This document shows positions 1-45,571 of a stretch of 45,571 nucleotides of DNA, piece by piece. The notes below the pieces were generated by a model. That model saw nothing but the letters and a program-made list of their open reading frames with translations, did not search any database and was not told where the DNA came from. Source of the DNA: a virus. Both the position numbers and the translations under genes were made by a program. How positions within the stretch are numbered: position 1 is the stretch's first letter; each line of letters starts with the position of its first letter. Location: IMG/VR virus record IMGVR_UViG_3300045988_182896, positions 1 to 45,571 of that record; one strand, given 5' to 3'.

Positions 1-89
1 ATTTTTTTTGCAACTTTGATGAATTCTTCTATTTTATTTGCATTATTTGCAGCCTGCACTGTTCCGTCGAAAAATGGAATTGTTTTTGG
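1..89. repeat. Terminal direct repeat, copy 1 (identical to 45483..45571)
   Basis: Read by eye: attttttttgcaactttgatgaattc...aatggaattgtttttgg is present at both window ends, 89/89 identical. It lies inside a coding region. Confidence 0.95.
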
Positions 90-782
90 CTCTACTACGC
101 TTTCTATAGATTTTAGAAGGTCCCAGTGATAATCGTAAACATGTAACGAAGTTGGGCAATGAATATAATATCCAACATCTACGCCTATCTCATTGGCTAC
201 AATTTGTTGTAGTGCTGTGAAAACAAATAAATCATATTGCAGCCCCCAAATCAAATCATTGCTGCGCATGTAAGTTGTCAAGTTCAATTTATCATTACGA
301 ATCATGAAATGCAAATTCAATGTACATGGTACATCTTTTGTTTCATCCTCTATACCAAAGTGTGTATCATAAATTCTAATCACAGCTTGCCTTGTATCTT
401 TATCGGATTTCAATTTATCGCAAAGTTGTTGAATATGCGGTGCTATATATTGACCATAAGCTGAATTTATCGTTACACCATCATCACTATATTTATCCAT
501 TGTTTTGTTGAAAAATGAAAAATCACATACATTTGCTTTATCACTAAATAACTTATATGACTCAACTAATGCATAAATCAGACTAAATTTTCGTTTTTCA
601 CTATAAAACAAATTTCGTTTTGGGTCTGTAAGAATAATTGTTGGGTTAATTAGTTCCAACGTTTTGCCAATTCTACTTTCTACTTCATTGGCATTTGTCA
701 ATATTGCATCTCTAATTTCCATAAATATTTTTGCCCAACTATTACCTTTAAAAATGTTACCATAACATTTTAAATTTTCCAT
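1..782 (-). CDS. ThyA-superfamily dCMP hydroxymethylase-like enzyme (T4 gp42-like), N-terminal 260 codons. The ORF runs off the window start and continues at 45571..45284 (326 aa in total on the circle).
   Basis: Hand translation from ATG 782..780 (SD GAGAGGA upstream) is open down to position 3, and I checked every in-frame triplet for stops. Motifs RQAVIRIYD, DVPCTLNLHF, MRSNDLIWGLQYD and TSLHVY match recalled T4 gp42 motifs RRGIMIY, FMCTNTVQY, MRSNDVVFGFRNDY and GSLHVY. Confidence 0.75.
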   Translation of the reverse strand, partial: MENLKCYGNIFKGNSWAKIFMEIRDAILTNANEVESRIGKTLELINPTIILTDPKRNLFYSEKRKFSLIYALVESYKLFSDKANVCDFSFFNKTMDKYSDDGVTINSAYGQYIAPHIQQLCDKLKSDKDTRQAVIRIYDTHFGIEDETKDVPCTLNLHFMIRNDKLNLTTYMRSNDLIWGLQYDLFVFTALQQIVANEIGVDVGYYIHCPTSLHVYDYHWDLLKSIESVVEPKTIPFFDGTVQAANNANKIEEFIKVAKK

Positions 783-866
783 TATAACTATCCTCTCATT
801 TAATCTGGGATTGTCAGATTTATTTTCGCATAAAAGACTTATAATTATATTACTTTGTAATAAGGC

Positions 867-2003
867 CTACTGTATTAACTCCAGGACATTATTAACAAAA
901 TATTTTGCGTCCATAAACTTTAAATGCTTACGCATAAGTTGTATTGCATCTTTACGCTCTTTTGGGTGCTTTAGCATATATTCACCAATGGCTCTTACTT
1001 CATCTTTGTTATGAACAACTATAATATCCTTGAGCTCATCAGGAACATATTTTCCAATTACATCATCACCAAATTCCTCAATAAATAACGGCAAGCAACC
1101 GTAAAATACAGCCTCTATTAGTCTTGCCGTCACAAAGCCCTCTTTACAATATTCACGTTTTGCTAAAAGTGGTGTAACTGCACACTTTGAATAAGCCGTG
1201 TACATGTCTGCAGTTTGTAGTCTTCTCTTAAATTTTAAGTTTGGCCAAACTTCATTGCTATTTCTACCACTTTCCAGCCAATTACCATGAACAATAGATT
1301 TATCGGGTAAATATTTATTTATACACCAATCCCTCTCATATCTGTTTCCTACATATATAACAGCATCTCTTGGTCTTTTTATTTTAAAATCATTTATATG
1401 CAAGAAATCAAATGGTATCTCAATCCTTCTTGAAACAACACTTTCTTCCTTGCTCCATTTGTTACCAAGCTCAATTACATATTTAATATTGTTTCTGTAA
1501 ATATCCCCAATTGTCATTTTGTAATCTAAATCAAAAATAACGACTGGAATATTATGCTCATTTGCATATTGAATTAGGCTCCTACATATCACTAAATCTG
1601 GTTGCCAATCATCACCATAATCAACATCAATATTTCTACCTGGTATAGGCCATCTCCATTCTATAAGCATCATGTCTAAATCTGGCATATTTTCTAGTGT
1701 TACATAACCTTGTGTATCTCCTGCCGGTTTAAAAGCCATTATTTTTGCACTCTTGTCCATGCAATTATATGCAAACCTTCTATCCCTTTCACACCATGCA
1801 GAAAACATATTCTTACTGTCAAATTTAGCACAATTTATATCCCTATCTACTGTCAAACAGTGTACTTTATGGCCAGCATCAATAAATCCTTTTATAATAG
1901 TCCACGAATAAAAGGCATTGCCATCTGGTGTGCTTATCTGTCTACCATTGGCGTTATATTTTCTATCACCAAGGAAACCCCAATAAAAATAACCGACTTT
2001 CAT
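867..2003 (-). CDS. T4 beta-glucosyltransferase-like DNA glycosyltransferase (GT-B fold), 378 aa
   Basis: ORF track. AVIYVGNRYERDWCINKYL and VTARLIEAVFYGCLPLFIEEFG resemble recalled T4 BGT segments DVIYGGSFRSGQRESKMVEFL and ITLRVWETMASDAVMLIDEEFD. The N-terminus MKVGYFYWG resembles MKIAIINMG. Its start overlaps the upstream kinase stop (ATGA). Confidence 0.6.
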   Translation of the reverse strand: MKVGYFYWGFLGDRKYNANGRQISTPDGNAFYSWTIIKGFIDAGHKVHCLTVDRDINCAKFDSKNMFSAWCERDRRFAYNCMDKSAKIMAFKPAGDTQGYVTLENMPDLDMMLIEWRWPIPGRNIDVDYGDDWQPDLVICRSLIQYANEHNIPVVIFDLDYKMTIGDIYRNNIKYVIELGNKWSKEESVVSRRIEIPFDFLHINDFKIKRPRDAVIYVGNRYERDWCINKYLPDKSIVHGNWLESGRNSNEVWPNLKFKRRLQTADMYTAYSKCAVTPLLAKREYCKEGFVTARLIEAVFYGCLPLFIEEFGDDVIGKYVPDELKDIIVVHNKDEVRAIGEYMLKHPKERKDAIQLMRKHLKFMDAKYFVNNVLELIQ

Positions 2004-2551
2004 ATGCTAACCTTACCTTCCGTAAAAACTATTTTTTTATTTTGACCAATCCCTACACCAATCCACTCATGTACCCTAGACAAATCAACACTTGATATGT
2101 CTATTGTCATGCTATCTAATTTGCTTCTTTTAACTTCACTTTCAAATTTATTTTGTATATCATCCAAATATTCTTTCATTTTTTCATCTTCACAGTATTC
2201 TCTTTTTAATAACATCAACTTTGTGCCGTTTGGTATTCTTTCTTCTATTTCATCATTTACAGCCCTTAAACATTCTATATATGTTTTACCACAAACAAGC
2301 GGTGACATACTCCTATATACCATTTCCGTTATATGAAATCTATCAACAACAATATTTGTCTGTTCCGATAATGCTTTCAGAACCTCTATTTGTGAAATCA
2401 TTGATGTTCTATATTGATTTAATCTTTCGAAATGTTCTTCACCAATCAAATTACACCCTGTATCTTTGAAGTAACACCAACCATTATTTTTCAAATGCCT
2501 AGCAAACGTTGTTTTACCTACACGATTTGAGCCTTCTAAAATTAAAAGCAT
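2000..2551 (-). CDS. Thymidylate-kinase-like P-loop dNMP kinase, 183 aa
   Basis: Walker A LEGSNRVGKTT and a DRFHITEMVY motif (Tmk-like DRY..S..AY). It lies between the NTP pyrophosphatase and the GT. Confidence 0.6.
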   Translation of the reverse strand: MLLILEGSNRVGKTTFARHLKNNGWCYFKDTGCNLIGEEHFERLNQYRTSMISQIEVLKALSEQTNIVVDRFHITEMVYRSMSPLVCGKTYIECLRAVNDEIEERIPNGTKLMLLKREYCEDEKMKEYLDDIQNKFESEVKRSKLDSMTIDISSVDLSRVHEWIGVGIGQNKKIVFTEGKVSI

Positions 2552-2570
2552 ATTTTCCTCCTAAAAGTTG

Positions 2571-2601
2571 GCGCCTAAAATCCAAACAGGAAAATAGGCG
2601 C
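2571..2601 (-). other. Intergenic hairpin (7-bp GC-rich stem GCGCCTA/TAGGCGC, 17-nt loop) between the dCTPase-like and kinase genes
   Basis: Inverted repeat read directly. On the minus strand it is followed by CAACTTTTAGGAGG and the kinase ATG. Confidence 0.35.
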
Positions 2602-2613
2602 ACTTTCTATTCA

Positions 2614-2994
2614 TTATTCATTTTTTAATATTTGCCTTTTTATGTTGCGAATATTTTTTTCTTTAAACGCTTCAACAAATTCCTCGTAAGAAAATCCTGA
2701 ATACAATACTGCATTTATCAAGAAGTGCATTGCATCCACAAGTTCATCCAATTTATCAGCATTATTATTTTTTTCTTTCCTTTTACCACCAATTAACACT
2801 TTCCAGCGATTATCAGTTTGTATAGCCTCACAAAGTTCTACTATACAAGCTGTAGTCTGCAAATAAAATTTATCTGGTAAATCTTCAGGAACATCAATAC
2901 CACATGCTAACTTTTGAAATGAAATCTGCTTTTCGAACATTTCTCTAAGTACATCATTTTCTACGCTTTTTCTGCTTTCTTCTTGGCTCATCAT
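2614..2994 (-). CDS. All-alpha NTP pyrophosphohydrolase, T4 gp56 (dCTPase/dUTPase)-like
   Basis: C-terminal KLDELVDAMHFLINAVLYSGFSYEEFVEAFKEKNIRNIKRQ resembles recalled gp56 EIKFELVDIFHFVLNMFVGLGMNAEEIFKLYYLKNKENFARQ. I moved the start to ATG 2994 (SD-like GAGGA upstream). The 3036 start in the track reads through the antisense frame of the SSB acidic tail. Confidence 0.6.
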   Translation of the reverse strand: MMSQEESRKSVENDVLREMFEKQISFQKLACGIDVPEDLPDKFYLQTTACIVELCEAIQTDNRWKVLIGGKRKEKNNNADKLDELVDAMHFLINAVLYSGFSYEEFVEAFKEKNIRNIKRQILKNE

Positions 2995-3751
2995 CTTCAT
3001 CCTCATCATCTTCATCTTCGTCTTCGTCTTCATCATCTAAATCTTCATCAAAGTCGTCTTCATCTTCGTCATCGTCATCATCATAATCGAATGGAATATC
3101 ATCATCATCCTCATCTTCATCATCTTCAACAACGCGTCTCTTACTCTTTTTACTTGAGGTTTTCTTTTTATTCTTCTTTCTTACCTCTCTCTCTTCATCC
3201 TCATCATCTAAATCTTCAGCATCAAGGTCATCATAAGGAAAAGCTTCAAGCAACATTTTCAAAACTTTTTTCTTTGAATAAGCGTTCTCATCAAGCCTAA
3301 ATCTTTTTTTATCCATTGGAACAACAGAATAATTCGTTTCTGTACCAGAACCATTTCGCTGGATAACAAAATCTCTATCGCAAATCGTTCCATACGTTTC
3401 ATACATAGACACTAATGCTGGAATTGGCGAACATTTGTTTGCCTTGAACACGAACAATTCTTTTCTTTTTGTTTCATAGTTCCAAATAGTCCATACAAAA
3501 TTGCTTGTCGTTCTTGCCTCAGGATTCTTACAATTTGGGCATTTTTCACCATAATATGTGAGACATGGGTGGTTAAATTCTCCCCATTTATCGTGGAAGT
3601 CAACTTGAAAACCTTCCTCCATATCTTGCAAGAATCTAACACGCACTTTATTGCCCGCCTTCACATAAAAAACAGCACTTTTCTTATTGCCAGAATTTGC
3701 TATTTTTGTTTTCATGATTTCAACGAGCGATTTTGAACTTTCTTTTGCCAT
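2954..3751 (-). CDS. Single-stranded DNA-binding protein with a Zn-ribbon (gp32-like architecture) and a very long acidic tail, 265 aa
   Basis: HPCLTYYGEKCPNC is a His/Cys3 candidate Zn site. The C-terminal ~90 aa are poly-D/E and contain DDDDIPF. SD GGAGGT precedes ATG 3751. The gene sits next to the primase. Confidence 0.5.
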   Translation of the reverse strand: MAKESSKSLVEIMKTKIANSGNKKSAVFYVKAGNKVRVRFLQDMEEGFQVDFHDKWGEFNHPCLTYYGEKCPNCKNPEARTTSNFVWTIWNYETKRKELFVFKANKCSPIPALVSMYETYGTICDRDFVIQRNGSGTETNYSVVPMDKKRFRLDENAYSKKKVLKMLLEAFPYDDLDAEDLDDEDEEREVRKKNKKKTSSKKSKRRVVEDDEDEDDDDIPFDYDDDDDEDEDDFDEDLDDEDEDEDEDDEDEDDEPRRKQKKRRK

Positions 3752-3757
3752 CTATTT

Positions 3758-4702
3758 TTACCTCCAATTTTTATATAGCACTTGATTGTCTTTCTTTCTT
3801 ACCTCTTCAACAGTTTGTTTCCAAGCTTTTCTAAAATCGTAAATGTCTAAATCTCCTGGGTCTTTTACGGTGTCTGGAAATCTAAACCTTACTACATCAA
3901 AGTATTGCCTTAACTCTCTTGTACCAGCCCTTCCTGTTTTTGTATTGTCTAAAGCCGATATTACACAATCTGTATGCTTTAACAGCTTTTCAACTTGATT
4001 TTGTGTTATCTTCCACCCTAAGATTGCACAACAATTATTTATTCCAAATTCTTTGAATTTTAACCAATCCATATAACCTTCACATATTACAGCCCAATCT
4101 CTATCGTAATCACCAACAATAGTTTTTCTTCTGCTAAATCCTTTGCTATAAAGATATTTTCTTTTTGATTCAACCTCTTTGTTTGTTGCTCTGCAAACAT
4201 ACCCTTTAAATCTACCCATATCAAGCATTGGCATTATTACTCCATAATTATTATTGGGATTTATTCTTGCATCCACTTTTTTTAATGTTTCTGGCGAAAA
4301 ACCTCTATCGTAAAGATATGATTTTTTTATATACTCCCAACTTGGTTTTGGTAAACTATAAAAATATGCTTTTGCTATTCTTAAAAGTTCTTTGTCGTCC
4401 AATATTTCCTGTTTTGGCAATTCTATTCTTTTTAAATTTTGTGATATTTTCCCACGCAAAATTCTCTCAAGAACAATATAAGCATGCAAATCATCACATT
4501 CTTCCATTCTTTTTACGAAATCTTTTGCATCACCATATACTCCACAACCATAACAATAAAATCTATTTTTGTCTATGTCTACTTGTAATGAGGCATTAAC
4601 ATCACCATGGAATGGACAAATTATTTTAAATATGCCAGATATGTTCTCGAAATCAACTAGCCCATAATGAAGCAATACTGACAGTAATTCATTATTTTGC
4701 AT
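3758..4702 (-). CDS. dnaG: DNA primase (DnaG-type CHC2 zinc finger + TOPRIM), 314 aa
   Basis: ICPFHGDVNASLQVDIDKNRFYCYGCGVYGDAKDF is a CHC2 finger. VICEGYMDWLKF and ALDNTKTGRAGT are TOPRIM-like motifs. Confidence 0.85.
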   Translation of the reverse strand: MQNNELLSVLLHYGLVDFENISGIFKIICPFHGDVNASLQVDIDKNRFYCYGCGVYGDAKDFVKRMEECDDLHAYIVLERILRGKISQNLKRIELPKQEILDDKELLRIAKAYFYSLPKPSWEYIKKSYLYDRGFSPETLKKVDARINPNNNYGVIMPMLDMGRFKGYVCRATNKEVESKRKYLYSKGFSRRKTIVGDYDRDWAVICEGYMDWLKFKEFGINNCCAILGWKITQNQVEKLLKHTDCVISALDNTKTGRAGTRELRQYFDVVRFRFPDTVKDPGDLDIYDFRKAWKQTVEEVRKKDNQVLYKNWR

Positions 4703-4703
4703 A

Positions 4704-5192
4704 TCATTTACTAACCCTAGATATTCTTACCTGCAAGCTCTCTTTTGCCGAATAACAGCCTTTTAAATCTTTATTCGTAACAATACCACATCTAAGTGCA
4801 TCAGAAATTCTATCACTATTTGGATTATATTTTACTGTGATAAATCGCCTTAAAAACTGCTTCAACTCTGGCATTTCTCTTAGCAATTCTTGTAATTCTT
4901 CCTCATTAACTAAATATTCTTTGTCACATAATACCTTCAGCATTTTTTTACTAAATTTTTCTTCCATTTTTTCAACAAAGAATACAACACGAGTCTGATT
5001 TACAACTTTAACTTTTATTTTTTTGTCAAAATCATCATCGACCAAAATTTCATCTTCAGCTGTTGCATAATAATATGCTTCAACCTTTTTCTTTAACTCA
5101 TCATTATCGGCGCTTAACCTTTCTATTTCTCTTTTATTGCTATCAAGCCGTTTAACTATTTTTGAGATTGCTGTCTTTGAGAATGTTTGCAT
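4704..5192 (-). CDS. Hypothetical protein, 162 aa (N-terminal coiled coil)
   Basis: ORF track. It abuts the primase start (stop at 4704, ATG at 4702). Confidence 0.55.
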   Translation of the reverse strand: MQTFSKTAISKIVKRLDSNKREIERLSADNDELKKKVEAYYYATAEDEILVDDDFDKKIKVKVVNQTRVVFFVEKMEEKFSKKMLKVLCDKEYLVNEEELQELLREMPELKQFLRRFITVKYNPNSDRISDALRCGIVTNKDLKGCYSAKESLQVRISRVSK

Positions 5193-5361
5193 TTTTATCT
5201 ACCTCGCTTTCAGCTTTAGCTGAAACTTCTTTTAAAACTTCCAATGCCGCTATTACCGAATTAAAATCATCTTGCGTTATATTACCATCAATCATCTCTT
5301 TGCCAAACCTTGTTCTCATATCTTCAGTAACAGCATTTATTCTCTTGTAAATTCTTACCAT
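5152..5361 (-). CDS. Hypothetical protein, 69 aa
   Basis: The ORF in the track starts at 5400. I prefer ATG 5361, which is preceded by GAGGTGAG and overlaps the upstream stop (ATGGTAA). Confidence 0.5.
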   Translation of the reverse strand: MVRIYKRINAVTEDMRTRFGKEMIDGNITQDDFNSVIAALEVLKEVSAKAESEVDKNANILKDSNLKNS

Positions 5362-5591
5362 ATTCTCACCTCTTTTAGTTGTCCTACTTTCACTAAACAT
5401 TGCAGAAATGTAAATGCATCTTTATAGTTTATTGTTTTTCCAAAATACATCTCACATCTTCTTGCAACATCTCTCATATATGCTTTTTTAGATTTTGGTC
5501 GTTTAACACAGCAACTCATCAAATATTCAACAGCTTCATCAAAACTATTAACAACTACTCTTTCTTTATTCGAAACCACAATCTCTATCAT
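5355..5591 (-). CDS. Hypothetical protein, 78 aa
   Basis: ORF track. Its start is coupled to the upstream small ORF (TAAAATG). Confidence 0.5.
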   Translation of the reverse strand: MIEIVVSNKERVVVNSFDEAVEYLMSCCVKRPKSKKAYMRDVARRCEMYFGKTINYKDAFTFLQCLVKVGQLKEVRIW

Positions 5592-5592
5592 T

Positions 5593-5682
5593 TTATGTAG
5601 CCTCCAATTTTATTTTCTTTTTATAAAATTTTACAACAAATTCTAATCCAAAAGTTATTTCTTTGTCAAAAATTGTTTCCAT
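5593..5682 (-). CDS. Small ORF, 29 aa (METIFDKEITFGLEFVVKFYKKKIKLEAT)
   Basis: Hand-translated and below the track size cutoff. Strong SD GAGGAG lies 8 nt upstream. It is the first ORF after promoter A. Confidence 0.35.
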   Translation of the reverse strand: METIFDKEITFGLEFVVKFYKKKIKLEAT

Positions 5683-5729
5683 GATATTTTCTCCTCTTCA
5701 CTTTAGTGTTCAGTTTTTATCATGGTTCT

Positions 5730-5758
5730 ATTATAACACATTTTTAGAAAAATGTACA
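5730..5758 (-). promoter_or_regulatory. Promoter A of the conserved family: -35 TGTACA (5758..5753), 17-nt spacer, TGT-TATAAT (5738..5730)
   Basis: Minus strand reads TTTGAAAAAGTATGTACATTTTTCTAAAAATGTGTTATAATAGAA. A-tract UP-like sequence extends upstream to about 5790. Confidence 0.65.
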
Positions 5759-5777
5759 TACTTTTTCAAACTTTTTT

Positions 5778-6209
5778 TCAAAAAATTTTATTTTTTACCT
5801 CATCAAGTGCTTCATCAAATTGCTTTAAGCACATTCCATTTTCTATATACCCTTTTGCACATATGCATTTATATCTAGGTGACACTCTGGTGACATCAGA
5901 TATATATTGCTCGCACATAATATAAAATATTGCCATAACCATTTCGTTATCAATAGTTACACCTAATGACTTCCTATAATATAGTGTTGGATATCCTTCA
6001 TACATATCTAAATATTTTAAGTCATTTTCATCTATATCCCACAATAATACATCTAATACATCACCGTCTGATTTTAATAAAGTCAAATAACCCCTTCTAA
6101 AAAGCAATTTATAGCCATTTAGTTTTGCTACACCGATAATCTTTGCACTTGGGCATCTTGACCTCATTTGTTTGATATTTGTATTTGAACCATAAGCAGC
6201 ATAAATCAT
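5778..6209 (-). CDS. Gamma-glutamylcyclotransferase (GGCT)-like protein, 143 aa
   Basis: IYAAYGSNTNIKQMRSRCPSAKIIGVAKLNGYKLLF resembles the GGCT signature YFAYGSNL...R.P.A...A.L..F.L.F. LDMYEGYP supplies the candidate catalytic Glu. Confidence 0.65.
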   Translation of the reverse strand: MIYAAYGSNTNIKQMRSRCPSAKIIGVAKLNGYKLLFRRGYLTLLKSDGDVLDVLLWDIDENDLKYLDMYEGYPTLYYRKSLGVTIDNEMVMAIFYIMCEQYISDVTRVSPRYKCICAKGYIENGMCLKQFDEALDEVKNKIF

Positions 6210-6576
6210 TTTACTTCCTCCATTAAATATTCAGGTGCTAACAACAAATTTGCATTATATAGTCTAACCATATAATCACATGCATAACTTTCTCGTTTTT
6301 GAGTCAAGCAATATAGGTAAAGCGGGCAAGTTTTCTTTGTACAATTCAAAATTTACACCCCATCTCTTCTGGTAAGTATCATCAAAATTGCAAAACTAGG
6401 AACCTCATCTGTGTCACCAAAATTTATATTTATGTCCAGTGCCTTAAACAAACTGTCTAAAACTTGATTTTTTATAAATCAGTTAATGCAATATCTGTAT
6501 CGACTTTAACACAAAAATTATTATCGCTTTTAGCCATAAATATACCAATTCTTGTATTAAATAACTCTACCACCAT
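6206..6576 (-). pseudogene. Apparently disrupted gene in three collinear fragments (34 + 41 + 48 codons), separated by one -1 frame change and one in-frame TAA
   Basis: Hand translation gives MVVELFNTRIGIFMAKSDNNFCVKVDTDIALTDL* (6576..6472). The -1 frame then gives FIKNQVLDSLFKALDININFGDTDEVPSFAILMILTRRDGV (6478..6356). An in-frame TAA follows at 6355..6353. The last fragment is ILNCTKKTCPLYLYCLTQKRESYACDYMVRLYNANLLLAPEYLMEEVK, ending ATGA-coupled to the GGCT start. Confidence 0.45.
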
Positions 6577-6586
6577 TTTTTATTAA

Positions 6587-6982
6587 CTACCTTTTTTCCC
6601 AATATCCATACAAACTCTTATACCCACTATCCCAAGTATCAAAATATATACCATTAACTGATGCCACAAGATGATGAGCTACTCTCAAGACATATATACC
6701 GTCATGATTATCTCTAGTGAACTCATAAACAGTCGGACGCTTTGTCCCTTTTCCGTTACTTATGCCATGATAAATGAATCCATTCATTTTTAAATAAGAT
6801 TCATAGCAAATTTTGCTATTTGGCATACATTGAAAATTCCTTGCAATAGGAACTAACTCATCAAAAATTTCCTGCCATTCTTTTCCAATAACCTTCGTCA
6901 AAGCTCTAATTACACAATCGCCATATTCATCTTTTATGTCTTTTTTATTTGGCTGATAGTATTGATAAATTTTATTCTTCAT
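6587..6982 (-). CDS. Hypothetical protein with a possible papain-like Cys/His arrangement, 131 aa
   Basis: Start moved to ATG 6982 (SD AAGGAG), because the 7060 start would overlap promoter B. GDCVIRAL and AHHLVASVNG..FDTWD suggest a Cys-His-Asp triad, which is only a weak inference. Confidence 0.45.
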   Translation of the reverse strand: MKNKIYQYYQPNKKDIKDEYGDCVIRALTKVIGKEWQEIFDELVPIARNFQCMPNSKICYESYLKMNGFIYHGISNGKGTKRPTVYEFTRDNHDGIYVLRVAHHLVASVNGIYFDTWDSGYKSLYGYWEKR

Positions 6983-7030
6983 ATTTTGTTTCTCCTTTTC
7001 ACTTATGTGTTTAGTTTTTATCGTGATTCT

Positions 7031-7059
7031 ATTATAACATAAAAGTTCTAAAAAGTACA
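7031..7059 (-). promoter_or_regulatory. Promoter B: -35 TGTACT (7059..7054), 17-nt spacer, TGT-TATAAT (7039..7031)
   Basis: Minus strand reads TTTGAAAAGTTCAAAAAAAGTGTGTACTTTTTAGAACTTTTATGTTATAATAGAA. Confidence 0.6.
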
Positions 7060-7100
7060 CACTTTTTTTGAACTTTTCAAACTTTTTTCAAAAATAAAAT

Positions 7101-7122
7101 GGCCCATTTTTTCAAATGGACC
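7101..7122 (-). terminator. Rho-independent terminator after the accessory cassette
   Basis: Minus strand reads GGTCCATTT-GAAA-AAATGGGCC (9-bp stem, one G.U) followed by ATTTTATTTTTG. Confidence 0.65.
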
Positions 7123-7138
7123 AAATCGCATAACCATT

Positions 7139-7747
7139 TCAATTTATTTCTATGCCTATATTCTTCGTTTTTTGTCTAAACTCCTCATGAATATCTTCTT
7201 GTATGCTTGCTACATATACAGGATTATAATCAACTGCTCTTAACATTATCTTCATCCTATCAGCGGACTTCAGCTCACAATCAACATCTTTTATGAGGCA
7301 ATTTATTTTATTGAAATCTGATATTTTACCAGCATCAAATAGTTTTTTGGCACAAGATTCTAATAACTGCTTTGTATCGTTTTCCCATTCACAATAATCA
7401 TCAAACAGTTTTTCTACATATTGTGCTCTTACCTGCTGCGTCACATCACTCCTAGAATACTTTACCCAATCCTGAGGTATAATTGATATTGCTTCAATTT
7501 GAGCTTCTGGTAAAAGCTCATTATGATGGTTTATGTAATATCTCATTAGTGACCTATGTTCAGCACTTTCGACAAAATATTGATACTCATGCATCCTTTT
7601 AAATCCCATTAAACCCAAAAAGTCAAACATATCAGCCATTTGGTCATGAAACATCAACGCTTTTATTTGTCTTGCATTTACTATTTGATACACTTGCTTG
7701 CAAATATTTGCATCATTGCCATTTGCATTTTGAAACATATATTCCAT
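7139..7747 (-). CDS. Ferritin-like superfamily protein (putative), 202 aa
   Basis: FLGLMGFKRMHEYQYFVESAEHRSLMRYYINH resembles the ferritin L.GFA.FF..QS.EE.EHA.KL..Y.N pattern. Start placed at ATG 7747 (SD GGGAG); the track uses GTG 7753. Confidence 0.4.
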   Translation of the reverse strand: MEYMFQNANGNDANICKQVYQIVNARQIKALMFHDQMADMFDFLGLMGFKRMHEYQYFVESAEHRSLMRYYINHHNELLPEAQIEAISIIPQDWVKYSRSDVTQQVRAQYVEKLFDDYCEWENDTKQLLESCAKKLFDAGKISDFNKINCLIKDVDCELKSADRMKIMLRAVDYNPVYVASIQEDIHEEFRQKTKNIGIEIN

Positions 7748-7752
7748 TTGCA

Positions 7753-7905
7753 CTACTCCCTATCTAACAATTCGATTATTCTATCTATTTTTTCTTCAAG
7801 CACATCTTGATGTCTTTTTTGCTCATCATTCTTGTTAAAATTCATTAACCCCAATACCGTGTTTAAAATAGCTATATAATCAAATTGATTTTCAACAGAA
7901 CACAT
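7753..7905 (-). CDS. Small ORF, 50 aa (MCSVENQFDYIAILNTVLGLMNFNKNDEQKRHQDVLEEKIDRIIELLDRE)
   Basis: Hand-translated. It fills the gap exactly: its ATG directly follows the upstream TAA, and its TAG overlaps the downstream GTG. Confidence 0.4.
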   Translation of the reverse strand: MCSVENQFDYIAILNTVLGLMNFNKNDEQKRHQDVLEEKIDRIIELLDRE

Positions 7906-8328
7906 TTACGCAACCCTAACAATTGTTATAGCCGTATTTGCAAATGTTGTATTTACCCCAGTATTAACAAAAGTCAATGTTGTATTATTATCAACACATG
8001 AGCAAGATGGTGAAACTCTTACAATTGTTGAAAAACTCAAACTTTCTAAACCAGTAACAGCAGAACTATTTGCTGAAGCTATTGCACCTGGAACTAGTAC
8101 ACCATTTCTTGACATTTGAACAGTTATGTTGCCAGCTGTTTCACTCTCAGCACCATATCCATTAAATGTTACATAATATAAGCCCGGCGTTTTTATATTA
8201 ACCTGAGTAGAACCAGGTACAAATCTTATAGAACAACCAGTATTGTATGCATTTGAAAAGTTTATATCACCATTTGTTAATACATTTTGGCTTGTTTGAG
8301 TATATGCAAAAAGTGTGCTTTTATTCAT
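7906..8328 (-). CDS. C1q/TNF-like jelly-roll protein (resembles the BclA C-terminal domain), 140 aa
   Basis: All-beta, Thr/Asn/Val-rich sequence with GLYYVTFNGYG and a C-terminal ITIVRVA. There are no collagen repeats. The call rests on pattern resemblance only. Confidence 0.35.
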   Translation of the reverse strand: MNKSTLFAYTQTSQNVLTNGDINFSNAYNTGCSIRFVPGSTQVNIKTPGLYYVTFNGYGAESETAGNITVQMSRNGVLVPGAIASANSSAVTGLESLSFSTIVRVSPSCSCVDNNTTLTFVNTGVNTTFANTAITIVRVA

Positions 8329-8353
8329 GTTATTTTCCTCCTAAAATATAACA

Positions 8354-8379
8354 TGAGGGCAGCTTTTTTGCCACCCTCA
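8354..8379 (-). terminator. Hairpin (possible attenuator/terminator) inside the accessory cassette
   Basis: Minus strand reads TGAGGGTGGC-AAAAAA-GCTGCCCTCA (two G.U pairs) followed by TGTTATATTTTAGG. Confidence 0.4.
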
Positions 8380-8404
8380 CAAGTATTGGGTGTATAAACC
8401 CTAT

Positions 8405-9037
8405 TTAGCAATTACAACCACCACAACTGCATGCACCATAACCATTATTGGCAGTATAAGGACTACAAGTTATGTATGCTGGTGTCGGGAAAGGTCTCAA
8501 TGCATTTATTAGAGTCTGAGTCTGTGCAACATTGCCAAGCTGTAACTGTGCTGCTTGCAACTGGTCTCTCAATTCCTGCATTGTATTAGCAGTTATCAGA
8601 GCCCTTGTTTGTTCACCTTCGCTATGAACTGCATTTGTTATTTCACAAGTATTTCGATAATTTTCTGCTCTTACAGCATCAATGTTTCTGTTTATTTCAC
8701 AACAACAGTTCTGTGTCTGATACCCAAGATTTGCTATCTGACTCTGTGTCTGATTTGCAAGCTGAGAGTTTTCATAGCCAAGTGAACAAATGCCATTGTT
8801 CAAACCATCAAGCTTATTCACGATGGTGTTGGTATCAAATCCTCTTTGAATATCAGCCTGTGTAGCATACTGGCCAGCGGCATTATTACCAAAACCAAAA
8901 CCATTGCCACCCCAAGCTAACAAAAAGAACAAGAAAAATACCCAAATCCATGTACCACTACCGCCCCAGTTTCCTTCATTCTTGTCACTAAGAGCGATTG
9001 CATCTGCTACAGAAAGGCCTGAACCTTCCATTCCCAT
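8405..9037 (-). CDS. Membrane-anchored Gln/Asn-rich protein with a Cys-rich C-terminus, 210 aa
   Basis: One TM segment (WIWVFFLFFLLAWGG), then GNGFGFG, a CCC triplet (QNCCCE) and a C-terminal GACSCGGCNC. Confidence 0.55.
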   Translation of the reverse strand: MGMEGSGLSVADAIALSDKNEGNWGGSGTWIWVFFLFFLLAWGGNGFGFGNNAAGQYATQADIQRGFDTNTIVNKLDGLNNGICSLGYENSQLANQTQSQIANLGYQTQNCCCEINRNIDAVRAENYRNTCEITNAVHSEGEQTRALITANTMQELRDQLQAAQLQLGNVAQTQTLINALRPFPTPAYITCSPYTANNGYGACSCGGCNC

Positions 9038-9078
9038 AATGATTCCTCCTATATTATTATATTTTTGAAGTTGTGCAC

Positions 9079-9312
9079 TTACTTCCCGTTAAATAATTGA
9101 TTAAACTGTTTGAATGCATCATCCAAGTTAATTCCTCTTTGTTTGCACAAATTTGAAGCAATTTGTTTTAACTCATCCTCCGATTTACCAGCAGCCATTT
9201 CTTGGGCTCTAGCAAACATTGGATTATTCTTAAATTGACTCAACATAATTTGCTGCGGATTACTTTTTAGCATTCTTGCCATTTGCATCATTTGTTGAAT
9301 TCCTTGCATCAT
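9079..9312 (-). CDS. Hypothetical Met/Gln-rich protein, 77 aa (start uncertain)
   Basis: ORF track. It overlaps the upstream ORF by 53 nt, so an internal Met start is possible. Confidence 0.45.
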   Translation of the reverse strand: MMQGIQQMMQMARMLKSNPQQIMLSQFKNNPMFARAQEMAAGKSEDELKQIASNLCKQRGINLDDAFKQFNQLFNGK

Positions 9313-9691
9313 TCAAAATTACCTCCTCAAGTTTGCTAACTCTTTCTTCAATACTATTTAGTTTATTATCACCACTAAATTCATTTTTGTCTGCACTTTG
9401 CTTTGTATAAACATCTAATGATGCTGTCCCATCTAAATTTGTATATTTTACATATATTTGACCAGTCGCTAAATTTGTAAACACATTTGGAGTTCCATCC
9501 AAATCTATCATAGCAGCCTTAGCTTCATCTATCGATGTTACAGGTCTACATTTAAACTGTTGTTGATATTGTTGTTGACCCCCCTGGTATTGCGCAAATT
9601 GAGGATATTGCTGCTCCATTTGATATAATCGTTGCTGTTGCTGTGCATACAGAGAATTTGGTTGATATCCGCCAAAGTACTGATTATTCAT
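9260..9691 (-). CDS. Hypothetical protein with a Gln-rich N-terminal low-complexity region, 143 aa
   Basis: ORF track. The QQQQRLYQMEQQYPQFAQYQGGQQQYQQQ stretch is followed by a globular-looking domain (RPVTSIDEAKAAMIDLDGTPNVF). Confidence 0.55.
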   Translation of the reverse strand: MNNQYFGGYQPNSLYAQQQQRLYQMEQQYPQFAQYQGGQQQYQQQFKCRPVTSIDEAKAAMIDLDGTPNVFTNLATGQIYVKYTNLDGTASLDVYTKQSADKNEFSGDNKLNSIEERVSKLEEVILNDARNSTNDANGKNAKK

Positions 9692-9842
9692 TTTTTATCT
9701 TTTCCTTTCTACCCATAACTAAGTCTTCTATATAATCCAAATTGCTGCTTTTTGCATAAGAATTATATAGCATCTTTGCTTGTTTGTAAGAATACCCAAA
9801 ATAAAATTGTAAATCACGAATTATACTTTCACTTCTATGCAT
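9684..9842 (-). CDS. Small ORF, 52 aa (MHRSESIIRDLQFYFGYSYKQAKMLYNSYAKSSNLDYIEDLVMGRKEKIKNE)
   Basis: Hand-translated. SD GAGGTGGTG lies upstream. Its stop overlaps the next start (ATGAATAA). Confidence 0.4.
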   Translation of the reverse strand: MHRSESIIRDLQFYFGYSYKQAKMLYNSYAKSSNLDYIEDLVMGRKEKIKNE

Positions 9843-9871
9843 TAGCACCACCTCATCTATTCTGTAATTAT

Positions 9872-9923
9872 ATTATAACAAAAGATTAGGTAGCAAAGTA
9901 CTCCAAAAGTATATCAAAAGTAC
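9872..9923 (-). promoter_or_regulatory. Variant promoter C (TGT-TATAAT at 9880..9872) preceded by three tandem (G)TACTTTTG repeats
   Basis: Minus strand reads TGTACTTTTGATATACTTTTGGAGTACTTTGCTACCTAATCTTTTGTTATAAT. On the plus strand the repeat copies are at 9894..9901, 9904..9912 and 9915..9923, 10-11 nt apart. Confidence 0.45.
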
Positions 9924-9932
9924 AAAAATAAA

Positions 9933-9950
9933 ACCGGCTTTTCAGCCGGT
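9933..9950 (-). terminator. Rho-independent terminator after the sigma-r4-like gene
   Basis: Minus strand reads ACCGGCT-GAAA-AGCCGGT followed by TTTATTTTTG. Confidence 0.8.
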
Positions 9951-9954
9951 CATT

Positions 9955-10185
9955 TCATAACAATTTGCTTATCTTATTTAACAATGATTTGTGTTTAGCC
10001 TTTATCGTAGACAACGAATATCCAGTCATATCAGCAATATAATCCAATGTCTTGTTTTCCACATATATCATTCTTAGAATTTCTTTATCTTTTTCACCAA
10101 TCATACATTCGTTTAATAATCCGTTAAATGTACTAACCTTTGTTATATTTAACAGTTTCTTTTTTGTAGCAATATGGTCTGTCAT
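9955..10185 (-). CDS. Sigma-70 region-4-like HTH protein (putative late-gene regulator), 76 aa
   Basis: EKDKEILRMIYVENKTLDYIADMTGYSLSTIKAKHKSLLNKI fits the sigma r4 / LuxR-type HTH pattern. It is the last gene of the long structural operon. Confidence 0.5.
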   Translation of the reverse strand: MTDHIATKKKLLNITKVSTFNGLLNECMIGEKDKEILRMIYVENKTLDYIADMTGYSLSTIKAKHKSLLNKISKLL

Positions 10186-10202
10186 TTTTATACACCATCT
10201 TT

Positions 10203-10322
10203 TTATCTGCTCATAAATTTACCACATACAGGGCACCTCAACTGTTTATTCGCTTTTCGTACTCTTGTTCTAGCTGTTGTAATTCTTCTTATAACCCTTA
10301 CAGTTTGTCTAGCCTTAGCCAT
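10203..10322 (-). CDS. Small, very basic ORF, 39 aa (MAKARQTVRVIRRITTARTRVRKANKQLRCPVCGKFMSR)
   Basis: Hand-translated. AAGGAG lies 12 nt upstream. It sits in an otherwise ORF-free 285-nt gap. Confidence 0.3.
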   Translation of the reverse strand: MAKARQTVRVIRRITTARTRVRKANKQLRCPVCGKFMSR

Positions 10323-10470
10323 TCAATTATTCAACTCCTTTTCCTTGATTATGTATCGCATTATCCTTGTATTGATTACCGCTCACGTTATTTATTTCAG
10401 CGTTATCTCCTTCTACCTCCTGTGATGTCTCTGTAACCAATTCAGATGTTGTTGTCTCCAAAACAGTGAA

Positions 10471-10671
10471 TTAACTTTCATATATAATTATCCCTATCAC
10501 TAATGTCAAATTCAAAATTAAACTTATCACTAGACAGATTATCAATCTCATAACGACTTTCTTACTATTGTTAAATAGCTTTAACAGTATTTTATTTAAC
10601 GCTACTGATTCATCCAATGCCCTCACATCTGCTTGCATTTCATTTATTTCTTTGTCAAAATTCATTTCCAT
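10471..10671 (-). CDS. XhlA-like tail-anchored membrane protein, 66 aa
   Basis: N-terminal coiled coil plus a C-terminal TM segment (LIICLVISLILNLTLVIGIIIY), the same architecture as PBSX XhlA. Confidence 0.45.
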   Translation of the reverse strand: MEMNFDKEINEMQADVRALDESVALNKILLKLFNNSKKVVMRLIICLVISLILNLTLVIGIIIYES

Positions 10672-10937
10672 ATTTTATCCTCCAAATCTGACACTTTTTC
10701 TTTCAGCGTTCTTAATTCAGTATTTATTTGTGTTATTTCATTTTCGTGCGTATTTTGTATATTTTGTATGCTTTTCACATCCCCTTTTATCTCTTCTATT
10801 CCTTTTAATGCTGAATCTAACTTCGCTATCAATTGCCCGTCTTGTTTTGCTCTAGTTAACATGCCTGTGATAAAAGTTGCAACGCCAACACAGCATGCTA
10901 TCACACCACAAATAAACGTCACGGTACCAGCATCCAT
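10662..10937 (-). CDS. Small membrane protein (N-terminal TM + coiled coil), holin or lysis-accessory candidate, 91 aa
   Basis: TM segment FICGVIACCVGVATFITGML followed by heptad-like sequence. It lies directly after the tail fibre gene. Confidence 0.45.
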   Translation of the reverse strand: MDAGTVTFICGVIACCVGVATFITGMLTRAKQDGQLIAKLDSALKGIEEIKGDVKSIQNIQNTHENEITQINTELRTLKEKVSDLEDKIWK

Positions 10938-12049
10938 TACAATATCCTCCCAATTATGATATTGCTAAAATGAGGGGGTTTGCCCTCCAAATATGATAGC
11001 CCTTCACCAAGCTCAAATTTCTGTGTTAATCTTTTAACTACACTACTACCAGAACTAAAATCAACCAAATCTGTTGTACAAAATGCAGCTGCATATGTCT
11101 GAGCTGCATCACCAGCCCAGCAAACTTCTTTGTAATGAGCAATAGAGTTTAATGTGAAATTCATATTTAGGTCAACAGCTATTTGATACTTTTCGCCAGG
11201 TTGCATAGTCGCATAGTTTTCCATTTGACTATGTACAAACATTACAAAATCTTTGCTTGGAAATTCTAAAACCGCAATAGTTATCCCATTATGGCCTTCA
11301 ATAAAATAGAAGTTATCTTTGTAATAGTTTGGCAATTGCCCGCCCAATCTTTCAGAATTATCTACTATGCCATCTTTATCTTTGTCGTACTCTGTTTTTA
11401 GCATAGAATCTGTTCCGGCAAGAATAGATGAAACAGCGCTTTGCAAATCATCCAATTGTTTCTGACTATCCTTTGAAAACTTTTCTATTTGATACTTTGC
11501 TTGTGCTTGAAATTGAGAATAAATCTCTGACGTGTCAAGATGCTCTATTGGATTTACTATCATTCCACAAACATTTGAATCTGATCTGGTATCATATATA
11601 TTAGGCTCATTTATCGTAATCTGACCAGGTTTAATGGATATGTATGACAGCAATAATTCATATGCAATATTATCTCTTTGCAAAAATTGAACATCAGGCG
11701 GAGAATTTGTTTTGTACTTAATATACGTCGTTATTGACCTGCTTGTCATATCCAACTTCATTATTACACATGCAAACATGTCTGCATTCGTTGTATTGGC
11801 TTGTATATTTAATTCCTTGTCTTCGTCATTTATATACCAATACCCATTTATAAACCCAAAACCTGGCTTTATATATATATTCATATTGGGAGATGCATTT
11901 GGTATAACTTTTAACTGGTCTGATGCTTGTGCATATACACCGTTACTAATAAAATGTGTAAAAAGATTGGCAAAATCTTTTGCATAATATACCCTATCTT
12001 GTGCACCATTTACTTCTTGAGAATTAAAAAACCCACTACTTTCCATCAT
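10937..12049 (-). CDS. Tail fibre / receptor-binding protein, 370 aa
   Basis: The N-terminus SGFFNSQEVNGAQDRVYYAKDFANLFTHFISNGVY is typical of Firmicutes prophage fibre proteins. It is positioned after the Tal-like gene. Confidence 0.55.
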   Translation of the reverse strand: MMESSGFFNSQEVNGAQDRVYYAKDFANLFTHFISNGVYAQASDQLKVIPNASPNMNIYIKPGFGFINGYWYINDEDKELNIQANTTNADMFACVIMKLDMTSRSITTYIKYKTNSPPDVQFLQRDNIAYELLLSYISIKPGQITINEPNIYDTRSDSNVCGMIVNPIEHLDTSEIYSQFQAQAKYQIEKFSKDSQKQLDDLQSAVSSILAGTDSMLKTEYDKDKDGIVDNSERLGGQLPNYYKDNFYFIEGHNGITIAVLEFPSKDFVMFVHSQMENYATMQPGEKYQIAVDLNMNFTLNSIAHYKEVCWAGDAAQTYAAAFCTTDLVDFSSGSSVVKRLTQKFELGEGLSYLEGKPPHFSNIIIGRIL

Positions 12050-13173
12050 ATTACTCCTTTTCTTCTCAGACTATCTAATAGGAATGGTTTGTTATATCCA
12101 TAAACAATAGATGTGCTTGTACCAGATTTACCAAATGTCCTAGTATATTCAGAAATCTGTGCATCAACTTGTACTCCAATATTCTTGTCCTCAACAGTTA
12201 TTTTGTCACCTAAAAAATAATCTTTACCAAAAGTAAAAACACTAGGTGAATCACTTATTTCAGCATTATATGATTCATTTATTGACAAATCTGAAGACTT
12301 TTCTATAGCCCTATTCATTAGCAGTTGATTATATTCTGTTATTGGCATTGTTGTGCCATCTTCATTTTGGTCAGATATATCTCTTGCATCAACAAAATAT
12401 TCTTTCCTATCAAATCCCCAAGTTTTTTTACCTTCAACATCGTAAACTACCCACTTTCTTGATTCACCTTCACCTTGACCAGCAGCAAAAATAGCATTTG
12501 AATAATCAGATTCATTATATGTATACGATGATGACAAGATATCTTGCAATTCTGATGATAATATAACCGGCATATTAATGGCCTGATTTATACTTCTATC
12601 TGTTGATTTCAAAATTTCAAAAACAAATTTTCTATTTCTTGGGTCAATACCTATATCAAAACCAAAATTATTAGCTTGACCTAAATCTTCAATCTTTGAA
12701 TCTAACATTACACCAGTTGCTTGTGTGTCAAACTTATCTAATCCAAAAGCAGAATAGTCCTGCTTTCTTACCTCAAAATTCGTAATCATCCTAAAATGGT
12801 TTAAATTATTACCACCTTCCTCTCCATATACAAACAGTTTATAAACAAAAGTTGCAGCTGCCTCTGCAGCATTCATGTTCTTTATGAAAATAGTTGGATA
12901 TATGCATCTTGTTTTTAATAATCCTGAAACAAGATTGCCTTTTATGGTCATTTGACCACTATCCTTATCTATATACTGAATTATTCCACCTATATTGTCC
13001 TCAAACCATACTATCCTATTCTTTAAAAGCAGGCCTATATTTTCTTCTGTGATTGGGCAATATATTTGAAACGAACCAATTGAATTAAACTTTTTTGTGT
13101 ATGTAGCAGTACTGAATTTGTTAATTTGCCCATATGAATTAAAACTATCATCAAAAATCTCCATTTTAAACAT
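12046..13173 (-). CDS. Tail-associated minor structural protein (Tal position; ReqiPepy6 Gp37-like N-terminus), 375 aa
   Basis: Synteny: it follows Dit. The N-terminal pattern (FNSYGQINKFSTATYTKKFNSIGSFQIY) is typical of siphovirus tail-tip proteins. Confidence 0.5.
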   Translation of the reverse strand: MFKMEIFDDSFNSYGQINKFSTATYTKKFNSIGSFQIYCPITEENIGLLLKNRIVWFEDNIGGIIQYIDKDSGQMTIKGNLVSGLLKTRCIYPTIFIKNMNAAEAAATFVYKLFVYGEEGGNNLNHFRMITNFEVRKQDYSAFGLDKFDTQATGVMLDSKIEDLGQANNFGFDIGIDPRNRKFVFEILKSTDRSINQAINMPVILSSELQDILSSSYTYNESDYSNAIFAAGQGEGESRKWVVYDVEGKKTWGFDRKEYFVDARDISDQNEDGTTMPITEYNQLLMNRAIEKSSDLSINESYNAEISDSPSVFTFGKDYFLGDKITVEDKNIGVQVDAQISEYTRTFGKSGTSTSIVYGYNKPFLLDSLRRKGVI

Positions 13174-13178
13174 AATTT

Positions 13179-14054
13179 CTAAAGCTCCTTAACACTCATA
13201 TATGCCTGTGTGTATTTTATACTTACCTCTAACAACTCTGAACCAGAATCAGCAGTATATGCTAAAACATTTATGCCTCTTTTCAATAATAACCATGTTG
13301 AATCAATGTCTCTATACTTATAGTAGTTTAGTACTTTATCATCTAATTCGCCTACAATATTTCTTTCTCCAATATTTGTGTTTATGGTTATCATTTCACC
13401 ATAGACCATTTTTTTATTTATTTTGAAAAAGCTTTGTGTGCTGACGTCAATAATTTGCGGATTTTCTACGTTTCCAATAGCCTTTAGTATTATAATCATT
13501 CCAACACTATTCGAGCCCAAATTATTTATCACTACCGTATTCGAAATCTTTTTCTCAGAAAATATAAACCCGTTTTTAGTTAATGCAAATGGAAAATAAA
13601 ATGCTGGGTTTACAATTGACATATCATTACTTTGCTCTTTTAAATCGTGAAATTGCGGGTCACTACATTCTATATATATACCAAATTTGCAAAGTACATC
13701 ATTATTTGTTTTCGAATCTGTACCAAAACTGACAACATCAGATGGGAATCCTGTTATTTTTTTGTCCAAAAAACTAATCGTTATTTCTTCACCAAATACT
13801 ATCATGTTATTTAGATAGTCTTTTCTCGCTTCTATTTGGCTTTTTGTATCACCTATTATATACCCAGTTATCGTAACTGGTCTAGTACCAATGCTAGTGT
13901 CAACTATCTCTTCACCAATTTGTTGTGGGTATTTGTATTGTTCAAAAGAAATTTGAGGAGAACCCCAATCTATATTTTCTAAAATATATGGACTTTCGTC
14001 TTTGTCTATCAATATACTTTTGCCGCTGCTACTTACATATATTGATTCAATCAT
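13179..14054 (-). CDS. Distal tail protein (Dit), 291 aa
   Basis: It lies immediately downstream of the TMP, with its start overlapping the TMP stop. IDWGSPQISFEQYKYPQQIGEEIVDTSIGTRPVTITGYIIG is a typical Dit N-terminal domain. Confidence 0.65.
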   Translation of the reverse strand: MIESIYVSSSGKSILIDKDESPYILENIDWGSPQISFEQYKYPQQIGEEIVDTSIGTRPVTITGYIIGDTKSQIEARKDYLNNMIVFGEEITISFLDKKITGFPSDVVSFGTDSKTNNDVLCKFGIYIECSDPQFHDLKEQSNDMSIVNPAFYFPFALTKNGFIFSEKKISNTVVINNLGSNSVGMIIILKAIGNVENPQIIDVSTQSFFKINKKMVYGEMITINTNIGERNIVGELDDKVLNYYKYRDIDSTWLLLKRGINVLAYTADSGSELLEVSIKYTQAYMSVKEL

Positions 14055-16708
14055 TAGTCAAAGCCCTCCTCCATCTTTCTTTTTGTTTTTTTCATCAACT
14101 TTGCTGCTTCTACCTCATCTATAGCCTTTGGCGAATAGAAATTATATGTATCTCCTCTTCCAGAATTATACGCTCTAGCTTCTTCAGCAGTCAATACCCT
14201 TTCACCTTTATGGAGTTCTGCAATATATCCGTCATATGGAACATAATCTAAACCATTAGCGTGTGAACCATCAACACTTCTTGCGCTTTCCATTGTCTCA
14301 CTATATCCTTTTTTTACACCTCCAAAAAAATCTTTTATGTCTTGCAATCTATCACTAAACCATTTTTTTATACTTCTCCATGTTTCTTTTAAACCATCAA
14401 ACAACCCTTGCATTATTTCTTTACCTTTTTCCTTCATACCTTCTGGCAGCTGCTTTAGCCATTCAATCACTACATTCCATTTTTCTTTCATTTTTCCTGG
14501 CAATTCAGTAAAAAATCTAATCACTTCGTCAATAAACCCTTTAGCAATATCTGTGGCTTTTTGCTTCATATGATTACCCCAAGTGATTATTCTGTCTATT
14601 GTAACAACAAGCCATTCTTTTATTCTATCAGGTAAAGTTTTAAACCATTCAATTATACCTTCTATAATTAAAGGTAAATCAACAGTTATCCAGTTCCAAC
14701 AATCAATTCCAAATTGTTTTAGTGAGTTCCATGAATTTATAAAAAACAACACTATTTTTGCTGCTAATTGACCTAAGAAATAACCTAATCTTTCTGGCAA
14801 CGTATCAAACCATGCAGGCAATGTTTCAGTAAAAAATGTTGGGATTTTTTCTGTAAAAAAACTGATAATACTATCTAGCCAGCCCTTTATTTTTTCTCTA
14901 AAACCATCACAATTATCCCATAATAACTTGAATATACCAGCAACTGGATTTACTAACAGCAATAGCAAACTCTTCCAGTTATTTTTAAAAAAATCACCTA
15001 TTTTTGAGAATATTTCTTTTATTTTTGCCCAACCATTTGTAAAAGCATTTTTTAAGCCTTCCCATGCTTTAACAACTATTTCCTTTATATTTTCCCAAAG
15101 ATTTATCCAAAAATTTCTAAAGCCTTCGCAGTTATCCCACAAATACTTAAAAATAGCAACAACGGCAACTATTGCAGCTATTATAATACCTACAGCACCA
15201 ACTGAACCTAACATTATTGGATTTATTGCCAATACAGCAGCCTTCACTACCGAAATTGCTTTTGCGACATTTGTGATAAATATTATCAATTTGCCACCAA
15301 TTAACAACAATGGCCCTATTGCAGCAACTATACCCAATATTGTCATTATTATCTTTTGTGCGGTTGGAGACATTTCTGCAAATCTATCAATTAAATTCCC
15401 TATGAATACAACAAAATTATGAAATGTTGGTAGAACATTTTCTGATAATGTAACGAACAAAACATGCAATTTATTTTTCAGCATTTCTATATTAGATTCT
15501 GTTGTTCCATATCTTGTTTCAGCTTCTTTTGACAAAGCTGTATTCTCTTCCCATGCCTCATTTGCAGTATCAAGAGCGTCAGTTAACACATTTTCTGATG
15601 TTGACATAGCCAAAATTGCATTAGACAATCTTACTTCTGTTATGCCCATACCTTCCAATATTTCAACCGCAGATTTACCATTTCTTTCTGTATCATTTAA
15701 TCCAGACACAAACAAACCTAATGCCTTTACAGCATCTTCACCGTATACTTTGTTGAATTCCTCAGCAGACACACCAGCTGCACTAGCAAAATTCTCCAAA
15801 GACTCAACATTAGACATGGCAGTTTTCAACTCATCAGAAGTTAATCCTATACTCCATGCTATTTGCTTAAATCTTTTGCCACTTTCATCTTGAATCTGAG
15901 TTAATTCCTTCAATGAAAATCCTGTTGCATCAATTTTACTTTTTGCATCTGGAAAACTTTTTGAAGCAACTTCTAACATCTTCAACAATTTTGAAACAGC
16001 TGTACCACCAGCTTGCGATTCTATACCTAATGAAGACATTGTTGTTGCCAATGCTGCCATTTGTGGCTCAGTCAAGCCAACTATTTCACCAGTTGATGCC
16101 AAATTTGTCATCATTTCAACTATGTCAGCTTCTGTAGTTGCAAAATTGTTACCTAGGTCAACTATAACAGAACCTAAATTATCATAGTCTTCAGCCGACA
16201 TCTTTGTTATATTTGCAAATTTTGCCAAAGCTGTAGCGGCTTGTTCAGAAGACAAATTTGTTGTGTCACCAAGTTGTACCATAACTTTGGTGAACGACAA
16301 TATATCTTCTGTTTTTATACCCAATTGACCAGCAGCCTCAGCAACACCAGCAATTTCTTCTGCACTTTCAGGCATAACCTTTGACATATTCAATATGCCT
16401 TGCTTTAATTCATCAAATTGCTCTTCAGTAGCATCAACTGTCTTTCTTACACCAGTAAATGCAGTTTCAAACTCAATACCAGCTTTTGTGACAGCAGCTC
16501 TCGCAGCCACTATAGGAGTTGTTACATACTTTGTCATTGTTGTACCAACTGAACTCATAGCGCTGCTGAGAGCTGTAGTTTTTTGAGATGTGGTCGCGGA
16601 TGTACTGTTAAATAATTTCAAATCAGCAAGAGCAGACTTAAATCCAGATTTGAAATTGCTGGTATCAAGCAACAAGTAACCAACAGCAGAACCAACATTA
16701 ACAGGCAT
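14054..16708 (-). CDS. Tail tape measure protein, 884 aa
   Basis: Length, Ala/Gly-rich helical N-terminal half (IAGVAEAAGQLGI), central TM-like block and W/F-rich repeats. Start set at ATG 16708, 8 nt after AGGAGG (16722..16717); the track's GTG 16717 is too close to the SD. Confidence 0.85.
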   Translation of the reverse strand: MPVNVGSAVGYLLLDTSNFKSGFKSALADLKLFNSTSATTSQKTTALSSAMSSVGTTMTKYVTTPIVAARAAVTKAGIEFETAFTGVRKTVDATEEQFDELKQGILNMSKVMPESAEEIAGVAEAAGQLGIKTEDILSFTKVMVQLGDTTNLSSEQAATALAKFANITKMSAEDYDNLGSVIVDLGNNFATTEADIVEMMTNLASTGEIVGLTEPQMAALATTMSSLGIESQAGGTAVSKLLKMLEVASKSFPDAKSKIDATGFSLKELTQIQDESGKRFKQIAWSIGLTSDELKTAMSNVESLENFASAAGVSAEEFNKVYGEDAVKALGLFVSGLNDTERNGKSAVEILEGMGITEVRLSNAILAMSTSENVLTDALDTANEAWEENTALSKEAETRYGTTESNIEMLKNKLHVLFVTLSENVLPTFHNFVVFIGNLIDRFAEMSPTAQKIIMTILGIVAAIGPLLLIGGKLIIFITNVAKAISVVKAAVLAINPIMLGSVGAVGIIIAAIVAVVAIFKYLWDNCEGFRNFWINLWENIKEIVVKAWEGLKNAFTNGWAKIKEIFSKIGDFFKNNWKSLLLLLVNPVAGIFKLLWDNCDGFREKIKGWLDSIISFFTEKIPTFFTETLPAWFDTLPERLGYFLGQLAAKIVLFFINSWNSLKQFGIDCWNWITVDLPLIIEGIIEWFKTLPDRIKEWLVVTIDRIITWGNHMKQKATDIAKGFIDEVIRFFTELPGKMKEKWNVVIEWLKQLPEGMKEKGKEIMQGLFDGLKETWRSIKKWFSDRLQDIKDFFGGVKKGYSETMESARSVDGSHANGLDYVPYDGYIAELHKGERVLTAEEARAYNSGRGDTYNFYSPKAIDEVEAAKLMKKTKRKMEEGFD

Positions 16709-16723
16709 GCAATACACCTCCTA

Positions 16724-16933
16724 TTATGCATATTGCCTATACATTTCTGAAAAACTATTATATTTTACCCTAAATATAGGCTCTTCACCATTATCTATCC
16801 TAGACATTATAATGTCACAAGCCTCATCAAAGCAATATGCCGTGTATTCATCATCTAGATGTATTACCTCGCTTGGCAAGCATCTAAACCTTTTCGCCAT
16901 TGACAATACATTTATTATACGTTTACTCTTCAC
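16724..16933 (-). CDS. Tail assembly chaperone, downstream (gpT-like) segment, 69 aa
   Basis: Position between gpG-like and TMP genes. It has no SD of its own and lies in the +1 frame relative to the upstream chaperone. Confidence 0.5.
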   Translation of the reverse strand: MKSKRIINVLSMAKRFRCLPSEVIHLDDEYTAYCFDEACDIIMSRIDNGEEPIFRVKYNSFSEMYRQYA

Positions 16934-17318
16934 GAAAGGATTCTAGTGCTTTTACACCATTCTGAGTGTAATTAAAGATAAACATATATTGGTCATCTGT
17001 TAATTCTACACCAGCCTCTTTTATTTCAGAATATTTAGGTTCAACAAATGTTGCTTCGCAAATAATATCAAGAACCCCAAACACATCTCCTAAAGCCTCT
17101 TCATTATTTGTGTCTATATTGCCATTGGCAAATAATTCATTTGCAGATTTCAGCAAAGAATTCGGTATTTTACCAGCCTTTATCATAGCAAGCAATGATG
17201 GCCTTTTCAACTTTGCAACAAACGGTTGTCCTTCCGCAAAATTAGGCAATACTACAACCTTACCAGATGAATACTGCTTTAATTCTTCTAATGATGTTAT
17301 ACTCAATTCTTTACTCAT
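16923..17318 (-). CDS. Tail assembly chaperone (gpG-like), 131 aa
   Basis: Position between the major tail protein and the TMP. Acidic, and of typical size. Confidence 0.6.
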   Translation of the reverse strand: MSKELSITSLEELKQYSSGKVVVLPNFAEGQPFVAKLKRPSLLAMIKAGKIPNSLLKSANELFANGNIDTNNEEALGDVFGVLDIICEATFVEPKYSEIKEAGVELTDDQYMFIFNYTQNGVKALESFREE

Positions 17319-17339
17319 TATTATTTACCTCACTTATTA

Positions 17340-17906
17340 TTATGAAACAGCAGGCAAAACATCCACATATGTAATTTCATATGGAGCTTCACCAGTATTT
17401 GGAGCAGAGTTTATCGTATATTCTGGTGCTCTAAACACACCATCTTCAGATGAAAAAGCTATAGGATTACCAATGCAATTTGGATAAGATATTTTTTCAT
17501 AACCAGTTATTATTCCAGCTGCGTTATAAATAGCAGAATATGCGTTTAATGTACCTGGTGTACCCTTATCATTACTACCAGCAACCGGAGGAGTATAACC
17601 TATTACTTTTGTTGAATCTTTGGTATCATATTTTATAGTACCGCCCTGCAATAATTTCACCAATTCTGGATTAAACACATTATCCGTCAATGTAATAGTG
17701 TTGCCAGTTATTGTGTTTATAGCTGGCTTCTGTGCTCTCAACTTGCCCTTCACAACAAGCTTAACAGCCTCTTCTGTTTCCATCTGCACTTCAACACCAA
17801 TTTTTGATGCTGTATCTAGTGCAATTTCTGTGCCATCTTGACCAGTTGAATATGTCACAAGTGCAACATCAATAGTTGGAATTTCATTTCCTTTTTTTAA
17901 CGCCAT
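17340..17906 (-). CDS. Major tail protein, 188 aa
   Basis: Synteny plus a Thr/Gly-rich beta-type sequence (MALKKGNEIPTIDVALVTYSTGQDGTEIALDTASKIGVEVQ) typical of TP901/phi13-type major tail proteins. Confidence 0.7.
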   Translation of the reverse strand: MALKKGNEIPTIDVALVTYSTGQDGTEIALDTASKIGVEVQMETEEAVKLVVKGKLRAQKPAINTITGNTITLTDNVFNPELVKLLQGGTIKYDTKDSTKVIGYTPPVAGSNDKGTPGTLNAYSAIYNAAGIITGYEKISYPNCIGNPIAFSSEDGVFRAPEYTINSAPNTGEAPYEITYVDVLPAVS

Positions 17907-17910
17907 AATA

Positions 17911-18288
17911 CTACCTCCATTTTTTAAAGTAATAACACGAAAAACTTATCATATGAGCTTTTACATTATCATCATAGAATGAGCTAGATTCATCATGCTC
18001 CAGCCTTATCATTGGCCTCAATTCACTTAGAATGTCTTTAATTGTTTCAACAAAAACTCTTAGCTCACTATATCTATTCAATGGGACGTAACACAAAACT
18101 TGAATATACTCTTTATCGGTTGTATATGTCTCAAATTGTGTTGACCCTCCTTCTTTTATGACAACATATTTTTCTAAACATATTCCATCTTTTTGCCCTG
18201 GGGAATAAACATCAATGCTGTTCTTCTTCAGTATATTATATACATCTTGCCATCTTGATTCTCTATAGTCATAGTTTGCATCAATCAA
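17911..18288 (-). CDS. Tail terminator / tail completion protein (by position), 125 aa
   Basis: Synteny only. Confidence 0.4.
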   Translation of the reverse strand: MIDANYDYRESRWQDVYNILKKNSIDVYSPGQKDGICLEKYVVIKEGGSTQFETYTTDKEYIQVLCYVPLNRYSELRVFVETIKDILSELRPMIRLEHDESSSFYDDNVKAHMISFSCYYFKKWR

Positions 18289-18640
18289 CTTTTCCTACCT
18301 TCCCCATTATGTTGCTTAAACCTCTTATAACCTTAGGGCCTTCTATCTTTATAGTTGGTGCTATTATTGCATATTTTTGCTCATGAGCATACTCCAAATA
18401 TACACCATACCAGACATTTTGTGATAATTTTATTCTGTGCCCTTCATCATATCTTTCTAATTCACCTTTTAATCTATTTCTTGCTGCTCCAGTTCTATCT
18501 GTCCACAGCCTATTTTCTTTCATATATTTTTCCATCTTCAATGCAGATGTTTGTCCATACATTTTTATTGCTGCATCTGTCTTATTTTCCAAAGACATTA
18601 TCCCGTTTAGAAGATTATTATACTCAAACCTAAATGCCAT
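18281..18640 (-). CDS. HK97 gp10-like head-tail joining protein, 119 aa
   Basis: WTDRTGAARNRL resembles the gp10-family TG.LR motif. Synteny supports the call. Confidence 0.5.
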   Translation of the reverse strand: MAFRFEYNNLLNGIMSLENKTDAAIKMYGQTSALKMEKYMKENRLWTDRTGAARNRLKGELERYDEGHRIKLSQNVWYGVYLEYAHEQKYAIIAPTIKIEGPKVIRGLSNIMGKVGKVD

Positions 18641-18988
18641 TTATATCAACTCTAGTGCTATATCAAAACATATACCTAATCTACCGACATCATTTATTGT
18701 TATAAATTTATATATATTGCCCCTGATTTCACACGTGTCACCCAAATTAACTTTATGAACTTCGTTAAATAAAACCATTAACAATGGCTTTTCTTCACTA
18801 AAATATGACGCATTTTCATTTTGTAAAAAATTACTTTTTGCTGTATGAAAAATTCCATTTAGCTCATATCTTTTGCCATATTTATTACTTTCACCAAATT
18901 CATTTTTAGTTTTATGACTACACACTATTTTTTCTGAATTGAAATCAAATTTTGCCTTCAGATTCATAGCGGCAAAATCTTTTAACAC
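18641..18988 (-). CDS. Head closure / head-tail adaptor (by position), 115 aa
   Basis: Synteny only. Confidence 0.4.
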   Translation of the reverse strand: MLKDFAAMNLKAKFDFNSEKIVCSHKTKNEFGESNKYGKRYELNGIFHTAKSNFLQNENASYFSEEKPLLMVLFNEVHKVNLGDTCEIRGNIYKFITINDVGRLGICFDIALELI

Positions 18989-19245
18989 TAAAAACCGCCA
19001 CCTAATATACCAGAATTTCTTGGTTTATATCTTTGTGCCAATCTTAAAAAATAACCTGACGTATCTGCCGTGGATAGACCAGATATATTTAATGATGTAT
19101 CTTGGCTTTTTAAAATTAAACAATGGTACGCTGTTTGTGACACATCATTACCATTTTCTTTCAAATAAAATTCAAGCTCTTCATCGGTAAAATATCTAAT
19201 TTTATCTTCTAACAGAATCTTTTTCAATCTATCCACAGCAGACAT
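18988..19245 (-). CDS. Head-tail connector (gp6-like, by position), 85 aa
   Basis: Synteny and size. Confidence 0.4.
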   Translation of the reverse strand: MSAVDRLKKILLEDKIRYFTDEELEFYLKENGNDVSQTAYHCLILKSQDTSLNISGLSTADTSGYFLRLAQRYKPRNSGILGGGF

Positions 19246-19247
19246 TG

Positions 19248-19514
19248 CTACATTAACTCCTTAATAGCCGCTTTTATCTCTTTTCTCGACCTCATTTCAG
19301 AAACATCTATGCCTAATGATTCGGCATATTCTTTTAATTCATCACTTGTCATTTCACTCATTGGCTTTGTTATGCCAATATCTACACTTGAGGTCTCTTC
19401 AACATCTTCTTGAACATTTTTATTAACCTTAACCCAACCAGCCTTTTTATAGAATTCTTCAAAAGCTGATTTTGTAACGATTAACTTTCTTTCACCATCA
19501 CAAATACTAATCAT
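19248..19514 (-). CDS. Small protein with a C-terminal Rho-N/SAP-like HeH motif, 88 aa
   Basis: SDELKEYAESLGIDVSEMRSRKEIKAAIKEL is a helix-extension-helix motif. The gene lies just after the capsid gene. Confidence 0.45.
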   Translation of the reverse strand: MISICDGERKLIVTKSAFEEFYKKAGWVKVNKNVQEDVEETSSVDIGITKPMSEMTSDELKEYAESLGIDVSEMRSRKEIKAAIKELM

Positions 19515-19531
19515 AAGCTTCTTTCTCCAAT

Positions 19532-20575
19532 TTAAGCAGTTGTATCAAGAATATATACAGAATCTGCAGCTTCAAATGATGGAAGTGAAATCATTGTAGC
19601 CTTTGTTTCAACGTTCACTGGATCAGTTCTTTTCATTGTAGTAACAGCTACACCAGTATCTACAAGAGATGTCATAGCATCCGTTACAGAACCAGACATC
19701 AAATCACTTTCTTCTGGTGTTGTACCAAACCATGTTGTACCAAGCTTACCGGCGGGGAACAAAACAAACGTATCATCAGGTACATATTTTGTTTGGTCAC
19801 CACTCTCATCCTTATATAGTTTTGTATTCACAACAACATCAATACCATATGCATCAAGCAAATGCTGTTTTAGCTGTGAATCTGTAAGCGTTGCATTGCC
19901 ATTAGACAGCACAAACACAGATTTTATAAATTTTTCATTTGCAAGCATATTAGCCCATACACCACGACCGCATACTGCTCTAGCTGGTGTTACACCAGTA
20001 TCATCTTCTATCTTTGCGATACCTTCAAGAATATCACCACCAATATCTGCAGTTGTAGTAGACCACGATGTAGTTACAGTCGCCTTGTGGCTGCTAGGCA
20101 AACCATAATCATATGTATAAGATTGGCCATTTGCAGAAATAGAAATAGCACCAGTAGTCAGCATCATCATTCGCATTCTTTCTCTTTGAGCAGCAGCACC
20201 TTCTATCAAATTCATGCTGTCATTAAACACTCTATTGAGAACGGCATCAATATAATTCTGATTTCCAGTAGCCAAAACCATATTTAACTGCTGACGAAGC
20301 TGCTCATCAATATACAAAGACTCTTTGAAGAATGGCATTTCTGCAGAAAGCTTGTCAAAACCAATTCTTGCTCTTGGTACAGCAACGGCATCAAATGCAG
20401 ATGGCTTCAAAACAACAGGTATTCCAGCGGAACCTTTTATCCAACTCAAGTCCAAACCAAGCTTTTTATCATTGGGAAACAATTCTTCACCAAGATATGG
20501 TGCTCTGTCTTTCGAAAACAATTCCCAATATGATGCTACTTCTGTAGCAGTAACCAAATCAAAAATACTAGGCAT
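19532..20575 (-). CDS. Major capsid protein, lambda gpE family, 347 aa
   Basis: The N-terminus MPSIFDLVTATEVASYWELFSKDRAPYLGEELFPNDKKLGLDLSWIKG is typical of the Phage_cap_E family. Size and synteny agree. Confidence 0.8.
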   Translation of the reverse strand: MPSIFDLVTATEVASYWELFSKDRAPYLGEELFPNDKKLGLDLSWIKGSAGIPVVLKPSAFDAVAVPRARIGFDKLSAEMPFFKESLYIDEQLRQQLNMVLATGNQNYIDAVLNRVFNDSMNLIEGAAAQRERMRMMMLTTGAISISANGQSYTYDYGLPSSHKATVTTSWSTTTADIGGDILEGIAKIEDDTGVTPARAVCGRGVWANMLANEKFIKSVFVLSNGNATLTDSQLKQHLLDAYGIDVVVNTKLYKDESGDQTKYVPDDTFVLFPAGKLGTTWFGTTPEESDLMSGSVTDAMTSLVDTGVAVTTMKRTDPVNVETKATMISLPSFEAADSVYILDTTA

Positions 20576-20591
20576 AATTTACTCCTCCTTA

Positions 20592-20987
20592 TTATTTCAA
20601 AAATGTAATACTGCCTTTTAACGCCGTTTCAACATAATCAGTTATGAGCGCCGCAGTTGTTGTGTCAATCTTATTCAAATCAACAAACCCCGAAATTAAA
20701 ACAGTACCATTATTGCTTCCATCTGTCACGTCTACATCATGAAGCAATATGCAAATTGCATCTGATACTGCACTTGAAGAACCTGCAGATGCTTTTGTAA
20801 ATGCTGTCGTTCTAGCTTTTAGGCTACCAGTAAGAGGCGTACCAGCTTTTATAACTTTCCTACCATCACTACCAGCAGTAACATTGCTATCACTAATCAC
20901 AGCACCAACGGCTACATAATGTTGTGTTTCAAAAAGAATTTGATTTGGTGCAACTGCACTTACAGTTCTAATACCAGTTTTATTCAT
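20592..20987 (-). CDS. Head decoration protein (gpD position), 131 aa
   Basis: Synteny between the scaffold and a gpE-type capsid gene. The composition is Gly/Ser/Thr/Val-rich and beta-type. Confidence 0.5.
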   Translation of the reverse strand: MNKTGIRTVSAVAPNQILFETQHYVAVGAVISDSNVTAGSDGRKVIKAGTPLTGSLKARTTAFTKASAGSSSAVSDAICILLHDVDVTDGSNNGTVLISGFVDLNKIDTTTAALITDYVETALKGSITFLK

Positions 20988-21003
20988 TTTTATTCCTCCT
21001 TAA

Positions 21004-21678
21004 TTACTTAAAATAATGAGATTTTGTATCATTTTGCATTTTGCTAGCCATTCTTTCGGCAAATGTTTGTTTTTTGCCTTCTAGTTTTTTATGCTCACCT
21101 TTGCCTCCCGTATTTTCAGGATTTATACCAAATAACAATGGGTATTTTTTTGAAAACTCATCAACTGCAATTTCAAAATCATCTATGTCACATTCCATAC
21201 CTACCTTAGCATTTATGAATACAAGAACATCATCAATATTTTCTTTTGGACACCCAAGATTTATAAGCGAAAATTTTCTTTCAGCATTTATTGCTCTCTC
21301 ATTAGCAATTGTAACTTCATCGTCATTACTTTCAATGCCTTGGTTATCATCACCATTACTGCCTTTTGCAATTATAGCCAATGCTTCATCAACAGTTTTC
21401 ACACCAAGAGCTTTCAAAATTGCTTTTCTACCACTTTGCTTCTCTTTTTTCATCAGTCTTTGCAATTCTTCCATTGTTTTTGGCAACTTGTCATTATCGT
21501 CAGAATTGTCTTCATTATCGCCTTCATTCTGACCACTATTATCTTCTGCACTATTGCCATCATTACCATTATCATTTCCACTGTTATTACCGTGTTCTCC
21601 ACCTTCACCAGGAACACCAATAATAGGTATAATTGGCAAACACAAAATTATAAATAGAAGTTTTTTTAATGTTTTCAT
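21004..21678 (-). CDS. Scaffold protein (DUF4355-like core) with a hydrophobic N-terminal segment and an Asn/Asp/Gly-rich linker, 224 aa
   Basis: ELQRLMKKEKQSGRKAILKALGV is scaffold-like. SD GGAAGGAG precedes ATG 21678. The N-terminus LLFIILCLPIIPIIGV is signal-like. Confidence 0.55.
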   Translation of the reverse strand: MKTLKKLLFIILCLPIIPIIGVPGEGGEHGNNSGNDNGNDGNSAEDNSGQNEGDNEDNSDDNDKLPKTMEELQRLMKKEKQSGRKAILKALGVKTVDEALAIIAKGSNGDDNQGIESNDDEVTIANERAINAERKFSLINLGCPKENIDDVLVFINAKVGMECDIDDFEIAVDEFSKKYPLLFGINPENTGGKGEHKKLEGKKQTFAERMASKMQNDTKSHYFK

Positions 21679-21754
21679 TTTTTACTCCTTCCAAGAAAAA
21701 AGCTTGGTCTTTATTCCAATTTTTTAAGTTAATTGGTAAAAACTTTCTATATAT

Positions 21755-21783
21755 ATTATATAATATTATAGCTAAAATGTACA
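21755..21783 (-). promoter_or_regulatory. Promoter D: -35 TGTACA (21783..21778), 17-nt spacer, TATAAT (21760..21755)
   Basis: Minus strand reads AACTGTGTACATTTTAGCTATAATATTATATAATATATAG. A second TATAAT lies at 21770..21765. The element overlaps the 3' end of the head morphogenesis gene. Confidence 0.5.
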
Positions 21784-21787
21784 CAGT

Positions 21788-22693
21788 TTATTTTTTAAAC
21801 ATTACATTATACCAATCATCCAAATCTTTATTTTCTTCTCCACCCAGCCAACTAGATATATCATTACTAATCTCATCATATGTCTTACTAACTTCCGGAG
21901 CATATGAACATAATCCATTTGGGTGGTCTAATGGCAATGCATCTTTTGGATAAACAACCCCATCACGTTCTAAACAAACCTCACATGTTCTTTCTGTATT
22001 TGCAGAAAGCCATTTTATCCCATCTACAAACGGATTATCTTTGCAAACTACAATTATTGACTGTTGATAGGCATGACTTATTAGCGTTCTTGCTAACCTT
22101 TGTGAATTATATTCAATTTTTTTATTTGTTCCTGGGTAAACTTTGCTCCAGTCCCACATTTTTGTTGCTGATGGATTCACGTATCTTTCTAAATCCTTAG
22201 CAATTTCAAATACACCTTTTCCTTCAGCAACACCTTTTGCTAATATATAATCTATATCTTTTCTAATTTTATCATAATTATTCCAAATAGCTCTACTTAA
22301 TGTCCAATTGCCAGAATATACACTTCCGCTTATTATACTCGCAACCACATCAGTTGGCACATTGCCATATGCACCAAGTTCTGATAGTCCAATTAATGAA
22401 TTAAATCTATTAGCATCTCCTACAACATATCCTGATACATTATACATACCATTTTTTATTGTGCTTTGAATATCGTTTGATACACTTCTAGATTTTTCTT
22501 TTAGTTCATTTGCTAAAAAAATAAGCTGTAATTGCTTAATTGAATCAGAAACTGACCTAATAGACATGCTTTTGACTTGTCTTGAAAATTTATCGGACAT
22601 ATCCTGATACATTTTGCTTATATCGTATTCAATTTGTTTTGTTATATTTTTTCTTAATTTGTCACTTTTTGTAAGCGAAAATATATTTGACAT
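21788..22693 (-). CDS. Head morphogenesis protein (SPP1 gp7 / MuF family), 301 aa
   Basis: Position after the portal gene. NSQRLARTLISHAYQQS and a C-terminal C.VC....G motif are typical of gp7/MuF proteins. Confidence 0.7.
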   Translation of the reverse strand: MSNIFSLTKSDKLRKNITKQIEYDISKMYQDMSDKFSRQVKSMSIRSVSDSIKQLQLIFLANELKEKSRSVSNDIQSTIKNGMYNVSGYVVGDANRFNSLIGLSELGAYGNVPTDVVASIISGSVYSGNWTLSRAIWNNYDKIRKDIDYILAKGVAEGKGVFEIAKDLERYVNPSATKMWDWSKVYPGTNKKIEYNSQRLARTLISHAYQQSIIVVCKDNPFVDGIKWLSANTERTCEVCLERDGVVYPKDALPLDHPNGLCSYAPEVSKTYDEISNDISSWLGGEENKDLDDWYNVMFKK

Positions 22694-22695
22694 AA

Positions 22696-24198
22696 CTATT
22701 CTTCAAGACCTATTGGTGGATTGTAAAATGAATCTTCTATAATTTGTCTTTCTATTGCAATTTGTCTCAGTTCTTCTTCAACTTCAGCATCATTTAATCC
22801 TCTCCATTTCTTCATATATGACTTTTTACTCATTGTTTGTTGAGCAACCTCTGCCAAGTCATTATTTTTTTCTTCTGTTTCATCCTCTGGCAACAAATAA
22901 TTATTCTCAACCACAATGCTAAAATCCACATCAGGAATTTTATCTTTTGAATATCGTAAAACAGATAAGGGATATAGTATAGACCCATCTATAATTATTC
23001 TTGCTATTTTTTCTAAAGCAGGTCTCCATGCCAACATTTTTTCTTCACATCTGGCTGTTAACCCCCAGTATATTGCCTTAAGTGTTTTGCCAGATGACAC
23101 TACCCCTTTTAATGCTTCAGGGGTAGTATCTGGCATATCAACTTGTTCTAACATGCTATTCTTTATTCTATTTAATGTATTTGTCAATGGAGATGAATAG
23201 CTCATTGTACTTTCTAGAATACCAACAGCACCCTGGAATATATCATCTTGATTTTGGTCAGACGCTAAATCCCAAAATGCACCTGGTGCAACAGATAGGT
23301 TTTTTGTAGAATTTGGGTCCATATCTCTAGACCATTTTATTGGATTCATATTTTGGCGTTCAGAATCTATATCAGCATTTGAAAGTCTACTAAACCATGC
23401 TTCATAATCATCTAACTGTTCAACTTCTGACATTCCAGACATATCACCAGTTAAGCCATCATTTATAATCACTCCGCCTGGTATATATGAAAATCTTGTT
23501 GTTTTATCTTTTTCTATTACCTCGACTTCATTACCAATACCATCATAAACAATCTCTGTTACATGACAAAAACCTTCTTGCATCCAATATTTCTTCTTAT
23601 ATATCCGCTGCTCTTCTTTGTCTTTCATATCGTTAAGCTGGTAGAAAATAACAAGCTTCGTTAATTCATCTATGTCATCATCAGCTGTTTCGTATATAAA
23701 TTCCAATGACGGCACAAATGTTATTTTTTGTACTTTAGCTAGCTCATCAAAATTAACAATATATGCTATTCTTCTGCCTATAAAACAATCTTTTGCAGCT
23801 TTAACGAGTTTTGAGCTAAATAGATTTCTAGAAAGAACATTGTTAACAAGATTTTGTAATATAGTAGCATTCTTCTTGTTTGTTTCATTATTGCTATCAC
23901 CAGCATTTACATAAAAATCTGGCGCTTTGCCAAACAAAAATCTTGCTTCCTTATTTATAATTGATGCTATCTCTCTAAAGCGCAAATCTGATGGCACATA
24001 ATTACCATTTGAGCCTTCTGTTAAAAATTTTGCACCATTATCATATATGTCATAGAATCTTAGTAAATCAGCAAATTCACTTAAGACCTTCGAGCCATAT
24101 AATCCTTCTAACTCAACGTCTATAATATTTTGTGGCATCATTTGCCTAGCATATAAGTTAAAATCTATTATTTCGCTAGCCTTTTCCATGTTAACCAA
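22696..24198 (-). CDS. Portal protein (SPP1 gp6-like), about 497-500 aa
   Basis: Size, synteny and acidic composition. The start may be ATG 24189 (MEKAS). Confidence 0.75.
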   Translation of the reverse strand: MVNMEKASEIIDFNLYARQMMPQNIIDVELEGLYGSKVLSEFADLLRFYDIYDNGAKFLTEGSNGNYVPSDLRFREIASIINKEARFLFGKAPDFYVNAGDSNNETNKKNATILQNLVNNVLSRNLFSSKLVKAAKDCFIGRRIAYIVNFDELAKVQKITFVPSLEFIYETADDDIDELTKLVIFYQLNDMKDKEEQRIYKKKYWMQEGFCHVTEIVYDGIGNEVEVIEKDKTTRFSYIPGGVIINDGLTGDMSGMSEVEQLDDYEAWFSRLSNADIDSERQNMNPIKWSRDMDPNSTKNLSVAPGAFWDLASDQNQDDIFQGAVGILESTMSYSSPLTNTLNRIKNSMLEQVDMPDTTPEALKGVVSSGKTLKAIYWGLTARCEEKMLAWRPALEKIARIIIDGSILYPLSVLRYSKDKIPDVDFSIVVENNYLLPEDETEEKNNDLAEVAQQTMSKKSYMKKWRGLNDAEVEEELRQIAIERQIIEDSFYNPPIGLEE

Positions 24199-25090
24199 CT
24201 TTCATATCATTCTTATCAACATATCCTGTTACACAATTTGACATTGGCAATTTACCAACATTAGAATCAGCATTTGTGATTCTATAACGACCATTCATTT
24301 CAATTCCATCATATATATAGTATGCACCTGTTTTTCTTGCCGCAACCTTCATTGTTGTTGAAGATACATAAAGTGGTGAATTACTAAGAATCACTCTAGT
24401 ATGTGCACTAAATGTTTGAGTCGTTTTACCAGTGTCACCCTGAGGTGTATTTTGATTTGCATTATTAGTTTTATTAAAACCATTCAAACCATTCTTCTTA
24501 ATTATCCCAGGATAATCTTTTGTTGATTTATTCATATCAACATTTCCAGTTATGCCGCTTACACTACCTTTAGATGTATACTGATGTATGCCAAAATTAC
24601 CAGTGTATGTTGGCTCTTCTCTCCATTCTGCAAGCCACGTATCATATTTTTTCTTTACATCATCATCAATTCTATTTAATAGCCAATCCTTATTAGCATA
24701 AACAGACACGTAGTAACCAGCAGATTCAACAGCTGAGCAAAAAGCTCTGATTATATCCGAAATCAATTGCTTGCCCAAATTTACTTGTGATGCGTCCTCA
24801 ATATCAAATACAACGGGATATTCAAATTGTTTACCTGCAATCCACGACAAAAACACCTGAGCTTCCTTTTTAGCATCTTCAACAGTTTTTGCATAACTAT
24901 AATGATATGCGCCAACTGGTATGCCAACAGCTTTTGCATTCTTATAGTTTTCTTCAAACTTTGAATCTTTTTGTGAACTTACCTTACCATATCCTGCTCT
25001 TATCATTGCGAATGCAATATTAGCAGCTTTAACTTTTGCCCAGTCAATAACTCCCTGATGCTTACTTACATCAATGCCAATATTAGTCAT
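24191..25090 (-). CDS. Endolysin: GH25 muramidase + C-terminal SH3b-like domain, 299 aa
   Basis: IGIDVSKHQGVIDWAKVKAANIAFAMIRAGYG and GAYHYSYA are GH25 signatures. Start set at ATG 25090, after AAGGAGG. Confidence 0.85.
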   Translation of the reverse strand: MTNIGIDVSKHQGVIDWAKVKAANIAFAMIRAGYGKVSSQKDSKFEENYKNAKAVGIPVGAYHYSYAKTVEDAKKEAQVFLSWIAGKQFEYPVVFDIEDASQVNLGKQLISDIIRAFCSAVESAGYYVSVYANKDWLLNRIDDDVKKKYDTWLAEWREEPTYTGNFGIHQYTSKGSVSGITGNVDMNKSTKDYPGIIKKNGLNGFNKTNNANQNTPQGDTGKTTQTFSAHTRVILSNSPLYVSSTTMKVAARKTGAYYIYDGIEMNGRYRITNADSNVGKLPMSNCVTGYVDKNDMKVG

Positions 25091-25493
25091 TATTTTCCTC
25101 CTTATCTTTAAAGCCAATATATTCTTGTTTTATCGTTTCTAAAACATTGCCAAATACACCATTTAACTCTGCAACAGTTCCATCAACAATAACGTTAACC
25201 ATTTCATCAGAAATGGTTATTCCTTTTTCTGCACACATCTTCTTAACTATTGCAACAGCTTCTTCTTTTTTCTTTTCACTTTCTGGTTTCTTTGTATAAC
25301 CAAGGTATTTAGCTTCTACTATATTTACGGCTTTTTTCACAAATTCAGAAATAGTAGCATATTCCTTTTCATTTGTTTTTGCTTGCAACCAACTTTTCAA
25401 TCTTTTCACAATATAAATTGATAACGCAGAAACAATTGCACCTAGCACAGAAATTATACCAGAAACAATAGTTGTCATTATTTCATTAGCCAT
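25083..25493 (-). CDS. Holin, LL-H family-like, 136 aa
   Basis: N-terminal TM segment (IMTTIVSGIISVLGAIVSALSIYIV), then a charged helical region as in LL-H holins. It lies directly upstream of the endolysin. ATG 25493 follows GAAGGTG. Confidence 0.65.
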   Translation of the reverse strand: MANEIMTTIVSGIISVLGAIVSALSIYIVKRLKSWLQAKTNEKEYATISEFVKKAVNIVEAKYLGYTKKPESEKKKEEAVAIVKKMCAEKGITISDEMVNVIVDGTVAELNGVFGNVLETIKQEYIGFKDKEENND

Positions 25494-25776
25494 TATTTTC
25501 ACCTTCTTTCAAGTTTAATTTTAGTAGGTTTTCAATCTGCCGCTCCTTCTCTCTAATTTGCACTCTTATGGATTCAGCTTCTTTATATACCTCATCCCAT
25601 GGATATGGCAAATCTAGCTCCATAGCTTCATACTGTTTATTCTTAATCGTTTTGTAGTCAGTGTCAGCAAATTTAGCTTTCAACTCTTCTATCTCTGAAG
25701 ACAATTGAGAAATAATAGCGTTGTTTTCTCCATTCTTCAAACGATTAACAACTTCATACGGGAACATTTTATTCAT
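25486..25776 (-). CDS. Hypothetical coiled-coil protein, 96 aa
   Basis: ORF track. It is translationally coupled on both sides. Confidence 0.5.
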   Translation of the reverse strand: MNKMFPYEVVNRLKNGENNAIISQLSSEIEELKAKFADTDYKTIKNKQYEAMELDLPYPWDEVYKEAESIRVQIREKERQIENLLKLNLKEGENNG

Positions 25777-27866
25777 ATTTTTGCCTCCTTATGCATCGAG
25801 ATTGTTTCTAACCAACTTCCTTGAGCTTTATTTAAAGTTTGTGAAACATCATAGTTATAAATTGGCGCAATTGACAATTTATTACCAAAATTTTTAAAAA
25901 GTGTGTGATTATTTGTTGGTGACTCCCATTTTACTTCTAATGCAGTCGGTTTATCATTCAAATAATCAATAACATACAACTTGTTATAATTATACGCAAA
26001 TAACGTCTTTTCACATATTTGCAACACACAAAACTGCAATTCATTTGAAAATAAATCTGTTTCTGTTTCAACCGTTTTTCTGTTAATTATACTAGCATCT
26101 TCAAAGCTTCTCCATAATATTTCACCAGCACTTGTTATGCAAACACATAAATCACTATCCACTAAACAATAAACAGAATGTTTGTTATTGTCTATGCCAG
26201 AATATGTTGTTGTTGTTTTACCAAATATTTTTATTTGCTCTATTCCATCTTCATTTAATGCTCTACAAAGTGTCTTTGCACCAGTAGCACTTATTCCATA
26301 TTTACCATTCCATATAGATTGTGCATTTGACCATACTTTACTACCAAATGTTACTCCAACTTTTGGCTCGTTTGCATTTGGTGCAAAAAACTCTATCAAT
26401 CCGTACGAATCATTATTTGCAACATTTATTGTCTGCTCACATGGACCTTGTGTATACATTTGGTTATTAAATGATGTACCGAGCATCTGTTGTTTATTAT
26501 TTTGTGAAAAATATGCATCTTCATATTTGCCCTCATTACAATAAGCAACATTACCTCCGACATAAAATCTTATATAAGATTCTGAACTTCCTATTTTGTT
26601 TGAGCCTATAATTAAAAATGAATATCTTGATTCACCATACGTATATTTTAGTGCTACAAATTGCCTATACCTGTTAGCTGCTAGAAATTTTTTGATTTGT
26701 GAAGCAATACTTGAAAAATCATCATATTCCTCAATGCCATCTTTTGTGTAATGTAATACTTTGTACGTAACTACATCGAACAGCATAAAGCCATCTGAAA
26801 CGGTTGCCATCATCCCCGAATTTACAGATATATATTCTCGCAAAAATATACTTGGGATTTCACCACCATCAAGTAATGAACTACTTGTGAGCCTTAAATT
26901 TATTTTGTTTGTGCTTGGTGAATACAATGCTAATATATTATCTGACTCTATCTTTGTGGCAATATCAAACAACGATACTTTTTCTTCTATATCAGATAGC
27001 ACGCTGTTAATTGCAGACACAATATTTGTTTTATCTTTTGTCTGTAACTCTTCTAAACTACCTATTCCAGATATAGATACATAATATATTGTTTTGTCAT
27101 CTGATTCAACCGATGTCACCTTTAAGTAACTTTCAGATGTTGTTAGCAACTTTACCTCATAACTTCTTTGTTGCCCTATTTCTATCGATTCCCATGGTTC
27201 CACATCTTGTTCATCTGTAGAATAGATAAGTGTTGTGTAAAACAAAATATTACCGACAAAAAGCATTATATATGCAAACTGTACGTCACCTTCTTGCTGC
27301 TTTAACACATTTATAATTGTACCCTCACCAAAACTAAAATATTCATCTGTTGGATAATTTATCACATTTTTCCCCAACTTGTATATCTTACTTTCCAAAT
27401 TACTAACTATTTCTGGATTCTGTAAGTCTATTGGTTCATTTTCGGTGCCATCTAATATAGCAACTATTTTATCGGCATCAGATTTACCAGAAAACTCTTC
27501 AAGCAGTTGTGCATATAAGTCTGGTGTTGGAGGAATTGGAGTTTTTGCAGTCGAACTAAATGCGGCTTTCTTTATATACGTTTCATAGCCAACATTTGTC
27601 GCTTTATCTGGCAATCCTGGCTTTGTACCAAACAAACTAATAACTATAGGTCCATCTTTTATTTCGCCAGGCAAATCACATACTCTCTTTTCACCCATAT
27701 ATATATTGATAGTTTGGCCAAATTGTATAAACTGAACGGTTACCAAATAGTCATTCCAATCTTCAGAGCAATCAAATTCTATTTTTACAAAGTTTTCACT
27801 TCCATCAGCAATATTTTTCTCTTTGCCAAACAAATGAATTGATTGACCATCCACTACCAATTTCAT
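25773..27866 (-). CDS. Large hypothetical protein (possible fibre/adhesin-like structural protein), 697 aa
   Basis: Long intact ORF. Its N-terminal ~100 aa look like an Ig/BppU-N-type beta domain, which is a weak inference. Its location between terL and the lysis genes is unusual. Confidence 0.35.
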   Translation of the reverse strand: MKLVVDGQSIHLFGKEKNIADGSENFVKIEFDCSEDWNDYLVTVQFIQFGQTINIYMGEKRVCDLPGEIKDGPIVISLFGTKPGLPDKATNVGYETYIKKAAFSSTAKTPIPPTPDLYAQLLEEFSGKSDADKIVAILDGTENEPIDLQNPEIVSNLESKIYKLGKNVINYPTDEYFSFGEGTIINVLKQQEGDVQFAYIMLFVGNILFYTTLIYSTDEQDVEPWESIEIGQQRSYEVKLLTTSESYLKVTSVESDDKTIYYVSISGIGSLEELQTKDKTNIVSAINSVLSDIEEKVSLFDIATKIESDNILALYSPSTNKINLRLTSSSLLDGGEIPSIFLREYISVNSGMMATVSDGFMLFDVVTYKVLHYTKDGIEEYDDFSSIASQIKKFLAANRYRQFVALKYTYGESRYSFLIIGSNKIGSSESYIRFYVGGNVAYCNEGKYEDAYFSQNNKQQMLGTSFNNQMYTQGPCEQTINVANNDSYGLIEFFAPNANEPKVGVTFGSKVWSNAQSIWNGKYGISATGAKTLCRALNEDGIEQIKIFGKTTTTYSGIDNNKHSVYCLVDSDLCVCITSAGEILWRSFEDASIINRKTVETETDLFSNELQFCVLQICEKTLFAYNYNKLYVIDYLNDKPTALEVKWESPTNNHTLFKNFGNKLSIAPIYNYDVSQTLNKAQGSWLETISMHKEAKI

Positions 27867-27869
27867 AAC

Positions 27870-29198
27870 TTAACCTCCTTTTAAACTATTTCTTTTTACT
27901 TCTTTCAAATCTGCCACATCATATCTATCAAGGCCATACCAAATTGCAGAAAATGTATGGGGGTCTATGTTAAATTCATCATATGATATTTCACCATTAT
28001 CATTCTTTTTATATGTTAACCCACTTAACTCTCTAATACAGTTTACACATTTAGGAGAGCAAATTATTTTTTTAAAACGTTTTATCTTCTTCGTATTTTG
28101 TAATCTACTACCATTATATTTTTTGCACTTTCGTATCTTAAAACCTTGCTTCTTATAGTATGCTATAGTTTTTGGTTCTGCAGAATCTGCAGTTATCACC
28201 CTTTCATTTAACCTATATTCTCTAAGCTCATCTGCTGTCTCATCGTCTGTCATATGGTTTTTATAATACTCCCAATAGATGTAAAGTATCTTATTCACAT
28301 CATCGACTGCCATTTTAACAACAGCATTATAACTCTCTTCAAAACCAAAATCCATTCCTATGAATCTTAATTTCTCTTTTGTTTGTCTTACGGCATTTAT
28401 AACCTCTTTATGCGTTTTAGCCACTTCAAATTGTGGTAAAACTTTCATACCATTTGTGCCAAATCTACCTAACCTAGCAACCCTATATAAGTCAACATCA
28501 TATTCCTTTAATTCATCTAGGCGTTTCCTATAACTCTTTGGGAGGAATACGTTATCATCTATTGTACTGTGGTGGTAATATACGCCATTCTTTACAACTG
28601 TTCTTCTTTCATACAATATTTTGTCATCTAGTCTTATACGCTTTTTTCCCTGTTCATCAACCCTAACAAAAAAATGCCTATATACCCAATTCTCTTTGCC
28701 AACTGGATTTGTAGACAAGATAAAATGTGATTGCACATCTGGGCTTCTCAAACGACCTAATAGCTCTTTATATGCCGCATATTTTATCTCCGAACATTCT
28801 TCTATCCAAACGATGGAAACACCATTTATTGATTTCAATTTCGCAGGCTTATCTAATCCTTTGAATATTATTCTACTACCGTTTGGAAACTTCAATTCCA
28901 ATGGTGATTTAACAGCAATTACTTTTGATTGCGCATCTAACTTAGAATTAGTCTCCGAAAGTATATTTAGTGTTTCACAGATTTCACAAAGCAAATCATA
29001 ACACGATTCTTTGATTGTGTCGAATACGTTTCGTACAACCAACACTTTTCTTTTTTCTTCCAAACATTTCAAAATCAACTTTAAGGCTATGTGATATGAT
29101 TTTGATGAACCATACCCACCAACTAGTAGATACGTTTCATAATCCCAGTCAAATATGAAATCTTCAAATCTCTCATTTACTGATTTTTCGACCAACAT
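27870..29198 (-). CDS. terL: Terminase large subunit (PBSX family), 442 aa
   Basis: Walker [11 protein letters not shown] plus the overall PBSX-type pattern ([20 protein letters not shown]). Confidence 0.85.
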
Positions 29199-29343
29199 TC
29201 ATACTTTTGTCCTTTCATCTCATTCACCAGATTTAATTCTAAGATGTTTTTATTCTTTCGACTAATAACTATTTTACAAAAAATAAAAGAAACCCAACCA
29301 TAAAGGCTGAGCTTCAGTTAATCTGTTACTCTTTAATCTATTT

Positions 29344-29529
29344 TTACTTAGCATATGTATATGCATCATGCTTTTCTTCATCACCAAAAACAACTCTCTT
29401 ATTTAACCATGCATATTCAGTTCCCAAAGCTAAATTTATTCCTTCTAACATTGCTTGTGCTTTTTCAAAATCAAAAGATGCTATGACATTTAATCTTTTT
29501 ATTGTGTCTTTAGAAATTTTAACTTCCAT
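29344..29529 (-). CDS. Hypothetical protein, 61 aa
   Basis: It is the first ORF after promoter E. SD AAAGGAG precedes the ATG. Confidence 0.5.
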   Translation of the reverse strand: MEVKISKDTIKRLNVIASFDFEKAQAMLEGINLALGTEYAWLNKRVVFGDEEKHDAYTYAK

Positions 29530-29581
29530 TTTACTACTCCTTTTTCGCTTTTGCGTATAAGTTATTTTTTATTGTAATTCT

Positions 29582-29610
29582 ATTATAACACATAAATTTT
29601 AAAATGTACA
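29582..29610 (-). promoter_or_regulatory. Promoter E: -35 TGTACA (29610..29605), 17-nt spacer, TGT-TATAAT (29590..29582)
   Basis: Minus strand reads AAATTTGCAAAAACTATGTACATTTTAAAATTTATGTGTTATAATAGAA. Confidence 0.65.
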
Positions 29611-29648
29611 TAGTTTTTGCAAATTTTTTAAAAATAATCTAAAAATAA

Positions 29649-29897
29649 TTATGCCAACAATACACAATAAATTATGAATAACAAAAAGTTAACTAAAATA
29701 TTAAACATAACATAACATATTAAAAGTAAAATACAAATACAAAAAATAGAAATAGCTATATATATAGCTATATTATATATATTATATGATGCCATGGTAT
29801 GTTTTATTTTACTTTTTGTTCTGATACGTTTTTTCTTTGTTCCCTTATTATTATTTTTTGCTCCGTCACAAAAACAACTTTTCTTTTTACTCATCAT
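29649..29897 (-). CDS. Possible small membrane protein, about 82 aa
   Basis: Basic N-terminus, then a long hydrophobic stretch. The region is extremely AT-rich, so this could be spurious. The start overlaps the terS end. Confidence 0.3.
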   Translation of the reverse strand: MMSKKKSCFCDGAKNNNKGTKKKRIRTKSKIKHTMASYNIYNIAIYIAISIFCICILLLICYVMFNILVNFLLFIIYCVLLA

Positions 29898-30360
29898 TCT
29901 CATTCCTTTTTGCACGTGTGATTTTTATTTCAATATTTGTGTCTGGAACATCACCAGCTTCAATTTCACCAAGTAACATTCTAACCTCTTTTGCTGCATT
30001 AACATCACCATCAACAGCTTTTTTGTATAAGCTATTAACCAATAGCATTCTATTGCTAACCTCTTCCGCATCAATACCCATTGCTTCTAATTTTTTTGTG
30101 ACCTTTTTATCGAAAGCTGGAAGCTCTAACAACATTTGCATGCAGCTCTTCATTGTTTGCTTTTTTCGTCTAGCTTCACCGCTATTTATACCACCTTTCA
30201 CCTGTTGCTTCTTTACCTCCTCTTTATCCTTACGCATAGTTACAGGTATCATATTACCACCATATTTAGCACTTCTTCTTGTTGGGTTTGCACTTACTTC
30301 AACCCCGTCTATAATTACTGTAGGACCTTTAAACTTTTTCTTTTTTTGATTTTCAGTCAT
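29887..30360 (-). CDS. terS: Putative terminase small subunit / DNA-binding packaging protein, 157 aa
   Basis: It lies upstream of terL, has a basic N-terminal half, and its C-terminal VDGDVNAAKEVRMLLGE resembles small-terminase tails. The call rests on position and pattern only. Confidence 0.45.
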   Translation of the reverse strand: MTENQKKKKFKGPTVIIDGVEVSANPTRRSAKYGGNMIPVTMRKDKEEVKKQQVKGGINSGEARRKKQTMKSCMQMLLELPAFDKKVTKKLEAMGIDAEEVSNRMLLVNSLYKKAVDGDVNAAKEVRMLLGEIEAGDVPDTNIEIKITRAKRNENDE

Positions 30361-30410
30361 TTATACTACCTCTTTTACACAATACTTCCTTATAATATTC
30401 CTTTAAAATG

Positions 30411-30453
30411 CTAAGCCTAAATAAGGCATAATAAACACCAAATTTAGGCTTAG
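30411..30453 (-). promoter_or_regulatory. Perfect 12-bp inverted repeat (CTAAGCCTAAAT / ATTTAGGCTTAG, 19-nt loop) about 50 nt upstream of terS
   Basis: Read directly from the sequence. Confidence 0.4.
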
Positions 30454-30565
30454 ACTTTTTCGTAGCTGATTTAATTTTGGAATGGTTGTTGTAACAGGCG
30501 GATATTCATTTTTAAAATATAAACATAAAGCTTTGTCACAAGCGAATGCGTATATTATATATAAA

Positions 30566-30622
30566 AACGCAAAACTATAAAAATCAGCTACTTAAAATTG
30601 AGAGGGAATATCGTTTTGCGTT
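30566..30622 (-). terminator. Terminator-like stem (AACGCAAAAC / GTTTTGCGTT, 37-nt loop) followed by a T-run
   Basis: It starts right after the TAG of 30623..30904. On the minus strand it ends GTTTTGCGTTTTTATATAT. Confidence 0.5.
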
Positions 30623-30904
30623 CTAAACTAACCTTTCAAATACTACCATATATTTTCTACCATACAAAGAAGAAACGTATACAGATATCTGTTTTATCCT
30701 TACTTTTTTCATTTTTATATAAGAATTGATTTCGTCTGCCAAATCAAACTCTTCCACAAACGTTTCTGTAGCGAATTCATTTACTTTTACATTTTGCAAT
30801 TCTTCTAAATCTTGCAAAATTTGCTCATTTTTTAATTTTTCTTGCTTCAACTCTTCTTCTAATCTTTTATTTTTTTTCAATAATGCTTCAACATTCATTG
30901 TCAT
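30623..30904 (-). CDS. Hypothetical coiled-coil protein, 93 aa
   Basis: ORF track. Confidence 0.5.
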   Translation of the reverse strand: MTMNVEALLKKNKRLEEELKQEKLKNEQILQDLEELQNVKVNEFATETFVEEFDLADEINSYIKMKKVRIKQISVYVSSLYGRKYMVVFERLV

Positions 30905-31000
30905 TCCTCATTTACTTACAATTGTCATTTTTCATCTCTTCTCATTAAACTGGTGTCACCCTAATAAGCTTTTCATATTACCTTAATATCTTATATTACT

Positions 31001-31195
31001 TTACTCCTTAAATGCACAGAATCTAATATAGTCAATATTTTCATATTTCTTTTTTAGCATTGAAATTATTTTATCTACGCATTTTCTTTCGCACATTGGA
31101 GTGCATACTTTAGGACATTGCTCACATCTAAATGCTAATATTATTTTACTTTGTTCATTTATGTACTGCCGTTTTCGTTGACTACTTATTACCAT
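31001..31195 (-). CDS. Small Cys-rich protein, 64 aa
   Basis: ORF track. Cys pattern CEQCPKVCTPMCERKC. Confidence 0.45.
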   Translation of the reverse strand: MVISSQRKRQYINEQSKIILAFRCEQCPKVCTPMCERKCVDKIISMLKKKYENIDYIRFCAFKE

Positions 31196-31380
31196 TTATT
31201 ATCCTCTTTCTCGCTTCTATTAAGGCGGATTATTCAAATATTTTGGATGAAAACAAACACACTGGGGTGATGCCATAACTGTCTGTCTACAAAGCTATTG
31301 CCTTTGCCTTGCCTCTTGTCTCAGCAAAAAAACAACTTCACAAAATTCAATATCATTATTACGAATTAACCAAGCTTTCA

Positions 31381-31551
31381 TTAACTATTTACCTCACTTT
31401 CAAGCCATCGCTTAATATACTTTGTGCATACATAGCCGTTACTTTCACATAAATACATATCATTTGGACAATTAGGACAATCAAATATTTCGTTAAAATA
31501 GTCTGCCATTTCATCAATGCTCATTGACTTTATACGTTCATAGTTTGTCAT
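31381..31551 (-). CDS. Small Cys-containing protein, 56 aa (MTNYERIKSMSIDEMADYFNEIFDCPNCPNDMYLCESNGYVCTKYIKRWLESEVNS)
   Basis: Hand-translated and below the track cutoff. SD-like GAAGGTAA lies upstream. The N-terminal ERIK.MS.DEMA pattern recurs in Firmicutes phages as I recall. Confidence 0.5.
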   Translation of the reverse strand: MTNYERIKSMSIDEMADYFNEIFDCPNCPNDMYLCESNGYVCTKYIKRWLESEVNS

Positions 31552-31604
31552 TCTTAGTTACCTTCAACTTTCCAGCATACTTTTTAATCTCAATGTGACG
31601 GTTA

Positions 31605-31811
31605 TCAATTAGGCTTGTTATGTTGTTCATTATAGCTCTCTTCTTTAAATCTACGATATATTTCCGTGCATTTTGGGCATAGATGCTCTTTGCCTAATTG
31701 AGTCCAATCTTCTGGTAAAGTTTTAAAACAAAATCCAAATTCAAACTCCGTTTCTTCACGAGCTATAACGCCACAATGGTCACATATATAAATGGTTTCA
31801 CGTTTCTTCAC
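31605..31811 (-). CDS. Zn-ribbon protein, 68 aa
   Basis: CDHC...CPKC. GTG start preceded by AAGGAG. Confidence 0.5.
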   Translation of the reverse strand: MKKRETIYICDHCGVIAREETEFEFGFCFKTLPEDWTQLGKEHLCPKCTEIYRRFKEESYNEQHNKPN

Positions 31812-31908
31812 TTGTTTTCTCCTTCAAAGTCCATATTTTGCCCTGCTTATCAATAACATCATAGTTATCATAAACTTCATTGATTGATACATCGTCATTC
31901 CAATTCAT
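31798..31908 (-). CDS. Small ORF, 36 aa
   Basis: Hand-translated (MNWNDDVSINEVYDNYDVIDKQGKIWTLKEKTSEET). SD AAAGGAG lies upstream. Confidence 0.3.
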   Translation of the reverse strand: MNWNDDVSINEVYDNYDVIDKQGKIWTLKEKTSEET

Positions 31909-31986
31909 AACTTTTACTCCTTTAATCCGCTATGCAATTTCTATTCAGTTTATATATATCATATGAAATTGCTAAACAGTAGACAT

Positions 31987-32073
31987 TGGTGCAGATGACG
32001 GGACTTGAACCCGTACGATATTTCTATCAATGGATTTTGAGTCCATTGCGTCTGCCTATTCCGCCACATCTGC
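31987..32073 (-). tRNA. trnL-CAA: tRNA-Leu (anticodon CAA), type II with a long variable arm, CCA encoded
   Basis: Hand-folded: acceptor GCAGATG/CATCTGC, anticodon arm ATGGA-CTCAAAA-TCCAT, variable stem GATA/TATC, T arm ACGGG-TTCAAGT-CCCGT. Confidence 0.85.
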
Positions 32074-32121
32074 ATATAACCTGCACTCTTTATTTAATGT
32101 GTCGAGTGCACAAACACATGA

Positions 32122-32197
32122 TCGAGATAACAGGACTTGAACCTGTGACTTCGTACTCCCAAAGTACACGCACTCTACCAAACTGAGTTATATCTCG
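32122..32197 (-). tRNA. tRNA-Pro (UGG)-like paralogue with 2 extra nt between the D arm and anticodon stem; no encoded CCA
   Basis: Hand-folded: CGAGATA TA ACTC AGTTTGGTA GAGT GCG TGTAC TTTGGGA GTACG AAGTC ACAGG TTCAAGT CCTGT TATCTCG A. It may be a pseudo-tRNA. Confidence 0.55.
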
Positions 32198-32352
32198 ATA
32201 ATAATATTGAGCCAAAGGACTTTCACCTTTGGGAACAATGGTTGGATTTACATCTGCAGCTGTCTACCAACAGTCTTTCCAGGCGACTAACCATTAACTT
32301 CAGTTACATTGTTTTTTCATATCAACATATTTTAAGAAATTTTCTTTTCGGT

Positions 32353-32426
32353 CGAAGCTTTGAAAACTCGAATTTCAACCTTTCCCCTGACAAAACGGGG
32401 ACGTGCTATCCGCTACACTAAACTTC
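32353..32426 (-). tRNA. Aberrant tRNA-like gene with a 9-nt anticodon loop GUUUUGUCA (or a 7-nt loop closed by G.A, giving anticodon UUG, Gln)
   Basis: Hand-folded: acceptor GAAGTTT/AAGCTTC (one G.U), D arm GTGT-AGCGGATA-GCAC, anticodon stem TCCCC/GGGGA, T arm TGAAA-TTCGAGT-TTTCA. Only 1 nt separates the acceptor and D stems. Confidence 0.45.
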
Positions 32427-32706
32427 TAATTTCTGCTATTATCAATTAAATTATTGTACAGAAGATTTAATTGATTTTGTACGTAATAGCTATGTCAATA
32501 TGGCTTTATACTCACTACTCAACTATAACTATCATATAAGCTGTTCATCTAACTCCATTTAACTACTGCTGCTGCGTCCGAATACTAGTACCCGTAAATG
32601 GGTGATACAACAAAATCACTCGACCTAGATATTAGGCTTCGTAGCACTTATACAATATTTTAATTTTTGACCTTGTCAGTTATAAGTATAATTTGTTTTT
32701 AATAAT

Positions 32707-33165
32707 TTAACCTTTTGATACGTCTACTTTGTAATGAGATTCAATATAATCTAACTTATTTTTAAGTTCTCTAATCTCATCAAGCTTGTTCTCATAGAGT
32801 GTGAATACGTCAGGTTTGTCGTCATCTGAACTTTCTGAGTCTGGCTCTTTGTCATTAGCATGCTTAAACAACTCTCTAATGATATCCTCCAATCGACCGG
32901 CCTCAGATTCTGCAGTTTTAAGCTTTGTTTGAATTACGTCATATGTATCATTATCAAACTTACGGATTTTGTTCGTCATTTTAGAGAGTCTGATAGCATA
33001 ATCAAGCGCATCTCTTAATATACGCAGCTCGGTGTAGTCCTTGCCTTTGACATCCTGCCCTACAATAGACCGTTTTGCATACATACAAAGAATATCATCA
33101 CATTCTTCCAGAAGCCTGTAGGCTTCAGTGTACGTAGGATTAAAGTTTTTAAGATCGATATTCAT
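32707..33165 (-). CDS. Hypothetical protein, 152 aa
   Basis: ORF track. SD AAAGGAGAAG precedes the ATG. Confidence 0.55.
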   Translation of the reverse strand: MNIDLKNFNPTYTEAYRLLEECDDILCMYAKRSIVGQDVKGKDYTELRILRDALDYAIRLSKMTNKIRKFDNDTYDVIQTKLKTAESEAGRLEDIIRELFKHANDKEPDSESSDDDKPDVFTLYENKLDEIRELKNKLDYIESHYKVDVSKG

Positions 33166-33216
33166 GTTACTTCTCCTTTAATTTCAATGATTTATACTAT
33201 TTAAAATAGCCTATAA

Positions 33217-33293
33217 TGGTCGAGATGACAGGATTTGAACCTGCGACCTCTGCAACCCAAATGCAGCGCCCTGCTCAACTAGGCTACATCTCG
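33217..33293 (-). tRNA. trnP-UGG: tRNA-Pro (anticodon UGG), canonical cloverleaf, CCA encoded
   Basis: Hand-folded: CGAGATG TA GCCT AGTTGAGCA GGGC G CTGCA TTTGGGT TGCAG AGGTC GCAGG TTCAAAT CCTGT CATCTCG A CCA. Confidence 0.85.
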
Positions 33294-33356
33294 ATATATC
33301 ATCTACAATAGTATTTGCATCTTGATAAGTCATTTCTTTCTCATCTCATCATGAAT

Positions 33357-33788
33357 TTAAACTTTTTTCGATAAGACTATCTCATTAACTTGCTGTATAA
33401 TTTTATCTGTTTCAACCTTTATTTTGATTAAATTTTCCCAATACTCGCTCACGTGATTATATCTCCATACGCCCAGCTTGTCTTTACTATCATAAGAAGC
33501 AAATGACATACCCAAAAATTCATCATAGGCGTCTATGAGTTGAGTAAAACATTCAACAGAAGGAATGTTGATACAATAACTATTTTCAAATAATTCACAC
33601 CAATCATAAGCATCTCTTATATTATATTTAGTTAAAGGTTTTAAATCATAATCAAAGAATACAACTTCTGGATTATCTAAAAGTGCTTTATATCTGTTTT
33701 CATAATACTCACATTCCTCTTTTGTTTCAAATTCAGTACCATCATTAGCAATGTAAATTGTTTTCTTTGTCATGACTTTTTTACCCAT
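33357..33788 (-). CDS. Hypothetical protein, 143 aa
   Basis: ORF track. It overlaps the ThyX-like gene end by 8 nt. Confidence 0.55.
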   Translation of the reverse strand: MGKKVMTKKTIYIANDGTEFETKEECEYYENRYKALLDNPEVVFFDYDLKPLTKYNIRDAYDWCELFENSYCINIPSVECFTQLIDAYDEFLGMSFASYDSKDKLGVWRYNHVSEYWENLIKIKVETDKIIQQVNEIVLSKKV

Positions 33789-34476
33789 TTATGGTATCTC
33801 CGGTAATCAATTCCGAATATGGCAAATCCTTAATCCAATCAATAAAACCAATAGACCACTCGTCAAGCTTATGATTTCTGCGAGACTTGTAAATATTTGC
33901 CAGTACCTCGTAGCTCAGCATAACTGTCCGACGCTGATTGTAAGAGCTAGGCAACAGCTGAATCATCTGCCACCAAAGTTCTTTCGATTTTTTATCTGCT
34001 CCGACAACATTCTGTTTTTTTATAGCTAAATAATAATCTCGCCAATAATTCAGTTCATCTACCATATCTTCAAGAGTATTTAACGCCCTGCCTTCCAAAT
34101 GCTCATGACTGAAATCGCTCAACTCAAACTCCTTTGCTGCAATCTTATGCATAGTTGAACAAGAGTTAGCAACAGTACCTACCTTATATGTGTCAAATTC
34201 TTTCCACCAATATAAAGGTGCTGTAATATCAGCATATACAGTAATCATTCGCATAAATTTACGATGATCTGTGCCTGCATTTCGAAGACAAGTCATAAGA
34301 TTGAAGTCGTTAGAGCCGATATGCATTCCAGACATATTATTTCCACAAATTCCAGGACAATTAGCATTAGCATAGCATTTAACGCTATCGCCCTTCTCCC
34401 AAGAGTTCATAGGATTTCTCATTCCTCTTATTGCTGCTTCCCAACCAACGACTTCTGTATTTTCAAATTTAATCAT
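33781..34476 (-). CDS. ThyX-fold (flavin-dependent thymidylate synthase-like) protein lacking the canonical RHR..S....S.R motif, 231 aa
   Basis: TDHRKFMRMITVYADITAPLYWWKEFDTYKVGTVANSCSTMH aligns by eye to ThyX [39 protein letters not shown]. RHR is replaced by TYK. Confidence 0.55.
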   Translation of the reverse strand: MIKFENTEVVGWEAAIRGMRNPMNSWEKGDSVKCYANANCPGICGNNMSGMHIGSNDFNLMTCLRNAGTDHRKFMRMITVYADITAPLYWWKEFDTYKVGTVANSCSTMHKIAAKEFELSDFSHEHLEGRALNTLEDMVDELNYWRDYYLAIKKQNVVGADKKSKELWWQMIQLLPSSYNQRRTVMLSYEVLANIYKSRRNHKLDEWSIGFIDWIKDLPYSELITGDTING

Positions 34477-34478
34477 TT

Positions 34479-34724
34479 TTATTCTCCTTTATAACCATTT
34501 CCACATTCTGCATAACAATCAGAAAACATTAAATATTTACAATCTTTACAATATACTTTACCCTCAACATAACACCAACTCTGCGGCGCTTTTGTTAAGA
34601 TATAATCTTCTTCTTTCGGTTCAGGTGGATATTCAACAACACAACCTTTTGGCGTTCCTATGATAAATAAATTCTCCCAATTAGATAAAGCCTCTTCAGA
34701 ATCCTTTTTGTAGAATTCACTCAA
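34479..34724 (-). CDS. Hypothetical Cys-rich protein, 81 aa (TTG start in the track)
   Basis: ORF track. Cys pattern CKDCKYLMFSDCYAEC. Confidence 0.45.
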   Translation of the reverse strand: MSEFYKKDSEEALSNWENLFIIGTPKGCVVEYPPEPKEEDYILTKAPQSWCYVEGKVYCKDCKYLMFSDCYAECGNGYKGE

Positions 34725-34742
34725 CTCTTTCGACTTTTCATA

Positions 34743-34880
34743 TCATTTTCTCCTTTTTTCTTTCAATTTATTCCCAATTACTAACATTCTTCTGATTAGC
34801 ATTACTTTTTCAAAACAGTTTGTACACACTTTTTTTCTTGTAGTCATACATCCGCAATATTTACATTTATATTTCATCAT
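34743..34880 (-). CDS. Small Zn-ribbon ORF, 45 aa (MMKYKCKYCGCMTTRKKVCTNCFEKVMLIRRMLVIGNKLKEKRRK)
   Basis: Hand-translated. CxxC...CxxC pattern. It fills the gap between the flanking ORFs. Confidence 0.4.
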   Translation of the reverse strand: MMKYKCKYCGCMTTRKKVCTNCFEKVMLIRRMLVIGNKLKEKRRK

Positions 34881-35214
34881 CTTTTTTACTATTTCTTTCC
34901 ATCCTTAAATTCCAACATTCTTTGCAATTTAATATACAACCATCTTTATCTACTGGACAAGGTGCTCCTTCTTTCACAAAAAATGTATTAACACAATACT
35001 TTTCTACGATATATTCTCCGTTAGGTATTGTTCTTTTTATATATTCTGAATACGTTTCAGCTTTACATTTTTTAAATGGATTTTTTAATTCACCTATTTT
35101 TTCTACAATTTTTTGTTCAAATTCTATGATTTCTTTTTCTTTGTAGAAACCAATCACTAACAATATAATTGCTAATAATTCTAAAACAGTTTGCACAACA
35201 TGCCCTTCACTCAT
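34867..35214 (-). CDS. Membrane-anchored Cys-containing protein, 115 aa
   Basis: N-terminal TM segment (VVQTVLELLAIILLVIGF). ORF track. Confidence 0.5.
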   Translation of the reverse strand: MSEGHVVQTVLELLAIILLVIGFYKEKEIIEFEQKIVEKIGELKNPFKKCKAETYSEYIKRTIPNGEYIVEKYCVNTFFVKEGAPCPVDKDGCILNCKECWNLRMERNSKKDDEI

Positions 35215-35293
35215 TTAGAAATCTACCTTTCTTTTGTTATTTATGATTTAATTTTCACACATTTATAAGAGCGTTTATTTTTTCTTAGCTTTT

Positions 35294-35596
35294 TTAAAAA
35301 TCATCTTCCGGATAATGTGAAAAAAACGTGTCATATCCGCACGCGTCACATATCGCGTTAATTATTTCATCTTTATCGTTTATATCTGTATCATCGGGGA
35401 TTTCGTATATCCTACCTTCTATTGCGCTTTCCTTTTTGTCCCTGTAATCAAGACGTTCCCAATTACTTAAGGCCTCATCGCATGCCCAAAAGGCTTTTTT
35501 GTAATCCGGGCCCATATACAAGCGCTCCTCATCTCCCCGTTCATATCCTTTAGAATTAAGATTTAATGTTATACCCGTGACTTCATAATATTTCAT
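35294..35596 (-). CDS. Hypothetical protein, 100 aa
   Basis: It is the first ORF after promoter F. Confidence 0.5.
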   Translation of the reverse strand: MKYYEVTGITLNLNSKGYERGDEERLYMGPDYKKAFWACDEALSNWERLDYRDKKESAIEGRIYEIPDDTDINDKDEIINAICDACGYDTFFSHYPEDDF

Positions 35597-35649
35597 TTTG
35601 TTAGCTCCTTTTCACTTTTGCGTTTAGTTTGTTTCTTTATTGTGGTTTT

Positions 35650-35678
35650 ATTATAACATACTTTTCCCAAAATGTACA
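35650..35678 (-). promoter_or_regulatory. Promoter F: -35 TGTACA (35678..35673), 17-nt spacer, TGT-TATAAT (35658..35650)
   Basis: Minus strand reads TTTTTGAAAAAAAGTGAAAAAATTGCAAAAAAACTATGTACATTTTGGGAAAAGTATGTTATAATAAAA. Confidence 0.65.
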
Positions 35679-35697
35679 TAGTTTTTTTGCAATTTTT

Positions 35698-36435
35698 TCA
35701 CTTTTTTTCAAAAATTTTTCCACTTTCAACAAAATGTGTATTTTTTCCTACTTTCACCAAATATCCCCCATTATAACATATACCATAATACACTTTTCCG
35801 CTCCTATTACTTAGCTCTTTCACATCATCTAATCGTGGCATAAACATTTTACCATTTATTTTTGTCACCGTATACCTTCTTCGCTTATATTTTTCACCAC
35901 ATGAGCAAGTAAACTCCGAATACCCAGATGATGTTTGTATGCCTTTTATATTGTCTGCCAAATTCATTTTATGACATTTTGGGCAACTTTCTATTTGCCA
36001 TTCTATTTCATATTTAAGTGCATCACTAATATCACTTATAAACTCTGGCATATCTCTCTTTGTATGCGTTCCTTCAATAACAACAATATTTTTTGATGGC
36101 ATGAATTTTTGTCTTTCTGTGTCCATTATAGCTATCTCATTTGGCGTTACAACCACTGCCCACTTTACTCCTTCTTTTCCTTCCCTTCTCACGCAATATG
36201 TTTTAGGAATATACTTTCCAATAAAACCCCTATATTCTCCCTTCCTATTCTTAAACGCCATCGTGAATTTATGCCCACATTTTGTACATTTATAAAGTAA
36301 CTCAAAATCTAAATTATTATCATCTTCTATTTTTTCTGCTTTTGTGTTTATATTTATTTTACCACACTCTGGACATATAGAATAGTAACAAAGTAAACTA
36401 TGCATTAAGCATTCCCATAAATTTTTTCTATGCAT
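35698..36435 (-). CDS. Multi-Zn-ribbon protein, 245 aa
   Basis: At least three CxxC...CxxC pairs (CPECG..CTKCG, CPKCH..CSCG). Confidence 0.5.
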   Translation of the reverse strand: MHRKNLWECLMHSLLCYYSICPECGKININTKAEKIEDDNNLDFELLYKCTKCGHKFTMAFKNRKGEYRGFIGKYIPKTYCVRREGKEGVKWAVVVTPNEIAIMDTERQKFMPSKNIVVIEGTHTKRDMPEFISDISDALKYEIEWQIESCPKCHKMNLADNIKGIQTSSGYSEFTCSCGEKYKRRRYTVTKINGKMFMPRLDDVKELSNRSGKVYYGICYNGGYLVKVGKNTHFVESGKIFEKK

Positions 36436-36505
36436 TTTTACTCTTCTTTCTTTTTAATTTGTTATCTTCCTCAAACTTTCTACATATCAATCAGCATGTT
36501 TAAAT

Positions 36506-36534
36506 ATTCTACCGATATTTGCAGTAATTGTACA
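36506..36534 (-). promoter_or_regulatory. Candidate promoter I: -35 TGTACA within the palindrome ATTGTACAAT, 17-nt spacer, TAGAAT
   Basis: Minus strand reads GGGCATTGTACAATTACTGCAAATATCGGTAGAATATTT. It is weaker than the other family members and has no A-tract UP region. Confidence 0.35.
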
Positions 36535-36568
36535 ATGCCCAATATATTTGTAGTTATCACAACTTTTA

Positions 36569-36997
36569 TTATCCATCCAAACACCTCATATAGTTGCAAT
36601 CTGCACAAATTCCAAATTCACAATATAAATTATTATCTAAACCGTAAAAGTTACTCTGTGTGTCACTGGTTAAACCATTTTGATATATATATTCTGCTTT
36701 AACTTCTTGCAATTCATTTGCTATGTTTGTTAATTGTTTTAAATATTTTTTCAACCTATATCTGGCCGTATAAAACTCTCTATTATTTAGCGATTTATGT
36801 GCTATAATCTTTTCACAAATAGAACACATAAATTGAGCATCATATCTATTATAGCCAATGTTGTTATGTTCTATTGAATAACCTTTAGACTTTTCCTCTG
36901 ATGTCATCCCATCATATAATTTGAGCATACACCTTTTTGCAAATTCTTTATCCCTTAAAATAAATTGCCAAATGTTTTCGCGACTATATGTTTTCAT
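36569..36997 (-). CDS. Hypothetical protein, 142 aa
   Basis: ORF track. Confidence 0.5.
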   Translation of the reverse strand: MKTYSRENIWQFILRDKEFAKRCMLKLYDGMTSEEKSKGYSIEHNNIGYNRYDAQFMCSICEKIIAHKSLNNREFYTARYRLKKYLKQLTNIANELQEVKAEYIYQNGLTSDTQSNFYGLDNNLYCEFGICADCNYMRCLDG

Positions 36998-37283
36998 ATT
37001 TACTTTTTAATTCTCCCATTAGCTCAGATATTCTTTTTGCATTCTTCCTTATTTCAGCCAAATTCTTATCTTCATTTTCTTTACCTGTATTTCTTTTTGA
37101 TAATAGTCTTTGTTGCTCTTTTTGCAACTTCCTCATTTCTGTATTTGTGTAAAAAAATGTGTATTCTTTACCACAATGCTCACATTTTATATATACTCTT
37201 CTAACATCGCCTTTTACTTTTCTATCATACGGCTTTTTTTGCATCATTTTGCCTTTGCAATTATCACATACAACTTGTGTCAT
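36984..37283 (-). CDS. Zn-ribbon protein with a coiled-coil tail, 99 aa
   Basis: CDNC...CEHC. Confidence 0.5.
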   Translation of the reverse strand: MTQVVCDNCKGKMMQKKPYDRKVKGDVRRVYIKCEHCGKEYTFFYTNTEMRKLQKEQQRLLSKRNTGKENEDKNLAEIRKNAKRISELMGELKSKYENI

Positions 37284-37511
37284 TTAATATAACTCCTTGT
37301 TTAAGAATTCTTCCATCTCATCTTCTGATTTTATATTTCCTATTTTGTTTGCTAATCCCAAAATTGCTTTTGTATCACCACTTTTAAGCACATCAATCAC
37401 TCTTGCACTTTCAAATTTTGATGTATACGCCTTCTCACATTGACAGCAAGGTTCCTCTTGAACATCTTTATCAAAATATCTGCAATACTGGCATGCTTGT
37501 ACTTCACTCAT
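37284..37511 (-). CDS. Small Cys-rich protein, 75 aa
   Basis: CQYC...CCQC. Confidence 0.5.
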   Translation of the reverse strand: MSEVQACQYCRYFDKDVQEEPCCQCEKAYTSKFESARVIDVLKSGDTKAILGLANKIGNIKSEDEMEEFLNKELY

Positions 37512-37960
37512 ATTTTTTCTACCTCAATTCCTGCTTCATTTAATATATCTTTAGACAATTCGTCATTATAATCGTTTTTGTAAAATATATGTTTTATTCC
37601 GCAATTTATTATTGATTTTGCACAATTTATACATGGAAAGTGTGTACAATATAAAACTGCTCCATTTATGCTAATACCAATATTTGCCGCAGACAATATT
37701 GCATTCTCTTCCGCATGTACAGCCAAACAATATTCGTGTCCTTCTCCATGACCAAATCCAAGTTTTCTTTTCCTACAATATCCTATATCACACAAGCAAT
37801 TTTTTATCCTTGATGGTGCACCAGAATATCCAGTTGCAACTATTCTTCCATCTTTTACGATTATTGCTCCCTTTTGCTCACTAAAGCATGTACTTCTACT
37901 TGCAGTTAACTCTGCTATTTTCATAAAATACTCTTGCCAAGTTGGTCTTTTTTTATCCAT
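37508..37960 (-). CDS. dCMP deaminase (ComEB/T4 Cd type), 150 aa
   Basis: HAEENAI and the PCINCAK zinc-binding motif, with the overall cytidine/deoxycytidylate deaminase pattern. Confidence 0.85.
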   Translation of the reverse strand: MDKKRPTWQEYFMKIAELTASRSTCFSEQKGAIIVKDGRIVATGYSGAPSRIKNCLCDIGYCRKRKLGFGHGEGHEYCLAVHAEENAILSAANIGISINGAVLYCTHFPCINCAKSIINCGIKHIFYKNDYNDELSKDILNEAGIEVEKI

Positions 37961-37973
37961 AGTTAAACCTATT

Positions 37974-38014
37974 GGAGGGCACTAGCTTTTCTAAAAAATA
38001 AACTAGTACCCTCC
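37974..38014 (-). other. Strong 12-bp hairpin (GGAGGGTACTAG / CTAGTGCCCTCC, one G.U, 17-nt loop), 13 nt upstream of the dCMP deaminase ATG
   Basis: Read directly. There is no T-tract after it on the minus strand. Confidence 0.5.
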
Positions 38015-38051
38015 CCCTTTCAATAACAATTTATCAGGTTTTTACAAAATA

Positions 38052-38504
38052 TTACAGGTCGAAATCGTCATCATCGTCGTCGTCATCAAAATCGTCATCA
38101 TCATCAAAGTCATCTTTTTTAGATTTCTTTGCAGGCTTCCTTGTGACCTTTTTCTTTTTCTTAGAAGGTGCCTCATCCTCTTCGTCAAAGTCATCTTCAT
38201 CGTCGTCGTCATCTTCTACTTGCTTTTTCTTTGCTTTTTTTGCGGGATTCTTTTCAGCCTTCTTAACTTTCTTCTGCTTTTCTTCTATAAGGTCTTCCTC
38301 TTCACCATCTTCATCAACTTCAACATCACCTTTCAAAACTGCTTCAATTTTTCTTGCAGTGATATAAGACGGAATTGCTTCAACAATTTGTTCTGCAGTT
38401 GATGTTGCGAAAAGCGGAAAACGTCTACCAATGTCTGCACGTGCTTCCTTGTCGCCTTCTTTAAGTGCAGCGAAGGCTTCTGCTGCTGTCCAATTTTTTG
38501 CCAT
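38052..38504 (-). CDS. Charge-block protein: small N-terminal domain + alternating poly-K and poly-D/E tracts, ending DDDDDDDDFDL, 150 aa
   Basis: ORF track. SD AAAGGAGAAA precedes the ATG. Confidence 0.55.
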   Translation of the reverse strand: MAKNWTAAEAFAALKEGDKEARADIGRRFPLFATSTAEQIVEAIPSYITARKIEAVLKGDVEVDEDGEEEDLIEEKQKKVKKAEKNPAKKAKKKQVEDDDDDEDDFDEEDEAPSKKKKKVTRKPAKKSKKDDFDDDDDFDDDDDDDDFDL

Positions 38505-38584
38505 TTAGAATTTCTCCTTTTGTTTTTATTTTTTTGCCATTATAGACTGGTGTAGGATTGATAAAGCTCAACCCTCCAAAAGCT

Positions 38585-38788
38585 TTAGTATACATATATT
38601 GTAAGTTCTACTACCTTATCTTCACTTTGGCCAGAATATACCAAATATACAGCTTTTTCTCTAATCTCTCTGCTTAAACCATGAATTGTACCCTTAAAAA
38701 GTATTTCATTTGAACATCTGTCTTTTACCTCAAAATTTATATTTGAATTAAAATTCTGTGTAAATTGCCCAACAGTCTGATTCATCAT
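38585..38788 (-). CDS. Hypothetical protein, 67 aa
   Basis: It is the first ORF after promoter G. SD AAAGGAGAAA. Confidence 0.5.
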   Translation of the reverse strand: MMNQTVGQFTQNFNSNINFEVKDRCSNEILFKGTIHGLSREIREKAVYLVYSGQSEDKVVELTIYVY

Positions 38789-38827
38789 TTTTCTCCTTTT
38801 AATTTTTTATTTTTAGGTTCTAAAATT

Positions 38828-38856
38828 ATTATAAACCAATTTTTTCTAAAAGTACA
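38828..38856 (-). promoter_or_regulatory. Promoter G: -35 TGTACT (38856..38851), 17-nt spacer, TATAAT (38833..38828)
   Basis: Minus strand reads GTGAAAAAGCTATGTACTTTTAGAAAAAATTGGTTTATAATAATTT. Confidence 0.55.
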
Positions 38857-38879
38857 TAGCTTTTTCACATTTTTTTACT

Positions 38880-39113
38880 TTATTTATGACTTTTTTCATA
38901 AACAAGTATAGAATTATGAATCATTGCTTCAATCTCTTTCAACCCTTCAATATCAGTTTGTATAGCATTTTTCAAAAATACTTCTTGTATTTTTCCGTCA
39001 TTGTTAAAGATTAACTGTTGCGCAATACTAATTCTATCATTGCAATCAACACTCACAACCAAGTTTTTGTCTTTTGCTAATTCATGTTTTCCAATTTCAA
39101 AAAATCTTCCCAT
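38880..39113 (-). CDS. Hypothetical protein, 77 aa
   Basis: ORF track. Confidence 0.5.
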   Translation of the reverse strand: MGRFFEIGKHELAKDKNLVVSVDCNDRISIAQQLIFNNDGKIQEVFLKNAIQTDIEGLKEIEAMIHNSILVYEKSHK

Positions 39114-39114
39114 T

Positions 39115-39318
39115 TTATTTATCTCCTTTTGCTGTTAATATTTCTAAAACACGTTCATAAAACATTGCTTTTGTTGTTTTTACCAAATCTGTATCTACTG
39201 GATTTTCAAATGTTCCCACATTCTTATGCATTTTTTTTAATTGCATTCTTGTCTTTTTTACTTCCTCAACTATTTTTTTGTATTTTTCCTCTTTACTCAT
39301 CCGTTTCACCATTTTCAT
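39115..39318 (-). CDS. Hypothetical basic protein, 67 aa
   Basis: ORF track. Confidence 0.45.
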   Translation of the reverse strand: MKMVKRMSKEEKYKKIVEEVKKTRMQLKKMHKNVGTFENPVDTDLVKTTKAMFYERVLEILTAKGDK

Positions 39319-39625
39319 CTTTTAACTTCAATACAACAAGCTTATCAACCAATGAATAAATTTTCGACAATTCCATTGTATCTGCATAGCCATCGAATGC
39401 AAATTTTGCCTCTCCATCTTTGTCAATTGAAAGCTGCTTAAACGTAACTTCACCTAACTTTACCTTTTCATCCTCAACAACAGCAATTGCTTTAATTGGT
39501 CTTCCAATTACCGTAACAAGCTTAATATAGCTTGCCACTTCTGACATTGGAATTTTTATCTTCATAGTTGCTGTGCCATTGTTCTTCACAGAAACGTTAT
39601 CAAATGTCCCATTTAATTTAATCAT
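39293..39625 (-). CDS. Hypothetical beta-rich protein, 110 aa
   Basis: ORF track. Confidence 0.5.
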   Translation of the reverse strand: MIKLNGTFDNVSVKNNGTATMKIKIPMSEVASYIKLVTVIGRPIKAIAVVEDEKVKLGEVTFKQLSIDKDGEAKFAFDGYADTMELSKIYSLVDKLVVLKLKDENGETDE

Positions 39626-40095
39626 TTTTTATTTCCTTTCTTTTTATTATTTTTATAATTATTTTCGCGCTCCTTGCGTAATTTCTTCATTATACTTTGC
39701 CTATTACCACACTTTATTTGATTTGTTGTCTTTGCAATATCAGATTCAACTACCAAATCATTTTGTCTAGTGTTTACTTTGCCTACTTTTAAATACTCAG
39801 CTACAAGTGGTATATCCTCAAGCTTCATTGATACCAATATTGGACCACCAATAAATTGGTTTATAAAGATAGGCAACTTATTAGTAACACTCGCATTATA
39901 CAATAACGAATTTACATCAGAAAGCTTAATAACTATTTGTGCCTTGTCAGTTGATTTTAGTTGTGCTATAACATGCTCATTTTGTCCATCTTCTTTTATT
40001 ATTCCATTTCCTGAGCCTGGAGTTCCTCTTAACCCCAAACTTTCCATTAACTCTTTCTCATTTTTAAACCAATATTTTACATTTCTTTTCTTCAC
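39622..40095 (-). CDS. Putative PD-(D/E)XK-type nuclease, 157 aa
   Basis: GTPGSGNGIIKEDGQNEHVIAQLKST resembles a D...(E/Q)xK core, which is weak evidence. It is adjacent to the RuvC-like gene. Confidence 0.3.
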   Translation of the reverse strand: MKKRNVKYWFKNEKELMESLGLRGTPGSGNGIIKEDGQNEHVIAQLKSTDKAQIVIKLSDVNSLLYNASVTNKLPIFINQFIGGPILVSMKLEDIPLVAEYLKVGKVNTRQNDLVVESDIAKTTNQIKCGNRQSIMKKLRKERENNYKNNKKKGNKK

Positions 40096-40601
40096 TCTTC
40101 TACCTTCAACAATCTCTTATTTTTTTCAAAATCTAATCCATATAATGCTATGCATATCGCATCAGCCGCATCATCATTTAGCGTTAGATTAAATCTTTTC
40201 ATAATATATCTTACCGATACACCTTTATCAGCTTTATGCATTCCACTGGCATTTCCGCAAATTCTAGACTTCCAACTTCTTGTATCAGCAGAATATACTT
40301 TTCTTGGATATGCAGTGTCAACTATTGTTGCTATTAGTGCTCCTGTCGTTTTAATGTATGGAACGGATAGAAAATTTTGCGAAAATGTTCTAATCCTTTC
40401 CACAATAATTACATCTGGATTGTAAACAGCTAAAATTTTCTTTGTCAACCTTTTTACAAATCTTCTTTTCTCTGATTTATTTTTACATCCATTATAGTCA
40501 AAAGAATTATAATACAGTATTTTTGCATCTTTACTATTGTTTCCCTTTACTATTGATACACCTATACGTGTATAACTTTCATCAAATCCTAGGCTAATCA
40601 T
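40092..40601 (-). CDS. ruvC: RuvC-like Holliday junction resolvase, 169 aa
   Basis: The N-terminus ISLGFDESYTRIGVSIV, the VERIRTF Glu and the C-terminal NDDAADAICIALYG are RuvC-family catalytic motifs. Confidence 0.75.
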   Translation of the reverse strand: MISLGFDESYTRIGVSIVKGNNSKDAKILYYNSFDYNGCKNKSEKRRFVKRLTKKILAVYNPDVIIVERIRTFSQNFLSVPYIKTTGALIATIVDTAYPRKVYSADTRSWKSRICGNASGMHKADKGVSVRYIMKRFNLTLNDDAADAICIALYGLDFEKNKRLLKVEE

Positions 40602-41361
40602 TCCATTCTCCCATTAACTTTTCCATCTTATCTTTGTCCAATGGGACCCTTTTTGTACCAAAACATGCTCTAGAATATGCACAAGATTTTGCTTTTTTAC
40701 AATTCTCATTTTCACACATTCTTGATGGTAGCTTGCCAGTTTTTTCAAATCTTTTTACAAATTTATTTACCTTTAACATTCTTTCAACTAGTGGTCTTGC
40801 TATTTCTGGGTCATATTCTGTTGGAAAAACTTTTATTTCTTGATTATTCTTATCTTCACATAATACAAAACCTCTTGGAATTCCAAGCATATGCATATAT
40901 AATTGTAATTGCTTTGCCCCAGATGGATGCGTTTTCATTTTTTGAAATTGATACGTATTTACAGATTTTATCTCAACTACATACGTTTTATTCCCAAACT
41001 TTATAATTGCATCTGGCGTAAACAATAATCGCATACTGTCAGACATTCCTCTTTGTTCTATCCCAACGGCTATACCGGCTTTTTTGAATAGTGTTTGCCA
41101 TTTGTCGTGTACATACCAACCGTTCAGGAAAATCCTTCTTAATCCATCAGAAATTGGCGGTTCAAATCCTTTGAAAAAGAATGAAAGCACTTGTTGTCTA
41201 AAGCAGAACTCGTTATCAGATGCAATTATACCTGAACCATGCATACCAACTCTGTCTTCTCTGTCTTCTCTGTCTAGCAACAGCAAACTATTTAACTTTG
41301 ACTCTATTGCTAAACTTTCTGTGCTTTTTATTCCTTCTAGCATTTCACTTAGTTTCGACAT
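40594..41361 (-). CDS. Cas4-like PD-(D/E)XK exonuclease with a Cys cluster, 255 aa
   Basis: FTPDAIIKFGNKTYVVEIKSV (D...ExK) plus an N-terminal Cys (EFCFRQQ) and a C-terminal CENENCKKAKSCAYSRAC. Confidence 0.65.
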   Translation of the reverse strand: MSKLSEMLEGIKSTESLAIESKLNSLLLLDREDREDRVGMHGSGIIASDNEFCFRQQVLSFFFKGFEPPISDGLRRIFLNGWYVHDKWQTLFKKAGIAVGIEQRGMSDSMRLLFTPDAIIKFGNKTYVVEIKSVNTYQFQKMKTHPSGAKQLQLYMHMLGIPRGFVLCEDKNNQEIKVFPTEYDPEIARPLVERMLKVNKFVKRFEKTGKLPSRMCENENCKKAKSCAYSRACFGTKRVPLDKDKMEKLMGEWND

Positions 41362-41567
41362 AGGTTTTTTCCTCTCGAATTTTTTACCGCAATCTTATGA
41401 ACATCATTATACAAGTCATTATCAATCTTATTTAGCATTTTTAGCATGTGATACCCAATTGTGCTATGAGGTACTCCAAAAGCCTCTGAGCATTCTTTAT
41501 ATGTTGCTCTTCTTTGCACAATGTACATCGCCTCTTCAACTATTTGTCCCTGAGTATACTTTTTCAT
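41349..41567 (-). CDS. SpoIIID-like HTH DNA-binding protein, 72 aa
   Basis: IVEEAMYIVQRRATYKECSEAFGVPHSTIGYHMLKMLNKIDNDLYNDVHKIAVKN parallels recalled B. subtilis SpoIIID IKIGKYIVETKKTVRVIAKEFGVSKSTVHKDLTERLPEINPDLANEVKEILDYH. Start set at ATG 41567, after GAGAGGT. Confidence 0.55.
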   Translation of the reverse strand: MKKYTQGQIVEEAMYIVQRRATYKECSEAFGVPHSTIGYHMLKMLNKIDNDLYNDVHKIAVKNSRGKNLCRN

Positions 41568-41586
41568 ATTTTTAACCTCTCTATTT

Positions 41587-42516
41587 TTATTTTGTTCCAT
41601 ACGTTTCTTTTTCTTTGGCCATTAGCTCTTTTCTAATAGAATCTATATCATCAAAGCTAACAAATCCTCTGTCAAAAAAACAAGGAATTTCACACTCACC
41701 CATTGGGTTACAAACCTTTGATTTTACAACTTTGCATTTTATCACCAAACCAACATTTTTATCTTTCGCTGAATTTGTTGTGTCATATCTATTCGGTATT
41801 TTTATCCATTCCACCCTATTCACTTGAATTCTTATTGATGCATAATGTTTTAATGCCCTTCCTCCAGGTGTATGTGTAGTTGGCCCGAATAACATTCCTC
41901 CCATTTCATCCCTAAGTTGATTTATGAAAATCCACGTTGTCCCCATTTCCTCAGCTTTTGGTACAATCTTTGGCAATTTTGAACTCAACAAAGCTGCTAT
42001 TCTACCTCTTTGTGCTTCTTTTTCAAAATCAGTTTCTTCAAATTCTTTTCTAGTTATTAAAGATGGTACAGAATCTATAGCTACAATATCTGCTCCAGCT
42101 TTTGTCACAGTATATCCAGCTTTTAGCGCCTCTTCGCCAACATTTGCTCTTGACACAAATAGATGACCTTTTTTACAGCCCATAACTTTTGCTCTTTTTG
42201 CGTCAAATGTTCCTTCAATTGGTATATCTAATGCTGTATCTACTTGCGACATTAGATGATATAATAATGTTGTTTTACCCGCTGATTCTGGTCCAAATAT
42301 TTCTATTATTCTCCCTTTTGGCATTCCTCCTCCCAAAATATTATCTAACGATTCTATTCCAGTAGAAAAACGGGGTATTTCCAAATTTGAACCTTTAGAA
42401 CCTAGTGCATATACCGTTCCTTCACCAAACTCATCATTTATTGCTTTTAAGGCATTTATTACATTTGTCTTTTTGTCGAGTCGCTTGTCATACTTAAATT
42501 CACTTTTTTTAGCCAT
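41587..42516 (-). CDS. recA: RecA-like recombinase, 309 aa
   Basis: FSTGIESLDNILGGGMPKGRIIEIFGPESAGKTTL matches the RecA Walker A region (TGS..LD.ALG.GG.P.GRI.EI.GPESSGKTTL). Confidence 0.85.
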   Translation of the reverse strand: MAKKSEFKYDKRLDKKTNVINALKAINDEFGEGTVYALGSKGSNLEIPRFSTGIESLDNILGGGMPKGRIIEIFGPESAGKTTLLYHLMSQVDTALDIPIEGTFDAKRAKVMGCKKGHLFVSRANVGEEALKAGYTVTKAGADIVAIDSVPSLITRKEFEETDFEKEAQRGRIAALLSSKLPKIVPKAEEMGTTWIFINQLRDEMGGMLFGPTTHTPGGRALKHYASIRIQVNRVEWIKIPNRYDTTNSAKDKNVGLVIKCKVVKSKVCNPMGECEIPCFFDRGFVSFDDIDSIRKELMAKEKETYGTK

Positions 42517-42567
42517 TCATTTTACCTTCTACTTGTGCTAAAGCTTCAATATTTTTTATCTGTTTAT

Positions 42568-42596
42568 ATTATACACTATTTTAATCAAAAAGTAAA
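42568..42596 (-). promoter_or_regulatory. Promoter H: -35 TTTACT (42596..42591), 17-nt spacer, TATAAT (42573..42568)
   Basis: Minus strand reads GGTGAAAAAATTGCAAAAAACTATTTACTTTTTGATTAAAATAGTGTATAATATAAA. Confidence 0.55.
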
Positions 42597-42614
42597 TAGT
42601 TTTTTGCAATTTTT

Positions 42615-45284
42615 TCACCAAATTTTTAAATTTTTAGAATAAATTTGTGAGTTGTAAGCTAATACTCTCCGCATATATTTTTTTTCAACAAACTCAAATG
42701 CTCCAGCTTCCCTCAATATTTCAATTGTTCTTCTTGTAATTGCCCTCCGTTTCATTTTTGGCAACTCTTGCCATTTTTCTTCAAAATCTGGATAATCAAT
42801 ATATGGCCCGTTTTCTATGATTATTTGCGCAGCTTTTTCACCTATACCTTTTATTGCACTTAACCCTTCCTGTATTACTTTATCGCCATGAAATTCTGTT
42901 ATTTCGTAGTTTACCGACCCATTAACATGCGGAAGCATTATAATACAACCATCTTTTACAGCTTTATTCTTGTATACGTCCCTCTTTTTATCATCACCTT
43001 CAAATTTTAAAGTTGCACACCAAAAATCTATAGGATGTTCCAATTTTAATTCCATTGCCTTGTAGCTAATTAGACTATATGCCGCACAATGCCCTTTATT
43101 AAATGAATATAATGTAACCCTATCATATAGCTTTTTTGCATCTTCTTTCGTGAAACCAGAGTATTTTACCGCACCTTTCACAAATGTATCTCTCAATGGG
43201 TCTTCATTCTCATCACTGCTTTGTTTTAATGATTTCATAACCTTGTCGACATCTTGCCATTTCATATGTGCAATATTTCTGCAAATTCTCATGACGTGCT
43301 CTTGGAATATAATAGTACCATATGATTCCTTTGTATACTCAAACCATGGCATATTCCTGTTATTTGTTATGTTCAATTTGCCTTCTACAAAATCATCTAA
43401 AACCCCCAACTGTAATGGCGCAGGTCTATTTAGCGCATTTGCTGCAATTAAATCTTGTATGTTGTCACATTCTATTCTTTCTAGTATTTCTTTTGCTGTA
43501 CCTTTTTCAAATTGGAATACACCTTCAGTTCTGCCTTCCCTAAATGCCTCAAATACATCATCATTATCAACATCTTGCCAATTTATCTTTTCTCCAGTAG
43601 TTCTACATATTTCATGCAAAATCGATGCTGTTGACAATCCTAATATATCCATTTTCAAAACATTTATTTTACCCAAATCATTTAAATCAAAACTTGTTTG
43701 AAGTATTCCGCCCCTTTTCATCAATGCTACTCTTTCACCAATTGGTCCAACTGTTATTGCGACACCAGCAGCATGCTTTCCAATAAACCTAACTTGACCA
43801 TATAATCTACAAAAATGCTTTACGATATTTTTGTATTTTCTATCGATTTGCCTTGCTAATGGATTATGCATTATCACATTTTCATCAGCTGTATCATCAA
43901 CAACAAGCTTTTCCAAAACATCCTTGAACTTCTTTTTATCTTCTGGCTCCATCTCGTATACCTTAGCTAAGTCGTTTGCTAAATTTTTTACTTTATAGTA
44001 CCCAAATGTTGCTATTTGTGCAGCTCTACCCTCATGACGTTTCATGATATATTCAAGAATTAAATGCCTTTCAGCTTGACCAAAATCCATATCAATATCT
44101 GGCAATTTCTTTTTATCTGGGCGTAAAAACCTTTCAAAGTCTGTCCCCATAACTATTGGGTCAACTTCTGTTATTCCTATCAAATTAGCAACTAGACTTC
44201 CACAAACAGAACCTCTTCCTGGTCCAACAGGGATGTTATTGTCTTTCGCGTATTTTACTATGTCATAACAAAGTAAAAAATAATCTTGTAAACCCAAATC
44301 GTCTATAATAACACCAAGCTCATATTTTGCTCTTTTCTTATATTCTCCAAATGATTTTTTACTTAATCCCTCTTTCTTTACTTTTCTTTTTAGCCCTCTT
44401 TTTGTTAAGCTCCTTAATTTCTCATCCGATGGCATTCCCCAATCAAATGTTGGTACTGATTCAGCAAATTCAAGTTGTACATCACATCTATTAGCTAGCT
44501 TTTGTGTATTTGCTATAGCTTTTAATGCTCTTTTACCATGCATTTCATTTGTTTTTAAGTAAACTTCTTCACCAGTAGGCATATACCGTTCTGAATAATC
44601 CGCTATATTTACGTGACCAGCTATCTTATGCATGACCAAATACGTATCGTATTCTTCCTTTTTTGTATAGTGACTATCACATGTTACTATGCACTCTATG
44701 CCTAACTTTTCACCTAAATCTAAAACAAATTCATTTGCACCTTCTTGGTCACAATCATCTAAATGATACGGCATTATTTCCATATAGAATCTGTCACCAA
44801 AAATTTCTTTAAATTTTTTTGCAGCCTTTATAGCATTGCTTTTCTTGCCCTGTAAAAACATATTTGGTATATACCCTGCAACACAAGCAGAACTAACAAT
44901 CAAACCTTCATTATATTTCTTTAACAATTCAAATGTTACAGTTGCGGTTCTATAAAAATATTTATCATTCGCTTCAGTTAATAACTGCGATAAATTTTTA
45001 TAACCAACATTATTCATAGCAAAAATACACAAATGATATTTCTTTTTTTCTTGATTAAATTTAGGCTGAAAGTATGCCTCTACACCAAGTATTGGTTTTA
45101 TGCCAACTTCATTACATGCTGTATAATGTTCTATAATGCCGGATACTGTACCATGGTCTGTTAAGCCTAAAGCAGTTTGTCCCATATCCTTAGCATGTTT
45201 TGCAGCATCTATAGCTTTACCATAACCATCAAATTGTGAATGTTGTGCATGTCTATGTAAATTAACAAAGCAATTTTTATACAT
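42615..45284 (-). CDS. dnaE: DNA polymerase III alpha subunit-like replicative polymerase (PHP + DnaE core), 889 aa
   Basis: The N-terminal PHP motif NLHRHAQHSQFDGYG...LGLTDHGTVSG and a DnaE-like core (GPGRGSVCGSLVANLIGIT, PDIDMDF). Start set at ATG 45284, overlapping the upstream TAA (TAATG). Confidence 0.85.
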   Translation of the reverse strand: MYKNCFVNLHRHAQHSQFDGYGKAIDAAKHAKDMGQTALGLTDHGTVSGIIEHYTACNEVGIKPILGVEAYFQPKFNQEKKKYHLCIFAMNNVGYKNLSQLLTEANDKYFYRTATVTFELLKKYNEGLIVSSACVAGYIPNMFLQGKKSNAIKAAKKFKEIFGDRFYMEIMPYHLDDCDQEGANEFVLDLGEKLGIECIVTCDSHYTKKEEYDTYLVMHKIAGHVNIADYSERYMPTGEEVYLKTNEMHGKRALKAIANTQKLANRCDVQLEFAESVPTFDWGMPSDEKLRSLTKRGLKRKVKKEGLSKKSFGEYKKRAKYELGVIIDDLGLQDYFLLCYDIVKYAKDNNIPVGPGRGSVCGSLVANLIGITEVDPIVMGTDFERFLRPDKKKLPDIDMDFGQAERHLILEYIMKRHEGRAAQIATFGYYKVKNLANDLAKVYEMEPEDKKKFKDVLEKLVVDDTADENVIMHNPLARQIDRKYKNIVKHFCRLYGQVRFIGKHAAGVAITVGPIGERVALMKRGGILQTSFDLNDLGKINVLKMDILGLSTASILHEICRTTGEKINWQDVDNDDVFEAFREGRTEGVFQFEKGTAKEILERIECDNIQDLIAANALNRPAPLQLGVLDDFVEGKLNITNNRNMPWFEYTKESYGTIIFQEHVMRICRNIAHMKWQDVDKVMKSLKQSSDENEDPLRDTFVKGAVKYSGFTKEDAKKLYDRVTLYSFNKGHCAAYSLISYKAMELKLEHPIDFWCATLKFEGDDKKRDVYKNKAVKDGCIIMLPHVNGSVNYEITEFHGDKVIQEGLSAIKGIGEKAAQIIIENGPYIDYPDFEEKWQELPKMKRRAITRRTIEILREAGAFEFVEKKYMRRVLAYNSQIYSKNLKIW

Positions 45285-45571
45285 TACTTGTACCACCTTT
45301 TGAAATAACATTTATAATTTGCTATGTCTTCACTTTCCAAATCTACATAATCTAATAAACCAAACTTGTACAATATTTCATTTATTATTAACTTCATTTG
45401 TATATTACTGTCATTATAGTTATCTAAAAATCTTAGTATTTTAACTTTATATAATATATTATTATTAACTGATTCGGCTTGCATTTTTTTTGCAACTTTG
45501 ATGAATTCTTCTATTTTATTTGCATTATTTGCAGCCTGCACTGTTCCGTCGAAAAATGGAATTGTTTTTGG
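45284..45571 (-). CDS. C-terminal part of the dCMP hydroxymethylase-like gene (continuation of 782..1 across the junction)
   Basis: 45483..45571 duplicates 1..89. The frame is continuous (K-K-M-Q-A-E-S across the junction). The total is 981 nt on the 45,482-bp circle. Confidence 0.75.
   Translation of the reverse strand, partial: PKTIPFFDGTVQAANNANKIEEFIKVAKKMQAESVNNNILYKVKILRFLDNYNDSNIQMKLIINEILYKFGLLDYVDLESEDIANYKCYFKRWYK
45483..45571. repeat. Terminal direct repeat, copy 2 (identical to 1..89)
   Basis: Direct comparison of the two window ends. Confidence 0.95.

Follow-up and report, generated by a model that had tools for sequence, protein, structure and literature searches.

The window, that is, the whole stretch of 45,571 nucleotides analysed here, carries a gene cassette that on balance we predict to replace cytosine before replication by a T4-like route and later to decorate it with sugar, using parts that are partly not those of T4. 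The observations concern the family assignments of the proteins, the active-site signature of one of them and the conserved linkage of their genes. The window begins and ends with the same 89 bases (45483-45571 repeat 1-89), and therefore it was considered a circular genome of 45,482 bp. It has a G+C content of 32% and belongs to a gut-type siphovirus, whose host is probably among the Clostridia. The genes involved are the following:

2614..2994, minus strand: NTP pyrophosphatase, all-alpha, 126 aa (Pfam dUTPase_2, PHROG 173)
2000..2551, minus strand: Tmk/YorR-like P-loop nucleotide kinase, 183 aa (profile and Foldseek)
867..2003, minus strand: GT-B glycosyltransferase (GT), 378 aa (Pfam Glyco_trans_1_2, AlphaFold2 and Foldseek against PDB)
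1..782, minus strand: thymidylate-synthase (ThyA) homologue, first 260 codons, with the entire catalytic core (Pfam Thymidylat_synt)
45284..45571, minus strand: ThyA homologue, C-terminal part, across the circular junction (89-bp terminal identity)
37508..37960, minus strand: dCMP deaminase, 150 aa (Pfam dCMP_cyt_deam_1, PHROG 174)

The four open reading frames of the cassette proper, as listed in the initial annotation, are all present at these coordinates on the minus strand, and the protein families to which they were assigned stand clearly above chance level. The ThyA-like frame runs from 782 to 1 and then from 45571 to 45284 without a break (326 aa), the start of the pyrophosphatase was confirmed by an independent gene call, and the gene order was repeated in two independent assemblies. 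The genes had been described as translationally coupled; this holds for the kinase/GT junction, where the stop and the start overlap by 4 nt, and not for the other two, which are separated by 62 nt (pyrophosphatase/kinase) and 84 nt (GT/ThyA).

In the proposed pathway, the pyrophosphatase would convert dCTP (probably also dCDP or dUTP) into the monophosphate, keeping ordinary C out and feeding dCMP onward. The ThyA homologue would then transfer the one-carbon unit of 5,10-methylene-tetrahydrofolate to C5 of dCMP, and the exocyclic methylene intermediate would be resolved by water, not by hydride, giving 5-hydroxymethyl-dCMP (5-hm-dCMP). This would be phosphorylated to the diphosphate by the Tmk/YorR-like kinase and to the triphosphate by the host NDP kinase, the PolIII-alpha-type phage polymerase would place hm-dC at every C, and once it is in DNA the BGT-like GT-B enzyme would attach to its hydroxymethyl group a sugar taken from a UDP-sugar of the host. 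Meanwhile, the deaminase would divert part of the dCMP to dUMP and so to dTTP for this AT-rich genome. We infer what each enzyme uses and makes, which sugar is attached, that C is replaced in full and not in part, and that the sugar is added after replication. The outcome would be a virion DNA that resists restriction enzymes and probably some CRISPR-Cas effectors too. This pathway, from the destruction of dCTP through the synthesis, phosphorylation and incorporation of 5-hm-dCMP to its glycosylation, was already outlined in the initial annotation; it came through every in silico test applied, including those of the ThyA signature and the BGT-like fold, with three corrections, which concern its rarity, the kinase and the GT.

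The ThyA homologue matched Pfam Thymidylat_synt with an E of 1.3e-18, and its suggested resemblance to T4 gp42 was borne out by alignment with the exact gp42 sequence (29% identity, pairwise E 1e-8), in which KDVPCT lies opposite SDFMCT and MRSNDLIWGLQYD opposite MRSNDVVFGFRND, and by the presence of a dCMP-hydroxymethylase signature. In E. coli numbering, this signature is formed by Cys146, L143D, a conserved Asp169, and N177D. It has been described that N177D is the dCMP determinant, that L143D/E correlates with a hydroxymethyl product, and that D169N is diagnostic of 5-hydroxy-dCMP synthases (PMC13326640); the L143D rule is a correlation and not a proven determinant. Aligned together with the window enzyme, SPO1 gp29 (a dUMP hydroxymethylase) and E. 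coli ThyA keep Asn177, and RB69 gp48 shows D169N. The signature of the window thus argues against a dTMP synthase, an SPO1-type dUMP hydroxymethylase, and an RB69-type 5-hydroxy-dCMP synthase. The best PDB sequence match was MilA, a CMP 5-hydroxymethylase (6e-19), and among the best ones were also 9iqu/9iqc, labelled "thymidylate synthase" and with Asn at the D169 equivalent. Judging from its sequence, the ThyA homologue is a predicted dCMP hydroxymethylase (5-hm-dCMP synthase). Its tail of about 95 aa is lineage-specific; phmmer with this tail against the related loci gave zero matches. The gene at 37508-37960, annotated earlier as a dCMP deaminase, is indeed one (dCMP_cyt_deam_1, E 8.5e-23; PHROG 174, E 4e-52). 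Like T4 cd, it converts dCMP to dUMP for dTTP, and although it lies far from the cassette it is conserved along with it.

The product of 2614-2994 exceeded the Pfam dUTPase_2 cut-off of 22.9 bits (34.5 bits, E 3e-8) and matched the PHROG 173 NTP pyrophosphohydrolases (E 3e-14). The likeness to T4 gp56 proposed before was recovered by hhalign with the family profile (92.7% probability, E 4e-7, 32% identity over 76 columns), and the fragment of gp56 quoted at that time was exact. The acidic residues E53, E56, E84, and D87 (ExxE...ExxD) are conserved. By sequence, then, it appears to be a member of the dimeric-dUTPase/MazG superfamily and a remote relative of gp56, and a candidate dCTPase, removing dCTP and supplying dCMP, with a substrate specificity assigned by inference. 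In one relative (L001) a MazG-type enzyme occupies this position instead.

The kinase conserves the Walker A motif GxxxxGK[TS] and DRFH..E..Y. A profile of 42 relatives matched SPbeta YorR in the PDB at 1.3e-14 and thymidylate kinases from 4.6e-8, and 35 of the 42 matched Pfam Thymidylate_kin. In Foldseek, the 50 best hits of the AlphaFold2 model (pLDDT 88) were without exception YorR or thymidylate kinases. It had been placed within the T4 logic as a Tmk-like P-loop kinase; the profile and Foldseek agree with the fold, but it is not a homologue of T4 gp1, being Tmk/YorR-like and akin to RB69 gp45, a "nucleotide kinase" of an arabinosylation cluster (hhalign 95.8%, E 8e-9). We consider it a candidate 5-hm-dCMP kinase, a specificity for hm-dCMP not being readable from sequence. 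A non-T4 kinase in this cassette is a new point.

The GT matched the generic, CgeB-like Pfam Glyco_trans_1_2 (E 4e-7). When its AlphaFold2 model (pLDDT 93) was compared with the PDB by Foldseek, T4 beta-glucosyltransferase (BGT) entries took ranks 1-4 and 6-7 (E 2.7e-9 to 5e-8, TM 0.55-0.66), with other GT-B enzymes close behind (4.7e-8 vs 2.7e-9). By hhalign with the exact BGT sequence (84%, E 7e-6), R224 pairs with R195, R294 with R269, and E297 with E272, so that opposite the UDP-binding Arg/Arg/Glu of BGT stand residues that are invariant in the window GT family. The claimed resemblance to BGT is therefore sustained in fold and in C-domain motifs, while the protein lies outside the T4 BGT Pfam family, scoring below membership. 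The family has more than 500 homologues, which are metagenomic, and tblastn of the GT against 50,697 deposited phage records gave zero matches. It is an uncharacterised phage family, remotely akin to BGT and itself a new point, and this GT is a candidate for the transfer of a sugar to the 5-hydroxymethyl group. Some relatives are paired with genes for UDP-galactopyranose mutase or RGP-type UDP-arabinopyranose mutase, which makes glucose an unsafe assumption; the 50 ORFs of the window that were scanned included no sugar-nucleotide gene. The family is present in actinomycete chromosomes too, together with ThyA-like, carbamoyltransferase, kinase, methyltransferase, and APH-type kinase genes, an arrangement that resembles a gene cluster for a small molecule, and hence a nucleotide or nucleoside acceptor is possible.

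In related loci, the association of these genes was conserved. In 24 of them (22 from IMG/VR and 2 others) the GT has a ThyA homologue no more than a few kb away, in most cases directly adjacent and always with D/E143-D169-D177; taking all 37 other loci with a ThyA homologue near a GT of the family, the signature was present in every one, with Asp169 and Asp177 kept. The order primase, SSB-like, NTP pyrophosphatase, kinase, GT, ThyA, PolIII-alpha, RecA was found in 21/29 IMG/VR loci, and the dCMP deaminase lies further downstream in most of them (within the fetched flanks in 19/29). The GT is placed inside the replication module, outside any lysogenic-conversion or structural module. One relative (L002) also encodes FolD, which makes methylene-THF.

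It is also conceivable, if unlikely, that after the same early steps the GT acts on 5-hm-dCMP, the kinase phosphorylates the bulky glycosyl-hm-dCMP, and the polymerase incorporates the pre-glycosylated triphosphate. The fusion of GT and ThyA in one lineage (two contigs) would fit such a course, as would the recurrence of the kinase/GT/ThyA trio in three gene orders (the window; the relative L003; RB69, DLP3, and RL38J1), but a mobile cassette could alone explain the tight linkage and the fusion. The trio of RB69 (p045-p048), DLP3 (078-080), and RL38J1 (214-216) makes glycosylated 5-hydroxycytosine; for RB69 and DLP3 activity of the single base-proximal GTs on 5hoC-DNA could not be demonstrated, and the authors leave open whether the first glycosylation takes place on the nucleotide or on DNA (PMC13326640). 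RB69 and DLP3 moreover retain the Tmk-like kinase, homologous to that of the window, besides a gp1-type dNMP kinase, and the actinomycete clusters point in the same direction. On the other hand, wherever the stage of a DNA sugar is known (for T4 alpha- and beta-GT, for TET-dependent phage GTs, for the third arabinose of DLP3) its addition is post-replicative, the closest solved structure of the GT is BGT, a DNA enzyme, and at each C the polymerase would have to tolerate a dNTP that already bears a sugar. The charge of the protein does not decide between the two readings; the GT of vipetofem, which is BGT-like, is as acidic as the window GT family.

Considerably less probable is that the ThyA homologue makes the 5-hydroxy-dCMP of RB69, DLP3, and RL38J1 or the 5-methyl-dCMP of XP12, any sugar being added through a different linkage. 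An identical trio architecture does serve the glycosylation of 5-hydroxy-dC in those three phages, GT relatives adjoin a mutase gene (for UDP-galactopyranose, which RL38J1 has too, or an RGP-type one for UDP-arabinose), and 9iqu/9iqc are close matches. However, Asp169 is kept in the window and in the 37 linked homologues, where RB69 gp48 has Asn, L143D and the top match MilA fit a hydroxymethylase, and a methyl group would give the GT no acceptor. We see very little chance that these are ordinary dTTP-supply genes (dUTPase, dTMP kinase, dTMP synthase, dCMP deaminase) or an SPO1-like hydroxymethyl-uracil pathway, with the GT modifying something other than DNA, for example polymers of the host cell wall: the Pfam names, the 34% identity to SPO1 gp29, the generic family of the GT, and a dUMP supply from the deaminase would agree, but Asn177 is Asp in the window and in 37/37 linked homologues, L143D cannot be reconciled with the Leu by which a dTMP synthase excludes water, the GT sits in the replication module beside or fused to ThyA, and T4 itself has a dCMP deaminase.

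For the preferred reading, in which hm-dC is incorporated and glycosylated on DNA, known systems provide several parallels. Anti-restriction cytosine modification is already known in T4 and in Enterococcus siphophages, and the view that the gene set is typical of T-even myoviruses of Proteobacteria and unexpected here was overstated, considering the 21/29 syntenic IMG/VR contigs, the same ThyA signature in vipetofem, Lactobacillus phage ATCCB, and Agathobaculum phage AB434P2, and the E. faecalis phages VPE25 and VFW. The cytosines of the latter two are resistant to bisulfite and restriction, and they carry a BGT-like gene (Duerkop et al. 2016, PMC4999554). They are, like the window, siphophages, lytic ones with a Gram-positive host. 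In the VPE25-like vipetofem, a small P-loop kinase adjoins a ThyA homologue with D143/D169/D177 and a BGT-like GT lies two genes downstream; this GT is of a different, more T4-BGT-like family, matching that of the window in the C-domain only (hhalign 89%). The genomes of VPE25, VFW, and vipetofem are of about 86 kb vs 45 kb and have a second sugar-related gene. ATCCB has a comparable cassette.

The trio of RB69, DLP3, and RL38J1 corresponds to the three-gene module of the window, with a homologous kinase and ThyA homologues that share N177D and an acidic residue 143. Theirs have D169N and make 5-hydroxy-dCMP with flavin, whereas that of the window keeps D169; between their GT1 and the window GT zero relation was detectable, and they add sugar-nucleotide biosynthesis genes and the gp1-type kinase. 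The ThyA homologues of the SPO1/SP10 5-hydroxymethyluracil pathway, which also has L143D and a Firmicutes host, are about 34-37% identical to that of the window and among the closest in cultured phages, but SPO1 gp29 has Asn177 (dUMP) where the window enzyme has Asp (dCMP). MilA, of mildiomycin biosynthesis (PDB 5b6d/5jnh), has the same D143/D169/D177 signature; it works on a ribonucleotide, CMP, and serves the making of an antibiotic, not of DNA precursors. Finally, the T4 hmC pathway (gp56, gp42, gp1, cd, alpha- and beta-glucosyltransferases) shares with the window its logic and its set of activities. The catalytic Cys, Asp179 (N177D), and Asp145 (L143D) of gp42 have equivalents in the window ThyA homologue, and BGT has in common with the window GT the GT-B fold and the UDP-binding Arg/Arg/Glu at only 14% identity. 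T4 is, however, a 169-kb myovirus with a gp1-like kinase and scattered hmC genes, while the siphovirus of the window has a genome of 45 kb, a PolIII-alpha-type polymerase, a Tmk/YorR-like kinase, and contiguous genes.

The four genes that the initial annotation had read as a T4-like cytosine-replacement pathway were found in the window on the minus strand, and the observation of the four-gene set is confirmed:

2614-2994, minus strand, pyrophosphatase
2000-2551, minus strand, kinase
867-2003, minus strand, glycosyltransferase (GT)
782-1 continued at 45571-45284, minus strand, ThyA homologue

The genes had been described as translationally coupled. This holds for the kinase and GT genes, which overlap by 4 nt, but 62 and 84 nt separate the genes at the other two junctions. 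The gene order of the cassette and the call of 126 aa for the pyrophosphatase recur in two assemblies made independently from other sequencing runs, and the same phage is present in the runs ERR2843667 and ERR13911657. The first 89 bases of the window are the same as its last 89, giving a circular genome of 45,482 bp, and the ORF of the ThyA homologue (326 aa) crosses the artificial window ends. A contig end lies inside this ThyA-like gene in the window and in two independent, nearly identical contigs, L056 and L057 (~720-780 nt from the gene start in the window and L056, 225 nt in L057), and these ends may mark a variable or hard-to-assemble spot.

The ThyA homologue matched the Pfam family Thymidylat_synt (PF00303) with E 1.3e-18 and 67.5 bits (cut-off 24.3), and in the alignment it keeps the catalytic C146, the substrate-binding residues R166, S167, H207, and Y209, and also E58 and Y94, by E. 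coli numbering. Its best relative of solved structure was MilA, a CMP 5-hydroxymethylase (E 6e-19). The proposed resemblance to T4 gp42 was borne out at the level of sequence by 29% identity over the catalytic core (the gp42 comparison sequence was that of PDB 1b49, identical) and by the D143/D169/D177 signature. In the residue code of PMC13326640, N177D leads to dCMP specificity, an acidic residue instead of the Leu that excludes water at 143 accompanies a hydroxymethyl product, and D169N is diagnostic of flavin-dependent 5-hydroxy-dCMP synthases. The window protein aligns with Cys146, Asp143, Asp169, and Asp177: at position 177 its LQYD stands opposite LPFN of E. coli and FRND of T4 (Asp179 of T4), at position 143 its KDVPC stands opposite ALAPC and SDFMC, respectively, and at position 169 the Asp is kept in RSND, where RB69 gp48 has the Asn of RSQN in the same alignment. 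Considering these four residues, the protein is predicted to be a dCMP hydroxymethylase, which would form 5-hm-dCMP from dCMP and methylene-THF. A 5-hydroxy-dCMP synthase of the RB69 gp48/DLP3 gp80 class is argued against by the absence of D169N, and a dTMP synthase or a dUMP hydroxymethylase of the SPO1 gp29 class by Asp, not Asn, at 177; both SPO1 gp29 (a dUMP hydroxymethylase) and E. coli ThyA have Asn there. No second thymidylate synthase was detected among the 50 window ORFs scanned. Overall identity groups the protein with ThyA homologues of Firmicutes phages at 34-40%, namely those of SPO1/SP10, of VPE25-like phages, of Lactobacillus phage ATCCB, and of Agathobaculum phage AB434P2; of those fetched and aligned, SPO1 gp29 alone lacked Asp177. 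The window protein ends in an additional segment:

within 45284-45571, minus strand, tail of the ThyA homologue (residues ~232-326, ~95 aa)

This tail had no relatives in the fetched loci and is missing from most homologues, which are 220-260 aa long. The homologue in locus L013 likewise has 326 aa, with a tail unrelated to that of the window.

Single-sequence PDB searches with the GT, the kinase, and the pyrophosphatase returned nothing significant, so that profiles and predicted structures were needed. The only Pfam match of the GT at E<=0.1 was the generic Glyco_trans_1_2, and the Pfam profile of the T4 beta-glucosyltransferase (BGT) family was unmatched by it; searches of the PDB by phmmer and of 50,697 deposited phage records by tblastn gave no match. 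More than 500 homologues were found in a large protein database, nearly all on phage-sized metagenomic contigs. An AlphaFold2 model built with 30 homologues as input had a pLDDT of 93, and Foldseek of this model against the PDB placed six T4 BGT entries at ranks 1-4 and 6-7 (E 2.7e-9 to 5e-8, TM 0.55-0.66). As modelled, the GT has a GT-B two-Rossmann fold with BGT as its nearest structural relative, the margin over other GT-B enzymes being small. When the GT family profile was compared with the exact BGT sequence by hhalign, the C-terminal domain was aligned with a probability of 84% and E 7e-6, and the invariant residues R224, R294, and E297 fell on R195, R269, and E272 of BGT, while the invariant R221 adjoins R191. 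Arg191, Arg195, and Arg269 of BGT, together with Glu272, are its UDP-phosphate-binding residues. The N-domain was not aligned by profile with that of BGT, which holds the catalytic base Asp100 and Glu22; its invariant motifs FDLDYK (D158/D160) and STPDGN (D27) are catalytic candidates by position only. The designation of the GT as BGT-like therefore stands for the fold and the donor-site motifs: it is a remotely BGT-like protein, yet no member of the BGT sequence family. By hhalign it was unrelated to the base-proximal GT of RB69 (gp47:46; 0.1%) and barely related to the annotated "beta-glucosyltransferase" of Lactobacillus phage ATCCB (19.6%).

The kinase is very divergent in sequence; it carries a Walker A P-loop, the DR(Y/F/H) NMP-binding motif, and a Tmk fold, and its earlier description as Tmk-like was sustained by profile and by structure. 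With the family profile (42 relatives), the match to SPbeta YorR reached 1.3e-14 and the best match to a thymidylate kinase 4.6e-8, Pfam Thymidylate_kin was matched by 35 of the 42 relatives, and the top 50 Foldseek matches of the predicted structure (pLDDT 88) were exclusively YorR or thymidylate kinases. G12/K13 and D70/R71 do not vary within the family, and T14, T15, H73, E76, and Y79 are kept in at least 90%. A word-indexed protein search yielded 4 relatives and an exhaustive search 62. Homology to T4 gp1 (PF21448 DNMK; 1DEK) was rejected: the window protein had no DNMK match, one of the 42 relatives had a weak one, and 1dek/1del were outside the Foldseek top 50. A homologue of the kinase was instead RB69 gp45 (hhalign 95.8%), which is named as "nucleotide kinase" in the arabinosylation cluster of that phage. 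In three proteins from the homologue searches (P0134-P0136, 312-315 aa), the N-terminal half of the kinase family is fused to nucleoside 2-deoxyribosyltransferase-type domains (PF15891/PF05014). Nucleotide N-glycosidases, MilB and DNPH1 among them, belong to the 2-deoxyribosyltransferase family, and these fusions are another link of the kinase to modified-nucleotide metabolism.

The pyrophosphatase (126 aa) scored above the Pfam dUTPase_2 cut-off, and the metal-binding acidic residues of its ExxE...ExxD motif, E53, E56, E84, and D87, are conserved. Its family profile aligned with T4 gp56 dCTPase (hhalign 92.7%, E 4e-7), of which the peptide quoted in the initial annotation proved exact. We infer the substrate preferences of kinase and pyrophosphatase from context only; for the latter, dCTP would be the preferred substrate only by its pairing with the dCMP-specific ThyA homologue.

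Of 29 IMG/VR loci retrieved through the GT family, 21 keep the synteny of the window, in the order primase, SSB-like protein, pyrophosphatase, kinase, GT, ThyA homologue, PolIII-alpha, RecA, with the dCMP deaminase further along in most of them; in three others the contig stops at the GT or shortly behind it, and four, of high G+C, have no ThyA homologue nearby. D/E143, D169, and D177 were present in all 24 ThyA homologues near a GT in phage loci (22 from IMG/VR and two others), and the same signature was found in 13/13 GT-linked ThyA homologues of genome records. In one lineage the two proteins are joined in a single chain of 613 aa (P0083), the GT being N-terminal and ThyA C-terminal:

L001:8001-9842, GT-ThyA fusion
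L002:4661-6502, GT-ThyA fusion
L002:13247-14053, FolD-like methylene-THF dehydrogenase/cyclohydrolase

The fusion phages are syntenic with the window and have a MazG-type pyrophosphatase at the position of the dUTPase_2-type one. FolD makes the one-carbon donor. The shared synteny, the constant ThyA signature, the fusion, and FolD bind the four genes together as one functional unit.

The window has a G+C content of ~32% and almost all its genes on the minus strand. Its structural and packaging genes comprise the tail module of a siphovirus, with tape measure, SPP1-type Dit, and Sipho_Gp37, as well as a large terminase, a portal like that of SPP1, and a capsid protein of HK97-like/E type. It also contains the following:

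2954-3751, minus strand, SSB-like protein (PHROG 1607/9721)
5778-6209, minus strand, gamma-glutamyl cyclotransferase/AIG2-like protein (Pfam GGACT, E 5e-13)
24191-25117, GH25 lysin
31987-33293, minus strand, four-tRNA cluster (Leu-CAA, Pro-UGG twice, Gln-UUG)
38052-38504, second SSB-like ORF
41349-41600, minus strand, SpoIIID-like small DNA-binding regulator, just upstream of RecA

The tail module, portal, capsid protein, terminase, lysin, tRNAs, and SpoIIID-like regulator identify a siphovirus of a Gram-positive host, and from the tRNAs, the regulator, and the lysin this host is likely to be one of the endospore-forming Firmicutes. In L040, a distant relative with 39% GT identity was binned with an uncultured Clostridiaceae MAG. 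No integrase was detected among the 50 window ORFs scanned. When the first 4 kb were searched as DNA against phage records, the sole match was 213 bp at ~70% identity in an unannotated faecal scaffold. The first SSB-like protein has an extremely acidic, low-complexity C-terminal tail with long D/E runs, and the last 41 nt of its gene run into the start of the pyrophosphatase gene. The GGACT protein lies within the replication module and is kept in L056 and L057.

The scan of 50 window ORFs found no sugar-nucleotide gene (Glf, RGP, nucleotidyltransferases), so that the donor would be a UDP-sugar of the host. Glf, the UDP-galactopyranose mutase, is beside the GT in four relatives, L013 having the synteny of the window, and in two high-G+C phages a protein of the RGP (UDP-arabinopyranose mutase) type is near it, with the kinase gene between the two:

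L013:6892-7998, Glf
L003:9109-10230, Glf
L011:9141-10262, Glf
L021:9094-11151, Glf
L032:6281-7420, RGP-type protein
L035:5534-6775, RGP-type protein

By analogy, these neighbours suggest caution about glucose as the sugar, and they hint that members of the GT family transfer furanose sugars.

The T4-like interpretation of the pathway was thus supported in part. As the most likely function, and with moderate confidence, we favour the whole chain in which dC would be replaced by 5-hm-dC before replication and then glycosylated. The classical post-replicative order of the last step is favoured by the T4 precedent and the BGT-like fold of the GT, and both weigh against glycosylation at the nucleotide level, which we consider rather unlikely in spite of the GT-ThyA fusion and of a set of actinomycete loci. 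In these chromosomes the GT family occurs at 25-28% identity within a conserved cluster:

L041:1283-10712, Actinoplanes sp. (equivalents in L042-L054: Salinispora, Streptomyces, Saccharopolyspora, Actinomadura, and others)

The cluster comprises genes for a SAM methyltransferase, an NAD epimerase/dehydratase, a ThyA homologue, a carbamoyltransferase, the GT homologue, a P-loop kinase, a further methyltransferase, an APH-type kinase, a histidine phosphatase, and a second APH-type kinase, and its ThyA homologue has the D143/D169/D177 cytosine-hydroxymethylase signature. It resembles a biosynthetic cluster, so far undescribed, whose product would be a modified nucleoside or nucleotide of cytosine, a small-molecule aspect that agrees with nucleotide-level glycosylation; possibly it is instead a chromosomal DNA-modification island. 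A literature search on it found nothing. Protein charge was discarded as a proxy for a DNA or a nucleotide acceptor: T4 BGT is basic (pI 9.05) and the window GT family mostly acidic (median ~5.5), but the vipetofem BGT-like GT and RB69 GT1 are equally acidic.

The trio of kinase, GT, and ThyA homologue is also present in RB69, DLP3, and RL38J1, phages with glycosylated 5-hydroxycytosine, whose authors could not decide between the mononucleotide and DNA as acceptor of the first sugar, and single GTs of the RB69/DLP3-type trio were inactive on 5hoC-DNA (PMC13326640). A broader proposal, which seems to us quite improbable, is that the trio would by itself produce nucleotides already carrying their sugar, and would do so in the window and in RB69, DLP3, and RL38J1 as well as in hundreds of contigs of gut-type siphophages. 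The GT would glycosylate the modified dCMP made by the neighbouring ThyA homologue, the dedicated kinase would phosphorylate the sugar-bearing nucleotide, and the sugar would enter DNA via the polymerase; the actinomycete clusters would be small-molecule versions of the same chemistry. Considering that the cassette of the window lacks a second dNMP kinase and sugar-nucleotide genes, it would, if the predicted pathway holds, offer a clean system for the first-sugar question of RB69 and DLP3.

If replacement followed by glycosylation is true, fully substituted, sugar-coated cytosines would be present in a large group of siphophages of 45-60 kb that are so far uncultured and probably infect gut Clostridia. 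Their DNA would behave differently in sequencing, cloning, and restriction-based virome protocols, and this would bear on which host defences act (restriction-modification, type IV enzymes, CRISPR, DNA glycosylases). Through the GT family, the 5-hmC labelling toolbox could gain a new enzyme and perhaps also a new sugar (e.g., a furanose).

The logic of the cassette is the same as in T4. It had been judged unexpected in a siphovirus of Gram-positive type, which is contradicted by the precedents of VPE25/VFW, vipetofem, ATCCB, and AB434P2. In the E. faecalis siphophages VPE25 and VFW, the cytosines are resistant to bisulfite and restriction, and a BGT-like gene was pointed to (Duerkop et al. 2016, PMC4999554). 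The VPE25-related vipetofem has a kinase, a D177 ThyA homologue, and a GT close together, and the annotation of Lactobacillus phage ATCCB gives a thymidylate synthase, a beta-glucosyltransferase, and a UDP-galactopyranose mutase in a row. A comparable module was found in Agathobaculum phage AB434P2, a cultured 44-kb phage of gut Clostridia that would be a tractable model:

L005:28-8307, AB434P2 module

It encodes a pyrophosphatase homologue, a cytidylyltransferase-like protein with an HxGH motif, a BGT-like GT related to the C-domain of the window GT family (hhalign 90%), and a ThyA homologue annotated as "deoxyuridylate hydroxymethyltransferase," yet having the Asp177 of the dCMP type, so that this annotation is probably wrong. 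Two unannotated ORFs follow, the second of which is large (5575-8307) and at the position of PolIII-alpha in the window. Metagenomic association work has already linked ThyA homologues with cytosine modification. New with respect to these systems are a distinct, abundant, and uncharacterised GT family, a Tmk/YorR-like kinase as the only candidate hm-dCMP kinase, and the occurrence of so compact a cassette throughout a large clade of siphophages that are uncultured.

Follow-up and report, generated by a model that had tools for sequence, protein, structure and literature searches.

The window analyzed here is the whole stretch of 45,571 nucleotides, and its first 89 bases recur exactly at positions 45483 to 45571 as a terminal overlap, indicating that the contig closes into a circle or has redundant termini, with a unique genome of 45,482 bp and a GC content of 32.6%. 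The ThyA-family open reading frame starts on the minus strand with an ATG at 782 to 780 and is incomplete at the left window edge, positions 1 to 782 holding the N-terminal 260 codons plus 2 nucleotides and with them the whole catalytic core (PF00303, E = 7.7e-19; PHROG 5131, E = 5.8e-56). The coding sequence carries on at 45482, and its C-terminal rest (residues 261 to 326, followed by a stop codon at 45286 to 45284) occupies 45284 to 45482 on the same strand. Joined across the circular junction (782 to 1 plus 45482 to 45284), it encodes 326 amino acids with 98% identity to P0001. Since the C-terminus sits at the opposite end of a circular contig, a truncated gene or pseudogene at the window edge was ruled out. 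A megablast search with the first 12 kb returned no match among GenBank phages, and thus no near-identical annotated genome, and a six-frame motif scan for a second ThyA-like gene, possibly a true thymidylate synthase, found none. The bacteriophage is of gut type, its host likely being a gut Clostridia-type Firmicute.

Directly upstream in the same operon, positions 867 to 2003 (minus strand) encode a 378-residue glycosyltransferase with a GT-B fold (Pfam Glyco_trans_1_2, E = 4.2e-7). Further upstream on this strand lie a P-loop nucleotide kinase-like protein of 183 residues (2000 to 2551), which gives weak thymidylate kinase matches and keeps its position in relatives, and an all-alpha NTP pyrophosphohydrolase of the dUTPase_2/MazG-like type (2614 to 3036; PF08761, E = 3.1e-8; PHROG 173, E = 3.2e-14), whose real start is probably downstream of 3036. 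A dCMP deaminase of 150 residues, part of the phage pyrimidine-nucleotide toolkit, is encoded at 37508 to 37960, also on the minus strand (PF00383, E = 8.5e-23; PHROG 174, E = 3.7e-52).

The ThyA homolog is a member of the thymidylate synthase superfamily but not a canonical ThyA. It scored 68.3 bits with Pfam PF00303 (Thymidylat_synt; cutoff, 24.3), and none of the NCBIfam ThyA equivalog models passed (the best reached 66.4 of the 174.6 bits required, the others 22 to 61 with cutoffs of 108 to 576), while the Asn177, His147, and Leu143 of canonical ThyA (EC 2.1.1.45) are replaced by Asp184, Thr154, and Asp150. The AF2 model (pLDDT, 93.8) adopts the ThyA alpha/beta fold, and Foldseek, through its summary scores, gave a probability of 1.00 for MilA, AfhB (so named from the Foldseek descriptions of PDB 9IQC/9IQU), many TS entries, and T4 gp42. 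Helices 241 to 325 form a MilA-like C-terminal helical domain that replaces the ThyA C-terminal lid. Around Asp184, the model runs from a strand (165 to 172) into a helix (177 to 199), presumably the same order as around Arg166 and Asn177 of ThyA.

The original prediction had located a catalytic cysteine in the motif DVPCT and an aspartate ten residues past a conserved Arg-Ser, and both were recovered. DVPCT corresponds to residues 150 to 154 and contains the nucleophile Cys153 (TGT, codon 326 to 324), the counterpart of C146 in E. coli and C148 in T4, which is invariant in 120 of 120 homologs. The segment MRSNDLIWGLQYD spans residues 172 to 184 and ends in Asp184 (GAT, codon 233 to 231), ten residues past Ser174 at the pyrimidine-specificity position. 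Its predicted equivalents, N177 of E. coli ThyA (QRSCDVFLGLPFN) and D179 of T4 gp42 (MRSNDVVFGFRND), were borne out by the actual sequences of these comparators, and its equivalent in MilA is D186. The spacing from the Cys to the Asp or Asn was 31 residues, without gaps, in BLASTP alignments with T4 gp42 and with E. coli ThyA, and the segment was also gapless in HMMER alignments with MilA, AfhB, and a bacterial TS and in MAFFT, leaving the alignment unambiguous. Of the comparisons that the prediction had proposed, those with ThyA and T4 gp42 set Asp184 opposite N177/D179 without a gap, neither Asn nor a gap appearing in the query. The placement of Asp184 rests on these gapless alignments together with the strand-helix order of the AF2 model and the full-fold matches. 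Although a single G-to-A transition would turn this codon into one for Asn, Asp was invariant in the 120 best homologs, at identities down to about 30%, which excludes chance or a sequencing error.

The conserved ThyA set (in E. coli numbering, the catalytic Cys, Glu58, Tyr94, Arg166, His207, and Tyr209) is fully present as C153, E74, Y109, R173, H214, and Y216. These residues are invariant across the 120 homologs, and so is the whole active-site signature, which in E. coli numbering reads R21, E58, Y94, R126, D143, C146, T147, M165, R166, S167, N168, D169, G173, D177, H207, and Y209. By alignment, Asp150 (333 to 335, minus strand) takes the place of E. coli L143, Asp176 (255 to 257, minus strand) is the retained D169, Arg173-Ser174 (261 to 266, minus strand) match R166-S167, and Arg131 and Ser174 are the equivalents of R126 and S167. 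Thr154 (321 to 323, minus strand) aligns with H147, a position flagged by MetaGPA (PMC8670742), at which cytosine-directed homologs carry Thr, ThyA carries His, and dUMP hydroxymethylases carry Asn.

According to published rules, N177D confers dCMP specificity (PMC8670742; PMC5175136; PMC13326640), and R126 with S167 selects a deoxyribo substrate, while Lys133 and Ala176 in MilA favor ribo-CMP (PMC5175136). Two further rules, both correlations from a limited set of assayed enzymes, link L143D/E, that is, an acidic residue at this position, to a hydroxymethyl rather than a methyl product and make D169N the mark of flavin-dependent 5-hydroxy-dCMP synthases (PMC13326640). Together with every alignment tried, the rule for position 177 supports the predicted reading of Asp184 as the mark of a dCMP- rather than dUMP-directed C5 transferase. 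Asp150 at the L143 equivalent and the modeled MilA-like helical domain in place of the lid point to a hydroxymethylase, and Arg and Ser at the R126/S167 equivalents indicate deoxyribose, not ribose, in the substrate. All residues expected of a dCMP hydroxymethylase (EC 2.1.2.8) are present, namely, Asp184, Asp150, Asp176, and Arg131 with Ser174. From the residues, their alignment and conservation, the fold, and the gene neighborhood, we infer the substrate, the product, and the in vivo pathway: the ThyA homolog is most likely a folate-dependent deoxycytidylate 5-hydroxymethyltransferase of the T4 gp42 functional class, feeding the production of DNA with glycosylated 5hmC. In the phage DNA, cytosine is probably replaced by sugar-coated hydroxymethylcytosine, because the active-site residues fit cytosine hydroxymethylases and a sugar-transferring enzyme is encoded next door. 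Against the hydroxymethylase reading stand the dCMP deaminase in the genome, a gene required in dUMP-based pathways, and the near-absence of GATC (5 sites observed versus about 111 expected), which would not be expected if all cytosines were protectively modified.

The original prediction left out one activity whose enzymes likewise carry Asp177 beside glycosyltransferases, namely, the flavin-dependent 5-hydroxylation of dCMP by ThyA homologs, described in 2025-26 for RB69 gp48, DLP3 gp80, and HY126 AfhB. A synthase of this type, with the glycosyltransferase ether-linking a sugar onto 5-hydroxycytosine, is an improbable reading of the locus, even though these enzymes have the ThyA fold, Asp at 177, an acidic residue at 143, and Thr147 in common with the query, their clusters hold a nucleotide kinase and glycosyltransferases, MilA is their best structural match too, and AfhB (9IQC/9IQU) was the second-best PDB match of the query both by sequence (E = 8.5e-18) and by fold. 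Sequence identity to these enzymes is, however, about 28%, and the diagnostic D169N is missing, Asp176 being present in the query and in 120 of 120 homologs, which argues that the protein is not of this type. RB69 gp48 and AfhB also carry Gln168, Val173, and Phe209, whereas the query has Asn, Gly, and Tyr, as do T4 gp42, MilA, and VPE25.

A dCMP methyltransferase, whether of the XP12 type or a ThyA that naturally bears N177D, would make 5-methyl-dCMP and yield phage DNA with 5mC. Engineered ThyA N177D methylates dCMP, as cited in PMC8670742, and Asp184 by itself cannot separate methyl from hydroxymethyl transfer. The original prediction had extended this to the sequence as a whole, which proved too cautious, since Asp150 is shared with T4 gp42, MilA, and SPO1 gp29 in the hydroxymethylase pattern and the lid that closes over the folate in ThyA is replaced by the distal MilA-like domain; the comparison with the methylase rests on the L143 rule. 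The conserved and sometimes fused glycosyltransferase, moreover, requires a hydroxyl acceptor. The predicted argument from this neighbor to a hydroxymethyl handle gained strength from its fold, similar to that of T4 beta-glucosyltransferase (BGT), and from the fusions of both enzymes, and we regard a methyltransferase as very unlikely.

Overall similarity would draw the protein toward the dUMP hydroxymethylases of the SPO1 gp29 type, which would here be supplied by the encoded dCMP deaminase and leave 5hmU for the glycosyltransferase. SPO1 gp29 and its kin were among the best-scoring annotated phage matches (33.6% identity, E = 1e-30), sharing with the query Asp143, the Arg126-Gln127 pair, and a long extension at the C-terminus, and in a rough NJ tree the clade of the query fell beside them as the nearest reference branch, with Arg126-Gln127 in common. 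However, in SPO1 gp29 and Montesquieu, Asn occupies both 147 and 177, the latter after an insertion of one residue, and 165 is Asn or Ile; the Asn at all three positions in SPO1 gp29 points to a uracil substrate. The query shares Thr, Met, and Asp at 147, 165, and 177 with all cytosine-directed enzymes, so that a uracil-directed enzyme appears most unlikely. The Montesquieu gene sits within a thymidine-hypermodification cluster. The homolog of a cultured relative, Agathobaculum phage AB434P2, is annotated as a deoxyuridylate hydroxymethyltransferase and has the Asp/Thr signature; its label is thus probably the result of annotation transfer, and the signature can flag such likely misannotations. 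Cultured relatives are on record from Agathobaculum and Clostridium (OP172633, OP172775).

The deaminase might instead act after the hydroxymethylase, turning hm-dCMP into hm-dUMP, so that the DNA would contain a 5hmU derivative or carry modifications on both pyrimidines. T4 dCMP deaminase can act on hm-dCMP in vitro. As a main pathway, however, this deamination is without known precedent, T4, which encodes gp42 as well as a dCMP deaminase, retaining thymine, and the deaminase gene is not adjacent to the cassette but lies about 8.8 kb away round the circle (about 36.7 kb in window coordinates). An increased supply of dTTP in an AT-rich genome is a simpler reason for its presence, and deamination of this kind has very little probability. 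A CMP hydroxymethylase of the MilA/BcmA type was rejected, the query having Arg131 and Ser174 in place of Lys133 and Ala176.

MilA itself, the CMP 5-hydroxymethylase of mildiomycin biosynthesis (PDB 5B6D/5JNH), is the best PDB match both by sequence (E = 3.9e-19) and by full-length fold (TM, 0.77), the C-terminal helices taken in, and like the query it has Asp at 143, 169, and 177 and Thr at 147. It differs in its ribo pattern and in being a bacterial enzyme of secondary metabolism, whereas the query is phage encoded.

T4 gp42 (PDB 1B5D/1B5E/1B49) has the same fold (Foldseek, E = 9.4e-13) and is identical to the query at all discriminating positions (Asp at 143, 169, and 177, Thr at 147, Met at 165, and Asn at 168). 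Orthology was nevertheless not upheld, as identity is only 23 to 29% and the NJ clade lies nearer to SPO1-type and MilA-type sequences. Position 127 is Gln in the query and Arg in T4, and the query runs about 85 residues longer at its C-terminus, where it has a helical domain missing from T4 gp42. The two proteins are homologous and, as judged from their sequences, functionally analogous, the query being no orthologue. Because overall similarity does not group the protein with T4 gp42, the assignment as a dCMP hydroxymethylase depends on a few signature residues. The logic of the accessory genes is also that of T4, where gene 42 likewise adjoins beta-gt and where gp1 (dNMP kinase) and gp56 (dCTPase) accompany the glycosyltransferase. 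The all-alpha MazG/dUTPase_2 type of the query pyrophosphatase is nonetheless a different kind of enzyme from gp56, and the query phage has a genome of about 45 kb and likely a gut Clostridia-type Firmicute host.

The product of 867 to 2003 is a candidate DNA 5hmC glycosyltransferase on the basis of Pfam, its predicted fold, and synteny. Its AF2 model (pLDDT, 93.8) returned T4 BGT as the top four Foldseek PDB matches (E = 2.5e-9 to 1.4e-8; TM, 0.55 to 0.66), making this the nearest solved fold of a Glyco_trans_1_2 protein that shares 13% identity with it. No match was found by tblastn against 50,697 phage records at E ≤ 1e-3 or against PHROG and NCBIfam. A GT::ThyA fusion protein (P0203) occurs on two contigs and, with the conserved synteny, indirectly supports the predicted sugar transfer to 5hmC. 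By analogy with T4 gp1, the kinase-like protein is a candidate hm-dCMP kinase; it matched Pfam (E = 2.9e-4) and TIGR00041 (E = 2.1e-5) below cutoff and PHROG 761 at E = 8e-7, and BLASTP against the RB69 p045 kinase aligned the P-loop only. The pyrophosphohydrolase is a candidate dCTPase that would exclude dCTP and supply dCMP. Sequence searches with the pyrophosphatase and the kinase against the PDB gave no significant match, and their substrates are thus read from gene position alone; both assignments are weak, the matches being below curated cutoffs or unspecific. Several relatives keep the cassette in the order pyrophosphatase, kinase, a UDP-galactopyranose mutase or radical-SAM gene, glycosyltransferase, ThyA(Asp), and Pol III alpha, with MazG or dUTPase_2 in the pyrophosphohydrolase slot, although in the cassette of relative L014 no pyrophosphatase domain match was recognizable.

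Following the dCMP hydroxymethylase reading, the upstream MazG/dUTPase_2-like pyrophosphatase would clear dCTP to dCMP, whose C6 would be attacked by Cys153 while Asp184 would read and protonate the N3/N4 face of the cytosine. D169 of ThyA contacts the folate pterin, and Asp176 may likewise hold the pterin of methylene-tetrahydrofolate as it gives one carbon to C5. With Asp150 at the L143 equivalent and the ThyA C-terminal lid absent, the exocyclic methylene intermediate would be hydrated rather than reduced. The P-loop kinase would then raise hm-dCMP to its diphosphate, hm-dCTP would be built into DNA by the Pol III alpha of the phage, and the adjacent GT-B glycosyltransferase would add a sugar to 5hmC in DNA as a shield from host nucleases.

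The homologs of Enterococcus phage VPE25/VFW and Lactobacillus phage ATCCB (38 to 39% identity by tblastn, 35 to 41% over the trimmed core) carry the same Asp/Thr/Asp signature as the query. VPE25 DNA is refractory to bisulfite conversion and to MspI, and PvuRts1I cuts it, a behavior that fits glycosylated 5hmC (PMC4999554). The glycosyltransferase gene adjoins the ThyA homolog in ATCCB and is separated from it by one gene (dUTPase) in VPE25, and UDP-galactopyranose mutase or galactofuranosyl-transferase-like genes lie nearby, an arrangement seen also in relatives L010 and L014. These phages differ from the query in having Arg-Arg rather than Arg-Gln at 126 and 127, a shorter C-terminus, and a glycosyltransferase that is a recognizable T4 BGT homolog (about 40% identity; PMC4999554), whereas that of the query had no tblastn match.

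If glycosylated 5hmC stands in for all cytosine, the phage DNA would resist many restriction enzymes and some CRISPR nucleases and would distort sequencing and bisulfite-type assays. The signature, found in an abundant uncultured gut-phage lineage, may predict which metagenomic phages carry modified DNA. As the Asp-for-Asn rule dates to 1992 and has already been applied in metagenome mining, the finding confirms rather than changes current understanding, and the case is a fresh example of a well-known anti-restriction strategy, not a new idea. More speculatively, and with less than even probability, this large lineage of phages of roughly 45 to 55 kb may put undescribed sugars on 5hmC, and its hydroxymethylase may stem from a natural Asn-to-Asp switch in specificity (plus changes at 147 and 165) within the SPO1-type dUMP-hydroxymethylase branch. 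Such a switch would parallel in nature the classic N177D experiment. The uncharacterized glycosyltransferase family, absent from the phage records searched, offers a lead to new DNA-glycosylating enzymes, and the UDP-galactopyranose mutase or radical-SAM genes in the cassettes of relatives suggest, for example, galactofuranosyl or additionally tailored hexoses.

The ThyA-family open reading frame lies on the minus strand, contains the catalytic motif DVPCT and reaches from an ATG start at 782..780 past the left edge of the window. Comparison of the window ends showed that bases 1..89 are an exact 89-bp copy of 45483..45571, and the contig is thus circularly closed or terminally redundant, with 45,482 unique bp. 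A gene truncated at the edge was ruled out, since the coding sequence resumes at 45482..45284 across the junction, and the joined 326-aa product was 98% identical to database protein P0001. Translation placed Cys153 of DVPCT at codon 326..324, Arg173-Ser174 at 266..261 and Asp184 (GAT, motif MRSNDLIWGLQYD) at 233..231, all on the minus strand, in agreement with the residues and positions originally reported for Cys and Asp. The motifs quoted there for comparison were likewise accurate, the actual sequences being RSCDVFLGLPFN for Escherichia coli ThyA (N177) and RSNDVVFGFRND for T4 gp42 (D179). The 3' end of the coding sequence shares 28 nt (45284..45311) with the Pol III alpha gene, whose start was called mechanically at ATG 45311; the overlap is 8 nt in relatives, suggesting translational coupling or a later true Pol III alpha start.

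The window enzyme scored 68 bits against Pfam Thymidylat_synt (cutoff, 24) and far below cutoff against all NCBIfam ThyA equivalog models. The catalytic Cys and the specificity residue were separated by 31 residues, gaplessly, in BLASTP alignments to T4 gp42 and E. coli ThyA, in HMMER alignments to MilA, AfhB and one bacterial thymidylate synthase, and in MAFFT alignments of 120 homologues with nine references. ThyA forms a strand and then a helix around Arg166 and Asn177, and the AlphaFold2 model, computed for P0001 from 120 sequences (pLDDT 93.8), showed a strand at 165-172 and a helix at 177-199. Foldseek matched MilA along its full length (TM 0.77), followed by AfhB, many thymidylate synthases and T4 gp42, and the window enzyme has a MilA-like C-terminal domain. 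Asp184 was invariant in all 120 best homologues, at identities as low as about 30%, although its codon is only one transition away from Asn. Given these gapless alignments and this invariance, the specificity position holds neither the Asn nor the gap that the original prediction had named as its refutation.

We then compared the active site with that of ThyA (E. coli numbering). The core catalytic set (R21, E58, Y94, R126, C146, R166, S167, G173, H207, and Y209) was intact, while Arg127 was replaced by Gln, as in SPO1 gp29, Gln165 by Met and Cys168 by Asn, both as in T4 gp42. Position 177 is Asp184 instead of Asn, which would select dCMP over dUMP, and position 147 is Thr154 instead of His, a cytosine-directed pattern. 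Indeed, the N177D substitution switches ThyA from dUMP to dCMP, positions 177 and 147 were the two best discriminators of modified-cytosine contigs in a metagenome-wide association (PMC8670742), and Asp186 of MilA led to the same conclusion on base specificity (PMC5175136). Position 143 is Asp150 instead of Leu, and Asp169 is retained as Asp176; according to rules based on the limited number of enzymes tested, an acidic residue at 143 correlates with the formation of hydroxymethyl, not methyl, products, and D169N is diagnostic of the flavin-dependent 5-hydroxy-dCMP synthases RB69 gp48, DLP3 gp80 and others (PMC13326640). The choice between ribo- and deoxyribonucleotides is decided by Lys133/Ala176 in MilA versus Arg/Ser elsewhere (PMC5175136), and the window enzyme has Arg and Ser. 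Taken together, Asp177, Asp143, Asp169 and the Arg/Ser pair make up the pattern of a putative dCMP hydroxymethylase, and the signature at 143, 147, 165, 168, 169 and 177 was present in 120/120 homologues. T4 gp42 has the same residues at these six positions but is just 23 to 29% identical to the window enzyme, whose clade sits beside SPO1-type enzymes in a rough neighbor-joining tree; the predicted activity thus leans on the signature residues and not on overall similarity.

As for a 5-hydroxy-dCMP synthase, the window enzyme shares an acidic residue at 143 with RB69 gp48 and with HY126 AfhB (PDB 9IQC/9IQU), a homologue of these synthases with the same diagnostic residues according to alignment and PDB descriptions. 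However, D169N is missing, and the window enzyme differs from both proteins at each of Glu143, Gln168, Asn169, Val173 and Phe209, making this activity very unlikely. Still less likely is a dCMP methylase, in view of Asp at 143 and of the adjoining glycosyltransferase (GT), which requires a hydroxyl. A dUMP hydroxymethylase is highly improbable given Asp/Thr/Met at 177/147/165: unlike the window enzyme, SPO1 gp29 and the Montesquieu enzyme, the latter from a gene cluster for thymidine hypermodification, both carry Asn at 147 and, preceded by a one-residue insertion, also at 177.

Immediately upstream of the putative dCMP hydroxymethylase gene, and also on the minus strand, lie genes for the 378-aa GT (867..2003; Pfam Glyco_trans_1_2), a P-loop kinase-like protein (2000..2551) and a dUTPase_2/MazG-type NTP pyrophosphohydrolase (2614..3036), with SSB and DnaG primase beyond. 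Downstream, past the junction, follow genes for Pol III alpha, RecA, a Cas4-like exonuclease and RuvC. The mechanically called pyrophosphatase start overlaps the SSB-like gene (2954..3751, minus strand), which encodes a very long Asp/Glu-rich C-terminal tail, in a Met/Lys-rich stretch, so that translation probably begins downstream of the called position; homologues measure 114 to 131 aa. The order pyrophosphatase, kinase, GT, ThyA(Asp), Pol III alpha, RecA recurred in relatives from independent samples, the L014 cassette being without a recorded pyrophosphatase domain match. A UDP-galactopyranose mutase or radical-SAM gene is sometimes inserted ahead of the GT: the mutase lies between kinase and GT in contigs L010 (5612-6742) and L014 (1912-3886), in the latter together with a radical-SAM enzyme, which hints that the DNA sugar, e.g., galactofuranose, differs among lineage members.

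tblastn of the GT against 50,697 GenBank phage records gave no match, and more than 500 metagenomic homologues were found. The closest PDB folds to its AlphaFold2 model (pLDDT 93.8) were four T4 beta-glucosyltransferase entries (E = 2.5e-9 to 1.4e-8; 13% identity). GT and ThyA homologue are naturally fused in a 613-aa protein, P0203, present on two contigs that stem from separate sequencing runs (L012, 5001-6842; L013, 4661-6502), a Rosetta-stone link between their functions.

From residues and gene context, we infer a pathway in which the pyrophosphatase would deplete dCTP and supply dCMP, which the ThyA homologue would hydroxymethylate with methylene-THF, Cys153 acting as nucleophile, Asp184 reading cytosine, and Asp150 and an open active site permitting hydration. 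The product hm-dCMP would be phosphorylated by the cassette kinase, hm-dCTP incorporated by the phage Pol III alpha, and 5hmC in DNA glycosylated by the GT; the specificities of the accessory enzymes are guesses. A dCMP deaminase gene (37508..37960, minus strand; Pfam E = 8.5e-23), far from the cassette, probably boosts dTTP supply in this 32.6% GC genome; the enzyme could in principle act on hm-dCMP, but deamination to hm-dUMP is without precedent as a main route and very improbable.

The ThyA homologues of Enterococcus phage VPE25 and Lactobacillus phage ATCCB (38 to 39% identity by tblastn) carry the same signature and adjoin or lie near recognisable beta-glucosyltransferases. VPE25 DNA is bisulfite and MspI resistant and is cut by PvuRts1I, indicating glycosylated 5hmC (PMC4999554). 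Judged by Pol III alpha, the closest relatives in culture are gut phages of Agathobaculum and Clostridium (about 40% identity). The homologue of Agathobaculum phage AB434P2 (OP172633; L016, 3838-4500), with the cytosine signature CT...RSCD...PYD, is annotated "deoxyuridylate hydroxymethyltransferase"; since Thr follows the catalytic Cys and Asp occupies the N177 position, it is probably cytosine directed and the dUMP-type label wrong. Flanking genes encode two GT-like proteins, a cytidylyltransferase-like protein and a P-loop kinase that resembles the window kinase at its N terminus. The window presents the T4 paradigm within a different phage lineage. The Asp-for-Asn rule dates back three decades. 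It has already been used on metagenomes (PMC8670742), and what is new is membership only: an abundant uncultured lineage with the MilA-like domain, the Arg-Gln pair at 126-127 and a GT family not known from sequenced phages.

Over the whole window, GATC occurs 5 times (11583, 19621, 32120, 33153, and 34266), where a 3-mer Markov model predicts about 111 sites, and CATG is at about half of expectation. GATC was similarly depleted in four relatives (L008, L010, L012, and L015) but not in VPE25 or L014. Such scarcity is unexpected if all phage cytosines are protectively modified, and suggests a GATC-directed host defence that modification fails to block. The window also carries a gamma-glutamyl cyclotransferase/AIG2-like gene (5778..6209, minus strand; Pfam GGACT, E = 5e-13); in L008 (1860-3185), a GGACT-type gene precedes an Amidoligase_2 gene that has no counterpart in the window. 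Nearly every long open reading frame of the window is on the minus strand, and the plus strand is very strongly asymmetric, with 11.6% G versus 21.0% C.

Follow-up and report, generated by a model that had tools for sequence, protein, structure and literature searches.

Genomic company suggests an undescribed kind of thymine-making enzyme in a large ThyX-like protein family

The virus record IMGVR_UViG_3300045988_182896, analyzed here as a window of 45,571 nucleotides, encodes a distant relative of the flavin-dependent thymidylate synthase ThyX. On computational evidence, and at little better than even odds (about 0.55), the protein is an active, highly divergent enzyme of the ThyX superfamily, whose substrates are a pyrimidine deoxynucleotide and methylene-tetrahydrofolate and whose most probable reaction is dUMP to dTMP. 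It belongs to a very large family that combines the ThyX fold with a different conserved active site, and whose genomic company suggests an undescribed kind of thymine-making enzyme. The family comprises 4,668 clusters at 50% identity, nearly all labelled hypothetical, and this number argues for selection on a function. Its members are found in anaerobe phages and prophages, mostly those of Clostridia, where they lie inside replication and nucleotide-metabolism modules. Literature searches for the family returned no description of it.

The ThyX-like protein and its fold

The ThyX-like gene is preceded by an upstream ORF whose stop codon ends 2 nt before its ATG, as read from the sequence. This gene and the pyrimidine genes of the window phage are located as follows.

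33781 to 34476, minus strand: intact ThyX-like ORF with an ATG start, 231 amino acids (ORF listing; member of PHROG 6721)
34484 to 34488, minus strand: ribosome-binding site AGGAG, 7 nt 5' of the ATG of the ThyX-like ORF (direct sequence reading)
1 to 782, minus strand: first 260 of the 326 codons of a ThyA-family gene, cytosine-type (Pfam Thymidylat_synt, E = 1.3e-18)
37508 to 37960, minus strand: dCMP deaminase, the probable supplier of dUMP (Pfam dCMP_cyt_deam_1, E = 8.5e-23)
2614 to 3036, minus strand: all-alpha NTP pyrophosphatase of the dUTPase_2 type, which might yield dUMP or dCMP (Pfam dUTPase_2, E = 3e-8)

The ThyA-family gene overlaps across the junction of the circular contig, with its last 95 codons (residues 232-326) at positions 45287-45571. 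It is the only ThyA-family gene in the window, and is separate from the ThyX-like gene. Its best PDB match is the CMP 5-hydroxymethylase MilA (E = 6e-19), and in alignment it carries Asp where dUMP-specific ThyA has Asn. Both features agree with an earlier sequence-only reading of this DNA, in which the enzyme appeared cytosine-directed and which also named the dCMP deaminase found here.

The ThyX-like protein is matched by the PHROG 6721 profile over residues 1-226 of 231 and profile positions 7-216 of 218 (E = 3.3e-79); this PHROG carries no functional annotation and hence adds no mechanism. Searches of Pfam and NCBIfam with the window protein gave zero matches, with none to Thy1 (PF02511) even at E ≤ 10 and none to the ThyA family Thymidylat_synt (PF00303). 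A Megablast search of GenBank phages with 20 kb of the window likewise gave no match.

Structure prediction assigns the protein to the ThyX fold. The AF2 monomer model (mean pLDDT 93.1, pTM 0.86) was compared with the PDB by Foldseek, and the top 50 matches were all ThyX, among them those of T. maritima (TM0449), H. pylori and T. thermophilus (E ~2e-6 to 1e-5, probability 1.00, TM 0.48-0.61, identity 10-16%); ThyA was absent from the structural matches. A structure search of BFVD returned the family's own members first, followed by true ThyX proteins. The ThyX fold had been proposed from the sequence, and these matches confirm it.

At the level of sequence, the relationship is most apparent in phiCTP1 gp68, the best family member, whose score against Pfam Thy1 is 23.8 bits (E = 4.5e-5), just under the gathering score of 24.8, and which bridges the family to ThyX. 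Similarity in sequence stays below threshold. Alignment of the family with ThyX by hhalign was run in local mode with low mact, as global mode gave only a meaningless 3-column alignment; its probability was low and profile-profile significance poor. When the PDB was searched by sequence, using the protein, phiCTP1 gp68 and two profiles of the family as queries, no ThyX was recovered; the only matches, to alpha-haemoglobin stabilising protein and a putative hydrolase, were rejected as chance.

Residues of the active site

Conservation was tabulated for 97 diverse members of the ThyX-like family and 54 diverse ThyX sequences. The sites considered are listed below.

34147 to 34272, minus strand: core segment, residues 69-110, collinear with ThyX 51-91 from H53 through RHR to S88-R90-Y91 (hhalign, MAFFT)
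34183 to 34191, minus strand: T96-Y97-K98 at the ThyX RHR site, R78-H79-R80 (hhalign, MAFFT, conservation)
34147 to 34158, minus strand: S107-T108-M109-H110 at ThyX S88-G89-R90-Y91, with Ser kept, Arg replaced by Met and Tyr by His (conservation table)
34264 to 34266, minus strand: H71, the equivalent of ThyX H53, kept in 82% of the family (hhalign, conservation)
33856 to 33897, minus strand: N194..R199..H202..E206-W207, matching ThyX N169..R174..H178..E182 (MAFFT, hhalign, conservation)
33949 to 33963, minus strand: I172-Q-L-L-P176, matching ThyX R147..P151, with Arg replaced by Ile (91% in the family) and Pro kept (hhalign, conservation)
34384 to 34428, minus strand: R17-G-M-R-N-P-x-N-S-W-x-x-x-D-S31, a highly conserved family-specific loop that follows helix 1 and is absent from ThyX (alignment, conservation)
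34327 to 34383, minus strand: variable insertion loop, residues 32-50, often Cys-rich, pLDDT 71-81 (alignment, AF2 model)

The core segment TDHRKFMRMITVYADITAPLYWWKEFDTYKVGTVANSCSTMH had been set against ThyX by eye; hhalign recovers the same register, as does MAFFT when intermediate family members are included. ThyX R78-H79-R80 falls opposite T96-Y97-K98 in three alignment methods, confirming that the diagnostic RHR is replaced by TYK and not merely shifted. In the family these residues are conserved at 87%, 92% and 79%, respectively, compared to 94% (R), 96% (H) and 96% (R) for their ThyX counterparts. Alteration of the downstream Ser/Arg signature, also claimed previously, is evident in the hhalign register, where S88 is kept as S107, and R90 and Y91 become M109 (91% in the family) and H110 (89%); ThyX residues at the signature positions are 94-98% conserved. 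The ungapped MAFFT register displaces this loop by one position relative to that of hhalign. Only the Ser (S107) of the motif RHR(X)7-8S is found in the window protein.

Retained residues comprise H71 (ThyX H53), S107 (S88), N188 (N163), N194 (N169), R199 (R174), H202 (H178) and E206 (E182), of which R199 and H202 are invariant in an eight-sequence alignment of distant members and ThyX. ThyX R78, H79, R90, Y91, R147, R165, E58, E144 and Q75 are replaced, with R165 becoming E190, E58 R76, E144 W169 and Q75 Glu; we take R78, H79, R165 and E58 to be FAD contacts in ThyX. Because the replacements are themselves 63-92% conserved among the 97 diverse members, the substitutions are family-wide and not a quirk of the window sequence. 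Five Arg/His residues for the dUMP phosphate and FAD are absent, and therefore the ThyX mechanism cannot apply unchanged. Among the dUMP arginines, R174 is kept as R199 (89%), while R90 and R147 are replaced by M109 and I172 (91% each). In ThyX, R174 activates dUMP by polarizing the uracil, and S88, Y91 and R90 also have described roles, S88 assisting methylene transfer (PMC8316439). No conserved Cys nucleophile is evident in the family: C106 reaches 72% conservation, and the chromosomal copies have Thr in its place. Since both the retained and the substituted positions are conserved, the active site appears changed rather than dead; it looks like a remodelled site, in which decay is not the pattern.

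Genomic neighbourhoods and competing functions

In bacterial chromosomes, a DHFR gene directly follows the ThyX-like gene in 9 of 80 loci, representing several Lachnospiraceae lineages. In Lachnoanaerobaculum (3.08-Mb contig), the gene order is RuvA, RuvB, Peptidase_U32, NUDIX, ThyX-like, DHFR_1 (after a 1-nt gap) and PfkB, and the ThyX-like orthologues are 95-100% identical between strains. This NUDIX/ThyX-like/DHFR operon, which other Lachnospiraceae also have, follows the classic thyA-folA layout. H2folate, the product of the ThyA reaction, is recycled by DHFR (PMC5954106), and the conserved operon suggests that the reaction of the ThyX-like enzyme is similarly coupled to dihydrofolate recycling.

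In phages, MazG is encoded ~1 kb downstream of the ThyX-like gene in 30 of 86 loci, and NrdD and NrdG occur in 20 and 19 of these loci, respectively. Phage ProddE encodes DNA polymerase and, further along, the ThyX-like protein, an exonuclease, a hypothetical protein, MazG, polynucleotide kinase, NrdD and NrdG. The 100-kb genome of PMBT24 has a dNMP kinase gene two genes upstream of the ThyX-like gene and in the same direction, as well as genes for dUTPase, NrdDG and Pol III; no thymidylate synthase was found in it. In all five complete phage genomes with a family member, canonical ThyX and dUMP-type ThyA are absent, and no canonical thymidylate synthase lies within 6-10 kb on either side in 166 loci. 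Some members are fused to other domains: P0243 to DUF3310 (E = 3e-18), P0188 to DUF1599 ('nucleotide modification associated domain 1'; E = 6e-9) and P0242 to a MazG fragment. The C-terminal extensions of long members are mostly mutually unrelated and have no Pfam match, and HNH_3 insertions were considered as inteins but rejected on inspection.

Several of these observations, namely the chromosomal DHFR operon, the MazG, NrdDG and dNMP kinase neighbours, the DUF3310 and DUF1599 fusions, and the lack of a canonical enzyme in the five complete genomes, lend support to the earlier proposal that the protein is the phage's source of dTMP through altered chemistry. Under this proposal, the ThyX-like protein would be the phage's own thymidylate synthase, the ThyA-like enzyme being cytosine-directed, and dUMP would come from dCMP deaminase, perhaps with a contribution from the all-alpha NTP pyrophosphatase. 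We infer both the substrate and the product. Binding of the nucleotide phosphate and cofactor may have been rebuilt with newly conserved residues, the basic R20, K73, R76, K92, K98, R146, R183 and K203 and the aromatic Y89, W90, W91, Y97 and W169. The residues kept would serve uracil polarization (the R174 equivalent) and methylene transfer (the S88 equivalent, with His in place of Y91), and cofactor use may be altered.

A bolder and less probable extension is that the family represents a third mechanistic class of thymidylate synthase, with the ThyX fold, a flavin site lost or radically rebuilt, and the stoichiometry of ThyA; Lachnoanaerobaculum, related oral and gut Clostridia and thousands of their phages would then have it as their only thymidylate synthase. 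W90, W91, Y97 and W169 would fill the cavity, dUMP would be activated non-covalently via the R174 equivalent, and CH2-THF would provide both methylene and hydride, releasing dihydrofolate. Such release would account for the chromosomal copies sharing an operon with DHFR.

Some considerations weigh against dTMP synthesis. The host thymidylate synthase could simply serve the phage. DHFR is also needed in de novo folate synthesis, and its adjacency is no proof that dihydrofolate is the product. Small temperate phages such as XP41-N3 have no further nucleotide-metabolism gene other than that for a MazG-type pyrophosphohydrolase, and genes for anti-Thoeris Tad3/Tad8 and N6 methylases are the closest annotated neighbours on some contigs.

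An alternative, which the sequence-only reading had raised as a second pyrimidine-modifying enzyme and which we consider unlikely, is that the protein is not a thymidylate synthase but modifies a pyrimidine nucleotide to give a precursor of modified DNA, as a hydroxymethylase or methylase of dUMP, dCMP or another phosphorylation state. Consistent with this role, the ThyX nucleotide-phosphate clamps R78, R90 and R147 are replaced, family members are fused to DUF1599 and DUF3310, and the window phage already has a cytosine-modification module. In Enterocloster phages, moreover, the order is dNMP kinase, a 304-aa unknown protein, a small hypothetical gene (in PMBT24) and the ThyX-like gene, with a DUF5131 radical-SAM-like gene ~300 nt downstream; non-canonical dNMPs and dNMP kinases often go together in phages, as is established for T4 gp1. 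However, a hypermodified pyrimidine is not expected of cellular genomes, and the gene is conserved in Lachnospiraceae chromosomes with DHFR, to which hydroxymethylases have no special link as they yield THF rather than DHF. Near the gene in most phage loci there is also no kinase, glycosyltransferase or other gene for modification. A tie to the 5-hydroxymethylcytosine-type module of the window phage was rejected: a ThyA-like gene, glycosyltransferase, kinase and dUTPase_2 were nearby in 0 of 86 loci, and dCMP deaminase in two.

It is less probable still that the enzyme acts on uracil or cytosine within DNA or RNA, by methylation or another modification, as a counterpart of the folate-dependent TrmFO/RlmFO enzymes with an unrelated fold. 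The loss of arginines that bind mononucleotide phosphate and the gain of many conserved Lys/Arg residues would fit a polymeric substrate, as would frequent recombination and replication neighbours: Erf, Gam and SSB genes adjoin the ThyX-like gene in XP41-N3, Erf lies near it in phiCD211, exonuclease follows it in ProddE, and a DNA cytosine methyltransferase gene adjoins it in Fnu1. The free-nucleotide pool is instead indicated by fusion or adjacency to MazG, DUF3310 and DUF1599, all domains of the NTP pyrophosphohydrolase type, and by NrdDG, dNMP kinase and dCMP deaminase. Furthermore, the DHFR operon suits bulk one-carbon flux better than rare modification of a polymer, and Pfam and NCBIfam searches returned no nucleic-acid-binding domain.

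Least probable of all is a non-catalytic protein derived from ThyX, which might regulate by binding nucleotide or folate, act as a sponge or counter host defence, since the lost RHR motif, the patchy and mobile spread over unrelated phage genomes, the nearby Tad3- and Tad8-encoding genes and the universal database label of hypothetical protein are opposed by the 82-94% conservation of the R174, S88 and H53 equivalents and of His at the Y91 site, by the strong conservation of the substituted positions, and by the core chromosomal gene next to DHFR in Lachnospiraceae. The sequence-only reading had listed a non-catalytic paralogue among its options, which is thereby disfavoured; an anti-defence role was set aside in view of the fused domains, the neighbouring nucleotide-metabolism genes and the operon with DHFR in chromosomes.

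Significance and comparison with known systems

To our knowledge, textbooks describe only two de novo routes to thymidylate, those of ThyA and ThyX, and both enzymes are drug targets. If the ThyX-like family does synthesize thymidylate, an annotation gap in nucleotide metabolism would be closed for many Clostridia of the gut and mouth and for their phages, and predictions of antifolate and trimethoprim sensitivity would change. The family would also provide a natural experiment on rebuilding the flavin-relay mechanism of ThyX. In the window phage, a T4-like precursor set would be complete, the other genes encoding a cytosine hydroxymethylase-type enzyme, NTP pyrophosphatase, kinase, glycosyltransferase-like protein and dCMP deaminase.

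The closest known relative is ThyX/Thy1 (PF02511, EC 2.1.1.148; TM0449, PDB 1O26), with which the family shares its fold, secondary-structure elements that correspond one-to-one in order, a length of ~210-230 aa, equivalents of H53, S88, N163, N169, R174, H178, E182 and P151, and an association with phage replication and nucleotide modules. ThyX itself is a homotetramer whose active sites lie at subunit interfaces, with bound FAD and turnover that depends on NAD(P)H. The family differs in that the window protein has no Thy1 HMM match, in its substitutions (RHR to TYK, R90 to M, Y91 to H, R147 to I, R165 to E, E58 to R, E144 to W and Q75 to E), and in its additional loop RGMRNPxNSWxxSDS and variable Cys-rich insertion. 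Its chromosomal copies also lie directly upstream of DHFR, a layout typical of thyA, whereas genomes with thyX reportedly often lack folA.

PolB, the UMP/dUMP C5-methylase of polyoxin biosynthesis (PDB 4P5A), provides a precedent for a ThyX-superfamily enzyme with a changed substrate. However, PolB is a close, HMM-recognizable ThyX (E = 3.8e-34 to TM0449) that presumably keeps the RHR motif, and the ThyX-like family is far more divergent.

Although unrelated to ThyA in sequence and fold, the family resembles ThyA-DHFR systems (the thyA-folA and thyE-dfrA operons and T4 td-frd) in its genetic organization: the ThyX-like gene lies immediately 5' of DHFR in the bacterial operon, and in phages it travels with genes for dCMP deaminase, dUTPase/MazG, Nrd proteins and dNMP kinase.

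Gene, family and fold

The product of the window's ThyX-like gene is best read as a divergent ThyX-superfamily thymidylate synthase that would use CH2-THF and dUMP as substrates, a reading to which a probability of about 0.55 is attached. The gene is tightly packed within a minus-strand operon, with the stop codon of the preceding ORF ending 2 nt before its ATG. An exact 89-bp direct terminal repeat (1-89 = 45483-45571) marks the window (32.6% G+C) as a phage genome, some 45.5 kb long, that assembled as a circle.

33781-34476, minus: ThyX-like ORF, ATG start, 231 aa; AGGAG site 7 nt upstream of the ATG
34147-34272, minus: residues 69-110, the segment quoted by the sequence-only reading
33357-33788, minus: 143-aa ORF, with an 8-nt overlap at the 3' end of the ThyX-like ORF

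The 143-aa ORF has no match in Pfam or PHROG; among the fetched loci it has a single homologue, in L003 (64% identity), about 700 nt beyond the ThyX-like gene on the downstream side. Upstream of the window's gene comes a series of short ORFs rich in Cys, with paired CxxC and motifs resembling zinc ribbons (34479-35214 and 35698-37283, minus); their only PHROG matches, all weak, are to one family of DNA-binding proteins and to others of unknown function. Just downstream, between the operon and the terminase region, lie four tRNA genes (Leu-CAA, two Pro-TGG and Gln-TTG; 31987-33293, minus). Low-complexity tails, extreme in their content of acidic (D/E) and basic (K) residues, mark two proteins (2954-3751 and 38052-38504, minus), the former occupying the position expected of a single-strand-binding protein.

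At 90% identity the family runs to at least 8,000 clusters; when representatives were scanned in full, 4,668 clusters at the 50% level matched at E<=1e-3 (1,375 below 1e-30). Precomputed Pfam domains are absent from all of them. Among GenBank phages, carriers of the gene include sipho-, myo- and T7-like podoviruses; their hosts, all anaerobes, are Clostridium, Clostridioides, Enterocloster, Fusobacterium and Desulfovibrio. At least 577 matching stretches occur in a one-genome-per-species collection, mostly in Oscillospiraceae, Lachnospiraceae, Ruminococcus and other Clostridia. Full-text literature searches found no description of an RHR-less ThyX-fold family, a ThyX-like/DHFR operon or a third thymidylate synthase type, and fold-level recognition of the family is so far limited to a few automatic annotations, such as 'Thymidylate synthase complementing protein' for an Enterocloster-phage member in a few MAG records.

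The ThyX fold proposed from sequence alone was borne out by structure. An AlphaFold2 model from a 59-sequence alignment (mean pLDDT 93.1, pTM 0.86) retrieved only ThyX among its best 50 Foldseek matches in the PDB (E about 2e-6 to 1e-5, probability 1.00, TM 0.48-0.61, 10-16% identity). In a viral structure library, 'uncharacterized' family members rank first and annotated ThyX proteins next. The secondary-structure order of the model matches, one to one, the TM0449 topology. At the level of sequence, the window protein itself has no match in Pfam or NCBIfam at any E value up to 10, its only library match being PHROG 6721 (function unknown, E 3.3e-79), and PDB sequence searches with the protein and family profiles returned no ThyX. 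A bridge is provided by the family member phiCTP1 gp68 (36% identical): against Pfam Thy1 it attains 23.8 bits (E 4.5e-5), narrowly below the 24.8-bit cut-off; the Fusobacterium phage member reaches E 0.13.

Some members carry insertions. In P0143, P0199 and P0239 a homing-endonuclease-like HNH_3 domain (with NUMOD4 and HTH_38) lies in frame in the variable surface loop behind the DFSxEHL motif, at a point corresponding to residues ~127-130 of the window protein; inspection found no obvious intein splice motifs, and these could be domain insertions or unrecognised introns. P0145 bears a ~100-residue insertion (residues ~35-125) in the variable N-terminal loop, which by eye resembles a nucleoside 2-deoxyribosyltransferase/Rcl-like domain (LCGSSKF...) and has no Pfam match.

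Phage neighbourhoods and the missing thymidylate synthase

The sequence-only reading took the ThyA-like enzyme of this phage to be cytosine-directed and dUMP to be supplied by a dCMP deaminase; both genes are as described.

1-782 plus 45287-45571, minus: ThyA-family gene spanning the circular junction (Pfam Thymidylat_synt, E 1.3e-18)
867-2003: glycosyltransferase-like gene
2000-2551: kinase gene (dNMP-kinase-like)
2614-3036: dUTPase_2-type pyrophosphatase gene
37508-37960: dCMP deaminase gene

The closest solved structure to the ThyA-family protein is the CMP 5-hydroxymethylase MilA (E 6e-19), and it has the cytosine-type Asp at the position of Asn in dUMP-specific ThyA. The set looks like one for T4-like cytosine modification and suggests 5-hydroxymethylcytosine, possibly glycosylated, in the DNA of this low-GC siphophage-like genome. 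It comes without a recognisable thymidylate synthase; the earlier premise therefore stands, with the ThyX-like gene the clear candidate to supply that step. Canonical ThyX or dUMP-type ThyA is found in none of five complete phage genomes with the family (the window, ProddE, phiCTP1, XP41-N3 and PMBT24); a ThyX HMM run over phiCTP1 finds the family member itself as best match, and the PMBT24 member is also among the weak top matches. Neither canonical enzyme occurs within 6-10 kb of the ThyX-like gene in 166 loci.

The gene moves among otherwise unrelated phage genomes, the window's flanking genes being shared by none of 86 related loci save for one copy of the 143-aa ORF, and lies consistently within replication and nucleotide modules. 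MazG pyrophosphohydrolase is encoded ~1 kb downstream in 30 of the 86 loci; 20 loci have NrdD and 19 have NrdG. DUF5662 occurs in 28 (e.g. L066:9463-10014) and is the commonest immediate upstream neighbour (16/86). Rare fusions, with DUF3310 (P0243, E 3e-18), DUF1599 'nucleotide modification associated domain 1' (P0188, E 6e-9) and a MazG fragment (P0242), point to nucleotide modules, as do the phage neighbourhoods. In 100-kb Enterocloster phages, a co-directional dNMP kinase gene lies two genes upstream, followed by a gene for a 304-aa protein (no Pfam family; a weak unknown-function PHROG match only), the ThyX-like gene and a gene for DUF5131 (phage Gp37/Gp68, radical-SAM-like; L090:2912-3664 and PMBT24, L165), a set that may be a nucleotide-modification operon. 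The rival reading that the protein carries out some other pyrimidine-nucleotide modification is unlikely.

In ProddE, a T7-like Desulfovibrio phage, DNA polymerase is followed further along by ThyX-like, exonuclease, hypothetical, MazG, polynucleotide kinase, NrdD and NrdG genes; in phiCTP1 the gene lies between Pol III genes and RecA, and in phiCD211 between Pol III alpha and Erf, helicase and primase. Action on a polynucleotide is improbable.

At L012:16637-17698 and some 15 further loci, a protein with the anti-Thoeris Tad3 domain is encoded near the ThyX-like gene, at a distance ranging from a few hundred bases to a few kb; a 353-aa form has, by eye, an N-terminal HAD-like nucleotidase motif (DFDGCL), and another (L004:12481-13794) carries a WDGH domain. 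A DUF5662 gene (L247:1-293) also lies ~5.7 kb upstream of the Lachnoanaerobaculum chromosomal ThyX-like/DHFR operon.

An apparently remodelled active site

Three independent alignments (hhalign against Thermotogae ThyX; a second hhalign run comparing 97 family members with 54 diverse ThyX; MAFFT of distant family members with ThyX) place the RHR motif opposite TYK, the register read by eye from the sequence, and the altered S....S.R signature likewise holds, with S88 kept and R90 replaced by M109. In the S88-Y91 loop both hhalign runs give the register used here, from which the ungapped MAFFT alignment departs by one position.

Near-universal ThyX residues, window-protein positions and conservation in the family, from column statistics (h, hhalign register)
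Kept
H53, H71, 82%
S88, S107, 94% (h)
P151, P176, 96%
N163, N188, 81% (Ser in the window protein)
N169, N194, 63%
R174, R199, 89%
H178, H202, 90%
E182, E206, 93%
Replaced
E58, R76, 92%
Q75, E93, 85%
R78, T96, 87%
H79, Y97, 92%
R80, K98, 79%
R90, M109, 91% (h)
Y91, H110, 89% (h)
E144, W169, 63%
R147, I172, 91%
R165, E190, 77%
Q180, L204, 90%

The arginines gone from the family are those that hold the dUMP phosphate and FAD pyrophosphate in TM0449 complexes. The family has gained conserved basic (R20, K73, R76, K92, R146, R183, K203) and aromatic residues (Y89, W90, W91, Y97, W169), and the exchange of E58 for Arg with R165 for Glu looks like a charge swap. Because the replacing residues are themselves conserved, the site appears remodelled, not decayed; a non-catalytic binder or anti-defence protein, for all the lost signature residues, is very improbable. 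In ThyX, R174 activates dUMP, S88 and Y91 assist methylene transfer, and R90 adjoins Y91 (PMC8316439); the family thus keeps the uracil-polarising Arg and the Ser, with His in place of the Tyr acid.

A chromosomal operon with dihydrofolate reductase

The most informative result is a chromosomal operon. In nine of 80 bacterial loci, from Lachnoanaerobaculum gingivalis, L. sanguinis, Lachnospiraceae oral taxon 107, Hungatella and Lachnoclostridium MAGs and others, the ThyX-like gene lies outside prophage with a DHFR gene downstream, the DHFR homology being confirmed by NCBIfam. These copies (about 207 aa, 50-55% identical to the window protein) retain every signature motif, TYK and STMH included. 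In seven loci the two genes abut, with 1-4 nt of gap or overlap; in L229 about 25 nt lie between them, and in L232 an MBL-fold gene intervenes. In Lachnoanaerobaculum (3.08-Mb contig) the order by precomputed Pfam is RuvA, RuvB, Peptidase_U32, NUDIX, ThyX-like, DHFR_1 and PfkB, with a 14-nt NUDIX overlap and a 1-nt gap before DHFR_1; the best 120 matches to this copy come from Lachnoanaerobaculum, at 95-100% identity, and every one is labelled hypothetical. The pair is maintained in at least three different flanking contexts, and in phages the ThyX-like gene comes without a DHFR gene.

Fold, residue pattern and genomic associations are demonstrated; thymidylate synthase activity, with its substrate, product and cofactor, is inferred as probable. 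A stronger version, in which the flavin relay has been abandoned and DHF is released as by ThyA, is unlikely; it is raised by the DHFR coupling, the loss of residues that contact FAD in ThyX, and the gain of bulky aromatics.

In Firmicutes the thymidylate synthase gene thyA classically sits immediately ahead of folA/dfr, and T4 pairs the corresponding genes as td-frd. The arrangement reflects the ThyA reaction, whose dihydrofolate DHFR must recycle (PMC5954106). The chromosomal ThyX-like/DHFR operon has the same layout as thyA-folA and T4 td-frd.
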